Source: an uncultured Candidatus Saccharimonadales bacterium (GTDB taxonomy: Bacteria; Patescibacteriota; Saccharimonadia; UBA4664). Taken from it: a stretch of DNA of 64,000 nt. The stretch spans positions 6,323-70,322 of the forward strand of contig CAYXSN010000001.1 in assembly GCA_964467655.1 (NCBI GenBank). The letters are read 5' to 3'. The notes beneath the pieces were generated by a model. The model made no database searches. It saw only the letters and a program-made list of their open reading frames with translations, and had not been told where the DNA came from. Position 1 is the first letter of the stretch; every line of letters starts with the position of its first letter. Of this stretch, positions 1 to 64,000 are shown piece by piece. The position numbers and the translations under genes are program-made.

Positions 1-388
1 ACTGAGGAGCCTTACGGGCCCGCTTGAGTCCTGGTTTTTTGCGTTCTTTGACACGGGGGTCGCGAGTCAGCAAGCCGGCTTTTTTGAGGGTTGGCCTCAG
101 GTCTTCGCTGAGCACGTTGAGTGCTCGAGCGATGGCTAGGCGGGCAGCTTCAGCCTGGCCGCGTTTGCCGCCGCCTGAGAGGTTGAGGCTAACACGCAGT
201 TTCTGCTCTTGGCCGGCCAGCTTGAGCGGCTGCTCAACAGTTGAAACGAGAGCCTGGTTGTTGAAATAGGTGGCGGCTGGTTGGTCGCCAACGACAATTT
301 CGCCTTTGCCACTATATAAGCGAACGGTGGCAATAGCGGCCTTGCGACGGCCTCTGGCGTAGTGGTAATGGTTTTCTGATTGAGCCAT
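1..388 (-). CDS. rpsI: 30S ribosomal protein S9, 3'-truncated at window edge
   Basis: Minus-strand translation from ATG at 386-388 gives MAQSENHYHYARGRRKAAIATVRLY...LTRDPRVKERKKPGLKRARKAPQ, the canonical S9 C-terminus. The last ~4 codons lie outside the window. Immediately follows rplM. Confidence 0.85.
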   Translation of the reverse strand, partial: MAQSENHYHYARGRRKAAIATVRLYSGKGEIVVGDQPAATYFNNQALVSTVEQPLKLAGQEQKLRVSLNLSGGGKRGQAEAARLAIARALNVLSEDLRPTLKKAGLLTRDPRVKERKKPGLKRARKAPQ

Positions 389-390
389 GG

Positions 391-822
391 TTATGACACC
401 TCCAAATTAGCGGGATTTTGGCCGGCGTGGGGGTGTTCTGGGCCCGCATACACCTTCAAACGGCGGAGTCTGTCGTCGTGGAGCCGGTTTTTGGGCAGCA
501 TGCCGGCAATGGCTTTCTCGACAGCCTTAGCAGGGTGGCGTTCGAGTAGTGTTTCCAAATTGGTTTCTTTAATACCGCCGGGGTAGCCTGAGTGGTGGTA
601 GTATTTTTTGTCGGCCAGTTTGTTGCCGGTGACACTGATGTGCGCGGCGTTAATTACTACTACGTTGTCGCCACCGTCGACGTGAGGCGCAAAGCTGGGC
701 TTGTGTTTGCCGAGCAGGCGGGTGGCCACCATGGTAGCGAGCCTACCCAAAGTCTGGCCTTTGGCATCAACGAGATACCATTCGTGATTGAGGTCTGCTG
801 GCTTGGGGCTAAATGTTTTCAT
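391..822 (-). CDS. rplM: 50S ribosomal protein L13
   Basis: 143-aa ORF with L13-like sequence (KPADLNHEWYLVDAKGQTLGRLAT...). rplM-rpsI pairing is conserved. Confidence 0.9.
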   Translation of the reverse strand: MKTFSPKPADLNHEWYLVDAKGQTLGRLATMVATRLLGKHKPSFAPHVDGGDNVVVINAAHISVTGNKLADKKYYHHSGYPGGIKETNLETLLERHPAKAVEKAIAGMLPKNRLHDDRLRRLKVYAGPEHPHAGQNPANLEVS

Positions 823-1292
823 GACTTGTCTCCTTCAGCTGCGGCTGTGATCTCAGCTTGGGCAGCTGGTTTTTGGGCCGCGGTTTTGGGCTTAGACTGA
901 GATGGAGTCTTGGCGGTTGTTGCAGCTACGGCATCGTCGAGGACAATACTTAAACGAACCATCGGGGCATTATCGCCGCGGCGATTAGCCAGTTTGATAA
1001 TCCTCGTGTAACCACCGTGCCGTTCTTTGAAAGTAGGGGTGATTTCCTGCAAGAGTTTTTGAACTGCGGCTTCAGTCAGTAATTCTGAGCGAAGCTTGCG
1101 CCCGCCCGCTAATGTGCCTTTTTTGGCGTGAGTGACGAGTCTTTCGAAGCGCGGAGCCACTTCTTTGGCTCTGGCTTCAGTGGTGGTGATGGCTTCGTGT
1201 AGAACTAGTGAAGTCATCTGGCCGCGCAGCAAGGCCCGCCGGGGTCCGGCGTCCAGTGATAGTTTGCGACCTTGGTAGGTGTGTCGATGCAT
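819..1292 (-). CDS. rplQ: 50S ribosomal protein L17 with Ala/Lys-rich C-terminal extension
   Basis: 157-aa ORF (MHRHTYQGRKLSLDAGPRRALLRGQ...). Follows rpoA as in the canonical alpha operon. 4-nt overlap with rplM. Confidence 0.9.
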   Translation of the reverse strand: MHRHTYQGRKLSLDAGPRRALLRGQMTSLVLHEAITTTEARAKEVAPRFERLVTHAKKGTLAGGRKLRSELLTEAAVQKLLQEITPTFKERHGGYTRIIKLANRRGDNAPMVRLSIVLDDAVAATTAKTPSQSKPKTAAQKPAAQAEITAAAEGDKS

Positions 1293-1295
1293 TTG

Positions 1296-2234
1296 TTACT
1301 CCTTGGACTCCTGGGTCGACAAACCAAGCTCTGACAATTTTTCTTTGACCTCTTCATATGCTTTGCTGCCAAAGCCTTTTAGGTCTCTGAGCTCAGTGTC
1401 CGTTAAGGCGACTAGGTCTTTCATGGTTTTGATGTCGTTGTTGATGAGGGCGTTGGTGGTTCGGGGAGACAAATTCACTTCCTCAACACTCATTTTGGTA
1501 GAAGCCAAGTCGGTGCCATCGTGGCCTCCGGCTACCGCGGTATCGGCTACCGGGTTACCTGCTACCACCTGGAAGTGTTCGACCAGAATTTCGCTGGCCT
1601 GAGCTATGGCTTCGTGCGGTGTGATGGTGCCGTCGGTCTCAATCTCCATGACGAGCCGGTCAAGGTCTGTCACCTGGCCGACACGGGTGTTTTCGACGGT
1701 GTAGCGTACGCGTTGAACTGGTGAGTAGAGGGCGTCAATGGCGATCATACCAACTTCAAGCCGCTCTGACTCGCGGTTTTCGACCGGTACGTAACCGCGG
1801 CCTTTCTCGACCTTGATTTCCATGCCCAGTTTGGCTTTGGCGCTGTCTAGTGTGGCAATCACTTGGTCGGGATTTACAATCTCGACGTCGGCAGTGGTTT
1901 TGATCTGGGAGCCCCTGACCGGACCGGTACCACTCGCAGCCAGTGTTAGGTACTGTGGCTCATCTGAGAATACGCGGAAGCGTAGTTTTTTCAAGTTGAG
2001 AATGATCTCGACGACATCTTCTTTGACGCCTTCGATAGTTGAAAATTCGTGGCTGACAGAGTCAATTTTGACGGCTGTGGCGGCGGCACCGCCCAGGCTT
2101 GAAAGGATTACGCGGCGCAGAGAGTTGCCGAGCGTCATGCCATAGCCGGAGTAAAGCGGTTCCACCACAAAGGTTGCCTTGTTGCCGTCCTGACTGGTCT
2201 GGCGGAGCTCCGGAAGTTGAATCGGATGTAACAC
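1296..2234 (-). CDS. rpoA: DNA-directed RNA polymerase alpha subunit
   Basis: 312-aa ORF with alpha N-terminal domain and alpha-CTD (VEEVNLSPRTTNALINNDIKTMKDLVALTDTELRDLKGFGSKAYEEV). Confidence 0.95.
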   Translation of the reverse strand: MLHPIQLPELRQTSQDGNKATFVVEPLYSGYGMTLGNSLRRVILSSLGGAAATAVKIDSVSHEFSTIEGVKEDVVEIILNLKKLRFRVFSDEPQYLTLAASGTGPVRGSQIKTTADVEIVNPDQVIATLDSAKAKLGMEIKVEKGRGYVPVENRESERLEVGMIAIDALYSPVQRVRYTVENTRVGQVTDLDRLVMEIETDGTITPHEAIAQASEILVEHFQVVAGNPVADTAVAGGHDGTDLASTKMSVEEVNLSPRTTNALINNDIKTMKDLVALTDTELRDLKGFGSKAYEEVKEKLSELGLSTQESKE

Positions 2235-2252
2235 GTTTGTCGTCCTTTCCTA

Positions 2253-2867
2253 TTACCTTGAGTAAAACTCAATAATTAGTTGTTCGTTAATTTCTTCGGT
2301 GACATCTTGACGGGTTGGTAAGCCAGTAACTTTGGCTGTCAGTTTTTTGGCATCAAACGTCAACCAGGAAAGGGCCTCTTTACTTATGCCGTCACTGGCC
2401 AGTTGCTTGAAATAGGCATTGGCGGCACTCTTCGGCCGAACCGAAAAGGTGTCACCGCTTTTGAGGCTAATGGAAGGGATGTCGACGCGACGGCCATTGA
2501 GCATGAAATGACCGTGGGTAACCAGCTGCCGCGCAGCCTGGCGGCTCGGAGCCAAACCTAAACGATACACCGCGTTGTCTAAGCGGCGTTCGAGCAACTC
2601 GATCATCACATCACCAGTGTTGCCAGTGCGGCGTTCGGCTTCTGTGATGAGTTTTGCAAATTGTTTTTCCAGGAGGCCGTACATGCGCTTGACCATCTGC
2701 TTTTGTCGCAGTTGGATAGCGTATTGGCTGGGCTTAGACCGGCCGGCGTTGGGGCCGTGCTGGCCTGGTTTGGTGGGGCGTTTGGTCAGGCCTTTGATAG
2801 CCTTGGGGTGCAGGGCCGTTTGTTCGCGGCGGCTGCGTTTCAGTATGGGGGTAAAATCGCGGGCCAT
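2253..2867 (-). CDS. rpsD: 30S ribosomal protein S4
   Basis: 204-aa ORF, MARDFTPILKRSRREQ... S4 N-terminus and S4 RNA-binding domain. Confidence 0.95.
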   Translation of the reverse strand: MARDFTPILKRSRREQTALHPKAIKGLTKRPTKPGQHGPNAGRSKPSQYAIQLRQKQMVKRMYGLLEKQFAKLITEAERRTGNTGDVMIELLERRLDNAVYRLGLAPSRQAARQLVTHGHFMLNGRRVDIPSISLKSGDTFSVRPKSAANAYFKQLASDGISKEALSWLTFDAKKLTAKVTGLPTRQDVTEEINEQLIIEFYSR

Positions 2868-2869
2868 GT

Positions 2870-3274
2870 TTAGACTCTCCTTGCTTTCCGGGGCCTGACA
2901 CCGCCGTGGGGGATGCCGGTAACGTCTTTGATGCTGCCAACGGCAATACCGAGAGTGCTGAGGGCACGGATGGCCGATTCTCGGCCTGAGCCGACGCCGT
3001 TGACTAAGACGTCAACACGGCTGAGGCCGTATTCTTTGGCACCGGCACCGGCTCTTTCGGCGGCGGTTTGAGCGGCAAACGGCGTACTTTTGCGTGAGCC
3101 CTTGAAGCCGGCTGAGCCAGCGCTGGCCCACGACAAGGCATTGCCGCGGTCATCGGTGAACGTAATGATGGTGTTGTTGAACGTGGCTTGCACGTGCATT
3201 TGGCCAGCGGCGACAGTCCGCCGGATCTTGCGGCGACGGGCAGAGCTGGTGCGAGTAGTGGTTTTAGTTGCCAT
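2870..3274 (-). CDS. rpsK: 30S ribosomal protein S11
   Basis: 134-aa ORF ending ...[19 protein letters not shown], the S11 signature. Confidence 0.95.
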
Positions 3275-3310
3275 GGGTGTGTTTGATATCCTCTTGATGC
3301 GTTGCTAGTT

Positions 3311-3700
3311 TTAAGTCTTAGCTGTGGCTTTCTTACGGCCGGAACCCATAGTAATTTTCTTACCGCGCTTGGTACGGGCATTGGTCTTGGTCCGCTGTCC
3401 TCGCACCGGCAAGTTGGCTTTGTGCCGTAAGCCTCGGTAAGAGTTAATTTCTTTGAGCCGTTTAATATTTAAGCTGACTTCACGCTGAAGGTCACCCTCA
3501 ACCCTGATAGTTTTATCAATGAAATCACGCAGTTTGCCGACCTCGGCTTCAGTGAGGTCTTTCACGCGGGTGTCTTTATTGACGCCCGTGGCGGCCAGAA
3601 TTTTCTGGCTCGTAGTGAGTCCAATGCCGAAGATGTAGGTGAGAGCGATCTCAACTCTCTTGGCTTCGGGGACGTTAACACCTGAAATACGTACTGCCAT
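3311..3700 (-). CDS. rpsM: 30S ribosomal protein S13
   Basis: 129-aa [30 protein letters not shown]... typical S13. Confidence 0.95.
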
Positions 3701-3703
3701 GAT

Positions 3704-3820
3704 TTATCCTTGCCTCTGCTTGTGACGAGGCTTGACTGGACAAATCACCCGCACTACACCTTCGCGGCGCACGATTTTGCATTTTTCGCATCGTTTCTTG
3801 ACGCTTGCGCTGACGGTCAT
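3704..3820 (-). CDS. rpmJ: 50S ribosomal protein L36
   Basis: Manually translated 38-aa minus-strand [41 protein letters not shown] with the C-x2-C...C...H zinc-ribbon pattern of L36. Below the 60-aa cutoff of the ORF track. Confidence 0.85.
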
Positions 3821-3850
3821 GACGTGGTGGTCCTTCTCGTACTGATTAGT

Positions 3851-4111
3851 TTATCTGTGACGGTATGTTATCCGACCTTTGGTCAGATCATACGGAGTCA
3901 TTTCGAGCACAACACGGTCTCCGGGAATGATGCGGATGTAGTGCATTCGCATCTTACCTGAGATGTGTCCCAACACAATATGGCCATTCTCGAGCTCCAC
4001 CCTAAACAGGGCGTTTGGAAGAGTCTCCAGGATGGTCCCTTCGAGTTCGATTACTTCCTTTGTGGTTTTTTTGCCGGTTTGTTCGGCTGTTCTACGACGT
4101 CGTGCTGGCAT
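3851..4111 (-). CDS. infA: Translation initiation factor IF-1 with ~14-aa basic N-terminal extension
   Basis: 86-aa ORF. Core ...[63 protein letters not shown] aligns with the IF-1 S1-like fold. Confidence 0.9.
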
Positions 4112-4165
4112 ATTAATGACTACAATTCCCCATTATAGATGCCAAACACTTGATTGTAAAGCTTT

Positions 4166-5479
4166 TTAGTACTGTTCATATGATGTGGTGATGGCTTGGG
4201 CTTCAAGTTGTTTGAGTGTTTCAAGTGCCACCGATACTACAATCAGCAAGCTGGTACCGCCAATGGTGAAAATCTGGCTGTTTGTGAGGTATCGGGCTAG
4301 AAATGGCAACACGGCTACAATCGCTAGTCCGGTGGCTCCAGCCAGTGTGATGCGGTTCATGACTCGCTGCAAGTAACCCATGGTTTGGTTTCCGGGCCTG
4401 ATTCCAGGAATGAAACCGCCCTGTTTTTGCAGGTTTTCGGCGATTTCTTTGGGATTGAAGACTACAGAGGTATAGAAGTAGGTAAAACCAATGACGAGCA
4501 CAAAGTACGATGCGGCGTAAATCCAGCCATTTGGCGAGAACCACTCAGATAGGTTGCGGGCGAGTCCGGCGACCCAGGGGGTAGTGGCATGGCTCAAAAC
4601 CTGACTGAGTAGGCCAGGGATCGACAAGAATGCCAGTGCAAAGATGATTGGAATGACACCGGCAGTGATCACCCTGATAGGCAGGTGGGTATCAACCCCA
4701 GCATATACGCGGTCGCTTCGGGTTCTTTTGGCGTATGAAACCGGAATATTGCGAGTGCCTTCATTGAGTACCACAATAAACGCAATTACGACTACAACGG
4801 CAATCAGAAAACCCACGGCCGTCACCATTTTAGCCGGATCGCCCGATACCAGACTTGAGAGCTGACCAGCGCTGGCTGGCAGACTGGCGATGATGCCACA
4901 GAAGATGATCAGGGAAATGCCGTTGCCCACGCCTTTTTCGGTAATAATTTCGCCCAGCCACATCAGTAGCAGTGAGCCGGCGGTGATGGTGGTAATGAGC
5001 ATGATCCAGCCGAGAAGGTTGGGTTTGCCGATGACATCGACTCCTTGCATGCTAAGTGAGGTTTGTTGGACCAAAAAGACCATGCCGAAGGCTTGAGCGA
5101 TGGCTAGTGGTAACGTCAGTAATCTGGTGTATTGGTTTAGTTTACGCCGACCCATCTCGCCTTCTTTTTTGAGCGACTCTAGTTGCGGTATGACTTGGCT
5201 GAGTAACTGGATGATAATAGAGGCGTTAATGTATGGCCCTAGGCCCATCATAATAATGGAAAAGTTCTGTAAGGCCCCGCCTGAGAAGATGTTGGCAAAG
5301 CCCAAAATGGCGTTGGAATTGAAGAGCGCTGTAAGGAACCTGGCCAAAGCAGCGTTGTCGGGAACTGGTACCGGCACATGCGAAAGCAATCTAAAAATCA
5401 CAAGCAAGGCTAGCACGGTCAAAATCCGGCGCCTGATTTCTGGTGACTTGTAAGCCTGTTTGAGATATGACAGATTCAC
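4166..5479 (-). CDS. secY: Preprotein translocase subunit SecY
   Basis: 437-aa polytopic membrane protein with SecY-like TM pattern and motifs. Canonical position after rplO. Confidence 0.95.
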   Translation of the reverse strand: MNLSYLKQAYKSPEIRRRILTVLALLVIFRLLSHVPVPVPDNAALARFLTALFNSNAILGFANIFSGGALQNFSIIMMGLGPYINASIIIQLLSQVIPQLESLKKEGEMGRRKLNQYTRLLTLPLAIAQAFGMVFLVQQTSLSMQGVDVIGKPNLLGWIMLITTITAGSLLLMWLGEIITEKGVGNGISLIIFCGIIASLPASAGQLSSLVSGDPAKMVTAVGFLIAVVVVIAFIVVLNEGTRNIPVSYAKRTRSDRVYAGVDTHLPIRVITAGVIPIIFALAFLSIPGLLSQVLSHATTPWVAGLARNLSEWFSPNGWIYAASYFVLVIGFTYFYTSVVFNPKEIAENLQKQGGFIPGIRPGNQTMGYLQRVMNRITLAGATGLAIVAVLPFLARYLTNSQIFTIGGTSLLIVVSVALETLKQLEAQAITTSYEQY

Positions 5480-5515
5480 GCTTATACTGGCCCTCCTCGC
5501 GGCGTGTAAATGGCT

Positions 5516-6001
5516 CTAGTTCTTGGTGGGACGGGTGGCTTTTTTGCTTGGTACCCTTACGGCTGGTACCAATTCAATTGTAGCACCAGCTTGTTTGGCC
5601 GCGGCTTGAGCACTAGCACTAGCAGCCTGAACCTGAATCGTCAGTTTCTTAGTGAGCTGACCTTCTGCTAGTAATTTAATCTTGTCAGTGGCGCTGGAGA
5701 CGAGGCCGGCGGCTTGTAGAGCGGCGGCGTCAACCGTCGCACCGTCATTGAAGCGCTCGAGTGTGCCGATATTGACTGGCTGGTAGATCGTGGGGTTGAG
5801 AGCGGTAAAACCACGTTTTTTGGGGAGTCGTTGGCTGATAGGATTTTGGCCACCCTCGAATCCTGGCCTGACACCGCCGCCAGTGCGGGCGTTTTGGCCC
5901 TTGGTACCGCGGCCGGCAGTTTTGCCATAACCTGAGCCAATACCGCGTCCCACTCGCTTGCGGTCAGGGCTTGATTTGAGGTCTAATTCGTGGATTTTCA
6001 T
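5516..6001 (-). CDS. rplO: 50S ribosomal protein L15
   Basis: 161-aa ORF, Gly/Arg-rich N-terminus (KTAGRGTKGQNARTGGGVRPGFEGGQ) typical of L15. Confidence 0.9.
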   Translation of the reverse strand: MKIHELDLKSSPDRKRVGRGIGSGYGKTAGRGTKGQNARTGGGVRPGFEGGQNPISQRLPKKRGFTALNPTIYQPVNIGTLERFNDGATVDAAALQAAGLVSSATDKIKLLAEGQLTKKLTIQVQAASASAQAAAKQAGATIELVPAVRVPSKKATRPTKN

Positions 6002-6465
6002 GAGGCTTTCCTTTCGGTGGAGCTTTTGAGCTGCGACAGGGCCATAGCAGTAGCATAGGCGTTGTTCACCTTGTTGCTTGAGCCCAAAGACTTGGTCAGC
6101 AGGTCGTGGATTCCAGCGATTTCGACGACGTTGCGGACGGCGCCACCAGCAATTACACCAGTACCGGCCGAGGCTGGTTTGAGGAGCACGCGGGCGCCGG
6201 CAAACCTGACCTCAACTTCGTGTGGGATGGTGGAGTCTTTCAGGGGAACGGTGATCATCTGGCTTTTGGCGGCAGCAACGGCTTTAGCGATGGAAGTCAT
6301 CACTTCGCCGCCTTTACCGACGCCGACACCAACCCGGCCTTTGCCGTCGCCAACGACGACAGTGGCCCGGAACCTGAATCGGCGGCCACCTTTGACCACG
6401 CGAGCAACCCGGTCGATGGCGATTACTTTTTCTTCAAATTCTTTCGGTTGTTGTTCGATGGCCAT
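5998..6465 (-). CDS. rpsE: 30S ribosomal protein S5
   Basis: 155-aa ORF with S5 dsRBD and C-terminal domain (VVKGGRRFRFRATVVVGDGKGRVGVGVGKG). ATGA overlap with rplO. Confidence 0.95.
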   Translation of the reverse strand: MAIEQQPKEFEEKVIAIDRVARVVKGGRRFRFRATVVVGDGKGRVGVGVGKGGEVMTSIAKAVAAAKSQMITVPLKDSTIPHEVEVRFAGARVLLKPASAGTGVIAGGAVRNVVEIAGIHDLLTKSLGSSNKVNNAYATAMALSQLKSSTERKAS

Positions 6466-6467
6466 GG

Positions 6468-6815
6468 TTAAAACTCCAATCCAGCTTTGCGGGCGGCGGT
6501 TGCCAGAGCATCCAACCGGCCATGATAGATGCGGCCATTTCGGTCGAAGACCACCTGCTTAATTTTGTGGGCTTTGGCCACCTGGGCGATTTGCTCGCCA
6601 GCCCAGGTGGCTTTGGCAGTGAGATTGCCTGTAGCAGTCGAGCGGACGGTTGTGGTATACGCCAGAGTCCGACCAGTGGTGTCATCGATCAGCTGGCATG
6701 TAATATGACGCAGGCTGATCTTGACCGACAGACGTGGCCGACTGGCGGTGCCGGAGATTCGGGCCCTGATGCGGGCGCGGCGGCGATTGAGTTGGGCAAT
6801 AGTGTGATTGATCAT
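6468..6815 (-). CDS. rplR: 50S ribosomal protein L18
   Basis: 115-aa ORF. RRARIRARISGTASRPRLSVKISLRHITCQLIDD matches the L18 N-terminus. Confidence 0.9.
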   Translation of the reverse strand: MINHTIAQLNRRRARIRARISGTASRPRLSVKISLRHITCQLIDDTTGRTLAYTTTVRSTATGNLTAKATWAGEQIAQVAKAHKIKQVVFDRNGRIYHGRLDALATAARKAGLEF

Positions 6816-6821
6816 CTTATT

Positions 6822-7361
6822 TTAACCTTTTGTTGCGGTCTTACCGGCTTTACGGCGGATCCGTTCCTCGACATACTTAATACCTTTGCCTTTGTAGGGT
6901 TCGGGTTTTTTCAAATCGCGTAGGTTGGCGGCAGCTTGGCCGACGAGTTGCTTATCGTGGCTTGACAGCGTAATAACATTCTTCTCAATTGTCGCGCTAA
7001 CACCGGCCGGCAAGTTGAAGACTACCGGATGGGAGAAGCCGAGGCTGAGGGTAATTGTGCTGCCGCTGACGGCCGCGCGGTAACCGACGCCGTTAATCTC
7101 AAGTGACCGGGTAAAACCTTGAGAGACGCCAATGACGAGGTTGCTAACTAACGTCCTCATCAAGCCATAGGCTGATTGGGTTTCTGCCGTTTCGACGGTT
7201 TTCGACAGTTTCAGAGTACCGTCGGCTTGTTCGAGGCTAATGCCCGTCAGTACATCAAGCTCTAGGCTGCCTTTAGGGCCGGTTACTTTGAGGTGCTGAC
7301 CGGTAATCTCGGCTTGCACGCCTGCGGGGATTGTAATGGGGGTACGTCCAATGCGGCTCAT
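6822..7361 (-). CDS. rplF: 50S ribosomal protein L6
   Basis: 179-aa ORF MSRIGRTPITIPAGVQAEITGQHLKVTGPKGSLE... two-domain L6. Confidence 0.95.
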   Translation of the reverse strand: MSRIGRTPITIPAGVQAEITGQHLKVTGPKGSLELDVLTGISLEQADGTLKLSKTVETAETQSAYGLMRTLVSNLVIGVSQGFTRSLEINGVGYRAAVSGSTITLSLGFSHPVVFNLPAGVSATIEKNVITLSSHDKQLVGQAAANLRDLKKPEPYKGKGIKYVEERIRRKAGKTATKG

Positions 7362-7362
7362 T

Positions 7363-7749
7363 TTACCATACCTTACAGATTAATTCACCACCCAGGCCGG
7401 CTTTGCGGGCTTCGCGGCCCGACATAATACCACCTGAAGTCGATACTATCACGATGCCGCGGCCACCTAGGATCAGTGGAATGTTCTTGGCTGTGGTATA
7501 TACCCGACGACCGGGCTTGGAAATGCGCACCAGTGAAGTGATAGTGTCTGGGTCTTCAGCCAAGGTAATCGCCAAGGTTTTGAAATTACCCTCTTTGGCT
7601 ACCTCAACGGCTGCAATGAAATGGTTGTTTTTGAGGATTTTGGCGACTTGCTCCTTGAGCTTGGAATGGGGCATGACGATAGACTTCAGTCCTGCCGTTT
7701 TGGCATTGCGCAAGCGGGTGAGCAGGTCAGCGATGGGATCGTTAAACAT
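7363..7749 (-). CDS. rpsH: 30S ribosomal protein S8
   Basis: 128-aa ORF MFNDPIADLLTRLRNA... S8 N-terminus. Confidence 0.95.
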   Translation of the reverse strand: MFNDPIADLLTRLRNAKTAGLKSIVMPHSKLKEQVAKILKNNHFIAAVEVAKEGNFKTLAITLAEDPDTITSLVRISKPGRRVYTTAKNIPLILGGRGIVIVSTSGGIMSGREARKAGLGGELICKVW

Positions 7750-7764
7750 CTTTTTGCTCCTTTC

Positions 7765-7950
7765 CTACCAGCTCGCCTTAGTGATACCAGGGATCTGACC
7801 CCGGGAAGCGTATTCCCTGAAGCAAACCCGGCAGAGGGCGAATTTACGAATATAACCGCGGGGCCGGCCACAAATCTGGCAGCGGCGGACAAGCCTTGTC
7901 GAAAACTTAGGTTTACGCTGGGCTTTGACTACGAGTGCGACGCGTGCCAT
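7765..7950 (-). CDS. rpsZ: 30S ribosomal protein S14 type Z (zinc-binding, 61 aa)
   Basis: 61-aa [64 protein letters not shown] with a CxxC...CxxC zinc ribbon. Confidence 0.9.
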
Positions 7951-8495
7951 TAGGCAGTCCTCCTAAAGGGAAATCCCATCAATTCAAGTAACCTCTTTGA
8001 TTGTTCGGGCGACTTAGTAGTGGTCACAATATTGACCTGCAAGCCATGAGTAGTGCCGATTTCTTCAAATGGTAATTGCGGAAAAATGCTGTGGTCAGGA
8101 ATGCCGAGGCTGTAATTACCAAAGGCGTCAAAGGCTGTGGCCGAAATACCCCGGAAATCCCTGATGCGGGGCAAAACGGCCGATACGAGAAGGTCGAGGA
8201 AGGCGTCGGCATTGTGGCCGCGCAGTGTCGTGGTGACACCGATCTTGTGACCTTCACGGACTTTAAACGACGCAATACTCTTACGCGCAATCGTAGTTAC
8301 AGGATGTTGTCCTGTAACTTTGGCGATGGTTTCGGCGGCCGTATCGAGATGCTTTGAGTCGGCCACAGCGCGACCAACACCAGCACTTACCACGACTTTG
8401 GTGATACGCGGGATTTGGTGGGGGTTGTCGAGCTTGAACTCTTTGGCCAGAGCCGGCGCGACTTCTTTATGATATTTTTCGCTGAAGCGATTCAT
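7950..8495 (-). CDS. rplE: 50S ribosomal protein L5
   Basis: 181-aa ORF with L5 motifs ([12 protein letters not shown]...GMDITIVTTT-like). Confidence 0.95.
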
Positions 8496-8497
8496 GC

Positions 8498-8878
8498 TTA
8501 CTTACCTTTTCCGGCAGTTTCCGTGTCGGCGGACTTACGCGGTTTAGTTGATTTAGCGGGTTTCTTGGCAGCGGTTTGGTTTGGGCTGACCTTGAAGACT
8601 CTTTCTTTGGTGCCATCAGCTGCAAACTGGTAACCGATGCGGGCGGGCAGTCCACTGGTGGGGTCGATGACCATCACCTTGGCGGCGTTTAAGGGCTTAG
8701 CAATCTCGAGGATGCCGCCACGAGGTACTTTACTACTGGGCTTAGTGTGACGTTTAGCGATATTGATGCCTTCGATGACAATCTGATTGGTACGAGGCAG
8801 GACGGTACTGATAGTGCCGGTTTTGCCTTTGTCGCGGCCAGCAATTACCATCACCTTGTCTCCTTTTGCGAGTTTCAT
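8498..8878 (-). CDS. rplX: 50S ribosomal protein L24 with Lys/Ala-rich C-terminal extension
   Basis: 126-aa ORF MKLAKGDKVMVIAGRDKGKTGTI... KOW motif. Confidence 0.9.
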   Translation of the reverse strand: MKLAKGDKVMVIAGRDKGKTGTISTVLPRTNQIVIEGINIAKRHTKPSSKVPRGGILEIAKPLNAAKVMVIDPTSGLPARIGYQFAADGTKERVFKVSPNQTAAKKPAKSTKPRKSADTETAGKGK

Positions 8879-8879
8879 C

Positions 8880-9248
8880 TTAGAGTACCTCCGGAGCGAG
8901 TGAAATAATCTTCATATATCCACCTTCGCGCAGTTCGCGGGCAATTGGGCCAAAAATACGGGTACCGCGGGGCTGGCCTTGCTTGTCGATCAAAACTGCA
9001 GCGTTTTCATCAAACCGAATACTTGAACCGTCTGGTCGTTTAGTTTCTTTGGTGGTGCGTACGACAACGGCTCGAACAACATCTTTTTTCTTGACGTTGG
9101 CGCCTGGCAAAGCGCTTTTGACGCTGGCCGTGATGATGTCGCCGACTGCGGCGTACCGACGGCGGGAGCCGCCGAGCACCTTGATGCACAAGAGCTCTTT
9201 GGCGCCGGAGTTGTCGGCGACACGCAATCGCGATTCTACCTGGATCAT
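8880..9248 (-). CDS. rplN: 50S ribosomal protein L14
   Basis: 122-aa [31 protein letters not shown]... canonical L14. Confidence 0.95.
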
Positions 9249-9502
9249 ACCTGGGCCTCCAGGTCTTTCGCCGTTAATTTGCGCGCTACTTTCCAGCGTT
9301 TTTGCGCACTGATAGGCCTGGTCTCGGTGATCTCAACGGCATCGCCCACATGGCAGGCATTGGCCTCGTCATGGGCTTTAAACTTGGTGGTTACTTTGTA
9401 CTTCTTGCGGTAGAGAGGGTGCTCCTTCACGAGCGCCACAGCTACCACGACGGTTTTGTCCATCTTATCGGAGACAACTGTCCCCCGGAGTGTGCGGATC
9501 AT
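9245..9502 (-). CDS. rpsQ: 30S ribosomal protein S17
   Basis: 85-aa [25 protein letters not shown]... S17 OB fold. Confidence 0.9.
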
Positions 9503-9711
9503 TTGGTGGCCTCCTCGGTGCTGGCAATTTCCCTCTCGCGGGCAATGGTGAGCGCCCGGGCGATGGTCTTCTTATGACCAGCGATGACCTTAACGTTTTT
9601 TACTTCTTTGGTGCGACTGTCGATGATGGCCGTGGCCAGGTTGGCCTGCTCTTTGGCGATCATGGTCTGCAATTCTTTGTCGGTTAATTTGGTGATTTCG
9701 GCAAGTTTCAT
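9499..9711 (-). CDS. rpmC: 50S ribosomal protein L29 (start trimmed to internal Met)
   Basis: The ORF-track version (to 9789) overlaps rplP. The internal start [25 protein letters not shown]... gives a ~70-aa L29-like helical protein abutting the rplP stop. Confidence 0.8.
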
Positions 9712-9715
9712 GGTG

Positions 9716-10147
9716 CTACTCCTTGGCCTCGCTTTGAGCTTCGTGCTTGGCGATAAACCTGGTTTGCACTGGCAGCTTGTGGGCTGCAAGCCTCATAGCT
9801 TCTTTGGCCACTTCTTCGGTGACGCCAGCCATTTCAAACATGACGCGTCCAGGTTTGACTTTGGCTGCATAATGATCGACAGAACCTTTACCCGAACCCA
9901 TGCGCACTTCGGCTGGCTTCTTGGTAATCGGCACATCAGGAAAGATACGGATCCAGATCTTACCACCACGCTTCACATAGCGTGTCATGGCTCGGCGGGC
10001 GGCTTCGATCTGGCGACTTGTGATTCGCTCACCGGTTTCCGCTTTGAGGCCAAATTCACCGAAAGAAATCTCGGTCCCACGCGAGGCCACACCATTCATG
10101 CGGCCTTTTTGGGCTTTGCGGTACTTAGTTTTCTTGGGCATTAACAT
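9716..10147 (-). CDS. rplP: 50S ribosomal protein L16
   Basis: 143-aa [22 protein letters not shown]... canonical L16. Confidence 0.95.
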
Positions 10148-10154
10148 AGCTTAC

Positions 10155-10793
10155 CTACTTTCGCTCCCCAAATTTGGTGCCTTTATGGACCCAAACCTTT
10201 ACGCCGATCACGCCATAGGTAGTTTTGGCTAAGGCATGGGCAAAGTCGATATCGGCTCTCAGGGTATGGAGTGGGATACTGCCTTGACTGACTGCCTCAC
10301 GGCGGGCCATTTCGGCACCGTTTAGGCGGCCAGCCACCATGACTTTGGCACCGAGCGCACCGTTTTTGAGGGCGTTTTCAACTGCCATTTTCATGGCTCG
10401 GCGGAAGGAAATACGGCGCTCAAGCTGGCCGGCAATGTTTTCAGCGACCAGTGTGGCATTGGTTTCGGGCTTTTTCACTTCTTCAATGGATACTTTGACG
10501 GGGCTGCCTACCAGCTTGGCGAGTGTAGCTTTGAGGTCTTCAGCGCCACTACCACCCCTACCAATCACAATGCCTGGTTTAGAGGTATGGATGGTAACGA
10601 TGATCTGTCCGGGAGACCTTTCAATATCGACCCGTGAAACACCGGCGCGCTTGCTGAGCTTGGCAGCCAATGTTTTCCTGATCTTGAGGTCTTGAATCAG
10701 GAAGGTTGCGTAATCGCGGTCGGCGTACCAGCGAGACTGCCAGTCGTGGTCGACCTGTAGGCGCATGTTGCGCGGATTTATCTTTTGACCCAT
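10155..10793 (-). CDS. rpsC: 30S ribosomal protein S3
   Basis: 212-aa ORF MGQKINPRNMRLQV... KH domain plus S3 C-terminal domain. Confidence 0.95.
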   Translation of the reverse strand: MGQKINPRNMRLQVDHDWQSRWYADRDYATFLIQDLKIRKTLAAKLSKRAGVSRVDIERSPGQIIVTIHTSKPGIVIGRGGSGAEDLKATLAKLVGSPVKVSIEEVKKPETNATLVAENIAGQLERRISFRRAMKMAVENALKNGALGAKVMVAGRLNGAEMARREAVSQGSIPLHTLRADIDFAHALAKTTYGVIGVKVWVHKGTKFGERK

Positions 10794-11143
10794 TATTTGG
10801 TCTCCTTGGTATCGACTGTTGCAACAACAACCGTAATATGGCTTGAGCGCTTGAGAATGCGGTTGGCCATGCCCTTTGAACGGGGTCTTGAACGTTTTAG
10901 GGATGGCCCCGGGCCAATCAAAACGCTCTCAATAACCAGTTCCGTCAGTCTGGCGCCGTGGTTGTTCTCGGCGTTCGCAATGGCCGAAGCCAGCACTTTG
11001 CCGACTGGACCAGCGGCGCGCTTGTCGGTGTTGATGAGGATGGTTTGGGCTTCGATGGCTCGGCGGCCGCGGATAAGCGAAGCAACCAACCCAGTTTTGC
11101 GGGCGGATGTACCAACGAATTTAGCTGTGGCTTGAGTTTTCAT
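10793..11143 (-). CDS. rplV: 50S ribosomal protein L22
   Basis: 116-aa ORF in canonical position with an L22-like beta-hairpin region. Confidence 0.9.
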   Translation of the reverse strand: MKTQATAKFVGTSARKTGLVASLIRGRRAIEAQTILINTDKRAAGPVGKVLASAIANAENNHGARLTELVIESVLIGPGPSLKRSRPRSKGMANRILKRSSHITVVVATVDTKETK

Positions 11144-11149
11144 ATCTGC

Positions 11150-11422
11150 CTACTTGCCTTTCGCCAATTTCCCGCCATGACCGCGGAATTTACGGGTGGG
11201 TGCAAATTCGCCTAGCTTGTGGCCGACCATGTTTTCGGAAACGAACACCGGAATGTGCATCCTGCCGTTATGAATAGCAATGTTGTGGCCCACCATCTCG
11301 GGGCTGATAGTTGAACTGCGGGCCCAGGTCTTGAGGACTGACTTATCACCGGCGGGTTGGTCTTGCACCCGCTTGAGTAGTCTTTCATCGACGTAGGGGC
11401 CTTTTTTGAGCGATCGGCTCAT
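11150..11422 (-). CDS. rpsS: 30S ribosomal protein S19 (start trimmed to [11 protein letters not shown])
   Basis: S19 signature N-terminus [19 protein letters not shown]. The longer ORF-track start would overlap rplB. Confidence 0.9.
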
Positions 11423-11423
11423 C

Positions 11424-12275
11424 TTAGCGCCTCCTTCCCTGGCCACGGCCACGGATTATCATTTGTGAAGTTGATTTACGCCGGCGGGTTTTCAGACCAA
11501 GGGCTGGTTTGCCCCATGGGGTCTTCTGGCCGTAGCGGTAAATTGAAGTTGCCTGGGCGCCTTCACCACCACCATGAGGGTGGTCAACCGGGTTCATGGC
11601 AGAGCCGCGGACGGCTGGGCGCCATCCCATCCGGCGTTTGCGGCCGGCTGTACCGTATTTGATGTTCTGGTGAGCCTCATTGCCCACAGTGCCAATAGTG
11701 GCTTGGCAATTTTCATTGACGAGCCGCAGCTCGCCTGAAGGCAGTTTAACCTGTACAAATCCTTCACGAGCAGATTCCTTTGACACCAGCGAGGCTTTGG
11801 CGCCAGCCGACCTGACGAGTTGACCACCACGACCCAGGACGAGCTCGATGTTGTAGATTTGGGTACCAGCCGGGATATCCTTGAGAGCTAAGCGGTTGCC
11901 TGATTTGATTTGGGCTTCTGTTCCAGAAGCCAGTTTGTCACCAACTTTCATGCCGCTGCCAGCGAGAATGTAAGCCAATTTACCACCCTCGAGCCTAACC
12001 AGGGCGATGTGAGCCGAGCGATTGGGATCGTATTCCAAAGCTTCTACAACGGCTGATTTGATATCTGTAAACCTAAAATCAACCAACCGGTAGTGCCGCT
12101 TAACGCCGCCACCGCGGTGCCTGACGGTAATTTTACCCTGATTGTTGCGGCCAGAGCCGGCCTTACTCGAGCTGAGCAGTTGTTTGGCGGGACGTTTTTT
12201 GGTCAAACCCTCAGTATCGGCTGTGGTCATACCGCGACGGCCGGGAGTCGTTGGTTTGTAAAGTTTGATGGCCAT
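11424..12275 (-). CDS. rplB: 50S ribosomal protein L2
   Basis: 283-aa [20 protein letters not shown]... canonical L2. Confidence 0.95.
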
Positions 12276-12553
12276 TATTTAGCTCCCTCGAACAATTCGA
12301 TTTTGCCAGACTTGAGTTTGACATATGCTTTTTTGGTATCGGTTTGACGGCCGAAAATTTGACGGTAGCGCTTGAGTTTACCTTTGGCAATCACCATATT
12401 AACGGCAGCAACCTTGACCTTAAAAGCTTTTTCGACTGCCTTAGCTACCTCAATTTTATTGGTGCTGGTGGGTACTTCGAATACGAAGATGCTTTGTTCG
12501 GCTAGTCCTATGGCTTTTTCGGAAATTTTCGGAGTGAGAGTGAGCTGACTCAT
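12275..12553 (-). CDS. rplW: 50S ribosomal protein L23 (start trimmed)
   Basis: Internal start MSQLTLTPKISEKAIG... gives ~92-aa L23. 4-nt overlap with rplD. Confidence 0.9.
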   Translation of the reverse strand: MSQLTLTPKISEKAIGLAEQSIFVFEVPTSTNKIEVAKAVEKAFKVKVAAVNMVIAKGKLKRYRQIFGRQTDTKKAYVKLKSGKIELFEGAK

Positions 12554-13203
12554 GACGCACCTTGATCTTTCTTTTCGCCAAGCCAATGGCCAACTTCAGC
12601 CAGGGCGGCGGAAGTGAAAACTAAGTGGTCGGCGTTCATAATGGTAAACACATTGAGGTAATTAGCCGAGACGAGTTTGAGGCCAGCGACATTGCGAGTA
12701 GCCCGCTCCAGTAAATCGGTTTTGGCAGGAACCACGATGACCACATTGCCTTCAAGGCCGAGCTTGGTTAAGAGCTGGGTAATGGGTTTGACCTTGCCTT
12801 CGGCTGAATCGATGTTTTCGATGACTTTGATAGCGCCAGCGGCGGCCTGCAGGCTGAGGGCATGACGCAAAGCTGTTCGCTTCATGCGCACAGGTAAGGC
12901 TAGCTTAAAATTCTGACTGCCGGTGGGTCCAAAGACCACCCCACCACCACGCCAGTTCGGCACTCGGATAGAGCCGACGCGGGCGCGGCCGGTGCCTTTT
13001 TGTTTCCAAGGTTTTTTACCGCCACCAGCGACTTCACCTCTTTTGAGTGTGACGGCTGAAGCAGATCGGCCGTTGGCTAGATAGGTACGGTAGGCCTGAC
13101 CAACGAGTTGCTCATTGGGGGTCTGGCTAAATATATACGTATCTAGTTTGGTCTTGACGTCCTTAGTGGCTCCTGTAGCAGAGAATGTAGTCACAGAATG
13201 CAT
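12550..13203 (-). CDS. rplD: 50S ribosomal protein L4
   Basis: 217-aa ORF with L4 fold motifs (ALPVRMKRTALRHALS...). Confidence 0.95.
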   Translation of the reverse strand: MHSVTTFSATGATKDVKTKLDTYIFSQTPNEQLVGQAYRTYLANGRSASAVTLKRGEVAGGGKKPWKQKGTGRARVGSIRVPNWRGGGVVFGPTGSQNFKLALPVRMKRTALRHALSLQAAAGAIKVIENIDSAEGKVKPITQLLTKLGLEGNVVIVVPAKTDLLERATRNVAGLKLVSANYLNVFTIMNADHLVFTSAALAEVGHWLGEKKDQGAS

Positions 13204-13862
13204 TAGATAACTCCTCTCACACTCACTAAGCCGCGCTTCGGCCCGGGCACTGCGCCGCTTACGCCGATAACACCGAGAGCCGCATCGATAACGGCGATTT
13301 TCAGACCTTTGACAGTTACTTGTTCGTGGCCCATGCGGCCGGCCATCTTCATGCCTTTGAATACGTGCTCCGGATATCCAGATCCGATAGATCCGGGTGC
13401 GCGGTAATTGTGAGAACCATGGGTTTTGGGCCCACGGCTGAAGTTGTGACGCTTAATGGTGCCGGCAAATCCTTTGCCCTTTGATACACCTGTGACCTCA
13501 ACGGCGTCGCCAACTTCAAAGGTGGTGACGTCAACTTTTTGGCCCACAGTCAGAGCTAGGGCAGCATCGGCTGCGGCAGTGTATTCTTTGACCCGCGGGT
13601 GCTTCGGGTCAATGGCATCAATCCTGAATTCTTTCATCACCTTGGCATTGCTACCTGAGGCTTTGAGATGGCCGGCCTGGGGTTTGGCCTGGTCTTTGGC
13701 CTCGCCAAAGCCCAGCTGGACGGCATTGTAGCCGTCACTTTCAAGCGTCTTAAGTTGAGTAACGGTGCAGGGGCCGGCCTGAATCAACGTTACACGCATA
13801 ACACTACCGTCTTGAGCAAACAGCTGTGTCATTCCGAGTTTGGTACCGAGCAATGCCTTCAA
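13203..13862 (-). CDS. rplC: 50S ribosomal protein L3
   Basis: 219-aa ORF MKALLGTKLGMTQLFAQDGSVMRVTLIQAGPCTVTQ... canonical L3. First gene of this r-protein run; there is no rpsJ upstream. Confidence 0.95.
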   Translation of the reverse strand: MKALLGTKLGMTQLFAQDGSVMRVTLIQAGPCTVTQLKTLESDGYNAVQLGFGEAKDQAKPQAGHLKASGSNAKVMKEFRIDAIDPKHPRVKEYTAAADAALALTVGQKVDVTTFEVGDAVEVTGVSKGKGFAGTIKRHNFSRGPKTHGSHNYRAPGSIGSGYPEHVFKGMKMAGRMGHEQVTVKGLKIAVIDAALGVIGVSGAVPGPKRGLVSVRGVI

Positions 13863-13982
13863 AGGAGTGGTCCTTTTACATAATTAATATCTAGCTCACG
13901 CCGGTTTCACTCATGTGCCGCGGTACTTGGCTTTACCACGTACATGCGTGACCTGGACATGCCTAGATGTAAATACCAGGAC

Positions 13983-14012
13983 ATCATAGCCTATCTGGGG
14001 CGTGCCTGTCAA
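13983..14012 (-). promoter_or_regulatory. Sigma70-like promoter upstream of rplC (TTGACA-18nt-TATGAT)
   Basis: Minus strand reads TTGACA (plus 14007-14012), an 18-nt spacer, then TATGAT (plus 13983-13988), about 115 nt upstream of the rplC ATG. Identified by eye only. Confidence 0.5.
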
Positions 14013-14037
14013 CCTTTTAGGGTTGTCTTTTTGGCCG

Positions 14038-14304
14038 TCAGCCCAAAAACGGCGGAAGGTTGACGAAGAAGCCGGCGCCCATAAGGCCGACTACGGCGGC
14101 CATGAGCATAACGGCGTACTCAACTTTGCGATCAATCGCAAAGTGGTCCTTTTGGGCAATCAATAGCCCGAGTACGAGTCCCAAGGGAAAAACAACGTAG
14201 CCGTTATATTTTACCCAAATCATACCCACTACTAGGTAGATGAGTAGCTTGAGAAAATAGGCGTCGTCGGTTTCACCGGGCTTGAATGATTTCTTATTTG
14301 CCAT
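14038..14304 (-). CDS. Small hypothetical membrane protein (2 predicted TM helices)
   Basis: 88-aa ORF with two hydrophobic stretches (LLIYLVVGMIWV, AVMLMAAVVGLMGAGFFV). No family recognised. Confidence 0.45.
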   Translation of the reverse strand: MANKKSFKPGETDDAYFLKLLIYLVVGMIWVKYNGYVVFPLGLVLGLLIAQKDHFAIDRKVEYAVMLMAAVVGLMGAGFFVNLPPFLG

Positions 14305-14349
14305 AGTACGTTTTAGTATAGACCGTAATCGAGCGTTAGCGCAAATTAC

Positions 14350-15606
14350 TTATGCTTTTTGCTGACGAGTGGTGCTTTTGCGGGCTGGTGGGTTATCTGA
14401 TGCCAAAAAGCTGTGACCAGCTAGTTCAGCGGGCAAAAAACCCTCTGGGTGTTGGTAGCCGGCCGCCCATTCGTAGCCTTCACCGTAGCCCAAATCTTTC
14501 ATGAGTTTCGTGCTGGCATTGCGCAAATGCAGCGGAACCTCGGCATTGGGCGCCTCAGCGAGCGCTTTTTCGGCCGCGCCAAGTGCATTGTAGACCCGAC
14601 GGTCTTTGGGGGCTTTGGCGAGCGCCACAGTGGCGTGGGCCAGCGTGATGCGGCCCTCGGGCAAGCCGATCCTCTCGATGGCTTGTGAAGTACTGACGGC
14701 TAATGTCAAAGCGCCCGAGCTAGCCAGGCCGATGTCCTCGGAGGCAAAAATAATGAGTCGGCGGGCAATGAATTTTGGGTCTTCACCGCCAGCCAGCATC
14801 CTGACTAAATAATAGAGCGCTGCATCGGCGTCGCTGCCACGCAATGATTTGATGTAGGCCGAAATGAGATTGTAATGGTACTCACCTTTTTTGTCGTATT
14901 TGACGCCTACCAGGCCTAGCGCTTGCTGGGCGTGAGTCCGCGTGATTTTGGTGGCGGTCAAACCGGCAGCAGTTTCCAGTGCGCCCAAGGCTACGCGGGC
15001 GTCGCCACCGGCTTGTTCGGCAATAAAGCCGGCCGCCTCGGCCTCCAGCAGCTTACTTCCCAGATGATCAGTGGCTTTTTGGAGGATTTTTTCAATATCC
15101 GAAGGCGTCAGCGCCGAAAGAGTCACCACCCGGGCTCTCGAGAGCAAGGGTCCGATAACCTCAAACGAGGGGTTCTCGGTGGTAGCGCCAATCAGGATAA
15201 TGGTGCCGTTTTCCAAGTGGGGCAAGAACGCGTCCTGCTGGGCCTTGTTGAATCTATGGATTTCGTCAACAAATAATAGGGTGGTTTCGCCCATGGACCG
15301 CCGTAAGTTGGCTTGTTCGATGACTTTTTTGACGTCAGGCAGGCCGCTTGTGACAGCTGACAGTTCGGTGAAAGCGGCCCCGGAGCGGCCGGCAATCAGG
15401 CGAGCCAAGGTGGTTTTACCGCTACCAGGTGGCCCCCAGAGGATGAGCGACGACAACGCCGAGCCATTGAGCATACCATGGACTACCGTACCCGGCCCGA
15501 CTGCTGCCTCTTGACCGATGTAGTCCTCTGGTGTTGCCGGCCTTAATCTGTCAGCCAGTGGCCTGGGTGCTTGGGCATCAAACAGTGTGGCGCCCTTAGA
15601 GGTCAT
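14350..15606 (-). CDS. rarA: Replication-associated recombination protein A (RarA/MgsA AAA+ ATPase)
   Basis: 418-aa ORF with Walker A (GPPGSGKTTLARLIA), Walker B (LFVDEIHRFNKAQQDAFLP) and the RarA/MgsA C-terminal helical region. Confidence 0.9.
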   Translation of the reverse strand: MTSKGATLFDAQAPRPLADRLRPATPEDYIGQEAAVGPGTVVHGMLNGSALSSLILWGPPGSGKTTLARLIAGRSGAAFTELSAVTSGLPDVKKVIEQANLRRSMGETTLLFVDEIHRFNKAQQDAFLPHLENGTIILIGATTENPSFEVIGPLLSRARVVTLSALTPSDIEKILQKATDHLGSKLLEAEAAGFIAEQAGGDARVALGALETAAGLTATKITRTHAQQALGLVGVKYDKKGEYHYNLISAYIKSLRGSDADAALYYLVRMLAGGEDPKFIARRLIIFASEDIGLASSGALTLAVSTSQAIERIGLPEGRITLAHATVALAKAPKDRRVYNALGAAEKALAEAPNAEVPLHLRNASTKLMKDLGYGEGYEWAAGYQHPEGFLPAELAGHSFLASDNPPARKSTTRQQKA

Positions 15607-16174
15607 ACACCTTGATGTCGTGGGGCGCCAGGTAGGCTAATTTCAGATGGGCGCCAATGACTGATGGCCAGCGCAAGCGGCTGGCGGTAAAGCACTCTTT
15701 GGCCAAAGTAGTCAGACCGGCTTTATCAAGGTGAGCGATATCACGGTCGGTGATCAGTTTTTGAGCCACCAGTTTATCTCCGGCGAGGGCCGCACCGGCG
15801 TCTAATGTCACCAGGTCAAAATTTGACTTGCTATCTAAATAATAAATCTTAGGTGCTGTGACGTGACGGAGTGGCTCGATACCGGCTATCATAATCTCAG
15901 TGTGCCCGACGTAACTGGCTATATTGGGGATAATTTTGATAGTCAGTTTAGCATGGATGTAATGCGCTACTGTTGTCGTATGCTCATGCTCGCCCAGGCT
16001 ATCAAGGTGAGAATCAAAAATGAGGCCCTCGATGGCGCTACGGTCTCCTACAATACTAATGACGGTTCGGTTGTGCAGGAGCTCAAAACGGGCTTTGGCA
16101 GTATTACCGTTTGGCCCCTGGTCGAGGCCGACAACCATCTCTTGTCCGTTACTGAATGCTAGTCCGAGAGGCAT
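15596..16174 (-). CDS. Hypothetical protein, tentative PNP/MTA-nucleosidase-family relative
   Basis: 192-aa ORF. N-terminus (LGLAFSNGQEM) and the segment GEHEHTTTVAHYIHAKLTIKIIPNIASYVG loosely resemble MTA/SAH nucleosidase motifs (IGIIGAMEEEV, VEMEATAIAHV...RAISDVAD), but the catalytic Asp position is substituted. Assignment is weak. 11-nt overlap with rarA. Confidence 0.35.
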   Translation of the reverse strand: MPLGLAFSNGQEMVVGLDQGPNGNTAKARFELLHNRTVISIVGDRSAIEGLIFDSHLDSLGEHEHTTTVAHYIHAKLTIKIIPNIASYVGHTEIMIAGIEPLRHVTAPKIYYLDSKSNFDLVTLDAGAALAGDKLVAQKLITDRDIAHLDKAGLTTLAKECFTASRLRWPSVIGAHLKLAYLAPHDIKVYDL

Positions 16175-16193
16175 AATGCCGTACGGTCCCTCC

Positions 16194-16841
16194 TTATCTA
16201 GCTGTATTGTAACGCGCCTTACCGACGGCGGCTAGTGCTCCATCGAGAGCTTTGGCGAGCGGATCATCAAGCAATCTGATTTCTGAGATTAGTTTGGCAG
16301 TCGTAAATTCGGGGTCAGCGGTTTGGCCTGAGTTTTTGGCGTTGTAGGCGAGTACCTCGAGGCGGTTGGCCTGATCAAGCCAATAATAGGCTAAGGCGAT
16401 TTGGTTGAGTTGAGCGGGATTGAGTAGGCCTGTAAGCTGACCTGTTCCCAGAGCTGCCGGCCAGTAGGCCATGACGTAGCCCAGGCGCGCGACCAGACCG
16501 GTACTACCGCGGCGCGAATCCAGTAGGGCTACGTTCTCCCTGAGTTCATTTTCGAGTTGGTCGAGGGCGGTGGTGGATGCGGCGGCTGATGGCACTGAGG
16601 CTGCTGGTGCTGTAGTTGGTTGGCTGTTGCGCCAGGCCACATACCAACTGATGAGCCAGAGTCCAAGTGTCAGAATGATCAGGGTTCCGAGCAGCCACCA
16701 CCAGGTAGTATTCAACCACACACCGTCGCGCCAACTGGTGATGTCGGCAAACCAGCCCAGCCGACCAGCCAGATAGCCGATGACCATAAGAATGGCTACG
16801 GTAATGGCGTACGGGATTGATGTACGAACTGTCTGATTCAT
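16194..16841 (-). CDS. Hypothetical membrane protein (2 N-terminal TM helices plus soluble domain)
   Basis: 215-aa ORF with hydrophobic N-terminal helices and Trp-rich juxtamembrane segments. No family recognised. Confidence 0.5.
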   Translation of the reverse strand: MNQTVRTSIPYAITVAILMVIGYLAGRLGWFADITSWRDGVWLNTTWWWLLGTLIILTLGLWLISWYVAWRNSQPTTAPAASVPSAAASTTALDQLENELRENVALLDSRRGSTGLVARLGYVMAYWPAALGTGQLTGLLNPAQLNQIALAYYWLDQANRLEVLAYNAKNSGQTADPEFTTAKLISEIRLLDDPLAKALDGALAAVGKARYNTAR

Positions 16842-16999
16842 CGCGCTATCTTACTGATAAACAGATGATTTGTACAGGATAAGTGGTTTATATTTGATAT
16901 TTATGTTTAACCGGCTTGTCGGATGTTGCTAATCTGAGATACACTTGAGCGAAGCATTTTGCCGGTACCTCCACAACCACTACCAGGAGCTGATTTTTT

Positions 17000-17860
17000 A
17001 TGTTCACCAAACTATGCCGACTGTTGGCCGTGCTTGTAGCGGCTGCGGTCTTTATCAGCGGTATGTTCATGACTTTGGCACTACCAAAAGCGGCGGCCGC
17101 CACCCAGATTCCCGTGAGTACTGGTATCTGGGGCGCCGTGTATTCGCAAGGTGGCTATGTGATGGCTACCGAAACTATCGACTACCACCGCCGTCACCAG
17201 GCCGGTAGTATCGGCTACATTGTGAGGAGTGAGGCCGCCTGGAACCATGCTGCGAATCAGCTGGTCCCCAAAGCTCAGCAGGTGGGCATGAGGGTCTCAC
17301 CGGTGATACTCCCCTATACCGAGGCGCCAACCCGTCAGCGGTGTCAGGCTACCAAGTACTTCGGTGGCAATCTCAACCGCGCCGTGACTAGATTGAGCCG
17401 CACTGCTGGTGTCGGCGACGTGGTCATAGATGACTTCATGGCAAATGTGACTCATTACTCACGTAAGAGCTGCAAGAGTATCAGTACTCAGCAATTTGGA
17501 GCTTGGGATAAGCAGGCGAAGCGCTATGGCAAAAGAGTTATGCCAACGCTTTATCCCCGTGATTTGAATTCAAAGAAGGCCAAGACTCTCAAAAGTCTCG
17601 ATGCCTATCGTCCCAAGGTGGTGTTCGCCTACAACAGTTTGCGCGATACTCGTAATCTGCCTAAGGCCGTACATGGTCTGCACAAACGAATGCCTCACGC
17701 ACAGGTCGTCATTATGGTGTACGCCGGTCCGTACCGGCATCAGTCAGCCAATAAAAAGGTAGTGGCGATTCAGCTGCGCCAAGCTATGGCACTCGACCGC
17801 AAATACCGGTGGGTTGTGGGTGTTTGGCAGTATAAGCCGCCGCTGCCCAAGCTCAAGTAA
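17000..17860 (+). CDS. Hypothetical secreted protein (signal-peptide-like N-terminus)
   Basis: 286-aa ORF. N-terminus MFTKLCRLLAVLVAAAVFISGMFMTLALPKAAAA looks like a signal peptide or anchor. AGGAG about 10 nt upstream of the ATG. Only plus-strand gene in this part of the window. Confidence 0.55.
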   Translation: MFTKLCRLLAVLVAAAVFISGMFMTLALPKAAAATQIPVSTGIWGAVYSQGGYVMATETIDYHRRHQAGSIGYIVRSEAAWNHAANQLVPKAQQVGMRVSPVILPYTEAPTRQRCQATKYFGGNLNRAVTRLSRTAGVGDVVIDDFMANVTHYSRKSCKSISTQQFGAWDKQAKRYGKRVMPTLYPRDLNSKKAKTLKSLDAYRPKVVFAYNSLRDTRNLPKAVHGLHKRMPHAQVVIMVYAGPYRHQSANKKVVAIQLRQAMALDRKYRWVVGVWQYKPPLPKLK

Positions 17861-17902
17861 CTCTCGCCCGCCCCTAGGACTCGTTCCTGGGGGCCATTAA
17901 CT

Positions 17903-18328
17903 TTATACCTGCGCACCTTCTCTGGCCTGATTGGCCCAGTGGTCGGCTAGTTCGTTGCCTTCGTCGTTGTTGTGTCCCCTCACCCATACCAATGTAGCAT
18001 TCGACTTTTGATACAACTCGTAGGCTTCTTGGACGATATCGAGGTTTTTGATGGGCCCGCCGGGTTTTTTCCAGCCCTTTTTCTCCCAGCCCGGCGCCCA
18101 TTTGGTGATGACATTGATCCAAAATTCGCTATCGGTATGAATGGCGCAAGCCCGGCCGGCGGCGTCTTGTAAGGCAGCAATCAGTGCCCTGCCTTCCATA
18201 CGGATATTGGTGGCGTTGGCGTCGCTACCTAAGATATGAGGTTTCATGTTTTTGATAACGGCAAAGCCTCCGGGTCCAGGGTTGGGTACGCAGCTGCCGT
18301 CGGTGTAATAGATGATGGATTCTGTCAT
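17903..18328 (-). CDS. rnhA: Ribonuclease HI
   Basis: 141-aa ORF MTESIIYYTDGSCVPNPGPGGFAVI...NNDEGNELADHWANQAREG with the RNase H DEDD catalytic pattern. No reverse-transcriptase domain attached. Confidence 0.9.
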   Translation of the reverse strand: MTESIIYYTDGSCVPNPGPGGFAVIKNMKPHILGSDANATNIRMEGRALIAALQDAAGRACAIHTDSEFWINVITKWAPGWEKKGWKKPGGPIKNLDIVQEAYELYQKSNATLVWVRGHNNDEGNELADHWANQAREGAQV

Positions 18329-18562
18329 GGTACTTATGATAGCAACTTTACGGATGAGGGTGTTACCACAAATTGCTATTATGTATTTTCGTTCAATATA
18401 TAATTCATGATTTCAGCAGAAAGATTGGAAAAGATTTAACGAGATTGTGGCTAATTGCTCGCAAAAACTGCCGATGCTACTGCGCAGCGAGGCATCTGAT
18501 TCGTTGTAAACGGGCATAATTACCAATGATTGGCTGAGCATTCATTGCGTTGATCATAACTT

Positions 18563-18582
18563 AAAACCCCCGTTTCCGGGGG
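18563..18582 (-). terminator. Rho-independent terminator downstream of rpsJ
   Basis: GC-rich hairpin CCCCCG-TTTC-CGGGGG (plus 18567-18582), followed on the minus strand by a T run. Confidence 0.55.
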
Positions 18583-18600
18583 CTTTGTCTGAGGACGAAA

Positions 18601-18933
18601 TTACATTTTGATTTCGATGTCGACGCCGGCGGGGAGGTTGAGATTCATGAGGGCGTCGATGGTTTTGGGGGTGGGCTCGGTGAGGTCGATGAGCCGCTTG
18701 TGAGTGCGCATTTCGAATTGCTCACGGGCATCTTTGTAGATGTGCGGGCTACGGAGCACTGTCAGGCTGTTCTTCTCGGTTGGGAGAGGAATCGGACCGG
18801 CGACATGAGCACCGGTTCGGGTAGCTGTGTCAATAATCTGCTTGGCGGATTGGTCAATGACCTTGGAGTCGTAAGCCTTGAGCCGGATGCGGATACGCTG
18901 CTTCTCGGGGGCTTTGGTTTCGGCGGTTGCCAT
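18601..18933 (-). CDS. rpsJ: 30S ribosomal protein S10
   Basis: 110-aa ORF ...[43 protein letters not shown]...[30 protein letters not shown], canonical S10. Separated from rplC by 4.7 kb. Confidence 0.95.
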
Positions 18934-19000
18934 GGGTAGGTACTATCTCTCGATAAATTAATATTGATGTGAGCCACACTCTTATCGTGGTTTCCTGCTG

Positions 19001-19030
19001 ATTTAAGCATAACTGTACCTGATTTGTCAA
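19001..19030 (-). promoter_or_regulatory. Candidate sigma70-like promoter for rpsJ (TTGACA-18nt-TTAAAT)
   Basis: Minus strand reads TTGACA (plus 19025-19030), 18 nt, then TTAAAT (plus 19001-19006), about 60 nt upstream of the rpsJ ATG. Confidence 0.4.
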
Positions 19031-19037
19031 ATATTTA

Positions 19038-19071
19038 GCCCCGCTCAGTAGGAGTTTTCACTGAGCGGGGC
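19038..19071 (-). terminator. Perfect 12-bp hairpin downstream of the low-GC ORF; possible terminator
   Basis: GCCCCGCTCAGT / ACTGAGCGGGGC inverted repeat with a 10-nt loop. The following minus-strand sequence is A/U-rich but has no clean U tract. Confidence 0.35.
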
Positions 19072-19124
19072 TGTGGGTCAATGGGTGGGCCGGGTTTGAC
19101 CCGCCACAAATGCTTTGATGCGCG

Positions 19125-20114
19125 TCATGGACTGTCCTTTGCTGGGTTTGTGGGTTCGATAATCGTTAGAATATAATCCAGAAATGTCTGCATATGACAA
19201 CTTAAATCCGATTCGACATCACCAGTATCGCATTTTGAAGCAATAGTCTTTGCCCTACGACTGAACGAGATGCCAATTTCGTCACTTGTAGATGTACAAA
19301 TAACAAAACTGCCGTAATCGTCAGAGTAATATTCGCCGAACGCGAATGTTAAACTGAAGTTGCTCGATAATCTACCGAAGATCGCTACAATTAGGCAAGG
19401 CTTGGGAGCTGAGGCTTTAAGTATAGTAATCTGTGTTATTGGTTCATTCGGATCCCAATCTAAAAGTGCAGCTTCCCATCCGTATATGTAGACCGCATTC
19501 AGAGACAACACCAACCTGTCTATTCTTGATTGATGCTCACTTAGACATTTCGAAAACGCATCGATTATACGTTGAACTTGCGTCGGCACAGTAGGTGCTG
19601 GATTGAGTTGTCTGATAATTATTTCGCCTGCCGAAATTAAGCCTTCGACGGCATTATTTTCTTGAAAGTGGTAGTCACTATATGATTGTTGCTGTGACCC
19701 GCTTAGATTAATCCTGACTTTGTCCCGTACATTTGCAACCAAGATATCAGTTACTTTTTGGCGCCTCCGACGTATCAGCATTACGGCTTGGAGGCTAAAT
19801 AGCCCCCGTTGAAAGCTGATGCAATATACTTTGATTGATCGCTGTGATGTAGTGGCCGGCACGAGCATATAGTACTGACCTTGGTGGTCATGTAGATTAC
19901 TGGCTAAATGGATTATGCCAGATTCGTTGACAACGCCAATTTGTTGATCTTCACGAACGAGTCCTTGGATAATTGACGCAAGTAGCTTACTGCTTCGATC
20001 GGCTGGATTCGCTATATCTGCAATGGATTCGGCTGCTGAGATAAATACATGGGCAAGCGAAGTCAGAGTCTCGTCTGGTAATGCGGTTGCCTCATTCATA
20101 TAACGTCCAATCAT
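19125..20114 (-). CDS. Hypothetical protein, low-GC ORFan inserted between tuf and rpsJ
   Basis: Long ORF (356 aa in the track; 329 aa from the first ATG downstream of the predicted promoter, MIGRYMNEATALPDE...). GC by eye is about 43-46 percent against about 57 percent in flanking genes. No recognisable domain. Flanked by a terminator (20197-20236) and a hairpin (19038-19071). Confidence 0.6.
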   Translation of the reverse strand: MIGRYMNEATALPDETLTSLAHVFISAAESIADIANPADRSSKLLASIIQGLVREDQQIGVVNESGIIHLASNLHDHQGQYYMLVPATTSQRSIKVYCISFQRGLFSLQAVMLIRRRRQKVTDILVANVRDKVRINLSGSQQQSYSDYHFQENNAVEGLISAGEIIIRQLNPAPTVPTQVQRIIDAFSKCLSEHQSRIDRLVLSLNAVYIYGWEAALLDWDPNEPITQITILKASAPKPCLIVAIFGRLSSNFSLTFAFGEYYSDDYGSFVICTSTSDEIGISFSRRAKTIASKCDTGDVESDLSCHMQTFLDYILTIIEPTNPAKDSP

Positions 20115-20151
20115 ATGGGCGGGCGACGGCAGTGTGTAAAGGTGCCGCCTG

Positions 20152-20180
20152 ATTATGCCGTAGTAATGGCAACTTGGCAA
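20152..20180 (-). promoter_or_regulatory. Candidate promoter for the low-GC ORF (TTGCCA-17nt-CATAAT)
   Basis: Minus strand reads TTGCCA (plus 20175-20180), 17 nt, then CATAAT (plus 20152-20157), about 40 nt upstream of the ATG at 20114. Confidence 0.35.
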
Positions 20181-20196
20181 TGATTTTGGACACAAC

Positions 20197-20236
20197 TAAA
20201 AACAGGCTCCGGTTGGGAGCCTGTTTTTAGTTTTTT
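20197..20236 (-). terminator. Bidirectional rho-independent terminator downstream of tuf
   Basis: 9-bp stem ACAGGCTCC-GGTTG-GGAGCCTGT, flanked by an A run upstream and TTTTTAGTTTTTT downstream. On the minus strand it sits 11 nt after the tuf stop. Confidence 0.6.
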
Positions 20237-20247
20237 GTAACGAGGCG

Positions 20248-21432
20248 TTACTTGATGACTTTAGTTACCACACCGGCGCCAACGGTTCGGCCACCTTCGC
20301 GGATAGCGAAGCGCAGGCCTTCTTCCATGGCGATCGGAGCGATCAACTCAACTTTCATCTTGATGTCGTCGCCAGGCATGACCATCTCAACGCCTTCAGG
20401 CAAGATGACAGCACCGGTTACATCGGTGGTGCGGACGTAGAACTGAGGCTTGTAGCCCTTGAAGAACGGAGTGTGACGGCCGCCCTCATCCTTGTTCAAG
20501 ACGTACACCTGGGCCTCAAACTCGGTGTGAGGAGTAACGGTACCGGGCTTAGCCAAAACCTGGCCGCGCTCGATGTCGGTACGTTCAACGCCGCGCAGCA
20601 AAGCTCCCACGTTGTCACCGGCCTGGGCGTCAGGCAGCAGTTTCTTGAACATTTCAACGCCGGTTACGACGGTTTTCTTGGTGGGGCGGATACCGACGAT
20701 TTCAACTTCGTCGTTGACCTTGAGGACACCCTGGTCGATGCGGCCGGTGGCAACAGTACCGCGGCCTTTGATCGAGAAGACGTCTTCAATAGCCATCAAA
20801 AACGGCTTGTCGACTTCGCGCTTGGGCTCAGGGAAGTAGTCGTCCATAGCTTTGACGAGGTCTAAAATGGACTGCTCGTTGTCGGCATCGCCTTCGAGAG
20901 CCTTGAGGGCAGAGCCCTTGATGATCGGGCAGTTCTCGTCGAACTCGTTCTTGGCGAGGAGCTCGCGGATTTCCATCTCGACCAATTCGGCCAGCTCTGG
21001 GTCGGCCATGTCCATTTTGTTCATGTAAACCAGAATGGAAGGCACACCCACCTGGCGGGCCAACAGAATGTGCTCGCGGGTCTGAGGCATGGGGCCATCG
21101 GCAGCAGATACCACGAGGATGGCACCATCAACCTGGGCGGCGCCGGTGATCATGTTTTTAACGTAGTCAGCGTGACCAGGCATGTCGACGTGGGCGTAGT
21201 GACGCTTCTCGGACTCATATTCCTGGTGGCTGGTAGCGATGGTAATACCACGCTGGCGCTCTTCGGGAGCGTTGTCAATCTGGTCGTAAGCGACCGGCTT
21301 GTTGATGTCTGAAGGCATCTTCTTTGCCAGTACCGAGGTAATGGCGGCGGTCAACGTGGTTTTACCGTGGTCGACGTGACCCATAGTGCCCACATTGAGG
21401 TGCGGTTTGTTGCGCTGGAATGTATCAGCCAT
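20248..21432 (-). CDS. tuf: Elongation factor Tu
   Basis: 394-aa [34 protein letters not shown]...[18 protein letters not shown], canonical EF-Tu G-domain motifs. AAGGAG 6 nt upstream of the ATG. Confidence 0.97.
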
Positions 21433-21527
21433 ACAATCTCCTTAAAAAAATTATGATTCGTCCCACGCCCCACTCAGGCGTGGGAATGCGGGTCAGCATA
21501 AAAATACTGCCCGCATTGGACGTAGGT

Positions 21528-21557
21528 ATTATAGGGGTTTTGAGCGCCTTTTGTAAA
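21528..21557 (-). promoter_or_regulatory. Candidate tuf promoter (TTTACA-18nt-TATAAT)
   Basis: Minus strand reads TTTACA (plus 21552-21557), 18 nt, then TATAAT (plus 21528-21533). Two hairpins lie in the roughly 90-nt leader. Confidence 0.45.
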
Positions 21558-21657
21558 GTAGTAGGTGCCGCCAGGGATTAACGGTTTGTCCTGTGTGGGT
21601 TACGTTCCCACTCCGGCCAATAATGGTGTTATGCCTGATAGTGACATTTTGGAGGGA

Positions 21658-22221
21658 TTATTTGATGTGGCCCAGATGGATGCCGGCTAGCATGAGCGCG
21701 GCGATGGTCTGGCCATTTGTAATTGTGCCGTCTTTGATGAGTTTGAGGGCGCTATTCCAAGTGACGAATTTGGTGGCTTCAGGGTTGTCTGATGTGTGTC
21801 GAATACCCGGAGCCAGCTTATGGAGGGTTTGAGCTATATATACTAACGAATACTCGGGTGTACGGCCGATGAACGGATATGTTTGATGCGGCAGGAGTTG
21901 CCAGTGCTCAGCCATATAGCCAGCTTCTTCGGCCAGCTCGCGTTGGGCCATGTCGAGCGGGTCTTGCCCATCGGTGGAACCACCCGGCAGCTCAAGGGAT
22001 GGAGCGTTAATTACGAACCGGTTTTGTTCGACGAGCGCCAACCGATGACGGTTATCAAGGGCCACCACCAAAACGCTGGGTGGGCTTTCGATCCAGGTGT
22101 AGACGCTTGCCTGGCCACTTGGTTCGATGACATTATCTTCGTGCAGGCTGAAGCGGCTGTTTTGGTAAACTGTGCGGCTACTAATGCGTTGCCATTGGCT
22201 CATGCCATTATTGTATAGCAT
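21658..22221 (-). CDS. Nudix hydrolase (ADP-ribose pyrophosphatase-like)
   Basis: 187-aa ORF with a Nudix box, LPGGSTDGQDPLDMAQRELAEEAGY. Confidence 0.75.
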   Translation of the reverse strand: MLYNNGMSQWQRISSRTVYQNSRFSLHEDNVIEPSGQASVYTWIESPPSVLVVALDNRHRLALVEQNRFVINAPSLELPGGSTDGQDPLDMAQRELAEEAGYMAEHWQLLPHQTYPFIGRTPEYSLVYIAQTLHKLAPGIRHTSDNPEATKFVTWNSALKLIKDGTITNGQTIAALMLAGIHLGHIK

Positions 22222-22272
22222 AAGCGGTCCAGTAGGTAGGTACCCGCTGGACCGCTGGCCGTTACGATTGGT

Positions 22273-22728
22273 TTAACGCTTACTGGACTGAGGCCGTTTG
22301 CGCCGGACTTTGTATGGTTGAGTCCCGGGTGGAGCGGGCGTTGGTCTATTTGTCTCCCGCTTGACGCGAATGTCGAGCTCGTGATCGACACCGGCGATAG
22401 CATTGATGACATTCGTGACAACATCAAGTGCGAATCGGCGGGCGACCCGAAATTTGTCTGGTGGTACTTCATAGACTGCCACACCTGGATGTTTGTGGTA
22501 TGTTCCGCGCAGCTCCACCCACTTTATTTGGCCGCCGAATTGCTTCATGACTGCCCTCACGCTTGAGTAGATACCGGTGTTTGGTTCGTTGACAGCCGGG
22601 TTTGGGGCAAACTCAAAGGTTCTTTGGGGCCAGCACCGCTGCAAGTCGGGCGGTAGCACGAGCAGTAGCGTGCCATGGCGAGGATCTTGGTGGATAAACT
22701 CTACGCTCACAACGATAGTTGTCGTCAT
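22273..22728 (-). CDS. Hypothetical protein (151 aa) co-oriented with the downstream Nudix gene
   Basis: Start trimmed to MTTTIVVSVEF... (GGAG 7 nt upstream), the first ATG after the predicted promoter. Basic Pro-rich C-terminal tail. No family recognised; a Tpt1/KptA resemblance was checked and rejected. Confidence 0.5.
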   Translation of the reverse strand: MTTTIVVSVEFIHQDPRHGTLLLVLPPDLQRCWPQRTFEFAPNPAVNEPNTGIYSSVRAVMKQFGGQIKWVELRGTYHKHPGVAVYEVPPDKFRVARRFALDVVTNVINAIAGVDHELDIRVKRETNRPTPAPPGTQPYKVRRKRPQSSKR

Positions 22729-22792
22729 TGTCACTCCACTAGGATTCGGGGTTGGATGAAGTATAAGGTGCTCTGGACCGGCGGGTACTTGT

Positions 22793-22821
22793 ATAATAGG
22801 CACCCACACCAGAGACGTCAA
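22793..22821 (-). promoter_or_regulatory. Strong sigma70-like promoter (TTGACG-17nt-TATTAT) for the hyp151-Nudix pair
   Basis: Minus strand reads TTGACG (plus 22816-22821), 17 nt, then TATTAT (plus 22793-22798), immediately after the fusA terminator. Confidence 0.5.
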
Positions 22822-22834
22822 ATCAAGACACATC

Positions 22835-22865
22835 AAAACGGCAGCTCATTATGAGCTACCGTTTT
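22835..22865 (-). terminator. Rho-independent terminator downstream of fusA
   Basis: Near-perfect palindrome AAAACGGCAGCTCAT-T-ATGAGCTACCGTTTT on plus, with one G-U wobble on the minus-strand RNA. It follows the fusA stop by about 20 nt. Confidence 0.55.
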
Positions 22866-22883
22866 GGATGACGCAGAGCGAAA

Positions 22884-24965
22884 CTAGTCTTTTTTTGCAC
22901 CTGATTTGGCCATAATCTCTTCGGCTACCTGGCGTGGCACTTCTTCGTAATGGTCGAATTCCATAGAGTTCGAAGCCCGACCTTGAGTCATTGACCTGAG
23001 AGTCGTGGTGTAGCCAAACATTTCGGCCAGCGGCACGAAGGCATCGATGATTTTGGCACCGGAGCGGTCTTCCATTTTCTCGATGCGTCCCCGCTTGGAG
23101 TTGAGGTCGCCGATGACGTCGCCCATGAACTCTTCTGGTACGGTCACTTCAACTTTCATAATTGGCTCGAGGATGATGGGCTCAGCCTTTTTGGCAGCTG
23201 CCTGGAAGGCCATGGAACCGGCCACCTTGAAGGCCATTTCATTGGAGTCGACATCGTGATATGAGCCGTCGTACAGTTTGGCTTTGATATCCACCATCGG
23301 GAAGCCGGCTGAAACGCCGTTTTGCATGGCTTCCTTCACGCCTTCTTCGGTTGGCTTGATGTACTCGCGAGGCACGACACCACCGACAATGGCGTTTTCA
23401 AACTCGAATCCGCCACCTGGTTCAAGTGGTGTCAGTTCAACCCAGACATCGCCGTACTGACCGCGACCACCTGATTGGCGGACGAATTTGCCTTGGGCCT
23501 GGGCGGTCTTCTTGATGGTTTCACGGTAAGCTACCTGAGGCTTGCCAACGTTGGCTTCTACCTTGAACTCACGTTTCATACGATCAACGAGGATATCGAG
23601 ATGGAGCTCACCCATGCCCTCGAGAATGGTTTGAGCAGTCTGCTCGTCGGTGTGCACACGGAAAGTGGGATCTTCTTCGGCTAAACGCTGAAGGGCATTA
23701 CCCATCTTCTCTTGGTCAGACTTGGTCTTGGGTTCTACGGCAATTGAGATGACCGGCTCGGGGAAGGTGATGCTCTCGAGAATCACTGGATGGTCAAGAT
23801 CGGTGAGAGTATGCCCGGTTGTGGTGCCCTTGAGGCCGACGGCGGCGGCAATTTCACCGGCGGATACTTCTTGGACTTCTTCGCGAGAGTTGGCGTGCAT
23901 GAGTACGAGGCGGCCGATGCGTTCTTTTTCGCCAGTTGAGGCGTTTAAGATATATGAACCGCTTTTGAGTACGCCTGAGTATACCCTGAAGAAAGCTAGC
24001 TTACCAATGAATGGGTCGGTGGCAATCTTGAAGGCCAGGGCGCTAAATGGCTCTTCGTCGGCTGGTTTGCGCTCAAGCTCTTCGCCAGATTTGGGATTGG
24101 TGCCCCAAACTGAACCAACGTCGAGCGGGTTGGGCAGGAAGTCGACCATGGCATCGAGCAATTTTTCCACGATGACTCCGCGACCATCGCCACCGGTTAC
24201 GGCAAAGAACTGACCCGAGAGCACGCTTTTGCGGATAGCGCTCTTGAGTTCATCGGTAGTCAGCTCGTGGCCTTCGAGGTACTTCTCCATAAGGGCGTCA
24301 TCGGCTTCCACGGCGGCTTCCACCAAATGTTGGCGGTAATTCTTGGCTTTTTCGAGCATGTCGGCTGGAATTTCGCCCTCAATCAGCTCGTGGTCGTGGT
24401 ATTCCTTGTAGGTGTAGGCTTTCATTTCGATAAGGTCGATTACGCCATTGATGGTCTGCTCGAAACCGATGGGCAGGTGGATGGCATAGGCACGCTTGCT
24501 TAAACGCTCATGGATTGATTCGAGCGACTTGTAGAAGTCGCCGCCGGTCTGGTTGATCTTATTGATGAAGCAGATGCGCGGCACGCCGTATTTGTCGGCC
24601 TGGCGCCAAACCGTTTCTGACTGCGGCTCTACGCCCATCTTACCGTCGAACACGGTGACGGCGCCGTCGAGCACGCGCAAGCTACGCTCCACTTCTACCG
24701 TGAAATCGATGTGACCAGGGGTATCAATGATGTTGATGCGTCGACCTTTCCAAAAGCAGGTAGTGGCTGCGGAGGTAATGGTAATGCCACGTTCGCGCTC
24801 TTGCTCCATCCAGTCCATGGTGGCTTCACCTTGGTGGACTTCACCGATCTTGTGGGTTTTACCGGTGCGGTACAAAATACCCTCGGTGGTCGTGGTTTTG
24901 CCAGCATCAATGTGGGCAATAATGCCGATGTTCCGGGTGTTTTCGAGCGAGTATTGACGGGCCAT
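22884..24965 (-). CDS. fusA: Elongation factor G (start trimmed to [25 protein letters not shown])
   Basis: Canonical EF-G G-domain ([20 protein letters not shown]) and domains II-V. The 34-codon N-terminal extension in the ORF track is unlikely to be translated. Confidence 0.97.
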
Positions 24966-25027
24966 GGGGGTAGTTAGAATCCTTTCATAATAATATGTCC
25001 TACACGAAAAAAGCGTGCCAGGCACAA

Positions 25028-25057
25028 ACTTATGGTTATTATACAAGCTAACTACTT
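25028..25057 (-). promoter_or_regulatory. Candidate fusA promoter (TTGATT-18nt-TATAAT, TG immediately upstream of -10)
   Basis: Minus strand reads TTGATT (plus 25052-25057), 18 nt, then TGTATAAT (plus 25028-25035), about 60 nt upstream of the trimmed fusA ATG. AT-rich region. Confidence 0.45.
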
Positions 25058-25074
25058 GGCTAATCAAGTGCTAT
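25046..25074 (+). promoter_or_regulatory. Divergent plus-strand promoter (TTGGCT-17nt-TATTAT), back to back with the fusA promoter
   Basis: Plus strand reads TTGGCT (25046-25051), 17 nt, then TATTAT (25069-25074). Its -35 abuts the -35 of the minus-strand fusA promoter. Confidence 0.4.
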
Positions 25075-25116
25075 ATGGTATTATTTTGTGCGTTCGGTAC
25101 CTACACAATCGAGACG

Positions 25117-25293
25117 ATGAAAGCAGGTAACATCATGAGTTGGCCCGGTCTTAAGCGTACGAACGGCACGGTTCCGTCTCCAGAGAAGCCTGACGTGATA
25201 AGGGGTAGGCGAAAGGCGCAAGAAGAGAAGGAAGAGCAAGAGCGCCTAGCGCGTCGTGGTAGGTGGATGCCAAGAGCCTTTAAGAAGAAGTAA
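25117..25293 (+). CDS. Small basic hypothetical protein (58 aa); coding status uncertain
   Basis: ATG at 25117 gives MKAGNIMSWPGLKRTNGTVPSPEKPDVIRGRRKAQEEKEEQERLARRGRWMPRAFKKK. It lies between the plus-strand promoter and a plus-strand intrinsic terminator. Weak SD. Confidence 0.3.
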   Translation: MKAGNIMSWPGLKRTNGTVPSPEKPDVIRGRRKAQEEKEEQERLARRGRWMPRAFKKK

Positions 25294-25432
25294 CGAGAGA
25301 ACACGCAGGATAGTCATAAGCCCGGAAAATGATCTGCCTGACTGGCATTCTTCCGAACTGATACCCCTAAGGAGCAAGCATGACTAACTACGATTCAGAA
25401 AATAGGCGCGGTGAGCGTACCTAAGCACCACC

Positions 25433-25470
25433 AGCCCGTTACGCGATCCTTGCGTAGCGGGCTTTTACTT
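25433..25470 (+). terminator. Plus-strand rho-independent terminator (12-bp stem plus T tract)
   Basis: AGCCCGTTACGC-GATCCTT-GCGTAGCGGGCT followed by TTTTACTT. The same hairpin sits right at the mpl stop on the minus strand but has no U tract there. Confidence 0.55.
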
Positions 25471-26847
25471 GGCGTTGAGGGACGTTGCTAATTCGTTGGC
25501 CAGATTGTCAAATCCTGAGACCGTCATGCATACCAAAACATCACCTGGCTGGATATGGGCCTTGAGGTGGGTCACGACTTCGGGTCGGTTTTCCAGATAT
25601 GTGGCCGTTTTCCCGGCAACTTTAGCGACATCGGCGCCCGAAACAGTATGGGAGAGGTGGGCTTCGCGAGCACCTTCGATCCCGGTAATAATGCTCATGT
25701 CGGCTTCGTTGAACGCATTTGCATAGTTTGCCAGTAGCGCGGCTGTGCGTGAATAGGTATGCGGTCTGAAGACGGCAATAATGCGACGATGGCGGTAATG
25801 CAGACGGGCGGCTTCTAGAGTGGCAGCTACCTCCGTTGGGTGGTGAGCGTAATCGTCGATGACCGTGACGGCATCATCACTGGTAGTCAGGCGGTTGAAC
25901 CGTCGGTATGAGCCTTTGAACTCTGTGGCGCCGTTGATAACTTGGCCGAGATCGAGACCTGCCTTGAGGACAGCCGCGATGGCGGACAGCGAATTGAGGA
26001 CATTGTGGCGACCAAACACCGGGAGGGCGACGCGTCCGAGCACATTGCCGTACGCCACCACATCAAATTCGATTCCCGCCGGTACATAGGCAATGTTGCG
26101 GGCTTGATAATCGCCCGTGTGCAGGCCATATGTGATGATGTCACAAGGAGCCACCCGGGCTGCCGCTAGGGCGTTGCTGTTTTCGGCGCAGACAATCAGG
26201 CGCCCGGACTTTGGCAAAGCGGCTATGATTTCTTCGAATCGGCTCATGACGGCAGCTTCATTGACAAAGAAATCGGGATGATCCATTTCGATGTTGGTAA
26301 CAATGAGCGTATCTGGGTGATAGTACTGGAGTTTGGACTTGTCCTCCAAAGGACTGGCTCGATACTCGTCACCTTCGACCACCATTGTCTTGGCACCAGA
26401 TAGACGCACCGATGAATCGAAGTTGAAAGGCTGGATGCCGATGACATAATCGGGGTGGCGGCCAGCGCTCTCGAGTAGCCAGGTGATTAGCGAGCTGGTG
26501 GTAGTCTTGCCGTGAGTGCCGGCCACTGCTATTACGTGAGCTTTGGCTGACAGTTCACCTACGAGCTGAGCCCAGGATTTGACAGATATATCATGCTTGG
26601 CAGCTTCAATGATGACGGGGGTATCTGGTGATACATGAGCTCCTGTGACAATGACGGCCTCAACGCCGTGCAGATCGGCTATCTGAAACTCCCGGCTCCA
26701 CGGTATGCCATGTTCATCCAACCAAGCGGCGCCAGGGTCAGCACCAGCAGGATCAAAGCCCGAAACTTTGTACCCAAGCTGGGTGCAGGCTTCGGCCAGC
26801 CCTCGCATGGTGTGGCCGGTAATGCCAACAAAAAACAGATGTTTCAT
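25465..26847 (-). CDS. mpl: Mur ligase family protein, Mpl-like (UDP-N-acetylmuramate:L-alanyl-gamma-D-glutamyl-meso-DAP ligase) or MurC-like
   Basis: 460-aa ORF with the Mur ligase P-loop (AVAGTHGKTTTSSL) and GDEYRASPLEDKSKLQYYHPD resembling the Mpl GDEYDxAFFDKRSKF motif. Confidence 0.75.
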   Translation of the reverse strand: MKHLFFVGITGHTMRGLAEACTQLGYKVSGFDPAGADPGAAWLDEHGIPWSREFQIADLHGVEAVIVTGAHVSPDTPVIIEAAKHDISVKSWAQLVGELSAKAHVIAVAGTHGKTTTSSLITWLLESAGRHPDYVIGIQPFNFDSSVRLSGAKTMVVEGDEYRASPLEDKSKLQYYHPDTLIVTNIEMDHPDFFVNEAAVMSRFEEIIAALPKSGRLIVCAENSNALAAARVAPCDIITYGLHTGDYQARNIAYVPAGIEFDVVAYGNVLGRVALPVFGRHNVLNSLSAIAAVLKAGLDLGQVINGATEFKGSYRRFNRLTTSDDAVTVIDDYAHHPTEVAATLEAARLHYRHRRIIAVFRPHTYSRTAALLANYANAFNEADMSIITGIEGAREAHLSHTVSGADVAKVAGKTATYLENRPEVVTHLKAHIQPGDVLVCMTVSGFDNLANELATSLNAK

Positions 26848-26882
26848 GGTGCCATTGTACCATCATGCTGATAGTGCAAGAG

Positions 26883-27089
26883 TTATTTACCATTCAGATG
26901 ATGTAAGTTCATGGATTCGGTAACAAATTCTTGCCACCACCATTCGTGAGGGTTGCTGTTTTTCATCGCCTGGGCAATTGCTTGGGCTGATTTGGTTCTC
27001 AAGTGTGGTACTCGATTGATAAAATCGTCATCAAACCATTTTTGGGCCAATTTGTTACCACGCCAACCCATGAGCCACTCGATGTACAT
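26883..27089 (-). CDS. Small Trp-rich hypothetical protein (68 aa)
   Basis: ORF between mpl and the Nudix gene on the same strand. No family recognised; could be spurious. Confidence 0.3.
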   Translation of the reverse strand: MYIEWLMGWRGNKLAQKWFDDDFINRVPHLRTKSAQAIAQAMKNSNPHEWWWQEFVTESMNLHHLNGK

Positions 27090-27158
27090 GTGACCGCGGC
27101 ATATCGATGAGCATGGCGGCTTGTTCTATGAAATGGAGCGATGAGATTGACGGTTGAG

Positions 27159-27785
27159 TCATTGACTTGCCATTCGGTTTTTGACGGTAGTTCTGGCTTG
27201 AACTGTCAGATCGGGTAGGTCCAGTAGTTTTTGAAATGAATTAAGGTGATACCAAAAACGCGCGGCCAGAAAATCGTACTCCTGAGATCTCGGACCGCTG
27301 GCATCAATCAGCGCTTTCGCCTGCTGTAGTGTCATTGGCTTCACTTCAATCTTTTCGCCATTGTCGAGCTGTGGTTGGGTGTATTGGGTGGGTGCCCAGG
27401 CCAGGAATGTGTAAACTAGGCGTTCAATCCGAAAATCTTTTTGGCGGCATTCAATGAGTCGCCAATTCGCAAATGACCACCCAGTTTCCTCTGTCACTTC
27501 TCTTTGTGCGGCTTCTAGCTCGGTTTCTAGTTCAATGTCATGGGCACCAGAGGGTAAATCATAGTAGAGTGCGGAACCGGGCTGCTGTTGGTGGAGAACC
27601 AGGAGTTTATCATCGACGAGACATAATACCTCCACCGTATCAGGGCGTTTGGCCATCTCAAACGTTGCGGTGCTGCCGTCGAACATGGTCTGAGGCCACT
27701 GATAGACATCAAACATCACCCCCTCGAAGACCCGCTTGGCTTGAGAAGGTATGGTTCTAGCATATGGCGGCAGATATTGACGCAT
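27159..27785 (-). CDS. Nudix hydrolase
   Basis: 208-aa ORF with a Nudix box, SGAHDIELETELEAAQREVTEETGW. Confidence 0.8.
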   Translation of the reverse strand: MRQYLPPYARTIPSQAKRVFEGVMFDVYQWPQTMFDGSTATFEMAKRPDTVEVLCLVDDKLLVLHQQQPGSALYYDLPSGAHDIELETELEAAQREVTEETGWSFANWRLIECRQKDFRIERLVYTFLAWAPTQYTQPQLDNGEKIEVKPMTLQQAKALIDASGPRSQEYDFLAARFWYHLNSFQKLLDLPDLTVQARTTVKNRMASQ

Positions 27786-27787
27786 GG

Positions 27788-29458
27788 TTATAGTTTAGCA
27801 GTCACAGGCTCCAGCTCAAACAGGTCACCGCCGACAGCAGCTGCAAAATAGCTGTCGTGAGAAATATAGAGAATAGCGCCTCGGTATTTCGTGAGCGCCC
27901 GCTCAAGCTCCTCAATACTTGGTAGATCGAGATGGTTGGTTGGTTCATCGAGTACCAGCAAATTGGGGTTAGCACACAACATTTTGATAAGTTGGAACCT
28001 GGCCTTTTGACCACCAGAGAGACGCTCGATGTCGAGGCGGCCGTCATTTTGGGGGTCGAAAAGATAATCGGCCAAAATTTGTCTGACTTTTTGGTCATTA
28101 ATTGGTATGCCAGCTTCATCGTAGACCCGCCTGATGGCCGGCCCTAGTGGCAACTTGAGGTAGCTCTCGGCGATTTCTTGCTCGTACACGCCGATGACAG
28201 TTTTGGCTCCTACGCCGATATCGCCGCTATAGACAGCACTTGGAATGCGCTGTCCGGCTGCTACCGCCAAGATGGCTTTGACGAGCGTTGATTTACCGAG
28301 TCCATTGCGGCCTTTTATCTGCAGCCTCTCCCCCACTGCCAGGTCGAAACTCACGGGATTAAATAATTGTGCATGGTAACCCAGACTGACTCCATCTACT
28401 GTAAACAGACTTCTGGCCCTATGTTCGCCGCCGGTGCGCAACCTAATATTGCGAGCTTTGTATTTATCGTATTTAGCCACTACTTTGTCTTGTTGTTTGT
28501 CGAGTGTTTCCTGATCGATCCAGAAATCGGGTTTTGTCATGGTGGCCTGCAACTCATCACGTTCTTTGGTGAGGCGCTTCTCCAGGAGCATGAAGGGGTT
28601 TGTTTTGTCAGCAGTGCCACTCCAGCCGGCTTTGCGGGCTTTGGCGTCGCGGATGGCTTTTTCGAGCTTAGTGAGTCGTTTTTGGGCGTTTTCGTACGAG
28701 TCAATAGCTTTGGCGGTGGCGGCGCCGTTTTGTTGCAGATAGGCGTCGTAATTACCAGGAAAACTGAGAACCTCCCTGGCTTTGATTTCGACAATTCTGT
28801 CGACGTGCGCCAGTACGTCGCGGTCGTGAGTGACCACTACTACTGCTTGCTTGGATTTGGCGAGCCAATCAATGAATATCTGCTTGGCTACATAGTCCAT
28901 ATGATTGGTAGGCTCGTCGATGAGCGCCAGATCAGCGTCTGACAGCGTCACTTTGACGAGTTCCACAAAGCGCTTTTGTCCACCCGACAAGTGACCAAAC
29001 GATCCATCGATGCGGTCCGGTGGTAATTGGAAGGTAGCGAGTTCAGTGCGCACGTCGGCCTCGGCGTCGTAATACCCTAGCTCGCCAAACCGGGTGAGGG
29101 CATCGGAATAAGCTTCAATTTTGGTCATATCCTCCCCCATTTCCAGCGGATACGTGTCGATAACGTGCTTCAGCCGCGCGTAATCTGGTAGGTTCTCCAG
29201 GATGTACTCAAGCACCGGTTTGTCGGCCAGTCCATGGTGCTCCTGGGTAGTGGAAGCAATTATGAGCCCGCGCCGAGCATCAACGGCGCCGCTGTAATCG
29301 TGATCGGTACCGGCCATGATACCAAGCAAGGTGGTTTTACCGATACCGTTACGACCGATCAGCCCTACCCGCTCGCCCGGCTGGATGGTGAGGTCGAGCC
29401 CAGTGTAGAGAGTTTTGACGCCAATGGTTTTGGTTATGTTTTGGAGGTTGAGCAACAT
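27788..29458 (-). CDS. ABC-F family ATPase (EttA/Uup/YheS-like, two ABC domains, no TMD)
   Basis: 556-aa ORF with two Walker A motifs (GRNGIGKTTLL; GRNGLGKSTLV), two ABC signature motifs (LSGGQK) and an inter-domain linker. Length matches EttA-like translation factors. Confidence 0.9.
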   Translation of the reverse strand: MLLNLQNITKTIGVKTLYTGLDLTIQPGERVGLIGRNGIGKTTLLGIMAGTDHDYSGAVDARRGLIIASTTQEHHGLADKPVLEYILENLPDYARLKHVIDTYPLEMGEDMTKIEAYSDALTRFGELGYYDAEADVRTELATFQLPPDRIDGSFGHLSGGQKRFVELVKVTLSDADLALIDEPTNHMDYVAKQIFIDWLAKSKQAVVVVTHDRDVLAHVDRIVEIKAREVLSFPGNYDAYLQQNGAATAKAIDSYENAQKRLTKLEKAIRDAKARKAGWSGTADKTNPFMLLEKRLTKERDELQATMTKPDFWIDQETLDKQQDKVVAKYDKYKARNIRLRTGGEHRARSLFTVDGVSLGYHAQLFNPVSFDLAVGERLQIKGRNGLGKSTLVKAILAVAAGQRIPSAVYSGDIGVGAKTVIGVYEQEIAESYLKLPLGPAIRRVYDEAGIPINDQKVRQILADYLFDPQNDGRLDIERLSGGQKARFQLIKMLCANPNLLVLDEPTNHLDLPSIEELERALTKYRGAILYISHDSYFAAAVGGDLFELEPVTAKL

Positions 29459-29482
29459 ATCTGGAGCATTATAGCACGCTCG

Positions 29483-29965
29483 CTAGAAATCCCAGACATT
29501 GAGCCCGATGGCGTCACTGTGGCTTTTGCTTAGTCTTGATGGGTAGGCCGTTAGGATGAGCTCGAGTGTGGCACTGCAAGCGCCCGCCATGAGGTGGCCC
29601 CCGAAACCACGCATTTGGTCATCGGCAATGGCAACATGAACGTGAACAGCTGGCTGGCCGTCTACGAGCGCGACATTCCCGGCGAGCGTGGTAATCTCAA
29701 ATACGCCGGGCAGTTCGCGCGTAGTGAATTGCTTGGTATGGATGGAGTAATGAGCCAGAGTTGGGTTTTCGATTGAACCCAGGCCCGCGATTGAGGCGTT
29801 GGTAATTGTTTGGCGGGTGCAAAAACCTGTGAGTTCGGCTAAAATGTCGTCGCCAGGGTCGAACCTGAGAGCGTAAGTGCGGGCATCAAGTGAAGCAAAT
29901 TTCATAATGCTTTCATTGTAGCAGTTTGTGAGGTTTGGCGTTGTCTCCCCATACCTGGATGGCAT
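29483..29965 (-). CDS. PPC (DUF296) domain protein
   Basis: Pattern ...LRFDPGDDILAELTGFC...ASIAGLGS...TLAHY...GVFEITTLAGNV...VHVHVAIAD..MRGFGGHLMAGACSATLEL matches the PPC/DUF296 fold. The ORF track uses a GTG at 29986; the trimmed ATG is used here. Confidence 0.65.
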   Translation of the reverse strand: MPSRYGETTPNLTNCYNESIMKFASLDARTYALRFDPGDDILAELTGFCTRQTITNASIAGLGSIENPTLAHYSIHTKQFTTRELPGVFEITTLAGNVALVDGQPAVHVHVAIADDQMRGFGGHLMAGACSATLELILTAYPSRLSKSHSDAIGLNVWDF

Positions 29966-29986
29966 GGGGAGACGTGGATGTAACAC

Positions 29987-30574
29987 TCAGCCGGATGGGG
30001 TTAGCATGCGCTCAAGTGCAGCTTGACGCCATTCGAGCCAACGGCCAACCTCTGTCATGTCGTCAGCAGTGCTGACTGGCAAGAGCAACGGCCAGACGGT
30101 TTGGCACTGGTGCAGAAGTTCACCAGTATTGTAGAGCTCATTTTGCAAATCGCAGCCGCTGTGCCAGCGAGACGTCAAACTGCTGATACCAATTGGTTGC
30201 TGATCTGCGTCGAGGGGCGGCTCATGCGACGTGTAGACGATGACCTTGATGAGGTACATATGATCTTCAATGTACCTCATAGCCGCGATCGCCAGGAGGT
30301 CGGCCAGAGCTGCATGGATCTCAGGCGTGCGGTTTGGATACCGAATGAGACCTGGCAGATGGATGCGCCACTCCTGTGGGTGAGAGGTTGCTAGACAGGT
30401 ATTGATAGTGACTGCTACCGCGCTTGCTGATCCAAGCGCGGCACCGGCAGCCTGCTGGAGATGTCTCATGAGCTGTGTGAGATCCTCCCATTCTTCAGCC
30501 TGCCTGCTCGTTTGATTCGTGACTGGTCTGCTTGTGACGTTTTCGACACTGACATGAGCCATGATTTTCGCCAA
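29987..30574 (-). CDS. Hypothetical protein (195 aa)
   Basis: ORF in codon-usage-consistent sequence. Its stop abuts the alternative GTG start of the PPC gene. No family recognised. Confidence 0.45.
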   Translation of the reverse strand: MAKIMAHVSVENVTSRPVTNQTSRQAEEWEDLTQLMRHLQQAAGAALGSASAVAVTINTCLATSHPQEWRIHLPGLIRYPNRTPEIHAALADLLAIAAMRYIEDHMYLIKVIVYTSHEPPLDADQQPIGISSLTSRWHSGCDLQNELYNTGELLHQCQTVWPLLLPVSTADDMTEVGRWLEWRQAALERMLTPSG

Positions 30575-30646
30575 TCCTTGAAGGTACGTTCGGACTTGCG
30601 TATTATGACACCCTTCTGGCAGTTTGGCGATTTATTTTGCACCATC

Positions 30647-30676
30647 AAAAAAACCGCCGGTAGCAGCGGTTTTTTT
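30647..30676 (-). terminator. Bidirectional rho-independent terminator downstream of rpsG
   Basis: AAAAAAA-ACCGC-CGGTAGCA-GCGGT-TTTTTT, a 5-bp GC-rich stem flanked by A and T runs, about 20 nt after the rpsG stop on the minus strand. Confidence 0.5.
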
Positions 30677-30695
30677 GATTAGTTTGAGTGTTTGT

Positions 30696-31172
30696 TTAGT
30701 AGCGGGCAAAGTGAGCGAATGCGCGGTTGGCATCAGCCATCCTGTGGGTATCTTCGCGCTTCTTGATGGCGTCGCCTGTGTTGTTGGCGGCGTTGAGTAG
30801 CTCGTCGGCCAGACGGCCATCAAAACCTTTACCTGATTTACCACGGGCAGCAGCCAGAATCCAGGTCATAGCCAAGTGGATTTTACGGTCGCCACGAACT
30901 TCCATTGGAACTTGATAGGTGGCGCCACCGACGCGCTTGGCTTTTACCTGTACGCTGGGTGCGACGTTTTTGATGGCGTTCTCAAAGATTTCCAGGGCTG
31001 GTTGTTTGCCTTTGGTTTCTGCTTGCTCAAGTGCTTTGTATAGCAAGGTTTCGGCCAGGCGTTTTTTGCCATTCCGCATGATCTTGTTAGTCATCTTGGT
31101 GACAAGCACACTCTGATATTTGAGATCGGGTGTGAGGTCACGCTTGAATGATTTGGTGGTTTTACGAGGCAT
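30696..31172 (-). CDS. rpsG: 30S ribosomal protein S7
   Basis: 158-aa ORF MPRKTTKSFKRDLTPDLKYQSVLVTKMTNKIMRNGKK... canonical S7. Confidence 0.95.
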   Translation of the reverse strand: MPRKTTKSFKRDLTPDLKYQSVLVTKMTNKIMRNGKKRLAETLLYKALEQAETKGKQPALEIFENAIKNVAPSVQVKAKRVGGATYQVPMEVRGDRKIHLAMTWILAAARGKSGKGFDGRLADELLNAANNTGDAIKKREDTHRMADANRAFAHFARY

Positions 31173-31253
31173 CTTAAACTATTTCTCCTTCTATGGGATA
31201 CTACCGCTGGTTCCAGATATACACTGGGCGGTGGATGCTAAAGTGGTTAATGG

Positions 31254-31691
31254 TTACTTTTTACCTTTGGCAGGTGCACTATCGGCGTCTTTTTTGGCGC
31301 CGTACAGCGAGCGGCCTTGCTTGCGCTTGGCGACACCGGCGGTGTCGAGGGCACCACGCACTACCGTGTAACGCACACCAGGCAAGTCTTTGGGGCCGCC
31401 GCCCTGCACCAGCACTACCGAGTGCTCTTGCAGGTTGTGGCCAATGCCGGGAATGTAGGCAGTGACTTCCATGCCGTTCGTTAGGCGAACACGGGCGATT
31501 TTACGCAAAGCCGAGTTTGGCTTACGAGGGGTGGTAGTCGAAACTTTAATACAAACGCCGCGCTTGAGTGGGCTGGGTTTGACGTAGCTTGAATTTTTAA
31601 GCGAGTTGGTCACACGCTGCAAGGCAACGGTGTCATACTTTTGCTTGGGATCTTTGCGCGGTTTGCGCAGCAGTTGGGAAATGGTTGGCAT
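31254..31691 (-). CDS. rpsL: 30S ribosomal protein S12
   Basis: 145-aa [21 protein letters not shown]...[10 protein letters not shown], canonical S12. Confidence 0.95.
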
Positions 31692-31720
31692 AGTGGTTTT
31701 ACAGGTTACGGTTGTTAATC

Positions 31721-34700
31721 TTACAGAGTTTCTTGGTCACTGTCAATCTCGGCGGGTTCAGGAGTACTATCAGCACTCACTTGTACCGTTTCATCCTTGA
31801 CGGCTTCAGCTAAATCGCCTGAGTCATCGGGCAGTGTGGCATGTTCAGCTGTTTCCAACTCGAGGCTGCGGCCGCTTTCGACATTAAAGCCGGTACCCAC
31901 AGGTATGAGGCGGCCGATGATGACGTTTTCTTTGAGACCACGAAGCTTATCGGTCTTGCCGCGGACAGCCGCTGCAATCAGGACGCGAGTGGTGTCTTGG
32001 AAACTGGCAGCCGAGAGGAACGAGTCGCTGGAGAGCGAAATCTTGGTGACTGGCAGCAGGAGCTGGATGAAGGTAGATGGTTGTTTACCTTCGGCTTCCA
32101 GGGCCGCATTGTCTTCCATGACAGCCTGGCGGGGCAGAATTTCGCCTGTCACGAAGAGTGAATCGCCCGGCTCTTCGATCTGCACGCGGCTGAACATCTG
32201 CCTGATGATGACCTCAATATGCTTGTCTGACACAATCTGGCCTTGAGAGGCGTAAATGGCTTGCACTTCAGCAATGATGTAGCGCTCGACAGTAGGCCGG
32301 CCCGACAGCGTGAGCATGTCCTGCAAGTTGATCGAGCCTTCGGTCAGCCTTTGGCCCGGTACAACGAGGTCGCCGGTTTTAACCTCAAGGTTCTGGAAGG
32401 CCGGGATGGCAAACTCGCGCTCAGAACCGGCCACGTGAGTGATGTCGATCGATTCTTTGTGTAGCTTGATGGTGCCTTCTTCTTTGGCTTTGAGCGGTTT
32501 CTTGCCACCATCAAGGGCAGCGATTACGTCGCCGGCTATCACCTTCTGGCCCGATTTGACGGCGGCGGTGCGCCCATCGAGCTGGTATGTAGAAACCTTC
32601 TCTTCACTCGGCTGGATTCTCACAAGTTGCTTGCCGCCGGCTTGCTTGACTGTCACCGATCCGGCTACATCTGCCAAGATGGCTTGAGCCTTGGGTGAAC
32701 GGGCTTCAAAGATCTCTTCGACACGGGGCAGACCTGTGGTGATGTCTTCGCCGGCAATACCACCCTTGTGGAAGGTTTTCATAGTGAGCTGAGTACCTGG
32801 TTCACCGATTGACTGGGCGGCAATGACGCCGACAGGTTCGCCCATAGTGACCAGATGGCCACGGGCGAGGTCGAGACCGTAGCACAAGCGGCAGATTCCC
32901 CAGCTGGAGCGGCAGCTCAGGACGCTCCTGATGACCACATCATCGATACCGGCTTCACCAATGGCCTGAGCCTGTTCACTGCCGATGAGGTCGCCAGCTG
33001 CAACGAGTGTTGTTGCGCCGTGCTTGATCGCTTGAGCAGCAACGCGGCCACTCAGGCGGTGGGCAAACGATTCACCAATGGCGGTGGAGTCACGCCGTGA
33101 CAACAAGGTGCCAGCCGTGTCGCCACAATCGTCTTCGGTGATAATGACGTCTTGAGAAACGTCGACCAAACGGCGAGTGAGGTAACCTGATTCAGCAGTC
33201 TTCAAGGCGGTATCGGTCAGACCTTTGCGGGCGCCGTGAGTAGAGTTGAAGTACTCAAGCACCGAGAAACCTTCTTTGTAGTTAGACTTGATCGGCAGCT
33301 CAATGGTGCGGCCTGAAGGGTCGACCACGAGTCCCAACATACCGGCAATCTGGTTTGCCTGGGCGGTGTCACCTTCGGCGCCTGAGTCGATGAAGATGGC
33401 TGTTGAAGTTTTGCCTTCTTTGAGCTTGTCGGCAACCAGTTTCATGATGGCATCATTAGCTTTCTTCCAGGTATCGACGGTGCGCTGGTACCTTTCGTCT
33501 TCGGTGATAAGGCCTTGGTCGTATTGGCTAGAGATTTGAGCAGCTTGCTTTTCGCCGTCAGCCAAGACGCCGGTTTTAGATTCGGGTACGAGGTAGTCGT
33601 CGAGCGATACCGAGACTCCCGAAGCCGTCGAGTACGTAAAGCCTAAATCTTTGACCAGATCGATAACGCTGGCAGTTTCTTCGCCACCGTAACGGACGAA
33701 TACTTCACCCATGAGGCGTTGCAGCACTTTTTTGGTCATGGTTTCATTTCTGAAGCCAAAGTCAGCAGGCAGGATTTCGTTAAAGAAGATCCGGCCGACA
33801 GTTGTTTCGATCAGGTGGCCTCCGACCGGTACCTTGATGAGTGTTTGCAGCTTAATGGCGCCGGTTTCGTACGCCAGGATGGCTTCGTTGCTGCTGGAGA
33901 AAATCTTCTGGGCTTTGGTCTCGCCAAATTTGAGGTGGGTCAGGTAGTAGTTACCCAGTACCATGTCTTTGGTGGCGTCTACGACTACTTCACCATCTGC
34001 CGGCTTGAGAAGGTTTTTGCTTGAAAGCATAATCTCGCGGGCTTCACGCTGGGCAGCTTCTGACAACGGCACGTGTACTGCCATCTGATCGCCATCGAAG
34101 TCAGCGTTAAAGGCCCGGCAAACCAGCGGATGCAGTTGGATGGCTTTGCCTTCGATCAGGACGGGCTTAAAAGCCTGGATGCCCAAACGGTGCAATGTGG
34201 GGGCGCGGTTTAATAGTACATACTTGTCGGCGATAATCTCTTCGAGCGTGTCCCAGACGACGCCAACGGCCCGCTCAATCATGCGTGAGGCGCTTTTGAC
34301 GTTGTGGGCGTGGCCTTGTTCGATAAGTGAGCCAATGACGAAGGGCTTGAATAGTTCAAGGGCCATCATCTTGGGTAAGCCGCACTGATGGATGCGTAGA
34401 GCTGGACCGGCCACAATGACCGAGCGACCAGAGTAGTCGACGCGCTTACCAAGCAGGTTCTGGCGGAACCGGCCTTGCTTGCCTTTTAGCATGTCACTCA
34501 AACTCTTGAGTTTGCGACGGGTGCCAGTGCTTGAGACGGCCCGTTCGCGACGGGCATTGTTGTCGATGAGGGCATCAACTGCCTCCTGGAGCATACGCTT
34601 TTCGTTGCGGCGGATGACTTCGGGGGCATCAAGCTCGATGAGACGTTTGAGACGGTTGTTGCGGTTAATCACGCGGCGGTAGAGGTCGTTGAGGTCTGAG

Positions 34701-35650
34701 GCAGCAAAACGGCCACCAGCCAGCTGCACCATAGGGCGCAAGTCCGGCGGGATGACGGGTAGCTCGGTGAGTACCATCCACTCAGGACGGATACCAGCTG
34801 CCTTCATGCCCTCGAGAGTTTTGAGGCGCTTGAGGGTTTTTTTGCGTTTTTGGCCTTGGGAATTTTCGGCCTCGGTGGTGAGCTCATCAACCAATTGATT
34901 GATGTCGATCTCGCCAAGCAAGTTGCGAATGGCTTCGGCGCCAATTTCGGCTCTGAAGACGTCGCCATACTTGAGATTGAGATCACGGTATTTAGCTTCA
35001 GGTAGCAGGGTCAGACGAGCTAGACCTTCGAGCTCGGCCTTGGCATTGGCCCGGGCAGCATCGAGCTCTTCGAGCTCGGCAGATTGTGCGGCTGCCAGCT
35101 CCTTGACGTCGACGCCTTCTTCGGTAGCGCGGGCTTCGTAACCTTTGATGACTTCATTGTGGCGGGCATTGAAGTCGGTCTCAAGGTCGGCCAAGCTTTG
35201 GGCTCGCTTATCTTCGTCGACGGAAGTCACAATGTAATTGGCGAAGTAAGCTACGCGTTCAAGATCGCGGATACTCATGTTGAGTACTAGACCGATTGAG
35301 CTAGGCGTGCCCCTTAAGAACCAGATGTGAGTCACGGGTACGGCCAAGCTGATGTGACCCATACGTTCACGGCGGACAATACTGCGAGTAACGCGCACGC
35401 CGCACTTGTCACAGACGACATCCTTATATCTGATACGTTTATATTTACCGCAGTAACATTCCCAGTCCTTTGTCGGACCAAAGATCTTTTCACAGAACAG
35501 GCCGTCTTTTTCGGGCTTCTGGGTGCGGTAGTTGATAGTTTCGGGTTTGGTGACCTCACCGTGTGACCAGCCAAGGATCATATCGGGAGACGCCAGCGAC
35601 AGCTTGACGCCATCGAAGTCGGTGGTGGCTTGGTTTTCGAGTAATTCCAT
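31721..35650 (-). CDS. rpoC: DNA-directed RNA polymerase beta' subunit
   Basis: 1309-aa ORF with zinc-finger Cys cluster ([23 protein letters not shown]), NADFDGD active site and trigger loop. Confidence 0.97.
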
Positions 35651-35652
35651 GA

Positions 35653-38600
35653 CTAGCCTTTCATTTCCAAGTTAGTGTCATCGTCGTCTTCTAAGCCGGT
35701 CGCTAAAACGAAATCTTGGTCAACTTCATCTTCGGCGGCTTGGTCGAGAGCTTCAAATTCGTCTTCACCGCCAGTGGTCGCCAAGTCGACCAGCGGCATA
35801 TCGGCCACAACGGCATCACCTTCAAGGATCTGGTCTGAACCGAGGTCAGTAATTTCGTCATCGAGACGTTGGGCGATCACGGTCTCGGCGTCAATTTGAC
35901 TGATCACAGCTGAACCACCTTGAGTCAGATCAACTGACAAACCGAGTGATTGTAGTTCTTTGACCAGTACGTTGAAGCTTTCAGGGATGCGCGGCCCGCG
36001 GATCTCTTCACTCTTGATAATTGACTCGTAGGCCTTAGAACGGCCGACCACGTCATCAGACTTAATGGTGAGGATTTCCTGCAGGGTGTTGGCGGCGCCA
36101 TAGGCCTCAAGGGCCCAGACTTCCATTTCACCGAAGCGCTGGCCGCCCATTTGAGCCTTACCACCCAGCGGCTGCTGAGTCACCATAGCGTAGGGGCCAG
36201 TTGAGCGGGCGTGAATCTTATCGTCAACCATGTGCTGCAATTTGAGCATGTACTTGTAACCAACAGTGGTGCGTTCTTGGAAGGGCTCGCCGGTTTGGCC
36301 GTCATACAACTGTGCCTTACCGTCTTCAGGGAGACCGGCTTTTTTGAGCTGAGCTTTGATTTCATCGACGCCTACCCCATCGAATACCGGTGAAGCTACA
36401 GTATAGCCAAGAGCATGGGCTGCCCAACCGAGATGAGTTTCAAAAATCTGGCCAATGTTCATGCGCTTGCCAACACCCAGCGGGTTTAGGATGATGTCGG
36501 CCGGGGTACCGTCTTCGAGGTACGGCATGTCTTCGACTGGCAGAATTCGGGCGATAACGCCCTTGTTGCCGTGGCGGCCGGCCATCTTGTCGCCCATAGT
36601 GATCTTGCGCATTTGGGCGACTGATACATGATATTGTTCAATGACACCAGCCTGGAGTTCGTCGCCGTTTTCCCGTGAGAAAACTTTTACGCCGACGACT
36701 TTGCCACGCTCGCCGTTGGGCAGGCGTAACGAAGTATCTTTGACGTCGCGGGCTTTCTCACCGAAGATGGCACGGAGTAGTTTTTCTTCTGAGGAAAGCT
36801 CTTGTTCACCCTTGGGAGTAATCTTACCGACGAGAATGTCTCCGGCCGTTACCTCGGCGCCAATGCGGACGATACCTTGCTCATCGAGGTCTTTGAGCGA
36901 GTCTTCAGAGACGTTGGCGATGTCACGGGTGACTTGCTCTGGTCCCAGTTTGGTATCACGAACATCAACCGTGTGTGTCTCAATGTGAATGCTCGTGTAA
37001 CGATCATCGGTCACGAGTCGCTGGCTTAAGACGATGGCATCTTCGAAGTTGTAGCCCTTCCAGTTCATGAAGGCGACGAGAACATTCTGTCCCAGGGCGA
37101 GTTCGCCGTGGTCTGTCGACATACCATCAACGAGGACATCGCCTTTTTTGATTTCTTCGCCAGCAGCCACTACACATTTCTGATGAATGGAGGTACCAAC
37201 GTTACTGCGGACAAAGTTGGTCAGCTCATAGGTCTTCGTTTCGCCGTTTTTATAGGTAACGGTTACGGCTGTGGCGGTGGCTGAGTCGACGATACCGTCA
37301 GCTTCAGCCAATACCACCTGATGAGAGTCGCGAGCGACAGTGCCTTCCATACCGGTACCAACGATCGGAGCCTGAGGTTTGATGAGGGCCACGGCTTGTT
37401 TTTGCATATTGGCGCCCATGAGCGCGCGCTTGGCATTGTCATGCTCGACAAATGGAATGAGCGACGCTGATACCGAAACGATCTGTTTGGACGAGACATC
37501 CATGTAGTCAACTGCTCCGGTGTCAACTTCTTCGGCCTCACCCTTGAGGCGGGCAGCCACACGCGGAGTAGTAAAGTAGCCGTTTTCATCAGTCTGGGCA
37601 CCATAGCCAGCAATCACCAATTGCTCTTCATCACTGGCGTCCAACCAGGCGACATTGTCGGTAACACGAGGCTTAACTGCAACTGTTTCAACGCCGGCTT
37701 TGGCCAGCTTTTTGGCGGCAGCTTCAGTAATTTTTTCGCCGGACTTTACAACCACTTCGGCGCCAATCTTGGCAGCGCCGCGGGCAATTTCGCCAGCCGA
37801 TTCGGCGGCCGGGACACCCTTTATCACAATGCGGTAAGGGGTTTCGATAAAGCCGTATTCGTTGACGCGAGCATAGGTCGACAAGTTTGATACTAAGCCG
37901 ATGTTTGGACCTTCTGGAGTTTCAATTGGGCAGAGGCGGCCATAGTGGCTCCGGTGGACGTCCCGGACTTCAAAGCCTGCCCGCTCACGGCTTAAACCAC
38001 CAGGTCCCATGGCATTGAGACGGCGCTTGTGCACGACCTCATCGAGAGGGTTAATCTGACTCATGAACTGAGACAATTGGGAACTGGCAAAGAATTCGCG
38101 GACGCTCGCTACAATTGGGCGCACGTTGACGAGCTGGCCGGGAGTAACTGTGGTGGTGTCATACACACTCATACGGTCTTTGACGATACGTTCCATCCGG
38201 GCCAGACCGATGCGGAACTTGGCCTGCATGAGCTCGCCAACCATCTTGAGGCGGCGGTTTGACAGCTGATCGATATCATCAGCAGTGCCGTGGCCGTTTT
38301 GAAGCTGAATGATCTCCGAGACAATAGCTACCAAATCTTCGCGCCTAAGGGTGCGATACTGGGCCGTATTGGGCACATCGAGCCCAAGACGCTTGTTGAT
38401 CTTGTAGCGGCCGACTTTCGAGAAATCATAGCGCTTGAAATCGAAAAACATACTCTCAATGAGGCTCTTGGAGTTTTCGACAGTAGCAAGGTCGCCCGGG
38501 CGGATGCGGCGATAGACCTCCATGAGCGCCTCGGACACGGTAGAGCTAGGATCTTTCTCGAGTGTTTCATGGATGTACTTGATGCCGCCGGTGTCGACGT

Positions 38601-39222
38601 CCTTGAAAAGCTCTTTGATATCTTTGTCTGAGCCGTAGCCGAAGGCCCGCAATAATGTGGTAATCGGGAGTTTACGCTTGCGGTCGATTTTTACTGATAT
38701 TACACCAGTGGCGGAAGTATCGAGCTCGAGCCAGGCACCGCGGCTCGGGATGACCTTGGCACCAAACAATTCGGTGCCGCCGGTGCGTTCTGATGTAAAG
38801 AAGACGCCCGGTGATCGGACGAGCTGTGATACCACCACCCGTTCGGCGCCGTTGATCACAAACGTACCACGGTCGGTCATCCACGGGTAATCGCCCAGGA
38901 AGATCTCTTGTTCGCGGACTTCGCCGGTTTGCTTATTGAGCAGTTCGGCTTTGGCCTTGAGGGGAACCTCAAAACTGGCGTTTTTGAGCTTGGCGGTTTT
39001 CTCGTTATACTTGGGCTCTTCAAAGTGGAAGTCTTTGAGGGACAGAGCCAAAGATGTACCCGTAAAATCCTCGATGGGGTTGATTTCGGCGAACAGTTCC
39101 GTCAGCCCTTCGGTGACAAACCACTCAAAGGATTTGAGTTGGATTTCAATCAAGTTAGGTAATGGTAAAACTTCGGTTGTGCTTTTGAGGTTTTTGCGGA
39201 TGCGCGCGCCTGAACGAGCCAA
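35653..39222 (-). CDS. rpoB: DNA-directed RNA polymerase beta subunit
   Basis: 1189-aa ORF with conserved beta-subunit regions (rifampicin cluster region, [13 protein letters not shown]). Confidence 0.97.
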
Positions 39223-39354
39223 TATCTAAGCTCTCCTATGGTTATAAATTTCTTACTTGATGTGGATGCGTTGGGCCCGAGGTTTTTCTAAACACATAAA
39301 ACTACGGCGCACAAAGTCCATAGTTTGGTAGATTTAAGCATCCTCTTAAACTAG

Positions 39355-39383
39355 ATTTTTGCAGATATACGTACTGTTGTCAA
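39355..39383 (-). promoter_or_regulatory. Weak candidate promoter upstream of rpoB (TTGACA-17nt-AAAAAT)
   Basis: Minus strand reads TTGACA (plus 39378-39383, overlapping the MFS stop codon), 17 nt, then AAAAAT. The -10 is poor. Confidence 0.25.
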
Positions 39384-40684
39384 GCCTGAAGCAACCGTTG
39401 CCGCCATAGATAAATAAACTGGGCAATACCAAAGCCTAGCAATAAAGCCCCCGTACCGGCAATAACAGCCGGAGGTGTGGTCAAATCTGCCAAAGCGCCC
39501 ACTACAAACACCGGGACAGTGGCTGCCAAGTTCATAAACAGGCCGAGTGCGCCAAATACCCGCCCCCTTTCGGCGTTTTCAGTATGTTCCTGCAGCATAG
39601 TTTGAGCAGTCACTGACACCACGGCATTACACAACCCGAGGCCGTACACCAATGCAGCAATCATGAGTCCCGTGGCATGGGCCAGAGTATGGCGCTCGGG
39701 ATTATCGGCTAAGTGAGCTCCGAGGAGGCCAATAGTCAGTAGCATTGTGGCAGCTACCGGCAAGCTGATGGCGATAATCTTGGTTTTACCTAATTGTGTG
39801 AGCCGGCCAGCCAAAATTACTCCCGTTACCAGTCCGGCACCGGCTGGCATAATTAAGTAATGTGAGCTGGCTGATAGTGGTAGACCAAGCAAACTCAGGG
39901 CTAAGGCCGGAGCCATTGCAATAATGACCGAGAGCACACCTTGGCCAAGTGTCAGCTGGGTAATCGGGAACCCTAAATGATGGCTAGTGCTAATGGCTCT
40001 CCAGTTGCGCCTCAATTCTTCTTGCGTGTAGTGCCACAACCGCCGCCAATGTAATTTTGCCGGTTGTTCTGCCCTAAGATCGGGTAGGCCGAGCGTGAGG
40101 AGGCCGGCTAGCAGCAACATCACGGAGGTCGCCAGATATGGACCAGCTGAACCAAACCATGAAATTATCGGGCCCGATGCCGAGTAGCCCACGATGAATG
40201 AGGCATACAGTGTAAAGACAAACAACGAATTTGCCCTCAGCAACTGTCGTTTGCCCACTAATGCCGGGATGGCAGCCGATTCAGCGGGTGCAAAGAACTG
40301 AGTGGCACTGGAGAACGCAAAACTGACAGTCAATACTAGCCACAAGTTAGTATCCACTAGCAAAAACAGCAGCGCAAGTAGCGCGCGGGCAAAGTTTATA
40401 ATCAACAAAACGTGTTTTTTGTTGAGATGATCGACATATACGCCGGCCGCGGCCGATAGTACCAGGGCGGGCAAGCCAAAACTGAGCACAAGTAATGCCA
40501 CCGAGATATTGGCGAATCTGGTGCCGGCTGCCAATTCGAACACTCTGATAATGAGGGCAAAATTCAGCAAATTGCTCGCAATTTGCGAAAGGATTTGTGA
40601 ACCCCAGAGAAGGTTGAAGCTGCGATTGCGTGCCACAGAGATTTCGTCATTGCTGACAGTCGCCGCAGTCACGCGCTTCTTCAA
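39380..40684 (-). CDS. MFS transporter
   Basis: 434-aa ORF with about 12 predicted TM helices and an MFS-like architecture. Confidence 0.75.
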   Translation of the reverse strand: MKKRVTAATVSNDEISVARNRSFNLLWGSQILSQIASNLLNFALIIRVFELAAGTRFANISVALLVLSFGLPALVLSAAAGVYVDHLNKKHVLLIINFARALLALLFLLVDTNLWLVLTVSFAFSSATQFFAPAESAAIPALVGKRQLLRANSLFVFTLYASFIVGYSASGPIISWFGSAGPYLATSVMLLLAGLLTLGLPDLRAEQPAKLHWRRLWHYTQEELRRNWRAISTSHHLGFPITQLTLGQGVLSVIIAMAPALALSLLGLPLSASSHYLIMPAGAGLVTGVILAGRLTQLGKTKIIAISLPVAATMLLTIGLLGAHLADNPERHTLAHATGLMIAALVYGLGLCNAVVSVTAQTMLQEHTENAERGRVFGALGLFMNLAATVPVFVVGALADLTTPPAVIAGTGALLLGFGIAQFIYLWRQRLLQA

Positions 40685-40695
40685 GCTCAGCCTCC

Positions 40696-41289
40696 TTACG
40701 AAATTAGTTCATCAATCAGGCCGTATGTTTTAGCCTCAGTAGCACCCATCCAACGGTCGCGGTCGATATCTTCATGGATCTGGTCCTGGGTGCGGCCGGT
40801 GTTATCGGCTAAAATTTGTTCGAGCCTCTCTCTGGACTGTAACACTTCGCGGGCTGTAATCTCAATATCCGATGGCGTGCCAGAGAATCCAGCCGACCCT
40901 TGGTGGATCATAATGCGGGAGTTGGGTAGGGCGAAGCGCTTACCTTTGGCGCCAGCCGATAACAGCACAGCGCCCATGCTGGCAGCCATGCCGACCACGA
41001 TGGTGCTCACATCGGGCTTGATGACGTTCATGGTATCGAGCATGGCGAGGCCGGCATACACGCTGCCACCCGGTGAGTTGATGTAAAGCTTGATGTCCTG
41101 GTCTTTGGACTGGCTTTCCAAGAAGAGTAGTTGCGCAATTACCAGATTGGCGACGGTTTCGTCGATCTCGGTGCCCAAAAAGATGATGCGATCCTTGAGC
41201 AACCTTGAGTAGATGTCGTAAGCCCGCTCTCCTTGGCTGGTTTTTTCGATGACAGTCGGAATGAGAATTGACGATGCCTTATGGTTCAT
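40696..41289 (-). CDS. clpP: ATP-dependent Clp protease proteolytic subunit
   Basis: 197-aa ORF with catalytic Ser (GMAASMGA), His and Asp motifs of ClpP. Confidence 0.95.
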
Positions 41290-41369
41290 AGTCTAAAGAA
41301 TCCTTATTTGGTCAGTAGTCGATTAGTACTACTATTCTAGCACTCATATACGGGGAGTGCCAAGTAGGG

Positions 41370-42659
41370 TTACTTTTCGGCGTATGCGAGCAATTTGGCG
41401 ATGACCTGGCTCGATTGCAAATGATTTTTGATTTCAGCTTGCGTGTCAGGATTGTCGAGCTCTTTTTGGGTGGCGCCATCGGGATATTGGCTCTTGAGCC
41501 GAGCAACTTCGGCGGCCACTTCTTCGGCGGATACCTCAATTTTTTCCTGATCAGCGACGGCTGTCATCAAGAGTGCCAGGGCCACCCGGCGCTCTGCCTG
41601 GGGCCTGAGGCCTTTTTCAAATTCTTCGGCCGACTGCTTCGTCATCTCAAGATAGCGTTCCAGATCGAGACCAGAATATGCTAGGTTCCGATCCATCTCG
41701 GCCTTGAGGCTGTCGAGTTGCTGACGCACGAGAGCCTCAGGGGCATGATAGGTACTTTTGACAATCAGTTCGTCGAGGACGGCCGTCTCAAAATCGCGGG
41801 CAGCGGTTTCGGCGGCATCGCTCGCCAGTCTGTCGGCAATGTCGGCCTTGAGTTCGGCAGCCGTCTTAAAAGGGCCAACGGTTGCAGCAAACGCATCGTC
41901 TACCTCGGGTAGCACTAGCTCGGTGATAGTGTGCAATGTAACCGTAAAAGTGACAACCTGACCGGCCAGTGATTGCTCGTGGTAATCCTTGGGGAAGGTA
42001 ATGTCGAAGGTTTTTTCAGCTTCAAGCGCCAGGCCAACGAGTTCGTCTTCGAAGCCCGGGATGAAATTACCTGATCCCAACGCCAGGGTTTGCTTTTTGG
42101 CTGATGCGCCGGGAACGGGCTGGCCATCCTTGATGCCAGCAAAATCGAAGACCACTTCGTCACCCAGTTTTGCTGGACGTTTAACCTCAAGCCTCGTGGC
42201 TTGCCGGCGGCGCAGGTCTTGCAGGACTGTTTCGGCTTTGCCCTCCGGCACAACGCTCTCAGGTTTCTTAATTTTGAACTTTTTGTAATCAGCTAGTTTG
42301 GGCGGGGCAAGTAGCTCAACTTGGACCTGATATTCCAGGGTGGTGTAGGGCACAAATTTGGCAATTGAGACCTGCGGCGGCGCCACTACTGCCAATTTTT
42401 CCTGGGTTACGGCTTCAGCATAGGTTTGTTGCAAGGCGTGATCTATCACCTCACTTTGGACAAGTGAGCTGCCGAGCGTCCTTTCGACCAGATTATCTGG
42501 CGCCTTGCCAGGCCGGAAACCGGGAGCCTTAGCTCGAGGTCTGAGCTCATCAAAGACATGGCTGCGGATGAGCTCCAGCCTGGCGGTTGGTACCGAGACG
42601 GTAAACTCGGCACTTGATTCTGAACGTTTGGTAAAGGTGAGGGTAAGTGGCGGTGTCAT
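41370..42659 (-). CDS. tig: Trigger factor
   Basis: 429-aa ORF with N-terminal ribosome-binding region (GFRPGKAP), central PPIase-like domain and C-terminal arm. Conserved tig-clpP order. Confidence 0.9.
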   Translation of the reverse strand: MTPPLTLTFTKRSESSAEFTVSVPTARLELIRSHVFDELRPRAKAPGFRPGKAPDNLVERTLGSSLVQSEVIDHALQQTYAEAVTQEKLAVVAPPQVSIAKFVPYTTLEYQVQVELLAPPKLADYKKFKIKKPESVVPEGKAETVLQDLRRRQATRLEVKRPAKLGDEVVFDFAGIKDGQPVPGASAKKQTLALGSGNFIPGFEDELVGLALEAEKTFDITFPKDYHEQSLAGQVVTFTVTLHTITELVLPEVDDAFAATVGPFKTAAELKADIADRLASDAAETAARDFETAVLDELIVKSTYHAPEALVRQQLDSLKAEMDRNLAYSGLDLERYLEMTKQSAEEFEKGLRPQAERRVALALLMTAVADQEKIEVSAEEVAAEVARLKSQYPDGATQKELDNPDTQAEIKNHLQSSQVIAKLLAYAEK

Positions 42660-42701
42660 ATCAAAAGCTACGTTACCACAGATACGGTCGCCAGTATAGG
42701 G

Positions 42702-43217
42702 CTACAAAATTGGCAGAACAGGTGCCGGCGTTGGTGTTGGATCGGGCGTCGGCACCGGAGTCGGAACAGGCGTTGGTACTGGTGTTGGCCCAGGAGTAGG
42801 AGCGGGAGTTGGACCTGGAGTCGGGGTGAATACCGGCGTAGGACTGGCCGATGGAAGAGGCGTAATGGAGGCACTTGGCGTAACGCCCAGTGAAATGATT
42901 GGCGTGTTGGTCGGCAACGTGCCAGTGACATTATTTGACTGGGCATTGGCGCCCAATGTCTGTCCGCGGGCTGCCGACAATATCAGCTCGGCTACCTTGC
43001 CAATGGCAGTAGATGGGGTGCTGGCGGGAGCGGCGTTAGGAGCCGCTTGGGGTTGGGCCGAGCCGATCAGTTTTAGTGATTCATCTGGCGCAATGGCAAT
43101 GGCGCCAATCGTCACGATCATGCCAATACCAAGAACCCGACGGGCCCAAGGCAAGCTTTTTGGTACATAGTTTTTGAGTTTTTTGGGCAAGCGCCTTTTT
43201 AACTGAGCCAGTTTCAT
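42702..43217 (-). CDS. Membrane-anchored Pro/Thr-rich low-complexity protein
   Basis: Start trimmed to [13 protein letters not shown].... One TM helix ([16 protein letters not shown]), an Ala/Pro/Ser-rich linker and a (TPxP)n C-terminal tail. Confidence 0.55.
42715..42826. repeat. Tandem hexanucleotide repeat (about 17 units of GGNGTN / ACNCCN) encoding the (TPxP)n tail
   Basis: Visible 6-nt periodicity: ggtgcc ggcgtt ggtgtt ggatcg ggcgtc ggcacc ggagtc ggaaca ggcgtt ... Confidence 0.7.
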
Positions 43218-43241
43218 GGGTGAACTCCTCATCACAACGGC

Positions 43242-44516
43242 GTGACTTGCGCCAATATTAAACCTAAAAACCACCAGATTGCAAGCGTTAGCCGTATCGA
43301 GCAACTGACTGGTATAATGCTGCCAATGCAGTCAAATATCACAAAACTCTACCTCAGCAATTTCCTGACCGGATTTGTCTTTTGGTACGGTATCGAAAAA
43401 CTGTTTATGCAAAGCATTGGCCTCGATGCTGCGGCTATCGGGGTGATTGCCGCTTTTGGCATTGGTATCGTGGCGTTTGGCGATATCCCGTCAGGCATTT
43501 TGGCCGATTCCTGGAGTCGCAAAGGCACGCTGATGCTGTCGGCTGCTTGTTTGGGCGGCAGTTCGCTTATCCTGGGGCTAAGCCACGGTTTTAACCAGTA
43601 CATATGCGGCTATTTATTCTATTCGCTTTACGTGGTGGCAACCAGCGGCACCTACCAAGCAATCATGTATGATACGCTCCATGAACTTGGCCGCAGTCAG
43701 CATTATAGCCAAGTCGCCGGGCGGTCCTATGCCTTGTTTTTGGCCGGTGCCGGGCTTGGCGACATCATCGGCGGGTTCGTGGGTCAGCACTTCGGCCTGG
43801 TCACTCCGTTTCTGGTATCGGTAATCCCCTGTCTACTCAATATTGTGGTAATGGCATCGCTTGTTGAACCAGTTTTTCATAAGGCCGAGCATAAAGAACG
43901 GCTACTCAAACAGCTAAACGGAGTGGTCAAAGAAATTGCAGCTGAGCCACTGCTTCGGGTATTAGCGATTGTTTTAAGCCTGTTTTGGGTGATTGAAATG
44001 TTTAAACTCGACTTTGGGCAGCTCTATCTCTTGAGATATGTCTCATCATTGCCGGTTATGGGTTCACTCTGGGCCTTGTACGCTTTTGTATGGGCTGGCG
44101 GGAGCCTGTTGGCTCATAGATTCAAACGGCACCTCACATGGCTGATTGTAGCCGCAACCGTGCCGATTGTGCTGATGGCCGCTGTCGACCACTGGGTGGC
44201 CATCGTCTTTTTATTCGTGCAGATTTTTGCCATGGGTGCCTTGCAAAACCAGATCGAGACCAAGGTGCAGGCAGCCACCCCTTCGGTAGTGAGAGCATCG
44301 GTACTGTCGGTGCTTTCGTTCATGGGCCGGTTTATCACGATTCCGGCGAGCATTGGCATGGGTTGGGTATTCCAGCACTACGGTGTAATGACGGCGGTAT
44401 CCCTCACGGCAACAGTGGCGGCCGGTATTTTGGTTTTTTGGTTCGTGAGTCGGCCGAAGCTAGCCGCCGTCAAACCAGAAGTAATCGTGGCTGTTACCAC
44501 CGGTACCGTGGAGTAA
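43242..44516 (+). CDS. MFS transporter (true start probably ATG at 43326)
   Basis: 424-aa ORF with 12 predicted TM helices. An extended -10 (TGgTATAAT, 43310-43318) lies inside the annotated 5' end, so the start is likely downstream and possibly leaderless. Confidence 0.75.
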
Positions 44517-44527
44517 AACTGCTGTTT

Positions 44528-45094
44528 TCATGATGTCTCCAATTTGCTGAGATGTTTGCGTATGGCGGCCTGTTTGCCGGCCGGGGTTTTGGCTGTTGTG
44601 ATGGCAAACGCAATGCTGTAGCGTTGGGCTTTGGTGAGCTTGGCGTAGGCCGCGGCCGCAATTGGACTGGCAGTCACGAGCTCAAGGAATTCAGCGGGCA
44701 TTTCCATAGTGGATTGACCCGCGTAAGCTGCAGACCAGCGTCCATCGGCTTGGGCTGCCTCAACATGTTTCAGACCAGCTGGCTGCATGAGACCTGCTTC
44801 AATGAGCTGACTAACCTTGGTGACGTTGACCTGAGACCAGATACTCTTGGGTCGGCGAGGCGTAAACTTCACGACGTATGAGTCTTCGTCGTATTTGTTG
44901 AGCAAACCGTCGATCCAACCCCAGCACAACGCCACTTCTACTGCTTCTGGGTGCTTGATGGTCGCCCGACCGCTGTGTTTCTTGTAATACCGTAGCCAAA
45001 AAGCGGTTTCAGTATCGTGGTGCGCACCAAGCCACTGGTAGAACTCAGCCTGGGTCACAAACGCATAAACTGGTAGGTCTTTGTACATCATCAA
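44528..45094 (-). CDS. YdeI/OmpD-associated family protein (DUF1801-like)
   Basis: 188-aa ORF with pattern F..QAEFYQWL..HH...WLRYYKK......EAVEVALCWGWIDG...........FTPRRPKSIWS..N, typical of the YdeI family. Confidence 0.6.
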   Translation of the reverse strand: MMMYKDLPVYAFVTQAEFYQWLGAHHDTETAFWLRYYKKHSGRATIKHPEAVEVALCWGWIDGLLNKYDEDSYVVKFTPRRPKSIWSQVNVTKVSQLIEAGLMQPAGLKHVEAAQADGRWSAAYAGQSTMEMPAEFLELVTASPIAAAAYAKLTKAQRYSIAFAITTAKTPAGKQAAIRKHLSKLETS

Positions 45095-45126
45095 GGCCTC
45101 TCGTATACAGGTTTATCTTATATGAA

Positions 45127-45160
45127 ACTCTCCAGCCTAGCGAATGCCAGGCTGGAGAGT
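45127..45160 (-). terminator. Perfect 12-bp hairpin downstream of the P-loop kinase gene; probable terminator
   Basis: ACTCTCCAGCCT-(10 nt loop)-AGGCTGGAGAGT, followed on the minus strand by TTTCATATAAG. Confidence 0.45.
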
Positions 45161-45190
45161 TGATTACGCTTTACTGCTTAAATTCTAGTG

Positions 45191-45230
45191 ATTATTGGTG
45201 CGGTTGAACGGCATCCATTCGAACACCTTT
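45191..45230. repeat. Degenerate duplicate of the tRNA-Leu 3' end (att-like direct repeat)
   Basis: ATTATTGGTGCGG (45191-45203) is identical to 45983-45995, which spans the tRNA CCA end plus 5 nt. The next ~27 nt (ttgaacggcatccattcgaacacc) align imperfectly with the tRNA T-arm (atgaaaggattcgaaccttc). Confidence 0.65.
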
Positions 45231-45273
45231 TGGGCTGGGTTGATCAATTGCGTTGCCCTTACGAGAGCGATTG

Positions 45274-45921
45274 CTAAATGTTTACGATCTTCATTTCAGG
45301 AATCACTGCCGCCTGTTGCTGTATCCGGTCCTCTGAGCTTTGCTTCGATTCCTTAGCGTATTTTGAAATCGAATCTCGCAATGAAGCACTCACCTCGCCG
45401 GTTTCGCAGAACCTTTTAAACTCGACCTTATCGACGAGCTTCCAGAATTGTGTCGGGAGGCCGGCGGAATGGTTTGGTGTCGCCAGCATAAATCGATTTG
45501 TGAGATTTCGTTCGTATACGTCGAGATTCGTCGGGTGAAAGTACAAAGTGACGACATCCGTGAGACTAGCCAACAGCTCTCTAAGAGTCTCAGGGTTCGC
45601 TATTGCGCCATCGATAATCACCTTGTGGCCTGCTTCGATGAGGCCACCTACTTGATTATCGGCAGCTTTGATAAACGCATTGATCCATTCGGGCTTATCC
45701 CGACGCTTGTAGACTTCATTAAATGCTTTCCCTTCGTCGGATATTTGGAATGGTTGAACGACGCTCTCGTGCACTACCTTATCAAGCTCAACCACATGAT
45801 ATTCGATACTGCGCTGGAGTTGGCTAGCAAACGTCGTCTTCCCAGTGGAGGTTTTGCCGCCAATGTATAAAATGTTGGGTTTTGTGTCTTTGACGAATTT
45901 TAGGGCTTCATCAAATGTCAT
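45274..45921 (-). CDS. P-loop kinase-like protein (AAA_33 / zeta-toxin-like NTPase)
   Basis: 215-aa ORF with Walker A GGKTSTGKTT near the N-terminus and a hydrophobic-Asp Walker B-like VIIDG. Low GC (about 45 percent). Sits between the tRNA 3'-end repeats. Confidence 0.65.
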   Translation of the reverse strand: MTFDEALKFVKDTKPNILYIGGKTSTGKTTFASQLQRSIEYHVVELDKVVHESVVQPFQISDEGKAFNEVYKRRDKPEWINAFIKAADNQVGGLIEAGHKVIIDGAIANPETLRELLASLTDVVTLYFHPTNLDVYERNLTNRFMLATPNHSAGLPTQFWKLVDKVEFKRFCETGEVSASLRDSISKYAKESKQSSEDRIQQQAAVIPEMKIVNI

Positions 45922-45987
45922 GATGATATTGTATCAAATGCTAGCGATTAATTTGACTGTTTGTTTTTATTATGTTCTAGAAATTAT

Positions 45988-46071
45988 TGGTGCGGATGAA
46001 AGGATTCGAACCTTCACGACTTGCGTCACTAGCTCCTAAGGCTAGCGTGTCTACCATTTCACCACATCCGC
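45988..46071 (-). tRNA. tRNA-Leu (anticodon TAG)
   Basis: Minus strand reads GCGGATGTGGTGAAATGGTAGACACGCTAGCCTTAGGAGCTAGTGACGCAAGTCGTGAAGGTTCGAATCCTTTCATCCGCACCA. 7-bp acceptor stem GCGGATG/CATCCGC; anticodon stem CTAGC/GCTAG with loop CTTAGGA (anticodon TAG); long variable arm; T-loop TTCGAAT; encoded CCA. Confidence 0.85.
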
Positions 46072-46118
46072 TCGCGCACATATGATATCATTTGAACAGA
46101 CAATAAGGAACTTTTTGA

Positions 46119-46451
46119 GTGTTTATTTGGCAAGGCTTGGGGTTTTTGGTTGTGGTCATTTTCTTTGCGGTATCGATCATCGTTGAACGGCTGGTTGGGC
46201 CACCGTATGCCGATAATCCAATCTTCGTGGGCGCGTCATTGACCTTAACAGCCATCATCGTGTACTTGTGGCAGCAGTGGTTAGCCAAACGGCCCAAGCA
46301 GCAACCTCGCCAGCTAGTGGACGCCAAGACGGGCCAGGCTGTGGTGATTAAGCCACGCCACTCGCTATTTTTTGTGTCAATTCAGTGGTGGCCGTACATC
46401 CTAGGTGTGCTCGCTCTGGCGACCGCTATCGCTCAGTTTATCAAGCAGTAA
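46119..46451 (+). CDS. Small hypothetical membrane protein (3 TM helices)
   Basis: 110-aa ORF with three hydrophobic helices. No family recognised. Its 3' end overlaps rsmD convergently by 19 nt. Confidence 0.5.
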   Translation: MFIWQGLGFLVVVIFFAVSIIVERLVGPPYADNPIFVGASLTLTAIIVYLWQQWLAKRPKQQPRQLVDAKTGQAVVIKPRHSLFFVSIQWWPYILGVLALATAIAQFIKQ

Positions 46452-46978
46452 AAGCTCACGGCAGTATCGCCGTAGGTTTTGGTCTTAACATGCCGAATGC
46501 CGGTTAGTTCTGGCGGCGCCAGCCGACTGGAGTGTGAGAGTGCGAGCACACCTTCGGGCGTCATGAAGGCTGCCAGTTTGCCGATAATATCTGGTTCGAT
46601 TTTGGCATAAGGTGGATCGGCGATGATCAGGCCGTACCGCGCCGCCGGGGGGTTTTGGCCGGGGCTGGCTAGCCATTTTTCAATGCTGACTGTGTGCAAT
46701 ATGTGGTTTGATGTAAAACCGAGACTGGCTTCGTTTTGGACGATCGTGCGGGCAGCTCGGGGATGGTTTTCGATGGCCTCCACGAGCAAGGCGCCCCGGG
46801 AGAGGGCTTCAAAACCGGCTGCTCCCGATCCAGCATAGGCATCCAGTACTACCGAGCCTGTTGGATCGCCCAGGACGTCAAAGAGGGCTGCTCGCACTTT
46901 TTCGGTAAGGGGTCTGGTGGTGCGCCCGGGCGGCTGGGCCATGGTGCGGCCTTTATGGGTTCCGGCAATAATAATCAT
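46433..46978 (-). CDS. rsmD: 16S rRNA (guanine966-N2)-methyltransferase RsmD
   Basis: 181-aa ORF with SAM-binding motif (VLDAYAGSGAAGFEALSRGA) and the DPPY motif of the RsmD family. Confidence 0.85.
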   Translation of the reverse strand: MIIIAGTHKGRTMAQPPGRTTRPLTEKVRAALFDVLGDPTGSVVLDAYAGSGAAGFEALSRGALLVEAIENHPRAARTIVQNEASLGFTSNHILHTVSIEKWLASPGQNPPAARYGLIIADPPYAKIEPDIIGKLAAFMTPEGVLALSHSSRLAPPELTGIRHVKTKTYGDTAVSFYCLIN

Positions 46979-46981
46979 AGT

Positions 46982-47797
46982 TTACCGACTGACTTCCATC
47001 TGGGCAGCCTCAATGCTGGCGAGCAACCAGATAATGCCAATGCTGCGACTAATGAGCGGCGCCAAATTATTTTTCACAATACTGGCTAGATCATTGGTCC
47101 AACCGTGCGCATAAAACTGTTGGTAGATTTTCAGATCTGATACCTGGCGGGCTACGCCCTTGAAATATTCAACAGGCCCTTGTTGGCTAGCTTGGGCGAC
47201 CTCGGCCTCACTCAAGCGGCCTTTGATCGGAAAAAACAACAAAGCCACGGCGATGCCTATTTCGAAATTGACGATATGGGTTGACAGATGCCCTTTTGGT
47301 CCCCAAATGGCCCAATTTTTCTTGACCTGGGCTGTAACCTTTGAACTGTCGCCGGCTGCCACCGTGAGCGCCGCACGCTCAACTTCAGCTGTAATCTTGG
47401 CCTCGAGCGGGAAATGGTGAGCCGGCGTCAGGCCGTCACACACATAATGAGCCAGCCAGGCAGCTTCAAAGGCTGATCTCACGTTATCTCTGGCTACCAA
47501 AGCCTCCACCAGCTGGCGGTAATGATTCGCGATGTGCATAGGCACTTCCCCTTCGTCTGTCACCGGGTCATACAAGTGGCTCGGGGCGTGATCGTGGGAG
47601 GTCTTATACTTGAGCCCTTGTTTGCTCTTGATGCCGTCAGGGCCGTTGTAGCCTTCGAACTTGAGGATGGTGGCTATCGTGGGAAATGATTGGTCGCCAA
47701 GATACGGCTCTATCATTTTGTAGGCCGCCATATCAAGGCGCTGGTGCACGCCCAGACGGCGAGAGGCATGTTTGGGTGAGATAAATCCGGCGTACAT
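46982..47797 (-). CDS. Zinc-dependent phospholipase C family protein (tentative)
   Basis: 271-aa ORF. SHLYDPVTDEG resembles the PLC SHFYDPDNG motif, and AHYVCDGLTPAHH resembles LHYLGDVNQPMH (zinc ligands). The N-terminal Trp-1 ligand was not confirmed. Confidence 0.45.
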   Translation of the reverse strand: MYAGFISPKHASRRLGVHQRLDMAAYKMIEPYLGDQSFPTIATILKFEGYNGPDGIKSKQGLKYKTSHDHAPSHLYDPVTDEGEVPMHIANHYRQLVEALVARDNVRSAFEAAWLAHYVCDGLTPAHHFPLEAKITAEVERAALTVAAGDSSKVTAQVKKNWAIWGPKGHLSTHIVNFEIGIAVALLFFPIKGRLSEAEVAQASQQGPVEYFKGVARQVSDLKIYQQFYAHGWTNDLASIVKNNLAPLISRSIGIIWLLASIEAAQMEVSR

Positions 47798-47813
47798 AGT
47801 TGGGTGGCAATAA

Positions 47814-49895
47814 CTAGTCGAGCGAGGTCAGGCTCTTGAGTTGGTTGATTTTGGCGAGGACCTGAGGATATTTTACCAGAGCTTGGGGGTCAGACAGGAA
47901 TTTTAGAGCACTTTGGCGCACTTTGGTGAGCGCCGCTACATCTGATAAATCGGCCTGGTCAAGCTCCAGTTGCCCATGCTGCAGGCGGCCATAAATCTGC
48001 CCGGGACCTCTTAGTTCGAGGTCTATCTGCGCGAGTCTGAAACCATCTGTGGATTTTTCGATGGCTTGCAAGCGCTTGAGCGTAGCTGGCGATTTCGTAT
48101 CGGCCAACAGATAGCAATATGACGCCTGATCACCCCGGCCGACCCGCCCCCTGAGTTGATGGAGGGCGGCCAGGCCAAAGGTTTCGGCGTTTTCGATGAG
48201 CATGACTGTGGCATTGGGCACATTAACGCCTACTTCGATGACCGTAGTGGTCACCAGAATATCGAGCTGGCCTGAGGCAAATTTTGTCATCACCTCGGCC
48301 TTTTCAGCCGCTGCCATTTTGCCATGTAGCAAGCCCACCCGGTATCTCGTAAACGGGCCCTGACGCAAACGGTCGTATTCACTGATGACCGATTTTACCT
48401 GGCGCACCGGCGAATCCTCGATCAGTGGACAGACTATAAACGCCTGGCGACCCGAGTTGAGCTCTTGGCGGACAAACTCGTAAACCTCTTCCCTTTTAGC
48501 ATTGTCAGCCAATTTGGTAGTGATGGGGGTGCGGCCCGGCGGCAGGGCACCAATGATTGATATATCGAGATCGCCGTAGACGGTTAACTGAAGTGTTCGT
48601 GGTATGGGTGTGGCGGTCATAGTCAACAGATGCGGCAAGCTGCCGGCTTTGGCCTTGAGAACCTGACGCTGATTGACGCCGAAGCGGTGTTGCTCATCGA
48701 CGATGACCAACCCGAGGCGGCCAAACTTGGTGGCGTCCGACAAGAGTGCCTGTGTGCCAATAATCAGCCGGGGTTCGGTGGACGCCACAGCGGCTCTGGC
48801 CGTCTTGGCCTCGGCCGCTTTTTGGCCACCAAGTACCAGCTTGACAGGGTATCCCAAGTTGGCAAACAATGGCTCGAGACTCGCGGCATGCTGACGGGCG
48901 AGCACCTCAGTTGGTACCATCAGGGCCGCTTGATAGCCTGCATGCATCACCATGGTGGCGGCCATGGCGGCCACCACTGTCTTGCCTGAACCAACATCGC
49001 CCTCAAGCAAGCGATTCATCGGCGTGGTTTTGCTGATGTCTTGGAGGATTTCCCAGGCAGCTTGCTTTTGGTGGGGGGTGAGCTCGAAGCCGAGCCGGCG
49101 TGTAAATTCCTGGGCCACTTCCACATCAAAACCGATGGCTGGTGCCGGCTCAGTCGCGATTTCGCTTTTGATCACCAGACTGGTGAGCATGAGATACCAG
49201 AGTTCATCAAAAGCCAAGCGCTCCTTGGCGGCAGCTAGCTGGCTTTGGGTGGCCGGAAAATGAATATGCTGGAGGGCAGTGGCCAGGTCCACTAGCTGAT
49301 TAGCCCGACGCACTTCATCGGGGAGGATATCCTGAGTCGTGGCAATCAGCGGTAGTAGCGGTAGTATCACTGCCCTGAGCTGTTTACTGGTGAGGCCCGC
49401 TGTTTCGCCGTAGACGGGTACGATGCGGGCTGTCGATTTGGTAGCCCGGCCAGCTTCGGTGCGTTCGATGGCCGGCGACTGCATTGCTAAATCATTGCGC
49501 AGGAATTTTAGTTCACCCGATACGAGCACTGGTGTCCCCTGAGGGTAGGATTTGGCGACGTATGATTGGTTAAACCAAACGGCCTTCACCGTGCCGGTAC
49601 CGTCCGAAATAATGGCTTCGGTGAGATGCAATTTGCGACCCCGCGCGTAGCGGCCGGCAATCCGTTCAATCTGGCCCTTAAACGTCACTTTACCTGGCCT
49701 CATCGATTTGATGGCAGTAACATGAGAAAAGTCATCGTAGCGCCGGGGATAGTGCCGAACCAGTTCACCGGCATTGTGGATACCAAGCCTAGCCAGTTTG
49801 TCGGCCAGAGCCGGACCGACACCTTTGAGTGATTCAACTGGCCGCTCTTGCCAGTGATGATCACTGGCCGCCGGTGTTTCGGCCATGTCGATCAT
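47814..49895 (-). CDS. recG: ATP-dependent DNA helicase RecG
   Basis: 693-aa ORF with wedge/OB N-terminal domain, helicase motif I (GDVGSGKT), motif II (DEQHRFG) and motif VI (QLRGRVGRG). Confidence 0.95.
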   Translation of the reverse strand: MIDMAETPAASDHHWQERPVESLKGVGPALADKLARLGIHNAGELVRHYPRRYDDFSHVTAIKSMRPGKVTFKGQIERIAGRYARGRKLHLTEAIISDGTGTVKAVWFNQSYVAKSYPQGTPVLVSGELKFLRNDLAMQSPAIERTEAGRATKSTARIVPVYGETAGLTSKQLRAVILPLLPLIATTQDILPDEVRRANQLVDLATALQHIHFPATQSQLAAAKERLAFDELWYLMLTSLVIKSEIATEPAPAIGFDVEVAQEFTRRLGFELTPHQKQAAWEILQDISKTTPMNRLLEGDVGSGKTVVAAMAATMVMHAGYQAALMVPTEVLARQHAASLEPLFANLGYPVKLVLGGQKAAEAKTARAAVASTEPRLIIGTQALLSDATKFGRLGLVIVDEQHRFGVNQRQVLKAKAGSLPHLLTMTATPIPRTLQLTVYGDLDISIIGALPPGRTPITTKLADNAKREEVYEFVRQELNSGRQAFIVCPLIEDSPVRQVKSVISEYDRLRQGPFTRYRVGLLHGKMAAAEKAEVMTKFASGQLDILVTTTVIEVGVNVPNATVMLIENAETFGLAALHQLRGRVGRGDQASYCYLLADTKSPATLKRLQAIEKSTDGFRLAQIDLELRGPGQIYGRLQHGQLELDQADLSDVAALTKVRQSALKFLSDPQALVKYPQVLAKINQLKSLTSLD

Positions 49896-51097
49896 GAGTT
49901 TTTGAGCTTGTAGAACTCGGCTTTGCCGATGTTGAGTTCGTCACCGGCCTTGACGGCCTGGTCAAGACTGGTGGCCGACTGGCCGTTAATTCTGATGCCG
50001 TTTTGTTCAATGAGTGTTCTGATTTGTGACCGAGATGCGCGCAAGCCGTGTTCCAGCAAAACTGCGGCCAGTGTGGCACCATGATTGTCGATGAGCAGTG
50101 GCTTGACCATACCAGCTGCCGGACCTTGGCGGTCGCGGAAGGTGGCGTTCCAGTCGGTTTCGGCCTTGCCGGCAGCCGCAGGAGAATGGTAGCGCGCCAC
50201 AATTTCGTGGGCGAGCGAGGCTTTGGTGTCGCGGGGGTTGGCACCAGCTGCCAGGGTTGTAACCAATTCGGCGATGGTCGTCAGTGGAATATCGGTACAC
50301 AGTTCATAGTACGGAGCAATCAGTTTATCTGGCAACGTCATGATTTTACCGTACATATCGATAGGCGCATCGGCGACACCAACGTAATTATCGAGGCTTT
50401 TAGACATTTTCTTGACTCCATCAAGACCAACTAGCAACTGGCAGGTAAACACAATTTGCGGCACTTGTCCCAATTTCTTTTGGAGGGCTCGACCTGCCAT
50501 GAGGTTAAATAATTGGTCGCTACCGCCAAATTCTACATCGGCTTCCAGAGCCACAGAGTCATAGGCCTGCATGAGTGGATAGAGCAACTCGTGCAGCGCT
50601 ATTTCTGAACCTGCCTGCAGGCGCTGTTTGAAATCTTCACGCTCAATCGTTTGGGCGACTGATACATTTGATGCCAGTTGGATGAGCTGGCCGAAGTTGA
50701 GAGCACCAAGCCATTCTGAGTTGTATCTGATTTCGGCCTTCTTAACATCAAGGAGTCTGCCGACTTGTTCGAGGTAGGTTTTGACGTTGGCCTGAATCTG
50801 GGCGTCAGACAGCATGGGTCGAGTCTGGTTGCGGCCGCTGGGATCGCCGATCTTGGTGGTATAATCACCTATCAAAAAAATTACCGTATGACCTAAGTCT
50901 TGGAATTGTCTGAGCTTCGATAAAACCACGGCATGACCGATGTGCAAGTCTGGCCTGGTAGGATCGACGCCAAACTTAATGCGCAGTTTTTTTGTCTGGG
51001 CACCAGCTGCCAAAGCCGCTTCTAATCTTGGCTGATCAATGACGGTATCGGTGCCCCGGACGAGCAGGTCGTGTAAATCTGGTTGGGTAGCTTTCAT
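49892..51097 (-). CDS. tyrS: Tyrosine--tRNA ligase (start trimmed to MKATQPD...)
   Basis: HIGH motif (PTRPDLHIGHAV), KMSKS motif and C-terminal S4 domain. The 452-aa ORF-track version would overlap the upstream gene. 4-nt overlap with recG. Confidence 0.9.
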   Translation of the reverse strand: MKATQPDLHDLLVRGTDTVIDQPRLEAALAAGAQTKKLRIKFGVDPTRPDLHIGHAVVLSKLRQFQDLGHTVIFLIGDYTTKIGDPSGRNQTRPMLSDAQIQANVKTYLEQVGRLLDVKKAEIRYNSEWLGALNFGQLIQLASNVSVAQTIEREDFKQRLQAGSEIALHELLYPLMQAYDSVALEADVEFGGSDQLFNLMAGRALQKKLGQVPQIVFTCQLLVGLDGVKKMSKSLDNYVGVADAPIDMYGKIMTLPDKLIAPYYELCTDIPLTTIAELVTTLAAGANPRDTKASLAHEIVARYHSPAAAGKAETDWNATFRDRQGPAAGMVKPLLIDNHGATLAAVLLEHGLRASRSQIRTLIEQNGIRINGQSATSLDQAVKAGDELNIGKAEFYKLKNS

Positions 51098-51120
51098 ATC
51101 AGGTAACAGTTTACCACGAC

Positions 51121-51624
51121 CTACCACCGACCCGAAAGCCACCACAAGAGTGTGGCCGCCCACAGGACTTCTATCACGAGTCCCCAAGGCCTTTCCCAAC
51201 GCTGGATCCCACCCAAAAATGCCAACATGGGCCGGTACCAAGCAAACCATTTTTCGACGCGTGGCCGACTAAATATCACTAACGGTATATAGGTGAGATC
51301 TGGCAGGGTGGCACCCAAGACGCCAGTGGCGATCGGCCAAGCAGCTGACGGCCAATGCGATATCGCTGTTACTGCCACCAACGTCGACAGGCTGAAATCG
51401 AGCGAGCCAACTATTAGAAAGAACCTGTCGCGGTAACTGTAATCCCGGTTGGGTGTGTGAGGCGCTCGGCGGGCTTTGGCTTCACTCGAGCGACGGTCAG
51501 GGCCATAGTGCGGTACCATATCCTGCAGTAAATGTGAAATCACGCCAATCGGGAGCGCGGCGGCCGGTTGCCCCGTGACCAAGCCGATGGCGGTACCGGT
51601 AAGTGTGTGATTTGTTAGAAGCAT
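51121..51624 (-). CDS. DUF457/YdjM-like membrane-bound metal-dependent hydrolase (tentative)
   Basis: 167-aa membrane protein. ISHLLQDMVPHYG resembles the YdjM LSHILADMLTPAG motif. N-terminal His and TM pattern fit. Confidence 0.45.
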   Translation of the reverse strand: MLLTNHTLTGTAIGLVTGQPAAALPIGVISHLLQDMVPHYGPDRRSSEAKARRAPHTPNRDYSYRDRFFLIVGSLDFSLSTLVAVTAISHWPSAAWPIATGVLGATLPDLTYIPLVIFSRPRVEKWFAWYRPMLAFLGGIQRWERPWGLVIEVLWAATLLWWLSGRW

Positions 51625-51656
51625 AAGCGTATTATACTCAATTCGTCGACAGTGAG

Positions 51657-51665
51657 TGCTATAAT
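51657..51665 (+). promoter_or_regulatory. Extended -10 promoter element (TGcTATAAT) upstream of the PBP gene
   Basis: TGCTATAAT at 51657-51665, 36 nt upstream of the ATG at 51702. No good -35, as is usual for extended -10 promoters. Confidence 0.4.
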
Positions 51666-51701
51666 GGGGTGGTTAATTGTAAGAATGAGTGTTATTTTAC
51701 T

Positions 51702-54638
51702 ATGCCCAAACGACATGTCATCAAACGTAAGCCGGCCAGCCCTCTAACCGATACTACCAGGGCTCATTCGGGCCGTTGGGCGCGGTTCCGACATGGTTTT
51801 ACACCAGCCGGTATCAAGGAATACTGGTTTAGTCGAGCCGGTTTGCGCCGCGTCGGATTGCTCGCCGGTGCCGGGTTGTTCCTGGTTTTTCTGGTGTTTT
51901 TATGGTACGCCAAGGATCTGCCAACGCCGGGCAAAATTAACGCCCGAGTAACTGCCCAGACCACTAAGTTTTATGATTCAAGCGAGCAGCATCTGATTTA
52001 TGAGGTCTACGGCGACCAAAATCGCAGCATCATTAGTTTTGATGAGATCCCGGCGGTTGCCAAGCAGGCGACTATTGCCATTGAAGATAAGGATTTCTAC
52101 ACCCATGGATCGTTTAGCGTGTGGGGCTACATCAGGGCTGCCTATGAAAACACCCGCAACGCCAACACCCGCCAAGGCGGTTCAACTATCACCCAGCAAT
52201 ATGTGAAGAATGCGTTACTTGACCCAACCGACCATAGTTATGGTCGCAAGATTAAGGAGTTGATGCTGTCGGTGTTGATCGGCCAGTTCTATTCCAAGAA
52301 CGACATTTTGGCCTTGTACTTAAATGAAATCCCCTACGGCAACCAGGCTTATGGCATCGAGAGTGCCTGCAAAACGTTCTTTCCTATGAATATCGATCAG
52401 CAGGACAAAGACAAGCGCTGCGCAAAGAACCTGAAACTTGACCAGTCGGCGCTGCTGGCGGCTATTTTGAACGGCCCCTCCTACTTTTCGCCCTATGGCA
52501 ACCACCCCCAAGAGCTGATCGACCGCCAGCACATTGTGTTGGGCCTGATGGTTGATCAGGGTTACATCTCACAAGCCGATGCCGATGCCGCCACATGGCA
52601 ATTAGCTGATCTGCGCAATAAAGACAAGATTAGTCAAGATCGTAATCTGTATGCCAACCTCGATTCCCGGTTTGCTCACTTCGTACTGTATGCTCAGGAA
52701 AAACTTGAGCAAAAGTATGGCACAGCCACGGTGACTGAGGGTGGCCTCAAGGTAGTAACCACACTTGATTACGATAAGCAGATTGCCGCCTACGAATCAA
52801 TCCAGGACAATATGGCTCACATCAAAGCCAACAAGGGGTCAAACTCCGCCATGGTAGTCACTGATCCCAAGACAGGCCACATACTGGCGATGATCGGCTC
52901 TCACGATTTCAACGACAGTGAAAACGGTCAGGTAAACGTTGCCAACAGTTTGCGTCAGCCAGGGTCAAGCTTTAAACCATTCGTGTATGCCACATTGTTT
53001 GCCAAAAACAAGGATGCAGTTTGCGCCAAGGATCGCACCTGTTCGACGTTTGGCCCCGGCAGCACGGTGTATGATATTCCAACGGTATTTACGCCAGAAA
53101 GACCTGAATGGCCTCAGAATTTTGGAAAGAAGACCTATGGTATCATAACCATGCGTCAAGCTCTGGCTGGGTCGCTCAATATTCCAGCAGTAAAGGCTCT
53201 GGCTATGGCTGGAATTGAAGATTCGCTACGGACTGCCCGAGGATTGGGCATCACGACACTTGGTGAACCTTCTAAATATGGCTTGTCATTGGTGCTCGGT
53301 AGTGGTGAAGTTAAACTTGTAGAGATGGCGAATGCTTATGAGTCGTTTGCTAATGGCGGCCAACACTTCGACCAAACTCCTATTCTCAAGCTCTATGACC
53401 AAAAAGGTGTGGTCTTGGAAGATAATTCAAAGCCCGACAAGCCAAAACAGGCACTTGATTCTCAGGTGGCTTATTTGATGGCTGATGTCTTGAGTGATAA
53501 CGACGCCAAGAAATACGTGTTTGCCAATGATCTGACTCTCAACAACATGTGTGGCAATAACAATGCCTCAGGCTGTGTACATGCCGGCGCCAAGACGGGT
53601 ACGACCGAGCACTTCAACGATGCCTGGACTATCGGTTTCACCAAAGATATTGTGGCGGCTGTATGGGTAGGTAATAATGACAATGCTCCCATGAATACAG
53701 CGGCGGCCGACATTGCCGCTCCGGTCTGGCGCAATTTCATGAATAAAATGACCGGCGGCAAGCCAAATGAAGCCTTTACTAAGGACAGTTCAGTTAAGAC
53801 TGTGACGCTCGATAAAAAGACCGGCCGGTCAAAGTCAAACGGTACAACCACAACCACCACCGATATCTTCCCCTCCTGGTATGTACCAATGAGCCCGTCG
53901 TCGGGTCGCAGCGCTGTCGTTGATAAGGTATCAGGCTTACTGGCCACTGAGTGTACTCCAGAGTTAGCCAAAGAAACCAAATATTCCAGCGCAATCCTGC
54001 CCGAGATAACCAAAACCGAAAACAGCTACCAGTATAGTTTGTGGCTAGCGGCGCTCAATAAGGCCGGATATGCATCAAGCGCTGATTTGCCGACCAATTC
54101 TGATAACGTTCACAGTTGTTCTGACAGCAAACCAGTCGCCAATATTACTGGCTTAGGGGGTGGGGGGCCTTATGCCTTCCAGGTACAGGTAACAGCCGGC
54201 ACGTTCACTCCCAACAAGCTCGAAGTCTTCTTTGATGACCAAATCGTGTCCACCCAAGTCATTAGCGGTAGCGGCACGTACGACGTGAATTTTAGCCCGA
54301 CATCAGCCGGCACTCACACCATCAAAGCTGTTGTCACCGACGACAAGCTCTACCAGAGCAGTGACAGCCAAACCGTTACCGTTACTAATGTTGGGGCACC
54401 ATTTAGCAATGAAGCGCCGACCAATGGCTCCCTGCAAGGTGTCGGCTCGGTAACATTTAGTTGGTCAGCTGAAAATGGTGCCGAGAGTTACTCGCTGTAT
54501 GTCGATGGTACCAAGCAAGGCGGCTCGACCGATGCAACCTCAAAAGCCGTTACCTTGGGGGCTGGTGCTCATACCTGGTACGTTAAGAGTAATAAGGGCA
54601 CTCAAACCAGCCCCTGGAGCGTCACGCTCACGCCGTAA
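51702..54638 (+). CDS. Class A penicillin-binding protein (PBP1A-type) with C-terminal Ig-like repeat region
   Basis: Start trimmed to MPKRHVIKRK.... TM anchor, GT51 motifs (IEDKDFYTHG, GGSTITQQYVKN), transpeptidase SxxK (SSFKPF), SxN and KTG (KTGTT), then an ~250-aa Thr/Ser/Gly-rich beta-rich C-terminal extension. Confidence 0.9.
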   Translation: MPKRHVIKRKPASPLTDTTRAHSGRWARFRHGFTPAGIKEYWFSRAGLRRVGLLAGAGLFLVFLVFLWYAKDLPTPGKINARVTAQTTKFYDSSEQHLIYEVYGDQNRSIISFDEIPAVAKQATIAIEDKDFYTHGSFSVWGYIRAAYENTRNANTRQGGSTITQQYVKNALLDPTDHSYGRKIKELMLSVLIGQFYSKNDILALYLNEIPYGNQAYGIESACKTFFPMNIDQQDKDKRCAKNLKLDQSALLAAILNGPSYFSPYGNHPQELIDRQHIVLGLMVDQGYISQADADAATWQLADLRNKDKISQDRNLYANLDSRFAHFVLYAQEKLEQKYGTATVTEGGLKVVTTLDYDKQIAAYESIQDNMAHIKANKGSNSAMVVTDPKTGHILAMIGSHDFNDSENGQVNVANSLRQPGSSFKPFVYATLFAKNKDAVCAKDRTCSTFGPGSTVYDIPTVFTPERPEWPQNFGKKTYGIITMRQALAGSLNIPAVKALAMAGIEDSLRTARGLGITTLGEPSKYGLSLVLGSGEVKLVEMANAYESFANGGQHFDQTPILKLYDQKGVVLEDNSKPDKPKQALDSQVAYLMADVLSDNDAKKYVFANDLTLNNMCGNNNASGCVHAGAKTGTTEHFNDAWTIGFTKDIVAAVWVGNNDNAPMNTAAADIAAPVWRNFMNKMTGGKPNEAFTKDSSVKTVTLDKKTGRSKSNGTTTTTTDIFPSWYVPMSPSSGRSAVVDKVSGLLATECTPELAKETKYSSAILPEITKTENSYQYSLWLAALNKAGYASSADLPTNSDNVHSCSDSKPVANITGLGGGGPYAFQVQVTAGTFTPNKLEVFFDDQIVSTQVISGSGTYDVNFSPTSAGTHTIKAVVTDDKLYQSSDSQTVTVTNVGAPFSNEAPTNGSLQGVGSVTFSWSAENGAESYSLYVDGTKQGGSTDATSKAVTLGAGAHTWYVKSNKGTQTSPWSVTLTP

Positions 54639-54668
54639 TCATCGGGCGACGGTAACAAAAGCTTCAAG

Positions 54669-55391
54669 CTATCGTTTAACTGGTGTCGCAAAAATCATTT
54701 TGCCAGCAGCGCTCTGGAAGGCTCTGGTGACTTCAGTTTGCACCGTTTGGCCAATCAACCCGGCGCCGTTTTCAACCACTATCATGGTACCGTCATCAAG
54801 ATAACCAACACCTTGGCCCTGGCCTTTGCCTTTTTGCACTACTGTAACAGTGAGGTTCTCGCCCGGTACGACGACAGGCCGCAAAGCGCCGGCGAGCTCA
54901 TTCACGTTTAAGATACGCAAGCCCTGGACGCTGGCGACCTGGCCAAGATTAAAATCGGTCGTCAGGAGTGCGCAATGCCATTTTTGAGCGAGTTTCACCA
55001 GCTTGGCATCCACTTCTTTGAGCCCGCTGACATCTTCATCTGATACCCTGAGACCTTTCGGCAGTTCCCGTAACCGCTGCAGCGTATCAAGGCCACGACG
55101 ACCACGCGCCCGGCGCAGGTCATCTTCGGAGTCAGCGATGTTTTGCAGCTCACTCAAGACAAATTTCGGCACCGTAATTTGACCTGGCACAAAACCGGCG
55201 GCGGCAATGTCGGCAATCCGGCCATCGATAATAACTGATGTATCGATGAGCACTGGCGGCAGCTGGGGCTTGGACGGTGTCGCCGGTACGGTAGCCGGCT
55301 TAGCCGGCTGCCTTTGACTAAGTCGCCATATGATGGCGCTGAGTAAAATTGTATTGGCTAGTACCAGCCAAAATGTAGCGTCCTGTAGCAT
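54669..55391 (-). CDS. PIN and TRAM domain protein (YacL-like)
   Basis: 240-aa ORF with N-terminal TM, PIN domain (VLIDTSVIIDGRI...D) and C-terminal TRAM-like beta domain. Immediately downstream of radA, as in Firmicutes. Confidence 0.75.
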   Translation of the reverse strand: MLQDATFWLVLANTILLSAIIWRLSQRQPAKPATVPATPSKPQLPPVLIDTSVIIDGRIADIAAAGFVPGQITVPKFVLSELQNIADSEDDLRRARGRRGLDTLQRLRELPKGLRVSDEDVSGLKEVDAKLVKLAQKWHCALLTTDFNLGQVASVQGLRILNVNELAGALRPVVVPGENLTVTVVQKGKGQGQGVGYLDDGTMIVVENGAGLIGQTVQTEVTRAFQSAAGKMIFATPVKR

Positions 55392-55403
55392 AACGATAAT
55401 TCC

Positions 55404-56783
55404 TCATTCATTTTTTATGTGGTTTGCGCGCGGCCGTTTGGTGGCGCCTATCTGCTGGATAGCCTCTTGAACGGAGCCGACGCCACGCACGCCCTTGGGT
55501 GCCTGGTAAGCAGGTCCGATGACGTACTGGTAGCCCAGACGCTTGGCTTCAGCCTGCCGGCGGCTGGCTTGAGGTACAGCTCTGACCTCACCGCTTAAAC
55601 CAACTTCGCCAAATACTGCTGTTTGGTCTGGCAGGGGCGTATCAGCTAAAGCTGAAGCTATGGCGCAAATAATTGCTAGGTCGGCCGCCGGTTCTGCCAC
55701 CTTGAGGCCACCCACGACGTTAACATAAATGTCAGACGAGCTCAAGTTTAGGCCGCCGCGCCGGCCTAGCACCGCCACCAGCAGGTTGAGGCGGTTCAAA
55801 TCAAATCCGGCGGCTGTCCGTTTGGGGTAGCCAAAAGGCGTCGGCGAAACGAGGGCTTGTACCTCCACCAGGAGCGGGCGGGTGCCCTCAACAGTGGCCA
55901 GCACCACTGAACCACTGGCAGGAGTTCTCTCGGCGAGCAGGGCGGCAGATGGGTTGGCAACGCCTACTAGCCCAGTTTCGGCCATCTCGAAAATGCCCGT
56001 TTCACTCGTCGAACCGAAACGGTTTTTGATGCCCCGCAGCGCCTTAAACGTGCCGTAGCGCTCACCTTCCAGATATAAGACCACGTCAACGAGGTGTTCC
56101 AAAATCTTGGGACCAGCGATGGTACCCTCCTTGGTGACATGTCCAATCACCAGCGTGGCAATGCCCAGCTTTTTGGCGGCGCCTTGGATGGTGTGAGTAG
56201 CCGCCGTGATTTGGCCAACTGTGCCCGCCGCGCCCGTGAGCGCAGCCGTCGCCATGGTTTGGATGGAGTCAATAATGACGAGGTGGTATTGGCCCGTTGC
56301 CATAGTAGCTACAACGACATCGATGTCAGTTTCGGCCAGGAGCTCAAGTGGTGCCTCGCCCAGACCTAGGCGGTCGGCTCGAAGCTTAATTTGTGCAGCC
56401 GATTCTTCGCCTGACACATACAGCACGTGTCGGCCCGACTGTGCCAAGTGCCCCGCAATCTGGAGTACTAACGTGCTTTTGCCGATGCCAGGATCGCCCG
56501 ACAGCAGCATGATCGAACCGGCAACAATTCCTCCGCCGAGTACCTGGTCGACTTCTGATAAGCCTGTGGGTATCCTCGGTTGCCTGGCGGTATCGACGGC
56601 AGCCAGAGCAACAGGAGTGGCAGCAGCGGCTACGCGGGTACGGCTGCCAGGACTGGCGGCCACTGTCGCCACTGCTTGTTCAACTAGGCTATTCCAGGAC
56701 CCGCATTGCTCGCACTTGCCCATCCAGCGGCTGAACATAGCGCCGCATTGAGCGCAGACGAACTGAGTGGTCGATTTAGCCAC
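55404..56783 (-). CDS. radA: DNA repair protein RadA/Sms
   Basis: 459-aa ORF with N-terminal zinc finger ([23 protein letters not shown]), RecA-like Walker A ([10 protein letters not shown]), KNRFG motif and Lon-like C-terminal domain. Confidence 0.95.
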
Positions 56784-59274
56784 GGCTCGTTACAGTGGCC
56801 GGCCGGTTGACGGCCCGCAGTAGCAGGCTGTCGCCGCGGCGGCTGATCGAAATGGTATCGCCCTCCTTGAAGGAACCGTCAAGCAAACCGGCGGCCAAGG
56901 GATCTTCAACTAAGCGCTGGATAGTCCGGCGCAATGGCCTGGCGCCTTGTTTGGCATCATAGCCCTTTTCGATGAGGAGCGCCCGGGCTGCTGGCAAAAA
57001 CTTTAGTCCCAGATGCTGTTTGGCGACGCGACGGCTCAGTTCTGCAAGTTGCAGACTCAAGATATCCCTCAGCGATAGCTGCGATAAGGCCTGGAAGACT
57101 ACAATAGAATCAACCCTATTGATAAACTCGGGCTTAAACTGTTGGCGCAAGGCTTCCATGACACTGGTTTTCACCCGCTCATGCTCGGCTTCGAGCGCTT
57201 TTTCGGCAGCCGCAGTCCGGGTACGAAAACCCAATGTGGCTTCCTGGAACATGTCAGCAGCGCCAACGTTTGACGTCATGATAATGACTGTGTTCCTGAA
57301 GTCGACTTTACGACCCTTGGCATCGCTAATATAGCCGTCTTCAAGGATTTGCAGTAGCATATTGAACACATCGGGATGGGCTTTTTCAATTTCGTCAAAC
57401 AGAATGAGACTGTAGGGGCGGCGTCTGACCATCTCGGTCAATTGGCCGCCGTCGTCATACCCGACATACCCGGCGGGCGCCCCTAGTAAGCGCGAGACAT
57501 TATGTTTTTCCATGAACTCGCTCATATCGACTTTGATGAGAGCATCGCGGTCGTGGAACATTTCTTCACTCAAAACGCGCGCTAATTCAGTTTTACCAAC
57601 GCCTGTCGGCCCGAGAAACATAAATGAGCCGATTGGCCGTCGGCTATCAGCCACACCAGCCCTTGAGCGCCTGATGGCCGCCGCTACGGCTGCCACCGCC
57701 TCATCCTGGCCAATGATGCGCCGGCGTAGATTGGTCTCCAACTGTGACAGATTTTGGGCTTCGGCCTGGGCGATACGAGTAGCCGGAATACCGGTCATGA
57801 GTGATACTACCTGAGCAATGTCTTCTGGCTCCACTTGCAGCTTGGGTTGGTCGCCTTCACGGCGCTCCAGAGCCTTTAACCGGCCCTGAATGACCGACTC
57901 CCTGGTTTTCAGACGGGCGGCCAGCTCAAAATCTTGATCAAAGACGGCATTCTCGATGTCATCTTTAATTTCGGCCAGGGTCTGGGTGAGCGTCCTCCGT
58001 GATTTGCTCGTTCCGCATTTTTGAATTCTCACCAAGCTGGCAGCTTCGTCTACCAGGTCGATGGCTTTGTCGGGCAGAAAACGGTCAGCCACGTACCGCT
58101 TGGCCATTTCGGCGGCGGCCACTAAGGCCTCGTCGGTAAGATGCAATTTGTGATGGGCTTCATAGCGCGATTTCAGGCCGCGTAGCACTGCATTGGTTTC
58201 TTCGAGTGTGGCTTCGGGTACCTGGATAGGCTGGAAACGCCTTTCGAGAGCTGAGTCTTTCTCAATGTGCTTGCGATATTCATCAAGTGTGGTGGCGCCA
58301 ATCACCTGGATCTGGCCGCGACTTAGAGCTGGTTTGAGGATATTGGCAGCATCGATAGCCCCTTCGGCGGCACCAGCTCCCACTACGGTGTGTAGTTCAT
58401 CGATAAATAGGATGATCGACGGGTTCGCTGTGGCTTCATCGAGAATTTTCTTGAGTCGTTCTTCAAATTCGCCGCGGTATTTCGTACCAGCCACCACTGA
58501 GGCTAGATCGAGCGCCACCAGTCGTTTGCCAAGTAGGTGCTCGGGCACGTCACCCGACGCGATACTCTGGGCTAAACCTTCGACGATAGCGGTTTTACCA
58601 ACGCCAGGCTCGCCGATAAGAACTGGATTATTCTTGGTGCGTCGGCCCAGTACCGACACCATACGACTCATTTGGCTTTGCCGCCCAACCATCGGATCAA
58701 GGTCGCCCTTGCTGGCCTTGACTGTCAGATCGTGGCCAAAATGGTCGATAGCAGGCGTGCCTGATTTGCTGCCGCCCTTGGGTGACCGAGCCGACATAGC
58801 CTGGGAATCTTCAGGAAAAGCCGGTTGCTGGTTGCTCAGGTAGTTTTCGACTTCATTGCGGATCCCTGTGGGATCGACCTGCAAGTCGTTGCGCAAGAGA
58901 CTTATAGCTCGGGCACTTTTTTCGCTTAAGATAGCATACAGGATATGCTCGGTACCACAGTACGGCTGGCCGAACTCCTTTGCGATCCGCAAACTGTAGG
59001 TAAGAGTACGTTTGGCGGTCTCAGAAGCACCTTTGTAGCCAGTGCCAACCATCTGTTGGCTGAAACTTAAGACTAACTGGGCCTTTTCAAAGGTGACTCC
59101 AGCTGAGCTCAGAATCTTGGCTCCTATCGACGTTTCTTGTTGTAGGACTCCGAGTAAAATGTGCTCGGTGCCCACATAGCTACTGCCCATCTGGGTAGCA
59201 ATCGTTTCGGCATTATGTAGACTACGTTTGGCGTTTTCGGTAAAACGGTCAAAATGGGCGCTCATGTCGGCCAT
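56776..59274 (-). CDS. clpC: ATP-dependent Clp protease ATP-binding subunit ClpC (start trimmed to [19 protein letters not shown])
   Basis: Two Clp-N repeats, AAA-1 ([15 protein letters not shown]), UVR-like linker and AAA-2 ([12 protein letters not shown]). 8-nt overlap with radA. Confidence 0.9.
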
Positions 59275-59395
59275 GGCGGGCTCCTTTCGCAAGAACAATA
59301 TGGACTGTAAGATCCAGTATAGCATCACTAGCACTCAATGCAAGCGAGTGCTAACTATTTGATGGAGCTATTGCTTCAGGCAGGGCCGCGGCTCG

Positions 59396-60589
59396 TTATT
59401 TGCCTTCTTCGGTGCCGGCGTTAATAGCATCGAGCAGTGAGTTCTCCAGGTCGCGGGGTGAGGCCGGGCGGGCCTTGGGTTCTGAGCTAGCGTCGGCGGC
59501 GTCGGCCGTGGCTTCAACCCTTGATTCATCGGCCGAGATAATGTCGATGTTCCAGCCTGTCAGCTTGGCGGCCAGCCTGACGTTTTGACCTTGCTTGCCA
59601 ATCGCGAGCGACAATTGGTCTTCGGGTACCCTGACGACAGCTTTTTTCTCGGTTTCATTCAGCGAAACACTGGTGACTTTGGTTGGCGATAAAGCATTGG
59701 CGATAAAAATCGACGGGTCCTCGGCGAACGGAATAATGTCAATTTTCTCCTCGCCTAAGTCGCCCATGACGGCCTGCACGCGTGAACCGCGGCCGCCCAC
59801 AAAAGTACCGACTGCATCTACACCTGGCGCATGGGATTCCACGGCTACCTTTGACCTGACCCCGGCTTCTCGGGCGATGGCCTTGATCTCGACGGTACCA
59901 CCCTCAATCTCCGGCACTTCGAGCTCAAACAAGTGGCGAACCATGTTGGCATGAGCTCGACTCAACACAATTTGGGGCCCACGTAGGGTTTGCTCGACTC
60001 GAACAACATAAACTTTGACCCTTTGACCGGTGTAATATCGCTCGCCGGGTATTTGCTCACCGCCAAACATCACACCAACGGCTTTACCGAGATCAACATA
60101 CACTTGGTTGCCTTCAACTCGCTGAACACTGCCATTGAGCACCAGCCCTTCTTTGTCCTTGTATTCGGAGAAAATGATCTCTCTTTCGGCCTCACGCAGG
60201 CGCTGGATTATGACCTGCTTTGCCGTTTGGGCGGCGACTCGACCAAAGTCATCGGGATGAGCTTCTATAGTAACCGTATATGGCTCAATTTCTTTTTCGG
60301 GATCGGCTTCCCGAACCACGGCTTGCTTATCGATTTTTTTAGCCTCAGTCAAGCCGATCTGCAGAAATTCATTTTCGACGGCATCATCGGGCACCACTAC
60401 TTTGGTCTCGAAGATGTGAGCTTCACCGGTAATTTCGTCAAGCTTGACCCTCACTTCTTGGTCGCGGTCGGTGTAATCTTTTTTGTAGGCCGCAGCCAAA
60501 GCCGCTTCGACAGTTTCAACGATAATGTCGCGGGGTAGGTTCTTTTCTTCGGCAATGGTGGTTATGGCGGTCATGAAATTGGCTTGCAT
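59396..60589 (-). CDS. nusA: Transcription termination/antitermination factor NusA
   Basis: 397-aa ORF with N-terminal RNAP-binding domain, S1 domain and two KH domains (GVDAVGTFVGGRGSRVQAV...GKQGQNVRLAAKLTGWNIDI). No rimP or infB nearby. Confidence 0.9.
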   Translation of the reverse strand: MQANFMTAITTIAEEKNLPRDIIVETVEAALAAAYKKDYTDRDQEVRVKLDEITGEAHIFETKVVVPDDAVENEFLQIGLTEAKKIDKQAVVREADPEKEIEPYTVTIEAHPDDFGRVAAQTAKQVIIQRLREAEREIIFSEYKDKEGLVLNGSVQRVEGNQVYVDLGKAVGVMFGGEQIPGERYYTGQRVKVYVVRVEQTLRGPQIVLSRAHANMVRHLFELEVPEIEGGTVEIKAIAREAGVRSKVAVESHAPGVDAVGTFVGGRGSRVQAVMGDLGEEKIDIIPFAEDPSIFIANALSPTKVTSVSLNETEKKAVVRVPEDQLSLAIGKQGQNVRLAAKLTGWNIDIISADESRVEATADAADASSEPKARPASPRDLENSLLDAINAGTEEGK

Positions 60590-60703
60590 ATTCAGTTGTC
60601 CTTGCTATGTAATTGTGACGTTATGAAAAAAGGCCCGACCACAACGGCCGGTTTATGAGGACTATTATAGCACGGGTTTGGTTCGGTGGCTATGGTAGCG
60701 GTT

Positions 60704-61156
60704 TTAGGATGACTGCTTGGCCGGTGCCAGCCGCGTGACACCAATCCTGACCATGAGCAGCGTGATAATAATGATTGATAACCCGGCAGCTTCGGATAGA
60801 CGAGGGTGCCGGAACCACAGACTAATGACTTCATTGAGCATGATGATGAGGATGGTGTCAACAATGTAGCGAACCTGAACATACCCGTCTTTGAGATACC
60901 CGAGGATGGTGATCGCAACTTCGGTAAGCGCTAAAATAAAGACGGCATCGAGCAAGACTAGTTGCAGGATGGTTTCCAGAGGCTGACCGAGATTGCGATA
61001 GAGGTCAATTCCGGCTTTGATGATACCGATAAACAAAGCCACACACGTGATAGCTAGCAATATATTTAAACCCAGTCTAATGAGCGTGGCATACCACAAG
61101 CTGACCCTGTCAAAATACTTTTCGTGTTCAGGCTCAAGCTCCATAGTTTGCTTCAT
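60704..61156 (-). CDS. Small polytopic membrane protein, PsiE-like (tentative)
   Basis: 150-aa ORF with 4 TM helices. Size, topology and the RYIVDTILIIMLNEV segment resemble PsiE (RYFVYIGITAIVRLIIVDH). Confidence 0.35.
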   Translation of the reverse strand: MKQTMELEPEHEKYFDRVSLWYATLIRLGLNILLAITCVALFIGIIKAGIDLYRNLGQPLETILQLVLLDAVFILALTEVAITILGYLKDGYVQVRYIVDTILIIMLNEVISLWFRHPRLSEAAGLSIIIITLLMVRIGVTRLAPAKQSS

Positions 61157-61197
61157 ATCTCATTCCAGTATACGCTATTTTCAATGATGAATGGAGC

Positions 61198-63795
61198 ATG
61201 CGAGTGGCAGTTGTCAGGTTAGTTGATACGGTTGTACCAGAGCATTATGCACTGGCCTTCACAATAGCCGACGACGTTTCTAGCTTTGGAGCGCGCGAAA
61301 CGATTGTCTTTACGATCAGTAGGGCCACGAAGAACCTCACATTTCATGCGGCAGGCTTAACGGTTACGGCTGCGAGTATCGGTGGAGTGCCGGTGGCAAA
61401 AATCAGCTACAACGAAGCCGACCAGACTATTAGCTTTGGCTTAGCCGACAAGTTGCCGGCTGGACGCCAGACATTGGCTGTGGAGTATGAAGGCACCATT
61501 CAGGATTCGCTCCATGGTTTTTACCGGGCGACCTATAACGAGGGTGGTACTGCTCACTGGTTTTTGATGACTCAGTTTGAAGCCATTCACGCCCGTGAGG
61601 CATTCATTTGTGTTGATGAACCCTCGGCCAAGGCTGTATTTGAACTCACACTCAATTTTGCCGACAAACCCGGGCTGGTGGCATTGGCGAATACTCCGGT
61701 CGCCAACGAGACGGTGGTAGCCGGACGGCGAACTATCGGTTTTGCGCCAACTCCCAAAATGAGCACATACCTCCTGGCCTGGGTGGTTAGTCGGCTCACC
61801 CACACCACTGCCCGCACCAGCAACGGCGTAGCTGTGGGGGTATATGCCACGCCCGCTCACGCCGATGGCCTCGACTACGCCCGTGACATAGCAATCAGGA
61901 TATTAGAGCATTACGAAGCCTATTTTGCCGTGCCATATCCACTACCCAAACTCGACTTGGTGGCATGTCCCAACTTTGCGGCCGGCGCCATGGAAAACTG
62001 GGGCCTGGTCACCTACCGCGAAACTGATTTGCTAGTTGATGCCGTCAATACCTCATTGGCGAACAAGCAACGAGTAACTGAGGTTATCGCTCATGAGTTG
62101 GCTCACCAGTGGTTTGGTGATCTTGTAACCATGAGCTGGTGGGAAGATTTGTGGCTCAATGAGAGCTTTGCCTCATGGGCCGAGACTATGACGGTTGACG
62201 CTCTCGAACCTGGGTGGCAATGGTGGACCGAGTACACGGCTGGACTGGGTGCCTATGCCCGGGAAATTGACAGCCTCATACATACCCATCCCATCTTGGT
62301 GGATGTGCCCGATCCCAAAGGTCTCGATGAAATTTTTGATGCCATATCATATTTCAAAGGCCAAGGATTAATCAGGATGCTCGAAGCGTTTCTGGGCGCC
62401 GAAGTCTTCAAACAGGGCTTGAGAACATATATCAAGCATCATGCCTACGGCAACGCAACGACAACTGATTTGTGGCAAGCTTTAGCTGAGGCTTCGGGAC
62501 AAGATGTGGCGACACTGATGAACACCTGGACCACCCAGCCAGGGTACCCACTCGTGAGCTACCCGAATGGTAGGATTGATGCCACCAGATTTATTGCTAG
62601 CCCCCGCGAAGCCTGGCAGGCTGCCGCCAACCTGCCCGTGGTAGCTTGGCAAATTCCATGGTCGGCCCTGGTATCCGATGCTTCAGGTGCCATATTCGCC
62701 ACCCAGCCAACCCTTTTGACCGGAACTTCGGCTAGCCGACCAGCGGCGCTCAAAGGTGTTGCCTGGTTTAAGCCGAATCCGGGCGAGCAAGGATTTTGGC
62801 GGTCATTGTACGACCAGCACCTACTCAAGCAGCTGAGACCGGCTCTTGAGAGTCAACTACTGCCGGCGGCCGACAGGTATGGTGTAATTTCAGACATGTG
62901 GGCAGTCGTGGCTGCGGGATACACCGATACAGCCGTTGCGCTGGAGATGGTGGCGACCCTACGATCGGAGCCTGACTATTTTGCCCTGGTCGCTCTCCTC
63001 AATGGATTTGGTGACATGCTCGCAATCGTCGAAGACGAAGCGCTGCGTGATCAGCTCAAGATCTTTGGCCGCTGGCTCGTTCGTGGGCATTATGAAAGGT
63101 TGGGCTGGCAAGCCAGAGCCACTGATAGCCATTTCGATATCCTCCTGCGAGCGGCTATTCTCATGGCAGCTGTCAAATTTGAAGTGACTGGCGCTAGCGA
63201 CGAGGCCCAACGACTATTCGTAGATTATGCCCACGGTGGATCCCTCGATGCTAATGTCAGGGCTGCGGTACTCTACGGAGTTGCTCACCGTGGCGGCGTG
63301 GCGGAGTATGAGCAGCTGCTTGCACTTTACCGGCGCGAGACGGCTCCTCAAGCGCGACAGGCCCAGCTCGTCAATTTGGGCCGCTTCCAAGACCCGGCAC
63401 TGGCTGCCCGCACATTAGATTGGTCACTCAGCAACGAGGTCAAGTCACAGGACTTAGTTTATGGACTGAGCGGTGTCTGGCGTACCCGCGCTCACCGTGA
63501 TCTGGCCTGGCAACACCTGCAGCAATCATGGCCGCAGTTGGTTGAGCGCTTTGGCGACGGTGGCCACATGCTTGATCGCTTTCCTGAGTTTGCCGGTAGC
63601 GCTTTTGCCACTCATGCCCAGGCCGATGACGTAGAGGCCTTTTTTGCCCGCAACCACCACGTCATGATTGACCGTCCTGCCGCCCAGGCGGTTGAGTCGA
63701 TCAGACTGAAAGCCGATTGGTATAACCGAGACAGGGCGTCAATTCAACGTTTTGCGCACGAGTGGCTTCAAGAGAACAAGGCATTTGCAATATAA
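61198..63795 (+). CDS. pepN: Aminopeptidase N (M1 family zinc metallopeptidase)
   Basis: 865-aa ORF with GAMEN exopeptidase motif (FAAGAMENWGL), zinc motif HELAHQWFGDLVTMSWWEDLWLNESFASW and C-terminal ERAP1-like helical domain. Confidence 0.9.
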   Translation: MRVAVVRLVDTVVPEHYALAFTIADDVSSFGARETIVFTISRATKNLTFHAAGLTVTAASIGGVPVAKISYNEADQTISFGLADKLPAGRQTLAVEYEGTIQDSLHGFYRATYNEGGTAHWFLMTQFEAIHAREAFICVDEPSAKAVFELTLNFADKPGLVALANTPVANETVVAGRRTIGFAPTPKMSTYLLAWVVSRLTHTTARTSNGVAVGVYATPAHADGLDYARDIAIRILEHYEAYFAVPYPLPKLDLVACPNFAAGAMENWGLVTYRETDLLVDAVNTSLANKQRVTEVIAHELAHQWFGDLVTMSWWEDLWLNESFASWAETMTVDALEPGWQWWTEYTAGLGAYAREIDSLIHTHPILVDVPDPKGLDEIFDAISYFKGQGLIRMLEAFLGAEVFKQGLRTYIKHHAYGNATTTDLWQALAEASGQDVATLMNTWTTQPGYPLVSYPNGRIDATRFIASPREAWQAAANLPVVAWQIPWSALVSDASGAIFATQPTLLTGTSASRPAALKGVAWFKPNPGEQGFWRSLYDQHLLKQLRPALESQLLPAADRYGVISDMWAVVAAGYTDTAVALEMVATLRSEPDYFALVALLNGFGDMLAIVEDEALRDQLKIFGRWLVRGHYERLGWQARATDSHFDILLRAAILMAAVKFEVTGASDEAQRLFVDYAHGGSLDANVRAAVLYGVAHRGGVAEYEQLLALYRRETAPQARQAQLVNLGRFQDPALAARTLDWSLSNEVKSQDLVYGLSGVWRTRAHRDLAWQHLQQSWPQLVERFGDGGHMLDRFPEFAGSAFATHAQADDVEAFFARNHHVMIDRPAAQAVESIRLKADWYNRDRASIQRFAHEWLQENKAFAI

Positions 63796-64000
63796 GTTAT
63801 CTCAGGCCCGTCGAGCGGGCCATCGATAGCCACTATGTCGATTTGCCAGGCACCAGTATACTGATGGGCTTGGCACCAGGCATTAGCTGCCCGGGCCAGT
63901 CTGTCGGCCTTGGCTGACAGAATATACTCGGTGGCGCTCCCCCATTGCTTTGAGGCCCGATATTTGACCTCAACTATGTGGATGACATTCTGGCGCCGCG
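63768..64000 (-). CDS. YraN/UPF0102 family putative endonuclease, 5'-truncated at window edge
   Basis: Manual minus-strand translation gives ...VIHIVEVKYRASKQWGSATEYILSAKADRLARAANAWCQAHQYTGAWQIDIVAIDGPLDGPEITYIANALFS*. The EVK.R and trailing hydrophobic motifs match the YraN family. Overlaps the pepN 3' end by about 28 nt. Confidence 0.5.
   Translation of the reverse strand, partial: RRQNVIHIVEVKYRASKQWGSATEYILSAKADRLARAANAWCQAHQYTGAWQIDIVAIDGPLDGPEITYIANALFS

Follow-up and report, generated by a model that had tools for sequence, protein, structure and literature searches.

In Archaea, the gene for S10 ends the str/L30e cluster (S12-S7-EF-2-EF-1a-S10), and uL3-uL4-uL23(-uL2) form a separate cluster (PMC10833476). 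In E. coli, the S10 operon is preceded by an L4-responsive leader, acting by attenuation and translational repression and restricted to Gammaproteobacteria (PMC3616713). A candidate L4 r-leader was described in Archaeoglobi, 5' of rplC-rplD-rplW-rplB (Eckert & Weinberg 2020, PMC7247131). Junctions of concatenated translation operons are also known to take insertions, for instance bfd-bfr, which in Enterobacteria stand between str and S10 (Brandis 2021, PMC8046335). In Southlakia epibionticum ML1, a non-essential hypothetical gene is located between S10 (SEML1_0476) and L3 (SEML1_0474), an arrangement which passes without comment in the original paper (Wang et al. 2023, PMC10633639).

The locus described here lies within a 64,000-nucleotide stretch of DNA from an uncultured Candidatus Saccharimonadales bacterium, referred to as the window. 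As in the archaeal layout, S10 follows an elongation-factor gene and is detached from a cluster starting with L3; the window is however bacterial, both parts share strand and order, 0.6-10 kb apart, and in the window orf356 also separates rpsJ from tuf, a predicted promoter serving rpsJ alone. As in E. coli, a putative structured 5' leader precedes a long ribosomal protein operon containing rplC-rplD-...-rpsQ, with a hairpin and then a U-rich tract just ahead of the first cistron. The E. coli leader, however, stands before rpsJ and features five hairpins, whereas that of Saccharibacteria stands before rplC and consists of one irregular hairpin, and no sequence or structure homology was detected between them (no Rfam match). 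The Archaeoglobi motif is likewise a conserved RNA before an L3-first operon, with S10 encoded elsewhere and a ligand only inferred, although in another domain of life. As for bfd-bfr, non-ribosomal genes occupy an operon boundary, with cluster order and strand kept and a content later variable by lineage, but here the junction falls inside the S10 operon of model organisms and the gap content is far more variable. Southlakia, of the same phylum, shares the order tuf, S10, inserted non-essential gene, L3 (SEML1_0474-0477), but its gap is 640 bp long and holds a single gene of 321 bp, versus six genes in 4.7 kb in the window.

Organization of the rpsJ-rplC region

Genes and elements of the region are reported in Table 1. 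The spacing between rpsJ and rplC is 4738 bp (13863-18600) and holds six genes, all on the strand of rpsJ and rplC except orf286. This 4.7-kb insert had been pointed out in the first-pass annotation, and both its coordinates and the gene identities were confirmed, including RarA and RNase HI (by Pfam), a 2-TM protein and an opposite-strand, signal-peptide-like protein. The backbone-like base composition claimed there also holds, GC at 14-18 kb being 0.525-0.547 vs ~0.53 for the whole window. The 'nucleosidase-like' label assigned to orf192 is instead unsupported, no match having been found in Pfam, NCBIfam or PDB profiles; the AlphaFold model of this protein (pLDDT 34.8) was unusable. No flanking direct or inverted repeats were found around the insert, no integrase, transposase or IS families among its ORFs by Pfam, and no mobile-element signature beside it.

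Within the same ribosomal cluster, four junctions are occupied in the window. Between tuf and rpsJ, orf356 lies in a region of low GC (0.437 at 19-20 kb), has no homologues in any related locus and only a sub-threshold Pfam match.

Table 1. Genes and sequence elements between tuf and rplC in the window. Promoters, terminators and hairpins are predictions; a dot marks elements without an assigned strand.
Feature	Position	Strand	Description
tuf (EF-Tu)	20248..21432	-	ORF; upstream neighbour, str-type cluster; 82-98% identity to tuf of related loci
post-tuf terminator hairpin	20194..20232	.	perfect 17 bp, 100% complementary
orf356	19125..20195	-	low-GC orphan between tuf and rpsJ, window-specific
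hairpin closing orf356 unit	19039..19070	-	CCCCGCTCAGT...ACTGAGCGGGG, read from sequence
rpsJ promoter	19001..19030	-	TTGACA, 18 nt, TGcTTAAAT (extended -10)
rpsJ (S10)	18601..18933	-	Pfam Ribosomal_S10, E 1e-37; predicted monocistronic unit
rpsJ intrinsic terminator	18563..18582	-	CCCCCG-GAAA-CGGGGG then TTTT
rnhA (RNase HI)	17903..18328	-	Pfam RNase_H, E 3e-32
hairpin between convergent rnhA/orf286	17870..17894	.	10 bp
orf286	17000..17860	+	signal-peptide-like N-terminus; fast-evolving
orf215	16194..16841	-	2-TM, two hydrophobic N-terminal segments; leads orf215-orf192-rarA-orf88 run
orf192	15596..16174	-	192 aa; 3' end overlaps rarA start by 11 nt
rarA/mgsA (AAA+ replication-associated recombination protein A)	14350..15606	-	Pfam MgsA_C E 7e-52, AAA_assoc_2, RuvB_N, AAA
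orf88	14038..14304	-	small membrane-like protein, 88 aa; missing from the first-pass list
rplC promoter	13983..14012	-	TTGACA-18-TATGAT, 11/12 matches
rplC-operon structured 5' leader	13876..13968	-	covariance model, folding, covariation
rplC (L3)	13203..13862	-	TTG start; Pfam Ribosomal_L3

Conservation of the split among Saccharibacteria

Relatives were sampled by L3 similarity (52-88% identity to the L3 of the window), and the close L3 homologues carry the labels Saccharimonadia or Saccharimonadales; for S10, the top match is in a Saccharibacteria MAG. A synteny comparison with these loci, designated by L numbers, showed that rpsJ and rplC are split in every Saccharibacteria lineage sampled in which both genes could be placed (13/13, the cultivated Southlakia epibionticum included), with a spacing of 0.64-10 kb and at least one gene between. 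Gaps exceed 5 kb in six loci (L162, 6.13 kb; L165, 8.82; L168, 9.95; L170, 9.67; L172, 6.05; L173, 5.38) and are smaller in the window (4.74 kb), L084-86 (2.36), L176 (2.33), L174 and L175 (both 0.75); no value is given for L082, L083, L087, L177 and L001, where the partner gene falls outside the available flank or contig. Recovered loci with the two genes adjacent appear to belong to other phyla. To call the split class-wide in Saccharimonadia is an extrapolation, because the sample is limited to L3 proteins 52-88% identical. On its other side, rpsJ is found at most 50 nt behind tuf in L085, L086, L001 and L174-176.

The content of the gap differs by lineage and includes toxin-antitoxin pairs, restriction-modification genes, a retroelement, ABC-F and a DEAD helicase. 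A core made up of rnhA, orf215, orf192, rarA and orf88 keeps its synteny in relatives with 73-88% L3 identity, the core genes themselves being 29-93% identical. Within it, rnhA, whose translation shows readable DEDD residues, is conserved in L162, L170 and L172, as is orf215, which has no Pfam or NCBIfam match; orf192 has homologues in the same three loci and in L173. rarA is located 5' of rplC also in L082, L083, L162, L165, L168, L170, L172 and L173, accompanied in the subclade of the window, where both genes are fixed, by orf88 (52-93% identity in L082, L162, L165, L168, L170, L172 and L173), which directly follows rarA in most loci. The opposite-strand orf286 is 43-44% identical to its L161 and L162 counterparts and missing from other related loci.

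These comparisons support the first-pass view that the rearrangement is old and the insert no recent island, but they make the event much older than one in a single genome would be, as all sampled lineages are split. Nor is the gap a single old insert, since it combines the conserved core with cargo that turns over.

Predicted promoters and terminators

The region contains 14 promoter-like matches, against 7.3 expected, and the match upstream of rplC is weak by itself because such matches are common there. Its -35 and -10 elements are however kept, at near-consensus quality, in 17/17 related sequences (TTGACA-17/18-TAnnnT across lineages), and this conservation makes it more than a chance occurrence. 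The rpsJ promoter is identical in kind in L162, L172 and L173, with a similar leader, and a strong intrinsic terminator is found 3' of rpsJ in 9/10 lineages. In TM7x, the rpsJ and tuf promoters function as separate promoters (PMC10633639). No strong terminator was found between orf88 and the rplC promoter, so that transcripts of the rarA run may to some extent continue into rplC. The signals reported here are predicted consensus matches, credible only through their conservation, and from them we infer the transcription start and stop sites. The earlier prediction of separate transcription units, with rplC behind its own promoter and rpsJ with its own terminator, agrees with the conserved motifs.

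A candidate structured RNA upstream of rplC

The sequence between the rplC promoter and the gene is predicted to fold, over ~93 nt, into one long irregular hairpin (folding z-score = -3.63), formed by helices P1 (UCUAG/CUAGA), P2 (CAUG/CGUG) and P3 (GGUC/GA-AA-CC) and by a variable apical stem; 3' of it come a U/A-rich tract, AUGUAA and the Shine-Dalgarno sequence. Among lineages the leader is ~65-95 nt long and always 3' of the rplC promoter. The common architecture was obtained for 13/13 training sequences folded singly. The GGUC/GA-AA-CC core, AA bulge included, is invariant or nearly so, and the surrounding stems covary.

A covariance model (R1) matches the leader at 53 bits (E 6e-10) as the sole hit in the window. 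Each related locus yields a single match, in all cases immediately 5' of rplC, and the model also detects the leader in four lineages not used for training (E from 2e-7 to 0.05). No match was found in 73 non-Saccharibacteria metagenome loci, nor in 1.41 Mb from other phyla. In the alignment, 86% of cells are paired vs 25-52% in slid controls, and the covariation score is 0.40 vs 0.20 in shuffles, none of 500 reaching 0.40; these shuffle statistics are not probabilities, because covariance-model alignments favour the supplied structure and the sequences are related. RNAalifold recovers the fold independently, and 9 of the 14 pairs are compensatory. When E. coli rRNA was compared, nothing beyond scattered 7-mers and covariance-model matches at E of 1 or more was obtained.

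Neither the leader nor the window matches Rfam, hence no Rfam family, including any which Rfam may hold for the Archaeoglobi motif. The leader appears to be a previously uncatalogued structured RNA. The remark in the first-pass annotation on L4 acting on an S10 leader becomes moot, since the E. coli leader is confined to Gammaproteobacteria (PMC3616713) and has no Rfam match here.

Alternative explanations

It is very unlikely that the 4.7 kb came in recently by horizontal transfer as an island, or were left by a mobile element, in the S10 operon of a single genome. Recent insertions do occur in the cluster, as indicated by the low-GC orf356 without homologues in relatives at the adjoining tuf-rpsJ junction, and the equivalent rpsJ-rplC junction holds toxin-antitoxin, restriction-modification and retroelement cargo in relatives. 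The insert has, however, the GC of the backbone, with neither integrase or transposase families (Pfam) nor flanking repeats, and both its syntenic core genes and the split in all sampled lineages already contradict such an origin. Joining of two loci in a chimeric contig, for which no supporting evidence was found, has a negligible probability and is already contradicted by the recurrence of the order rpsJ...rarA-orf88...rplC in independent NCBI, ENA, JGI and Logan assemblies, including the 1.32-Mb complete genome CP064960.1.

It is also improbable that rpsJ and rplC form one operon in practice, through read-through from the rpsJ or tuf promoter, with a minor internal promoter at rplC and a hairpin serving processing or stability. 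The co-orientation of all gap genes but one, the post-rnhA hairpin lacking a T-run on the minus strand and the missing strong terminator between orf88 and rplC would fit this arrangement. It conflicts with the GC-rich hairpin and TTTT placed 18 nt past the rpsJ stop codon and its equivalents in other lineages, with the near-consensus rplC promoter elements in all lineages, and with the presence of opposite-strand genes, either as the sole gap gene (L174, L175) or adjoining the rplC promoter (L162). In Southlakia, moreover, where L3 is essential, the gene separating it from S10 tolerates 21-26 insertions of a transposon that carries Ptuf-hph-Ttuf and hence a terminator (PMC10633639 Table S1, methods). 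A possible, if rather unlikely, role of the rplC hairpin is that of a constitutive element without protein sensing, either protecting the 5' end from RNases or, as an insulator or terminator, blocking read-through from upstream: it would be located at or near the start of the predicted transcript, the U-rich tract comes next, and the rRNA comparison gave no demonstrable mimicry. Yet the promoter lies 5' of the hairpin in every lineage, which makes the hairpin part of the predicted rplC transcript and not the end of an upstream unit, and a pure stabiliser or terminator requires no invariant unpaired or bulged nucleotides, whereas a nearly invariant core with its AA bulge, set amid covarying stems, is typical of protein or ligand recognition. 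The leader is most likely an autoregulatory cis element, with L4 or L3 as the obvious candidate ligands.

A probable shift of the operon boundary

The split is best described as an old shift of an operon boundary, archaeal in style, with a gap apparently tolerant to insertions. Very probably, the boundary separating str-type from S10-type operons has moved by one gene, and the S10 operon starts at rplC with its own promoter and putative regulatory leader. Compared with model bacteria, Saccharimonadia would have this boundary displaced downstream by one gene, leaving rpsJ on the tuf side, co-transcribed with tuf in many relatives and probably monocistronic in the window, between its extended -10 promoter and its strong terminator. 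The 'S10 operon' would begin at rplC, with a sigma-70-type promoter (14012-13983) and the leader (13968-13876). Being an operon boundary, the rpsJ-rplC junction would tolerate insertions, and lineage-specific genes would have accumulated there over 0.64-10 kb: in the window, the rnhA unit, an opposite-strand gene for a putative secreted protein and the orf215-orf192-rarA-orf88 run. Most likely, a protein encoded by the operon, with L4 and L3 as candidates, would feed back through the leader on transcription read-through, on translation, or on both, and this control would extend from rplC to the genes that follow while leaving rpsJ out.

Organization of the locus in the window

The adjacency of rpsJ and rplC is among the most stable in Bacteria. 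In the window, the two genes, identified by Pfam as S10 and L3, are separated by 4738 bp, counted from the stop codon of rpsJ to the start codon of rplC, as given by the first-pass annotation (13863-18600). The canonical S10-operon adjacency is thus broken by six genes, one on the opposite strand, and by a terminator after rpsJ. According to the ORF table of the window, all relevant genes lie on the minus strand, orf286 excepted. Four of the intervening genes form a run, orf215-orf192-rarA-orf88, in which orf215 and orf192 are 19 nt apart, orf192 overlaps rarA by 11 nt, and rarA and orf88 are 45 nt apart. From rplC on (13862 to 9245), each minus-strand ORF either overlaps the next or is contiguous with it.

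Coordinates of the features of the locus in the window
Feature	Position	Strand	Remarks
tRNA	45991-46071		sole tRNA of the window
rpsL	31254-31691		
rpsG	30696-31172		
orf195			after rpsG
PCC-domain protein			after orf195
ABC-F ATPase	27788-29458		between rpsG and fusA
NUDIX (first)	27159-27785		
Mur ligase	25465-26847		
fusA	22884-25067	minus	annotated from upstream TTG
orf187	22273-22836	minus	small gene between fusA and tuf
NUDIX (second)	21658-22221	minus	small gene between fusA and tuf
tuf	20248-21432	minus	
tuf terminator	20194-20232		
orf356	19125-20195	minus	between tuf and rpsJ
orf356 hairpin	19039-19070		
rpsJ 5' UTR	18934-19000	minus	small hairpin
rpsJ	18601-18933	minus	Pfam: S10
rnhA	17903-18328	minus	Pfam: RNase_H
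orf286	17000-17860	plus	
orf215	16194-16841	minus	
orf192	15596-16174	minus	
rarA	14350-15606	minus	Pfam: RarA/MgsA
orf88	14038-14304	minus	
rplC promoter	14012-13983	minus	TTGACA-18-TATGAT
leader	13968-13876	minus	match to R1
start-stop ORF	13876-13881	minus	AUGUAA
rplC	13203-13862	minus	Pfam: L3; TTG start at 13860-13862
S14 gene	7765-7950	minus	short zinc-type, 61 aa

Within the interval, rarA encodes the full RarA/MgsA domain set (Pfam MgsA_C 7e-52, AAA_assoc_2 1e-18, RuvB_N 6e-15, AAA 1e-14). The rnhA product matches RNase_H over residues 3-136 (3e-32) and its translation, which shows YTDGS, MEGRA, HTDSE and ELADHWA, contains the catalytic Asp-Glu-Asp-Asp residues. No Pfam match was found for orf88, orf192, orf215 and orf286, and NCBIfam was likewise empty for these four. 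The first-pass annotation had described orf192 as nucleosidase-like; this identity, or that of a nucleoside phosphorylase, found no support, as searches of Pfam, NCBIfam and PDB profiles (E up to 10) were all negative. The AlphaFold2 model of orf192, derived from a shallow alignment of 4 homologues, has a pLDDT of 34.8.

The possibility that the insert is a genomic island or a mobile element was evaluated and rejected. No integrase, transposase or recombinase family was detected by Pfam among the six ORFs, nor by NCBIfam among the four lacking a Pfam match. Direct or terminal inverted repeats flanking the insert are short and at chance level, and no tRNA lies beside it. Its GC content, 0.525-0.547 against about 0.53 for the backbone, is not atypical, in agreement with the backbone-like composition originally noted.

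Conservation of the split in Saccharibacteria

Relatives were gathered by using L3 as an anchor, both from metagenomes and from assemblies selected for the L3 proteins they contain, and the window proteins were mapped onto them; the resulting loci are indicated by L-numbers. S10 is too conserved for this purpose: its search against species-representative genomes returned almost exclusively Actinomycetota and Bacillota, the useful match being L001, a Candidatus Saccharibacteria MAG with the nearest S10 (81% identity). Close L3 homologues carry Saccharimonadia or Saccharimonadales labels. In every Saccharibacteria lineage collected where both genes are on one contig, something always intervenes between them, and abutting rpsJ and rplC were seen in none of the Saccharibacteria loci collected.

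Size of the rpsJ-rplC gap in relatives with both genes on one contig
Locus	L3 identity to window	Gap	Remarks
L162/L161	87-88%	6.13 kb	includes complete genome CP064960.1
L165	76%	8.82 kb	
L168	74%	9.95 kb	
L170	76%	9.67 kb	
L172	75%	6.05 kb	
L173	73%	5.38 kb	
L084-L086	57-59%	2.36 kb	
L176		2.33 kb	
L174, L175		0.75 kb	single opposite-strand gene inside

For five further lineages the partner gene falls off the available sequence. Among these, rpsJ is absent from over 3.2 kb (L082), 6.2 kb (L087) and 3.4 kb (L177) upstream of rplC, rplC is absent from over 2.2 kb downstream of rpsJ in L001, and rarA adjoins rplC in the 1.3-kb contig L083. The same order can be read in the gene table of the cultivated Southlakia epibionticum ML1, where EF-Tu (SEML1_0477) and S10 (SEML1_0476) are followed by a hypothetical gene of 321 bp (SEML1_0475) and L3 (SEML1_0474), with an S10-L3 gap of 640 bp (PMC10633639 Table S1).

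The many metagenome loci with adjacent genes (L3 at most 50% identical to that of the window) were considered as possible canonical Saccharibacteria and rejected: their L3 N-termini look actinobacterial, acidobacterial or other-CPR, and for this reason they are uninformative on Saccharibacteria. They were kept solely as out-group negatives for the leader model described below. The synteny comparison, finding the split in every placeable Saccharibacteria lineage, favours an old rearrangement over a recent island, as had been proposed from the window. Judged from gene order across these loci, the shift of the operon boundary seems general in Saccharibacteria.

Gene content of the junction

Every relative whose L3 is at least 72% identical has rarA and orf88 on the 5' side of rplC, and in L083 (L3 61%) rarA immediately adjoins rplC. 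The rarA and orf88 genes are accompanied by rnhA, orf215 and orf192 in the window, L162, L170 and L172, while L173 has orf192 alone of the three; orf286 counterparts (43-44% identity) are confined to the nearest relatives. The remaining cargo differs among lineages: L162 has a glycosyltransferase and a polysaccharide deacetylase, L165 has HD, ASCH and DJ-1/PfpI genes, L168 a beta-helix protein of 857 aa, both L170 and L172 HTH, HicA and DUF6855 genes, L085 an ABC-F ATPase and L176 a DEAD helicase. In L082 (2479-3034) a RelE/ParE-like toxin-antitoxin pair separates orf88 from the rplC promoter. Upstream of the rplC promoter, L087 (371-4348) carries a NYN-domain gene and a restriction-methylase-like gene of 1055 aa, and L177 (1570-3014) a diversity-generating retroelement with bAvd and reverse transcriptase. 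In these last three loci, defence or selfish elements are directly 5' of the promoter.

On this comparison of gene content, the interval is not a single ancient insert. With a conserved core and turnover of the cargo, the rpsJ|rplC junction behaves as an insertion-tolerant site.

Other interruptions occur in the same cluster. Four junctions are interrupted in the collinear cluster of the window, namely rpsG|fusA, fusA|tuf, tuf|rpsJ and rpsJ|rplC; the str-type part (21433-31172) is interrupted, yet retains order and strand. The rpsG|fusA junction spans 5.5 kb and contains ABC-F, NUDIX, Mur ligase and PCC-protein genes. The ABC-F ATPase, a possible translation factor, recurs in the ribosomal cluster at differing junctions, at rpsG|fusA in the window, L174 (50-1705) and L175 (3152-4810), and at rpsJ|rplC in L085 (7714-9357). 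At tuf|rpsJ, orf356 has a GC content of about 0.44 (0.437 at 19-20 kb), lower than the 0.53 of the backbone. It lacks homologues in the related loci as well as a family assignment, and is flanked by the tuf terminator and by its own hairpin; it looks like a recent, genome-specific insertion, which severed rpsJ from tuf.

Two variations concern genes beyond rplC. In L175 (12412-20633) the operon is broken again after rplB: a block including SecY, IF-1, S13, S11, S4, RpoA, L17, L13 and S9, among others, is inverted onto the other strand. The genes rpsS to rplO were not seen in the ensuing 8 kb, and the arrangement reflects either a real inversion or a misassembly. The short S14 of the window is shared by close relatives, and an S14 of 89 aa is encoded at the same position in more distant Saccharibacteria lineages (L174 15990-16259, L176 15866-16135, L177 9280-9549).

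Transcription signals on the two sides of the junction

In the window, a GC hairpin followed by TTTT is located 18 nt past the rpsJ stop codon, and an intrinsic terminator is found within about 40 nt of the rpsJ stop in 9 of 10 lineages. On the other side, all 17 distinct sequences 5' of rplC contain TTGACA, a spacer of 17-18 nt and TATGAT, TATAGT, TACAAT, TAAACT or TACACT. Promoter-like matches are common in the region, 14 being found against 7.3 expected, so that a lone consensus match is unremarkable; the rplC promoter is noteworthy because it is conserved clade-wide in front of unrelated, often opposite-strand, upstream genes. The cluster thus begins with L3 in these 17 sequences and has a promoter and a leader of its own. 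Both signals postulated in the first-pass annotation, the terminator of rpsJ and the promoter of rplC, are present and conserved, the former in 9 of 10 lineages and the latter in all 17 sequences, and its main interpretation is supported.

The signals upstream of rpsJ differ among lineages. In L085, L086, L001 and L174-176, tuf and rpsJ are at most 50 nt apart, no promoter is present between them and S10 is the last gene of the tuf unit. In the window S10 does not directly follow tuf, as orf356 and a terminator lie between. The rpsJ genes of the window, L162, L172 and L173 are instead preceded by a terminator, then by TTGACA-N18-TGcTTAAAT and a leader that is conserved; on account of the terminator and the separate promoter, rpsJ is taken to be monocistronic there. 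Experiments in S. epibionticum employed the rpsJ and tuf promoters of TM7x as distinct strong promoters (PMC10633639), and a usable promoter belonging to rpsJ is thereby experimentally shown in this phylum.

The 5' UTR of rpsJ is conserved in the same four loci and contains a small hairpin, CCACG...GUGUGG, and the element UAAUUUAUC(U)CGAGA, found as UAAUUUGUACCGAGA in L165; the element also occurs in the TM7x rpsJ promoter fragment (PMC10633639 Table S4). This region may be a second, rpsJ-specific regulatory leader.

Taken together, these signals would stop RNA polymerase after rpsJ, leave the gap genes as units of their own (rnhA; orf286 on the opposite strand; orf215-orf192-rarA-orf88) and initiate the rplC operon afresh at its promoter. 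Since no strong terminator was found after orf88, transcription of the rarA run may continue into rplC to some extent. In Southlakia, SEML1_0475 tolerates 21-26 Ptuf-hph-Ttuf transposon insertions, while L3 and the following genes are essential (PMC10633639). Tolerance of insertions between S10 and L3 fits an independent rplC promoter but does not prove it, as the paper leaves the direction of the inserted transposons unreported.

A conserved leader RNA upstream of rplC

By aligning the regions 5' of rplC, conserved blocks were found downstream of the promoter, and manual segmentation of the sequences yielded a single architecture. In the window, promoter, motif and start codon (13862) follow each other in this order, which is the same in all relatives. 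The leader consists of a stem P1 (CUAGG...CCUAG), a small internal loop, P2 of 3-4 bp, P3 (GG-UC...GA-AA-CC, with a two-adenine bulge) and a variable apical hairpin of 5-43 nt; a U-rich tract (UUUAUUU or UUUGUUUU) comes next, followed by the Shine-Dalgarno sequence. P1 occurs as CUAGG/CCUAG, CUGAG/CUCAG, CUAGG/CCUGG, UCUAG/CUAGA and CUGGG/GCCAG, and P2 as GUG/CAC, GUG/CAU, GCG/CGU, GCA/UGU and CAUG/CGUG.

A covariance model, R1, was built from 13 sequences, all of which (13/13) individually fold into the leader shape; the 5' UTR of the window folds at -39.3 kcal/mol (z = -3.63 versus shuffles). R1 has exactly one match per split-clade locus, always just 5' of rplC; that of the window scores 53 bits and is the sole one in 64 kb with filters off. 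The four lineages outside training are all matched, between promoter and rplC (L177 42.6 bits, L175 34.3, L176 31.8, L174 19.7). No match was obtained in 73 non-Saccharibacteria metagenome loci, nor in 1.41 Mb of str/S10 regions of other phyla.

In an alignment of 16 sequences, 86% of cells are paired, compared with 25-52% after sliding of the partners; double-sided changes occur in eight pairs, and the covariation score is 0.40 versus 0.20 in shuffles, with 0 of 500 reaching 0.40. Because these alignments were fitted to the model and contain related sequences, the figures are to be read as supportive and not as probabilities. The fold is also obtained by RNAalifold, 9 of whose 14 pairs show compensatory changes. 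In both the MAFFT and the covariance-model alignments, L084-L086 are one column off in the 3' half, so that true compensatory P1 pairs are hidden and the pair counts understate the support for P1. Overall, the compensatory changes are supportive of the proposed secondary structure.

Other features of the region vary. A start codon followed by UAA, a 'start-stop' ORF, lies between the hairpin and the Shine-Dalgarno sequence in many sequences (AUGUAA in the window, L162, L081, L170, L172 and L173; GUGUAA in L082; UUGUAA in L083), but is missing from L174 and L175 and hence not universal. The minimum-free-energy fold of the window pairs AUGUAAA with UUUACAU at the transcript 5' end, and L177 has an extra spacer of about 175 nt between leader and rplC start. 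The rplC start codon is TTG also in L162 (10001), and GTG in L174, L176 and L177.

Comparison with Rfam 15 gave no match in the window (E up to 1 over 5000-27000; gathering score over the whole window), and no ribosomal-protein leader described for Saccharibacteria or Patescibacteria was found in the literature outside subscription journals. The motif thus appears to be new, having no Rfam family and no mention in the literature searched.

Discussion

A regulatory role of the leader can be proposed. Covarying stems with invariant unpaired or bulged nucleotides are the usual signature of a recognition site, and a hairpin and a U-tract precede the first cistron, as in the S10 leader of E. coli; for these reasons we favour feedback by a protein that the operon itself encodes, most obviously L4 or L3, and regard it as close to evenly balanced. 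L4 (or L3) would bind the invariant GGUC/GA-AA-CC bulged helix and reduce expression of the operon from rplC to rpsQ and beyond, either through stabilisation of a weak terminator hairpin that precedes the U-rich tract, through occlusion of the ribosome-binding site, or both. The main alternative is that the hairpin is a constitutive stabiliser or insulator. The fuller proposal of a new, Saccharibacteria-specific leader, which lowers operon expression upon L4/L3 binding and whose appearance would be tied to the ancestral detachment of rpsJ, is put forward tentatively, as a little less likely than not.

Mimicry of rRNA was compared against E. coli rRNA only. R1 gave only hits with E of at least 1 on the rrnH rRNA, driven by the U-rich tail, and the pattern AGGTC...GAWACC is absent from E. 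coli rRNA. The 7-mer GGAAGCG is common to the leader and to 23S positions 297-303, in the region of the L4 site; it was considered as L4-site mimicry and attributed to chance, because 16S and 23S contain 7-mers of the same quality at scattered places.

An S10 gene detached from an L3-first cluster is also known in cyanobacteria and plastids. In Archaea it is the rule, S10 following an elongation-factor gene (PMC10833476). The layout described here resembles the archaeal one in the L3-first cluster with its own signals and, in L085, L086, L001 and L174-176, in S10 following tuf; in the window it differs, rpsJ being separated from tuf by orf356 and a terminator. A candidate L4 leader before rplC has been proposed in Archaeoglobi (PMC7247131). 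In the E. coli S10 leader L4 triggers termination and translational repression, and the L4-interacting S10 leader has been placed only in Gammaproteobacteria (PMC3616713). Insertions between concatenated translation operons are known in Gammaproteobacteria and Bacilli, e.g. bfd-bfr between str and S10 (PMC8046335).

No description of the rpsJ/rplC split in Saccharibacteria or Patescibacteria was found in the literature outside subscription journals. As data the arrangement is not new, because it is visible in the published Southlakia annotation; only its recognition is. The apparently general shift of the operon boundary and the highly variable cargo appear to be new observations, and the finding is best filed as an archaeal-style operon-boundary shift with an insertion-tolerant junction and a new candidate ribosomal-protein leader.

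The lineage-wide break shows that the rpsJ-rplC adjacency is not obligatory; it marks the position of the operon boundary in Saccharibacteria and is accompanied by a position of S10 behind EF-Tu that resembles the archaeal one. The gap freely accepts defence and accessory genes, and may serve in practice as a natural neutral site beside very strong promoters, in newly genetically tractable organisms, while the leader model provides a compact marker for annotating Saccharibacteria contigs. If the proposed regulation is true, this would be, as far as searched, the first ribosomal-protein leader described for the Candidate Phyla Radiation, and reduced-genome epibionts would have an archaeal-style S10/L3-operon split with each part separately controlled. 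The conserved promoter and leader are a testable candidate for ribosomal-protein balance in these minimal-genome epibionts.

What the first reader, a model, noticed from the sequence alone, without database searches (positions are those of the whole stretch)
18934..20247. Low-GC 329-aa ORFan with its own promoter and flanking terminators, wedged between tuf and rpsJ
tuf and rpsJ are adjacent in nearly all bacteria. Here a 1-kb ORF of distinctly lower GC (roughly 43-46 against 57 percent in neighbours, judged by eye) occupies the gap. It is insulated by a clean bidirectional terminator after tuf (20197-20236) and a 12-bp perfect hairpin on its 3' side (19038-19071). A TTGCCA-17-CATAAT promoter candidate sits about 40 nt upstream of the first ATG. 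The protein has no motif I can assign. Its composition, insulation and position in the most conserved gene string of the genome mark it as horizontally acquired and single-gene. A single-gene defence or abortive-infection-like factor, or a lineage-specific translation-associated factor, are possibilities, but I cannot tell which.
Basis: partly seen in the sequence, partly recalled or inferred. Interest (0 to 1): 0.8.

Follow-up and report, generated by a model that had tools for sequence, protein, structure and literature searches.

The report
Strain-specific orphan gene between tuf and rpsJ
A soil Saccharibacteria genome carries a foreign-looking 1.2-kb single-gene insert between two core translation genes; the insert is real, but the site is a gene-swapping hot spot in this lineage and the protein's function cannot be read from its sequence.

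Summary
Window 19125-20114 (-) is an intact 329-codon ORF. Its GC (0.431), GC3 (0.385) and codon adaptation are the lowest of 58 ORFs in the window. A strong tuf terminator (20194-20232) precedes it and a 13-bp perfect hairpin (19037-19072) follows it. A TTGCCA-17-CATAAT promoter-like site lies upstream.

The genome is a Saccharimonadia (TM7) MAG. The same locus, at least 99.9% identical, recurs in six fetched contigs and on about 12 contigs on record, so it is not an assembly artefact.

The protein has no relative beyond itself in two searches of a collection of about 15 billion predicted proteins. It also has no hit in Pfam, NCBIfam, PHROGs, PADLOC, PDB sequences, or phage and plasmid tblastn. 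Two AlphaFold runs failed (pLDDT 38).

The new context matters most. In 11 related lineages (EF-Tu 91-100% identical), the tuf-rpsJ gap is empty in two and holds at least eight different cargoes in nine. Cargo always lies between the tuf terminator and an invariant rpsJ promoter.

Best reading: an acquired accessory gene cassette in a recombination hot spot. Nothing supports defence or a translation role. Function remains unknown. Interest is modest.

The parts
20248..21432 (-). tuf (EF-Tu, 394 aa). Left anchor of the slot, with its own promoter-like site TTTACA-18-TATAAT at 21557-21528.
   Evidence: ORF. 100% identical to P0002 and 86-96% identical to the other listed hits, six of which sources name as Saccharimonadia/Saccharibacteria EF-Tu. 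Promoter scan.
20194..20232 (-). Intrinsic terminator of tuf. 17-bp perfect stem flanked by an A-run and a T-run, so it could act in both directions.
   Evidence: -27 kcal/mol, z = -7.2, 0 of 200 shuffles as stable.
19033..20247 (-). The 1215-bp insert as a whole. It has no counterpart in the nearest relative L084, where 68 bp occupy this place. GC is 0.450, and every one of the lowest-GC 1215-bp frames of the window overlaps it.
   Evidence: blastn boundaries. Junction sequences. GC scan. No flanking direct or terminal inverted repeats.
20152..20180 (-). Promoter candidate P1, TTGCCA-17-CATAAT. It would give a 5' UTR of about 30 nt without a Shine-Dalgarno sequence before ATG 20114.
   Evidence: 10 of 12 matches. 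Upstream sequence. Function is inferred, not shown.
20110..20138 (-). Alternative promoter candidate P2, TACACA-17-TATGAT. Its -10 element ends 10 nt before the second ATG (20099). That would fit the near-leaderless pattern of several other genes in this window.
   Evidence: 9 of 12 matches. Leaderless-type starts elsewhere in the window. ENA/NCBI callers start the gene at this ATG.
19125..20114 (-). Orphan ORF of 329 aa (324 aa from ATG 20099): 36.5 kDa, pI 5.5, no transmembrane segment. No relative is detectable anywhere.
   Evidence: Cluster members.
19037..19072 (-). 13-bp perfect hairpin with a 10-nt loop at the 3' end of the insert, immediately upstream of the rpsJ promoter. Probably the terminator or insulator of the cassette, though its U-tract is poor.
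   Evidence: It was not called by the terminator scan because of its loop length and weak T-run.
19001..19030 (-). rpsJ promoter: TTGACA (19030-19025), 18-nt spacer, TTAAAT (19006-19001), with TG at 19009-19008. Right-hand boundary of the slot.
   Evidence: TTGACA and TGCTT.AAT are invariant in 8 lineages (alignment A1). Homology with L084 resumes at 19032.
18601..18933 (-). rpsJ (S10, 110 aa). Right anchor of the slot.
   Evidence: PF00338 on the identical gene in L001 and L090.

Best explanation
**What is shown**

The segment 19033-20247 is a horizontally acquired, monocistronic accessory-gene cassette: promoter-like site, ORF, hairpin. It sits in a clade-specific hypervariable slot of a soil Saccharimonadia (TM7) genome.

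The slot is the boundary between two independent transcription units. One ends at the tuf terminator. The other begins at an invariant rpsJ promoter. DNA placed there disturbs neither neighbour.

Related lineages carry nothing, or quite different genes, at exactly this place. The ORF is intact and compositionally coding-like. It is kept without frameshift or stop on every contig on record for it. It is far below the genome in GC and GC3.

**What is inferred**

- The donor was a lower-GC genome and the transfer was recent, because the composition has not ameliorated.
- Entry was by homologous recombination through the conserved tuf and rpsJ flanks after DNA uptake. No integrase, transposase, target duplication or terminal repeat is present, and cultured Saccharibacteria are naturally transformable.
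- The product is a soluble cytoplasmic protein of about 36 kDa. It serves a dispensable, strain-level function and is not part of translation.
- The function class cannot be resolved. My ranking is a conflict or interaction role (phage, host or competitor) at about 0.3, another niche-specific accessory role at about 0.4, and effectively neutral cargo on its way to loss at about 0.25.
For: **Composition**
- The ORF has the lowest GC, GC3 and CAI of 58 ORFs. Every one of the lowest-GC 1215-bp frames of the 64 kb overlaps the insert.
- Other lineage-specific ORFs without a Pfam hit in the same window have normal GC, 0.51-0.56.
- The ORF's GC is also below that of intergenic DNA, 0.497.

**Real gene**
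- P(no stop) is 5.6e-10.
- Amino-acid composition is protein-like: z = 3.3 against 1000 nucleotide shuffles, none reaching the observed value.
- Purine at codon position 1 is 0.60, against 0.65 in core genes.

**Not an artefact**
- Six fetched contigs from six samples, assembled by two pipelines (Logan, ENA), match the window at 100% or at 99.95-99.98% identity.
- The protein cluster is on record on about 12 contigs, also from NCBI and JGI. The only variants are S30Y and I210M.

**Boundaries**
- Homology to relative L084 stops at the tuf stop codon and resumes at 19032, just before the rpsJ -35 element.

**Slot variability in 11 lineages with EF-Tu 91-100% identical**
- Empty in L084-86 and in the P0012 contig.
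- Inositol_P + 280 aa + 117 aa in L087.
- Inositol_P + 127 aa in L088/89.
- 171 aa + 89 aa in L093.
- 160 aa + Inositol_P in L094.
- 192 aa + 288 aa in L095.
- ATP-grasp protein of 439 aa in L096.
- Two further cargoes in L097 and L098.
- Sources.

**Transcription units**
- The rpsJ promoter is invariant in 8 lineages.
- Each of the five relatives whose tuf-downstream sequence was read has a hairpin with a T-run after tuf.

**No mobile-element signature**
- One search finds no flanking direct or terminal inverted repeats.

**Literature**
- Hot spots of transfer flanked by core genes often lack mobile elements. They show homologous recombination at the flanks and are over-represented in transformable bacteria (PMC5635113).
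- Saccharibacteria take up DNA naturally and integrate promoter-ORF-terminator cassettes into intergenic sites through homology arms of about 1 kb (PMC10633639).
Against: - Expression is not shown. ATG 20114 has no Shine-Dalgarno sequence and ATG 20099 has only a weak GGA.
- Promoter-like sites are only about twofold enriched in this region.
- The 3' hairpin lacks a U-tract.
- No donor, and no second copy in another context, was found. Foreign origin therefore rests on composition and absence from relatives, not on a traced transfer.
- The nearest sampled relatives are not close. Their tuf DNA is 83-88% identical and other genes about 70%. The time of gain is therefore poorly bounded, and loss in relatives cannot be formally excluded.
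- Natural competence was shown for cultured oral and related Saccharibacteria, not for this soil lineage.
Confidence: 0.65

Rival explanations
1. It is a single-gene anti-phage defence or abortive-infection factor. It would sense infection and stop the cell or the phage.
For: - It is a single insulated gene of foreign composition in a variable slot.
- Neighbouring variable slots in relatives do carry conflict-type genes: an Mrr-like nuclease after rpsJ in L096 and a Fic protein in L095.
- Core-gene-flanked hot spots are rich in defence systems in other bacteria (PMC10250203, listed; title and abstract only).
Against: - PADLOC gives no hit even at E <= 1.
- I saw no nuclease, HEPN, P-loop or other catalytic motif when reading the sequence by eye (sequence printed; no motif scan was run).
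- None of nine cargo proteins from the slots of relatives hits PADLOC.
- Cargo in the tuf-rpsJ slot itself is mostly metabolic or unknown: Inositol_P, ATP-grasp.
- Defence genes usually have detectable relatives because they spread widely. This one has none in two searches of a collection of about 15 billion predicted proteins.
Confidence: 0.15
2. It is functionless cargo: a recently imported or decaying ORF, possibly unexpressed, that has not yet been lost from a tolerant intergenic site.
For: - It has no homologues anywhere and is confined to one population.
- The only polymorphisms found inside the ORF are both non-synonymous.
- The ribosome-binding context is weak.
- AlphaFold gives no confident fold.
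- The slot clearly turns over fast.
Against: - The 990-nt frame is intact on every contig on record for it.
- Its composition is protein-like rather than random.
- It has a tidy promoter-ORF-hairpin layout.
- The 64-kb window is densely coding: only about 7 kb lie outside the 58 listed ORFs.
- From general knowledge, not tested here: Saccharibacteria genomes are small and streamlined, so idle DNA is expected to be purged.
Confidence: 0.2
3. It is a lineage-specific translation-associated factor, co-located with tuf and rpsJ because it works with them.
For: Only its position between EF-Tu and S10.
Against: - It is absent from all ten related lineages examined, two of which have an empty junction.
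- Its composition is foreign.
- A strong terminator separates it from tuf, and a hairpin and rpsJ's own invariant promoter separate it from rpsJ.
- Other cargoes at the same site are unrelated to translation.
Confidence: 0.03
4. It is a de novo gene born from local non-coding DNA, or an old native gene that evolved beyond recognition.
For: It has no homologues at all. Orphan genes are often AT-richer than core genes (general knowledge).
Against: - Its GC (0.431) is below that of this genome's intergenic DNA (0.497), and its GC3 is 0.385.
- A 329-codon open frame is very unlikely to arise by chance.
- The nearest relative has only 68 bp at the site and no alignable remnant.
- Other lineage-specific genes in the window have native composition.
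Confidence: 0.05

Closest known systems
Chromosomal hot spots of horizontal gene transfer flanked by core genes (Oliveira, Touchon, Cury and Rocha 2017, PMC5635113)
   Same: One interval bounded by the same two core genes holds different, rapidly turning-over accessory genes in related genomes. No recognisable mobile element is present. The organism belongs to a group shown to be naturally transformable.
   Different: - The interval lies inside the otherwise highly conserved str/S10 translation gene string.
- Each cargo is one to three genes, not an island.
- The formal pan-genome statistic that defines a hot spot was not computed here.
Core-gene-flanked defence hot spots (for example in Pseudomonas aeruginosa, PMC10250203)
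   Same: Variable cargo sits between conserved anchors. Neighbouring slots in relatives hold an Mrr-like nuclease and a Fic protein.
   Different: The ORFan and nine slot proteins from relatives match no defence model. Cargo in this slot is mostly non-defence or unknown.
Engineered neutral-site cassettes in Saccharibacteria (Wang et al. 2023, PMC10633639)
   Same: A promoter-ORF-terminator unit is placed in an intergenic site, flanked by about 1 kb of homologous sequence on each side. In the laboratory such units integrate through natural transformation. That study also treats tuf as a unit with its own promoter and terminator.
   Different: This is a natural event with an unknown donor. Competence of this soil lineage is assumed, not shown.
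Taxonomically restricted (orphan) genes of Patescibacteria
   Same: A hypothetical protein with no family assignment in a reduced genome that has a large share of unknown genes (that share is general knowledge).
   Different: - This one has literally no relative beyond its own population in two searches of a collection of about 15 billion predicted proteins.
- Its composition is clearly foreign, unlike the other unknown genes in the window.

Membership tests
HGT hot spot flanked by core genes (sensu Oliveira et al. 2017) | The same two core genes bound the interval in all genomes compared. | tested here: met
   tuf and rpsJ bound the interval in the window and in 8 related lineages. In L097 and L098 the contig ends before rpsJ is reached, so only the tuf side was seen.
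HGT hot spot flanked by core genes (sensu Oliveira et al. 2017) | High diversity and turnover of accessory genes in the interval. | tested here: met
   9 of 11 lineages are occupied, with at least 8 different contents. The ORFan is unrelated to any ORF in those loci (phmmer --max).
HGT hot spot flanked by core genes (sensu Oliveira et al. 2017) | A statistical excess of acquired gene families relative to other intervals of the same pan-genome. | not tested
   This needs complete genomes of the clade. Only loci around tuf were fetched.
Integrative mobile element or genomic island | An integrase or transposase, flanking direct repeats (att sites or target duplications), or terminal inverted repeats. 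| tested here: not met
   The only ORF has no Pfam hit. No flanking repeat longer than 9 nt spans the insert.
Known anti-phage defence systems (PADLOC-DB 2.0) | A match to a defence-protein HMM. | tested here: not met
   0 families at E <= 1.
Abortive-infection factor (functional class) | Phage-triggered growth arrest or death of the carrier cell. | not testable with these tools
   This needs phage challenge experiments.
Glutaminase (PF04960 / TIGR03814) | A score at or above the curated cut-off. | tested here: not met
   16.5 bits against a cut-off of 27, and 14.6 bits against 255.4. About 100 residues are matched. phmmer finds no PDB glutaminase. Treated as noise.
Rho-independent terminator (for the two hairpins) | A G+C-rich stem followed directly by a U-tract. 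| tested here: met
   The tuf terminator at 20194-20232 meets both criteria. The hairpin at 19037-19072 meets the stem criterion only and is followed by AAAUAUUU. Its terminator role is therefore inferred.
Tandem NTF2-like proteins (TcpC/VirB8-like), from the best Foldseek match | A confident structural match of a confident model. | tested here: inconclusive
   Model pLDDT is 37.6. The best hit, 3ub1, has E = 0.016 and TM-score 0.10, and there are 0 hits at E <= 0.001. The match is uninterpretable.

The most novel reading that the evidence does not exclude
The ORF founds a previously unseen protein family with an active role in conflict or partner interaction: phage, host actinobacterium or rival epibiont. 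The tuf-rpsJ junction of this Saccharimonadia clade would then be a natural 'landing pad' where promoter-to-terminator cassettes are exchanged by transformation and recombination through the two most conserved genes available as homology arms.
Probability: 0.15. Interest if true: 0.55.

Novelty: new member of a known kind. Interest (0 to 1): 0.3.

Why it matters
The gene itself is one more orphan in a phylum full of unknown genes.

The locus shows something more useful. In one soil Saccharimonadia clade, the boundary between the tuf terminator and an invariant rpsJ promoter is a recurrent, mobile-element-free insertion slot, even though it lies in the middle of the translation gene string. That has three consequences:
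- It is a compact natural example of hot-spot transfer driven by recombination in ultra-small, naturally transformable bacteria.
- It suggests a ready-made neutral site for genetic engineering of such organisms.
- It gives a defined place to harvest strain-specific accessory genes for functional screens.

It is also a caution for phylogenomics and binning, because the ribosomal-protein string is not contiguous in every Patescibacteria lineage.

Tried and rejected
**Homology searches that returned nothing but the gene itself, or nothing at all**
- Word-indexed HMMER search of 5.8 billion cluster representatives.
- Exhaustive phmmer against 1.84 billion representatives.
- Pfam, PADLOC, PHROGs and NCBIfam.
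- PDB sequences at E <= 10.
- tblastn against phage and plasmid collections.
- Peptide-pattern scans of viral contigs and JGI metagenome contigs.
- phmmer --max against all six-frame ORFs of the window and of eight related loci.
- BLASTP against the 362-aa and 280-aa neighbours in relatives.

**Structure**
- AlphaFold2 on the full protein gave pLDDT 37.6, and on the C-terminal 180 residues gave 38.0.
- Foldseek against the PDB with the poor model gave no hit at E <= 0.001.
Sequence does not support it: Smith-Waterman z = 0.18.

**RNA**
- Rfam found nothing in 18500-20400, even at E <= 1.
- The whole window gave only one tRNA.

**Mobile-element signatures**
- None found.

**A wasted scan**
- It served only as a baseline for tuf-rpsJ spacing.
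- Relatives were reached instead through EF-Tu protein hits and contig look-ups.

**Explanations rejected**
- Assembly chimera: six independently fetched contigs share the same junctions.
- The weak glutaminase matches: far below the curated cut-offs.
Full report
**1. What is there**

On the minus strand the order is as follows.
- tuf, 20248-21432.
- A 17-bp perfect hairpin with an A-run and a T-run, 20194-20232.
- A TTGCCA-17-CATAAT site, 20180-20152.
- An open frame from ATG 20114 to a stop codon at 19125-19127, 329 aa.
- A 13-bp perfect hairpin, 19037-19072.
- The rpsJ promoter, 19030-19001.
- rpsJ, 18601-18933.

The promoter and terminator scan finds the tuf terminator and the promoter-like site. 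The repeat finder gives both hairpins as 100% complementary. Folding gives -27 kcal/mol (z = -7.2) for the tuf terminator and -42.7 kcal/mol (z = -5.3) for the ORF's 3' region. The second hairpin is followed by AAAUAUUU rather than a clean U-tract, so its role as a terminator is inferred.

The promoter-like match is apt in position. Such matches are only about twofold enriched in this stretch, 7 found against 3.7 expected.

**2. Composition**

Against 57 other ORFs of the window, the ORF is the lowest on all three measures.

| Measure | ORF | Other 57 ORFs | Lowest of the others |
|---|---|---|---|
| GC | 0.431 | 0.537 +/- 0.025 | 0.469 |
| GC3 | 0.385 | 0.584 +/- 0.042 | 0.493 |
| Window-based CAI | 0.616 | 0.725 +/- 0.042 | 0.630 |

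- In a scan with 1215-bp frames, the fifteen lowest-GC frames of the 64 kb all overlap the insert. The minimum is 0.443, against a mean of 0.530 and sd of 0.024. The insert itself is 0.450.
- Other lineage-specific ORFs with no Pfam hit in the window have native GC of 0.51-0.56: 22273-22836, 17000-17860, 16194-16841 and 15596-16174. This is therefore not the generic AT-richness of orphan genes.
- The ORF's GC is also below intergenic GC, 0.497.

**3. Is it a gene?**

- The chance of 356 stop-free codons at this composition is 5.6e-10. The other five frames have 14-23 stops.
- Its amino-acid composition is closer to that of the window's core proteins than any of 1000 shuffles of the same nucleotides, z = 3.3.
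- Purine at codon position 1 is 0.60, against 0.65 in core genes.
- The protein is 36.5 kDa with pI 5.5 and no transmembrane segment.
- The start is uncertain. ATG 20114 has no Shine-Dalgarno sequence.
- ATG 20099 has a weak GGA. It lies 10 nt after a TATGAT that belongs to a second promoter-like site.
- Several genes in this window have a -10 box 6-9 nt before the ATG, which suggests leaderless mRNAs. The ENA/NCBI callers use ATG 20099.

**4. Is it an artefact?**

No.
- Three Logan assemblies carry the locus at 100% identity.
- Three ENA assemblies carry it at 100%, 99.98% and 99.95%.
- The protein's 90% cluster has five members on about 12 contigs from Logan, ENA, NCBI and JGI. They differ only in the called start and in two substitutions, S30Y and I210M.
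- No copy has a frameshift or a stop codon.

**5. Whose genome?**

EF-Tu of the window is 100% identical to P0002 and 86-96% identical to the other listed hits. Six of those hits carry source names, all Candidatus Saccharimonadia, Saccharimonadales or Saccharibacteria. One related contig is labelled as a soil metagenome.

**6. Relatives: the main result**

I used EF-Tu hits to fetch contigs of ten related lineages. Their EF-Tu proteins are 91-96% identical to the window's. tuf DNA, measured for nine of them, is 83-88% identical.

| Lineage | Content of the tuf-rpsJ junction |
|---|---|
| L084-86 | Empty (163 bp between the genes) |
| P0012 contig | Empty (34 bp) |
| L087 | Inositol_P + 280 aa + 117 aa |
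| L088/89 | Inositol_P + 127 aa |
| L093 | 171 aa + 89 aa |
| L094 | 160 aa + Inositol_P |
| L095 | 192 aa (RNA_pol_A_CTD) + 288 aa |
| L096 | ATP-grasp protein, 439 aa |
| L097 | Another gene |
| L098 | A membrane protein |

- Counting the window itself, 9 of 11 lineages are occupied, with at least eight different contents.
- None of those proteins, and nothing else in those loci or in the window, resembles the ORFan.
- In a sample of unrelated bacteria where S10 follows tuf, the gap is under 500 bp in 31 of 34 loci. That includes three other Patescibacteria at 78-158 bp. The variability is therefore a property of this clade.

**7. Boundaries and architecture**

- Against L084, homology runs through tuf to its stop codon and resumes at window 19032. 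In between, 68 bp in L084 correspond to 1215 bp here.
- The right boundary is an rpsJ promoter whose TTGACA and TGCTT.AAT elements are invariant in eight lineages (alignment A1).
- In the five relatives whose tuf-downstream sequence was read (L084, L087, L088, L097, L098), tuf ends with its own hairpin and T-run.
- In the four of them that carry cargo, a TTGAC(T/G) or TTGCCA motif followed by an A+T-rich hexamer precedes the first cargo gene. I read these by eye and did not scan for them.
- The slot is thus the seam between two transcription units, a place where insertion is harmless.
- No target-site duplication, terminal inverted repeat or recombinase gene accompanies the insert.

**8. How it got there (inferred)**

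Published work shows that transfer concentrates in a few intervals flanked by core genes. Many such hot spots lack mobile elements and show homologous recombination at the flanks. They are over-represented in transformable species (PMC5635113).

Saccharibacteria are naturally competent. They integrate promoter-ORF-terminator cassettes into intergenic sites through homology arms of about 1 kb (PMC10633639).

tuf and rpsJ are the best-conserved arms a donor and a recipient could share: 86-88% DNA identity here, against about 70% for neighbouring genes. Recombination through these flanks after DNA uptake is the most economical route. This is inference. No donor was found.

**9. What the protein does**

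Nothing could be assigned.
- The protein has no relative beyond itself in two searches of a collection of about 15 billion predicted proteins.
- It has no hit in Pfam, NCBIfam, PHROGs, PADLOC or the PDB.
- It has no hit in phage, plasmid, viral or JGI metagenome DNA.
- The weak glutaminase matches are far below their cut-offs, 16.5 and 14.6 bits against 27 and 255. I treat them as noise.
- AlphaFold2 without homologues fails, at pLDDT 37.6 and 38.0. Foldseek hits on that model are uninterpretable, with the best at E = 0.016 and TM-score 0.10.

A translation role is unlikely. The gene is absent from relatives, foreign in composition and insulated from both neighbours.

A defence role is possible but unsupported. 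There is no PADLOC hit for the ORFan or for nine slot proteins of relatives. Neighbouring slots in two relatives do hold a Fic protein and an Mrr-like nuclease.

I therefore commit only to a dispensable, strain-level accessory protein, expressed on its own if at all. My split is roughly 0.3 for a conflict or interaction role, 0.4 for another accessory role and 0.25 for effectively neutral cargo.

**10. Verdict**

Its sense that the position makes the gene special is not supported, because the site is a routine cargo slot in this clade.

The case is a new member of a known kind: accessory cargo in a core-flanked recombination hot spot. The protein has no known family. Interest is modest, 0.3. 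The reusable finding is the hot spot itself, not the orphan gene.

Noticed in passing
window 12550-31691: The str/S10 gene string is fragmented throughout. Reading the minus strand:
- rpsL-rpsG, followed by five genes: a 195-aa unknown, a PCC-domain protein, an ABC-F ATPase, a NUDIX protein and a Mur ligase.
- fusA, followed by a 187-aa unknown and a NUDIX protein.
- tuf, the ORFan and rpsJ.
- Then RNase H, a 286-aa unknown on the plus strand, 215-aa and 192-aa unknowns, and MgsA.
- Finally rplC and rplD.

Much of this interleaving is shared with relative L084.
   Followed up: partly
window 18934-19030; alignment A1: The rpsJ promoter (TTGACA-N18-TTAAAT with an upstream TG) is invariant in 8 lineages. 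The last 25 nt or so of the leader (GATCGAAAGATAGTACCTACCC before the ATG) is nearly identical in 6 of them, although it contains no Shine-Dalgarno sequence. This may be a regulatory or initiation element for S10.
   Followed up: partly
window upstream of 29458, 26847, 45921, 27785 and 18328 (minus-strand gene starts): Several genes have a TATAAT-like box ending 6-9 nt before the ATG and no Shine-Dalgarno sequence. This suggests frequent leaderless mRNAs in this genome, alongside many genes with a clear AGGAG.
   Followed up: no
window 21433-21657; L084:6720-7808; L087:7319-7807; L097:4312-4644; L095:8620-9039; L096:8054-9577: The neighbouring slots are also variable.
- The NUDIX-tuf gap is empty in the window. 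It holds a 362-aa, a 162-aa or a 110-aa unknown in relatives.
- The gap after rpsJ holds RNase H here, a Fic protein in L095 and a 507-aa Mrr_cat/NA-iREase1 nuclease in L096.

Sources.
   Followed up: partly
window 45274-45921 (-), next to the tRNA at 45991-46071: This is the second-lowest-GC ORF of the window (0.469). It is a 215-aa P-loop kinase-like protein with borderline hits to AAA_18, CPT and Zeta_toxin, and it lies beside the only tRNA gene. It may be another acquired gene.
   Followed up: no
window 20026 and ORFan codon 210: The only polymorphisms found inside the ORFan are two non-synonymous ones. S30Y is a C>A change at 20026 on the minus strand, seen in sample ERZ27248701. I210M is seen in a JGI contig. 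None of the six fetched DNA copies carries a synonymous difference.
   Followed up: yes
L019 and L028 (Streptomyces hazeniae; a Dermatophilaceae MAG): Among unrelated bacteria, two actinobacterial loci also have several kb between tuf and rpsJ (3.5 and 2.6 kb). Separation of the two genes is therefore not unique to this clade.
   Followed up: no
L087:9365-10306; L088:4198-5139; L094:7149-7853: An inositol-monophosphatase-family gene (Inositol_P) occupies the tuf-rpsJ slot in three lineages that do not group together in a rough tuf neighbour-joining tree. It may be the ancestral occupant, later lost or replaced. No homologue is present in the 64-kb window.
   Followed up: partly

What the first reader, a model, noticed from the sequence alone, without database searches (positions are those of the whole stretch)
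21433..22883. fusA and tuf are uncoupled: a terminator after fusA, then a hyp151-Nudix two-gene module under a near-consensus promoter, then a separate tuf promoter
The str operon normally runs fusA into tuf with no break. Here fusA ends in a long palindromic terminator (22835-22865). A TTGACG-17-TATTAT promoter (22793-22821) follows and drives a 151-aa unknown protein (GGAG RBS, basic Pro-rich C-terminal tail) and then a Nudix hydrolase with a standard Nudix box. tuf has its own TTTACA-18-TATAAT promoter (21528-21557) and a structured leader. An unknown protein paired with a Nudix enzyme, placed between the two elongation factors, could be a small nucleotide or ADP-ribose-handling module, possibly linked to translation-factor regulation or modification. 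This is speculative; the paired protein has no recognisable ART, macro or Tpt1 motifs.
Basis: partly seen in the sequence, partly recalled or inferred. Interest (0 to 1): 0.7.

Follow-up and report, generated by a model that had tools for sequence, protein, structure and literature searches.

The report
Orphan gene and Nudix splitting fusA-tuf
In this ultrasmall (Patescibacteria) bacterium the two elongation-factor genes are separated by an ordinary ADP-ribose-type Nudix gene and a lineage-restricted orphan gene, which is typical gene-order drift in this group and shows no sign of a translation-factor modification system.

Summary
These are a strong hairpin after fusA, a promoter-like match, a 151-aa ORF with a GGAG ribosome-binding site, a Nudix gene, and a TTTACA-18-TATAAT promoter with a folded leader before tuf.

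Comparison with relatives changes how they should be read:
- The genome is Saccharibacteria-related. In Patescibacteria, fusA-tuf spacers of 0.5-2.6 kb holding unrelated genes are common, and autonomous tuf promoters have already been used experimentally in this group.
- The Nudix belongs to the ADP-ribose pyrophosphatase family. It sits next to fusA and/or tuf in six species (between both in four), so its position is old.
- hyp151 is a real, fast-evolving orphan gene (dN/dS about 0.2). Only three species among 5.8 billion proteins carry it, and it was added later between fusA and the Nudix.
- The hyp151 promoter match is not conserved. The Nudix probably has its own leaderless promoter, with TAYAAT 6-7 nt before the ATG.
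- A 49-nt block with a 34-nt palindrome precedes the Nudix. It is nearly invariant although synonymous sites are saturated, and nothing explains it yet. This is the most interesting item.
- The tuf promoter is conserved in five species.

I found no evidence linking the pair to elongation-factor modification. hyp151 has no recognisable fold or family.

The parts
22884..24965 (-). fusA (EF-G, 693 aa, start MARQYS)
   Evidence: Pfam domains of the called gene. Best matches in GTDB genomes are 72% and below.
22834..22866 (-). Intrinsic-terminator-like hairpin after fusA
   Evidence: A hairpin of the same design but different sequence follows fusA in L093. L087 has none.
22793..22821 (-). Promoter-like match TTGACG-17-TATTAT upstream of hyp151; function doubtful
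   Evidence: Pattern match. No aligned counterpart in L093; L087 has only a weaker TTGAGC-16-TAGAAT elsewhere in the spacer.
22273..22728 (-). hyp151: orphan basic protein (151 aa, GGAG at 22734-22737)
   Evidence: Only three species-level homologues exist (98%, 50% and 35% identity), all aligned from residue 1. dN/dS is about 0.2. No family or fold was found.
22210..22258 (-). Conserved 49-nt non-coding block: 34-nt palindrome (22223-22256) followed by TATGCTA and TACAAT (22210-22215)
   Evidence: Nearly invariant in three species whose synonymous sites are saturated. Unique in the window. No Rfam match.
21658..22203 (-). Nudix hydrolase of the ADP-ribose pyrophosphatase family (181 aa from ATG 22203); no Shine-Dalgarno, probably leaderless
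   Evidence: for the family assignment. for the TAYAAT-N6-ATG pattern.
21528..21557 (-). tuf promoter TTTACA-18-TATAAT
   Evidence: Identical hexamers and spacing in L087 and L093. Also present in L100 and L102. Conservation begins exactly at the -35 box.
21433..21527 (-). tuf 5' leader: hairpin 1 (about 21486-21516), hairpin 2 (21461-21485), AAGGAG at 21438-21443
   Evidence: One search gives 26 predicted pairs, one compensatory G-C to A-U change, and near-invariance in three species.
20248..21432 (-). tuf (EF-Tu, 394 aa), followed by a hairpin plus T run at 20194-20232

Best explanation
The 1.45-kb fusA-tuf spacer is lineage-specific gene-order drift in a Saccharibacteria-related Patescibacteria genome. 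It is not a dedicated system.

In this clade the rpsL-rpsG-fusA-tuf-rpsJ-rplC cluster has taken up genes at every junction. A housekeeping Nudix hydrolase of the ADP-ribose pyrophosphatase family settled between fusA and tuf early, and its position next to these genes is retained in six species. A small, basic, fast-evolving orphan gene (hyp151) was added later between fusA and the Nudix in one subclade of three species.

Expression is most likely in separate units:
- fusA ends at an intrinsic terminator (inferred).
- hyp151 is translated from a GGAG site. Its transcript comes from a weak local promoter or from read-through (uncertain).
- The Nudix is transcribed as a leaderless mRNA from a TAYAAT box 6-7 nt before its ATG (inferred). 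A strongly constrained 34-nt palindrome lies over the -53 to -20 region and is probably a protein-binding site.
- tuf is driven by its own strong conserved promoter with a structured 95-nt leader (well supported by conservation).

The likely biochemical role of the Nudix is hydrolysis of ADP-ribose or a related ADP-sugar. The role of hyp151 is unknown. The only lead is that it is encoded directly next to the palindrome.
For: Taxon and gene order:
- EF-G is closest to an unclassified MAG (72%) and to Saccharibacteria (68-69%).
- The closest GTDB relative, L007, has the compact cluster with gaps of 56, 190 and 30 nt. The window has 5.7, 1.45 and 1.3 kb at the same junctions.
- Other Patescibacteria loci have fusA-tuf gaps of 0.5-2.6 kb holding unrelated ORFs.

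Order of arrival:
- hyp151 homologues at 50% and 35% identity both sit in a fusA-hyp-Nudix arrangement.
- Nudix orthologues at 44-47% identity sit at the same locus without hyp151: fusA-Nudix-tuf in L100, Nudix-tuf in L102 (no fusA upstream) and fusA-Nudix in L103 (no tuf nearby).

Gene reality:
- dN/dS is about 0.2, and the start codon and Shine-Dalgarno site are conserved.

Nudix family:
- Full-length matches to solved ADP-ribose pyrophosphatases, E = 1e-14 to 1e-12.
- NDPSase_N plus NUDIX domains.
- The REx2EE core is conserved.

Separate Nudix signals:
- The 49-nt block has only 3 variable columns out of 49 while dS is 1 or more, or saturated.
- TAYAAT lies 6-7 nt before the ATG in all three species.
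- The same geometry without a Shine-Dalgarno site recurs at MurC (26847), 45921 and 51624, and loosely at RNase H.

tuf promoter:
-.
- The tuf and rpsJ promoter regions of cultivated Saccharibacteria drive reporter genes as stand-alone cassettes (PMC10633639, read).
Against: - There are no transcript data. Terminator efficiency, the hyp151 promoter and the leaderless Nudix start are inferred from sequence and conservation only.
- L087 has no hairpin after fusA, so read-through into hyp151 is possible there.
- The Nudix promoter has no recognisable -35 box.
- hyp151 is never found away from the Nudix (3 of 3 species), so a functional tie cannot be excluded.
- The Nudix scores far below the NCBIfam equivalog cut-offs (47 against 169 bits for NudE; 27 against 79.6 for TIGR00052). 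Its substrate is therefore a family-level guess.
Confidence: 0.65

Rival explanations
1. hyp151 is a small nucleic-acid-binding regulator. It recognises the conserved 34-nt palindrome directly downstream of its own gene, as duplex DNA over the -35 region or as an RNA hairpin, and controls expression of the ADP-ribose pyrophosphatase.
For: - hyp151 and the full palindrome occur together in the same three species. The full palindrome is missing from the three relatives that lack hyp151.
- hyp151 is basic, pI 10.3, with a tail of pI 12 containing an invariant P-Y and Arg.
- The palindrome is far more constrained than a terminator needs to be: its loop is conserved, whereas the fusA terminator has diverged or been lost in the same genomes.
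Against: - A core motif of the element, GCATAAGCGGWCC, also lies upstream of the Nudix in L102, which has no hyp151. The element may therefore belong to the Nudix and not to hyp151.
- The half-site centres are 24 bp apart, which is off helical phase for a simple dimer.
- Adjacency is the only link.
Confidence: 0.15
2. The palindrome acts at the RNA level in a hyp151-Nudix bicistronic transcript, as a 3' stabiliser, a processing site or a U-less terminator for hyp151. The TAYAAT box is then incidental.
For: - A 14-bp hairpin is predicted at -24.5 kcal/mol for the consensus; the surrounding region folds with z = -5.1.
- The only two substitutions inside the palindrome fall at unpaired positions, the tetraloop and the 1x1 internal loop.
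- The hairpin starts 2-29 nt after the hyp151 stop codon.
Against: - No covariation: all 14 pairs are invariant.
- No U tract, while fusA and tuf in the same genome use canonical U-tailed terminators.
- Loop conservation and the fixed TAYAAT-N6/7-ATG spacing are not explained by this model.
- The core motif appears in the opposite orientation in L102, which fits a DNA site better than an RNA element.
Confidence: 0.2
3. One reading: hyp151 and the Nudix form one co-transcribed ADP-ribose-handling module under the TTGACG-17-TATTAT promoter, functionally tied to modification or regulation of EF-G or EF-Tu.
For: - The pair is adjacent in three species and lies between the two factor genes.
- The Nudix is of the ADP-ribose pyrophosphatase type.
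- A 10-of-12 promoter match exists in the window.
Against: - The promoter match is not conserved.
- The Nudix holds this locus without hyp151 in three relatives.
- Unrelated genes fill the same spacer in other Patescibacteria, including a methyltransferase-like ORF and Phd/YefM-like ORFs. L087 has an extra unrelated 362-aa gene there.
- hyp151 gave no ART, macro or Tpt1 signal.
Confidence: 0.08
4. hyp151 is a chance ORF or a decaying pseudogene and does not encode a protein.
For: - It has no family, and only three homologues exist in 5.8 billion proteins.
- Structure prediction gave low confidence.
Against: - The reading frame is intact in three species that are saturated at synonymous sites.
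- There are 35 invariant residues and dN/dS is about 0.2.
- The ATG and the GGAG/GAGG site are conserved.
- Its GC content matches its neighbours.
Confidence: 0.03

Closest known systems
Classical str operon rpsL-rpsG-fusA-tufA (E. coli and Salmonella type) and the translation-gene supercluster
   Same: The same core genes occur in the same order and on the same strand. The closest GTDB relative, L007, still has the compact form.
   Different: Every junction is interrupted here: rpsG | 5.7 kb | fusA | 1.45 kb | tuf | 1.3 kb | rpsJ | about 4.7 kb | rplC. Each core gene has promoter-like signals of its own. Multigene insertions between these operons are documented for Proteobacteria (PMC6735719).
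Autonomous tuf and rpsJ promoters of cultivated Saccharibacteria (N. lyticus TM7x, S. epibionticum), used as expression cassettes
   Same: The region upstream of tuf acts as a self-contained strong promoter in this bacterial group (PMC10633639). The window's TTTACA-18-TATAAT is conserved in five related species.
   Different: The window's promoter has not been tested. The 95-nt, nearly invariant two-hairpin leader is specific to the three-species subclade, and it diverges in L100 and L102.
ADP-ribose pyrophosphatases of the Nudix superfamily (NudF/ADPRase; PDB 8wv3, 9jax, 5c7q, 1mk1, 1v8i; also the Bacillus 'methanol dehydrogenase activator' 8zr8)
   Same: Full-length alignment over residues 10-177, with the N-terminal NDPSase_N domain, the Nudix fold and an REx2EE core.
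   Different: - The first Glu of GX5E is Gln, His or Asp in several clade members.
- Scores are far below the NCBIfam equivalog cut-offs.
- The substrate has not been tested.
Autoregulated tufB leader of Salmonella (Brandis et al. 2016, listed in the references of PMC6735719; mechanism recalled from memory, not read here)
   Same: A structured 5' leader lies directly before a tuf start codon and Shine-Dalgarno site.
   Different: There is no sequence relation and no Rfam family. No regulatory evidence exists here. The resemblance is only a lead.
Phd/YefM-like small ORF found directly upstream of tuf in many Patescibacteria
   Same: It occupies the same fusA-tuf spacer in related phyla.
   Different: It is unrelated to hyp151 (hhalign probability 0.05%) and absent from the window's spacer.

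Membership tests
Nudix hydrolase superfamily | Nudix box GX5EX7REUXEEXGU within a PF00293 domain | tested here: met
   PF00293 E = 7.7e-12, 45.8 bits against a cut-off of 21.1. The box reads G-GSTDG-Q-DPLDMAQ-RELAEEAGY. The metal-binding REx2EE is intact, and the first E is Q.
ADP-ribose pyrophosphatase (NudF/ADPRase) family | Full-length homology, including the N-terminal domain, to characterised ADPRases | tested here: met
   phmmer against PDB: 8wv3 1.8e-14, 5c7q 1.6e-12, 1mk1 7.1e-12, covering residues 10-177. PF28549 NDPSase_N plus PF00293.
ADP-ribose pyrophosphatase (NudF/NudE equivalog) | Score above the curated NCBIfam equivalog or subfamily cut-off | tested here: not met
   NudE 47.1 bits against 169; TIGR00052 27.1 against 79.55; PRK10729 17.5 against 248. 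This gives family-level assignment only.
ADP-ribose pyrophosphatase | Hydrolysis of ADP-ribose to AMP and ribose 5-phosphate | not testable with these tools
   Requires an enzyme assay.
Intrinsic (Rho-independent) terminator, after fusA | G+C-rich stem-loop followed by a U tract; termination in vivo | tested here: inconclusive
   The stem and stability criteria are met. The U tract is short and interrupted (UUUUGAUGUGUCUUG). The hairpin is conserved in design in L093 but absent in L087. Termination itself was not testable.
Sigma-70-type promoter, tuf | -35 and -10 hexamers with 16-18 nt spacing, conserved in relatives | tested here: met
   11 of 12 positions match, and the promoter is identical in three species. 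It is also present in L100 and L102. Conservation starts at the -35 box. Activity was not tested.
Sigma-70-type promoter, hyp151 (TTGACG-17-TATTAT) | Hexamers conserved in relatives | tested here: not met
   The match is present in the window only. L087 has a weaker, non-aligned TTGAGC-16-TAGAAT, and L093 has none.
   No family at E up to 10 in Pfam. Nothing in NCBIfam, and no credible match in PHROGs or PADLOC (best E 0.25 and 0.013). A PDB profile search gave only a designed ferredoxin at E = 0.0045.
Rfam RNA families (for the palindrome and the tuf leader) | Covariance-model match | tested here: not met
   No match at E up to 1 in 17000-32000. At gathering thresholds, the only hit in the whole window was one tRNA.

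The most novel reading that the evidence does not exclude
hyp151 founds a new family of small basic proteins that bind the 34-nt palindrome or hairpin next to their own gene, and so gate a leaderless ADP-ribose pyrophosphatase gene in a Saccharibacteria-related clade. This would be a previously undescribed regulator-operator pair for NAD/ADP-ribose housekeeping in ultrasmall epibiotic bacteria.
Probability: 0.12. Interest if true: 0.5.

Novelty: new variant of a known kind. Interest (0 to 1): 0.3.

Why it matters
The finding is a documented case of the conserved rpsL-rpsG-fusA-tuf-rpsJ-rplC cluster being taken apart in Patescibacteria, with each core gene running on its own promoter.

It gives a dated order of events: the Nudix arrived first, the orphan gene later.

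It also offers two short non-coding sequences under very strong constraint, the palindrome before the Nudix and the tuf promoter with its leader. These could serve as regulatory parts or test cases in the newly tractable Saccharibacteria.

It does not open a new question about translation-factor modification.

Tried and rejected
1. Family and fold of hyp151.
- Pfam, NCBIfam, PHROGs, PADLOC and a PDB profile search gave nothing credible.
- Two AlphaFold runs on 3- and 6-sequence alignments gave pLDDT 40 and 49.

2. More hyp151 relatives.
- phmmer over 1.84 billion representatives found three.
- A word-indexed search and a profile search over 5.8 billion proteins found the same three.
- GTDB genomes gave none.
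- JGI metagenomes gave only the same organism.
- Viral contigs gave none.

3. The palindrome elsewhere.
- It is unique in the window, including at 3 mismatches and with loose half-site spacing.
- It is absent from viral contigs.
- In the 103 fetched loci it occurs only at this locus.

4. hyp151 was compared with the Phd/YefM-like ORF found before tuf in other Patescibacteria. They are unrelated.

5. The 356-aa gene after tuf in the window was compared with the 362-aa gene before tuf in L087. They are unrelated, so this is not a transposed orthologue.

6. NrtR-like Nudix regulator. Considered and dropped, from knowledge of that family and not from a test: the 181-aa Nudix aligns end to end with enzymatic ADPRases, which leaves no room for a winged-helix domain.

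7. Trace of hyp151 in the spacers of the relatives that lack it. Only a 23-nt similarity was found between the L103 and L087 sequences just upstream of the hyp151 start. This is too little to decide between loss and gain.

8. A Rfam scan of L102, L103 and L093 gave only a sub-threshold Thr_leader hit.
Full report
**What is in the sequence**

All relevant genes are on the minus strand.

- fusA runs from 24965 to 22884.
- A 15-bp hairpin follows at 22866-22834. It folds at -26.8 kcal/mol, z = -7.0 against shuffles, and ends in UUUUGAUGUGUCUUG.
- A TTGACG-17-TATTAT match lies at 22821-22793.
- An ORF of 151 aa starts at ATG 22728, five bases after GGAG, and ends at 22273.
- A Nudix ORF follows, then 225 nt of spacer, then tuf (21432-20248).
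- TTTACA-18-TATAAT lies at 21557-21528.
- The 95-nt leader folds into two strong hairpins: -42.1 kcal/mol, z = -5.3.

1. Gene callers extend the small ORF to 186 aa, into the terminator. The homologues start at the position of the 151-aa form.
2. The Nudix most likely starts at ATG 22203 (MSQWQRI...). The six upstream codons contain a stop in one relative, and every orthologue starts with M-x-x-W-Q-R.
3. The Nudix box has Gln in place of the first Glu.

**Whose genome this is, and how unusual the break is**

EF-G is closest to an unclassified MAG (72%) and to two Saccharibacteria MAGs (68-69%) among species representatives. A hyp151 homologue from L087's species is deposited as a hypothetical protein of an unclassified "bacterium" with a 1.32-Mb contig.

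The closest GTDB relative, L007, has the compact rpsL-rpsG-fusA-tuf-rpsJ-rplC cluster with gaps of 56, 190 and 30 nt. In the window the same junctions measure 5.7, 1.45 and 1.3 kb, and about 4.7 kb separates rpsJ from rplC.

Across the 80 loci fetched, non-Patescibacteria mostly have fusA-tuf gaps of about 50-275 nt. Many Patescibacteria have 0.5-2.6 kb, or no tuf within 10 kb. Those spacers hold unrelated ORFs, most often a small Phd/YefM-like protein just before tuf.

The promoter regions of tuf and rpsJ from cultivated Saccharibacteria have been used as stand-alone strong promoters (PMC10633639). Multigene insertions between translation operons are described for Proteobacteria (PMC6735719).

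A separated fusA and tuf, each with its own promoter, is therefore normal for this phylum.

**The Nudix**

- It matches PF00293.
- It carries the NDPSase_N N-terminal domain.
- It aligns over its full length with solved ADP-ribose pyrophosphatases at E = 1e-14 to 1e-12.
- The REx2EE core is conserved in all orthologues.
- It does not reach any NCBIfam equivalog cut-off, so "ADP-ribose or ADP-sugar pyrophosphatase" is a family-level inference.

Orthologues at 70% identity (L087 and L093 groups) and at 44-47% identity (L100, L102, L103) sit at the same locus: directly after fusA in L100 and L103, and directly before tuf in L100 and L102. The wider arrangement rpsG-PCC-ABC-F-MurC-fusA-Nudix-tuf is shared with L100. 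The position of the Nudix is therefore old within this clade.

**hyp151**

Only three species-level homologues exist. The evidence is a full HMMER scan of 1.84 billion representatives and two searches of 5.8 billion proteins. GTDB genomes, viral contigs and, apart from the same organism, JGI metagenomes gave nothing.

The homologues are 98%, 50% and 35% identical, aligned from residue 1, with 35 invariant positions. All three lie between fusA and the Nudix.

Between the window and L087, dN is 0.42 and dS is 2.1. EF-G in the same pair is 97% identical. hyp151 is thus a real gene under purifying selection that evolves fast. Its GC content matches its neighbours.

The protein is basic, pI 10.3. 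It has a Pro- and Arg/Lys-rich tail of pI 12 that contains an invariant Pro-Tyr.

No family, domain or fold could be assigned.

The three more distant relatives have the Nudix without hyp151. hyp151 is therefore most simply a later addition to an existing fusA-Nudix-tuf arrangement. Loss in the other branch cannot be excluded.

**Signals, judged by conservation**

Synonymous sites are saturated among the three hyp151-bearing species, so conserved non-coding sequence is informative.

(a) tuf. Conservation begins exactly at the -35 box and continues to the start codon, with only scattered differences over about 130 nt. The same hexamers and spacing occur in L087 and L093. CTTTACAA...CTATAAT is also present in L100 and L102. 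In the leader, 26 pairs are predicted, with one compensatory G-C to A-U change.

(b) fusA-hyp151 spacer. This is poorly conserved. L093 has a hairpin of the same design but different sequence, and L087 has none. The window's promoter match has no counterpart in either.

(c) hyp151-Nudix spacer. A 49-nt block (22258-22210) differs at only three columns among the three species. Its sequence is CCAGCGGTCCAGCGGGTAYCTACCTRCTGGACCGCTTATGCTMTAYAAT. Its features:
- It contains a 34-nt palindrome with 14 potential pairs, all invariant. The two substitutions inside the palindrome fall at unpaired positions.
- It has no U tract.
- It ends in TAYAAT, 6-7 nt before the Nudix ATG, and that ATG has no Shine-Dalgarno site.
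- The same geometry, TAYAAT six bases before an ATG without a Shine-Dalgarno site, occurs at MurC (26847), at 45921 and at 51624, and loosely at RNase H. Only 29 of 63 ORFs have a Shine-Dalgarno-like 4-mer. Leaderless transcripts therefore seem to be in regular use in this genome.
- On that reading the palindrome covers -53 to -20 of a Nudix promoter.
- It is unique in the window and matches no Rfam family.
- The relatives without hyp151 lack the full palindrome. However, L102 carries the core GCATAAGCGGACC in the opposite orientation just upstream of its Nudix. This favours a DNA site that belongs to the Nudix gene.

**Most likely working model**

There are four expression units.

- fusA ends at an intrinsic terminator (inferred).
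- hyp151 is made from a weak or read-through transcript through its GGAG site (uncertain).
- The Nudix is made from its own leaderless promoter, under control of an unknown factor that binds the palindrome (inferred from conservation and geometry).
- tuf is made from its own strong promoter with a structured leader (well supported by conservation and by precedent in Saccharibacteria).

Nothing ties the pair to modification of EF-G or EF-Tu. The best remaining non-trivial idea is that hyp151 itself binds the palindrome, but that rests on adjacency alone.

**Verdict**

The arrangement is a lineage-specific variant of a known kind of operon break-up.

The orphan protein and the constrained palindrome are modestly interesting loose ends.

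Noticed in passing
L010 12087-12419; L011 3897-4319; L013 13929-14297; L024 4052-4456; L016 12207-12452; L008 12742-13098; L017 15511-15795: Seven Patescibacteria-type loci encode a small ORF (81-140 aa). In six it lies directly upstream of tuf; L017 has no tuf within the fetched sequence. It has a Phd/YefM-antitoxin-like N-terminus, and most copies have an acidic C-terminus ending in a FYxEPVE-like motif. PF02604 hits 5 of 7, best E = 1.3e-6. It is absent from the window's fusA-tuf spacer and unrelated to hyp151.
   Followed up: partly
window 26847, 45921, 51624, 22203, 18328 (minus strand); 43326 (plus strand): Several genes have a TAYAAT-like box 6-7 nt before the ATG and no Shine-Dalgarno site. 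Only 29 of 63 ORFs show a Shine-Dalgarno-like 4-mer. This suggests frequent leaderless mRNAs in this genome.
   Followed up: partly
window 19125-20195 (minus strand); L087 9751-10839: A low-GC (0.42-0.44) orphan of 324-356 aa sits between tuf and rpsJ in the window. L087 instead has an unrelated 362-aa orphan between the Nudix and tuf. The junctions of this cluster behave as insertion hot spots.
   Followed up: partly
window 27159-27785 (minus strand): A second Nudix gene (185-208 aa, weakly NudE-like) lies directly after the ABC-F gene, inside the 5.7-kb rpsG-fusA insertion. It is also present in L087 but absent from L100.
   Followed up: no
L102 828-1462: A 636-nt G+C-rich stretch between the Nudix and tuf has no called gene. 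It begins with TTGACA-17-TATTAT and contains repeated ...CTCTTGGGCG... segments. It has no Rfam match and may be a non-coding RNA.
   Followed up: partly
Nudix homologue list, P0010-P0060: Outside this clade, the nearest Nudix homologues are from Microbacteriaceae and other Actinomycetota at about 38-42% identity. That is almost as close as the relatives without hyp151 (44-47%). Cultivated Saccharibacteria grow on Actinobacteria hosts, so gene transfer is conceivable. No phylogeny was made.
   Followed up: no
L102 266-276 (plus) compared with window 22218-22230 (plus): The motif GCATAAGCGGWCC lies upstream of the Nudix in both subclades but in opposite orientation relative to the gene. It occurs nowhere else in the 103 fetched loci.
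   Followed up: partly
window 24966-25464: A 500-nt spacer between murC and fusA holds a TTGATT-18-TATAAT match at 25067-25038 and a strong plus-strand hairpin plus T run at 25433-25463. L087 has two small minus-strand ORFs (85 and 53 aa) in the equivalent position.
   Followed up: no
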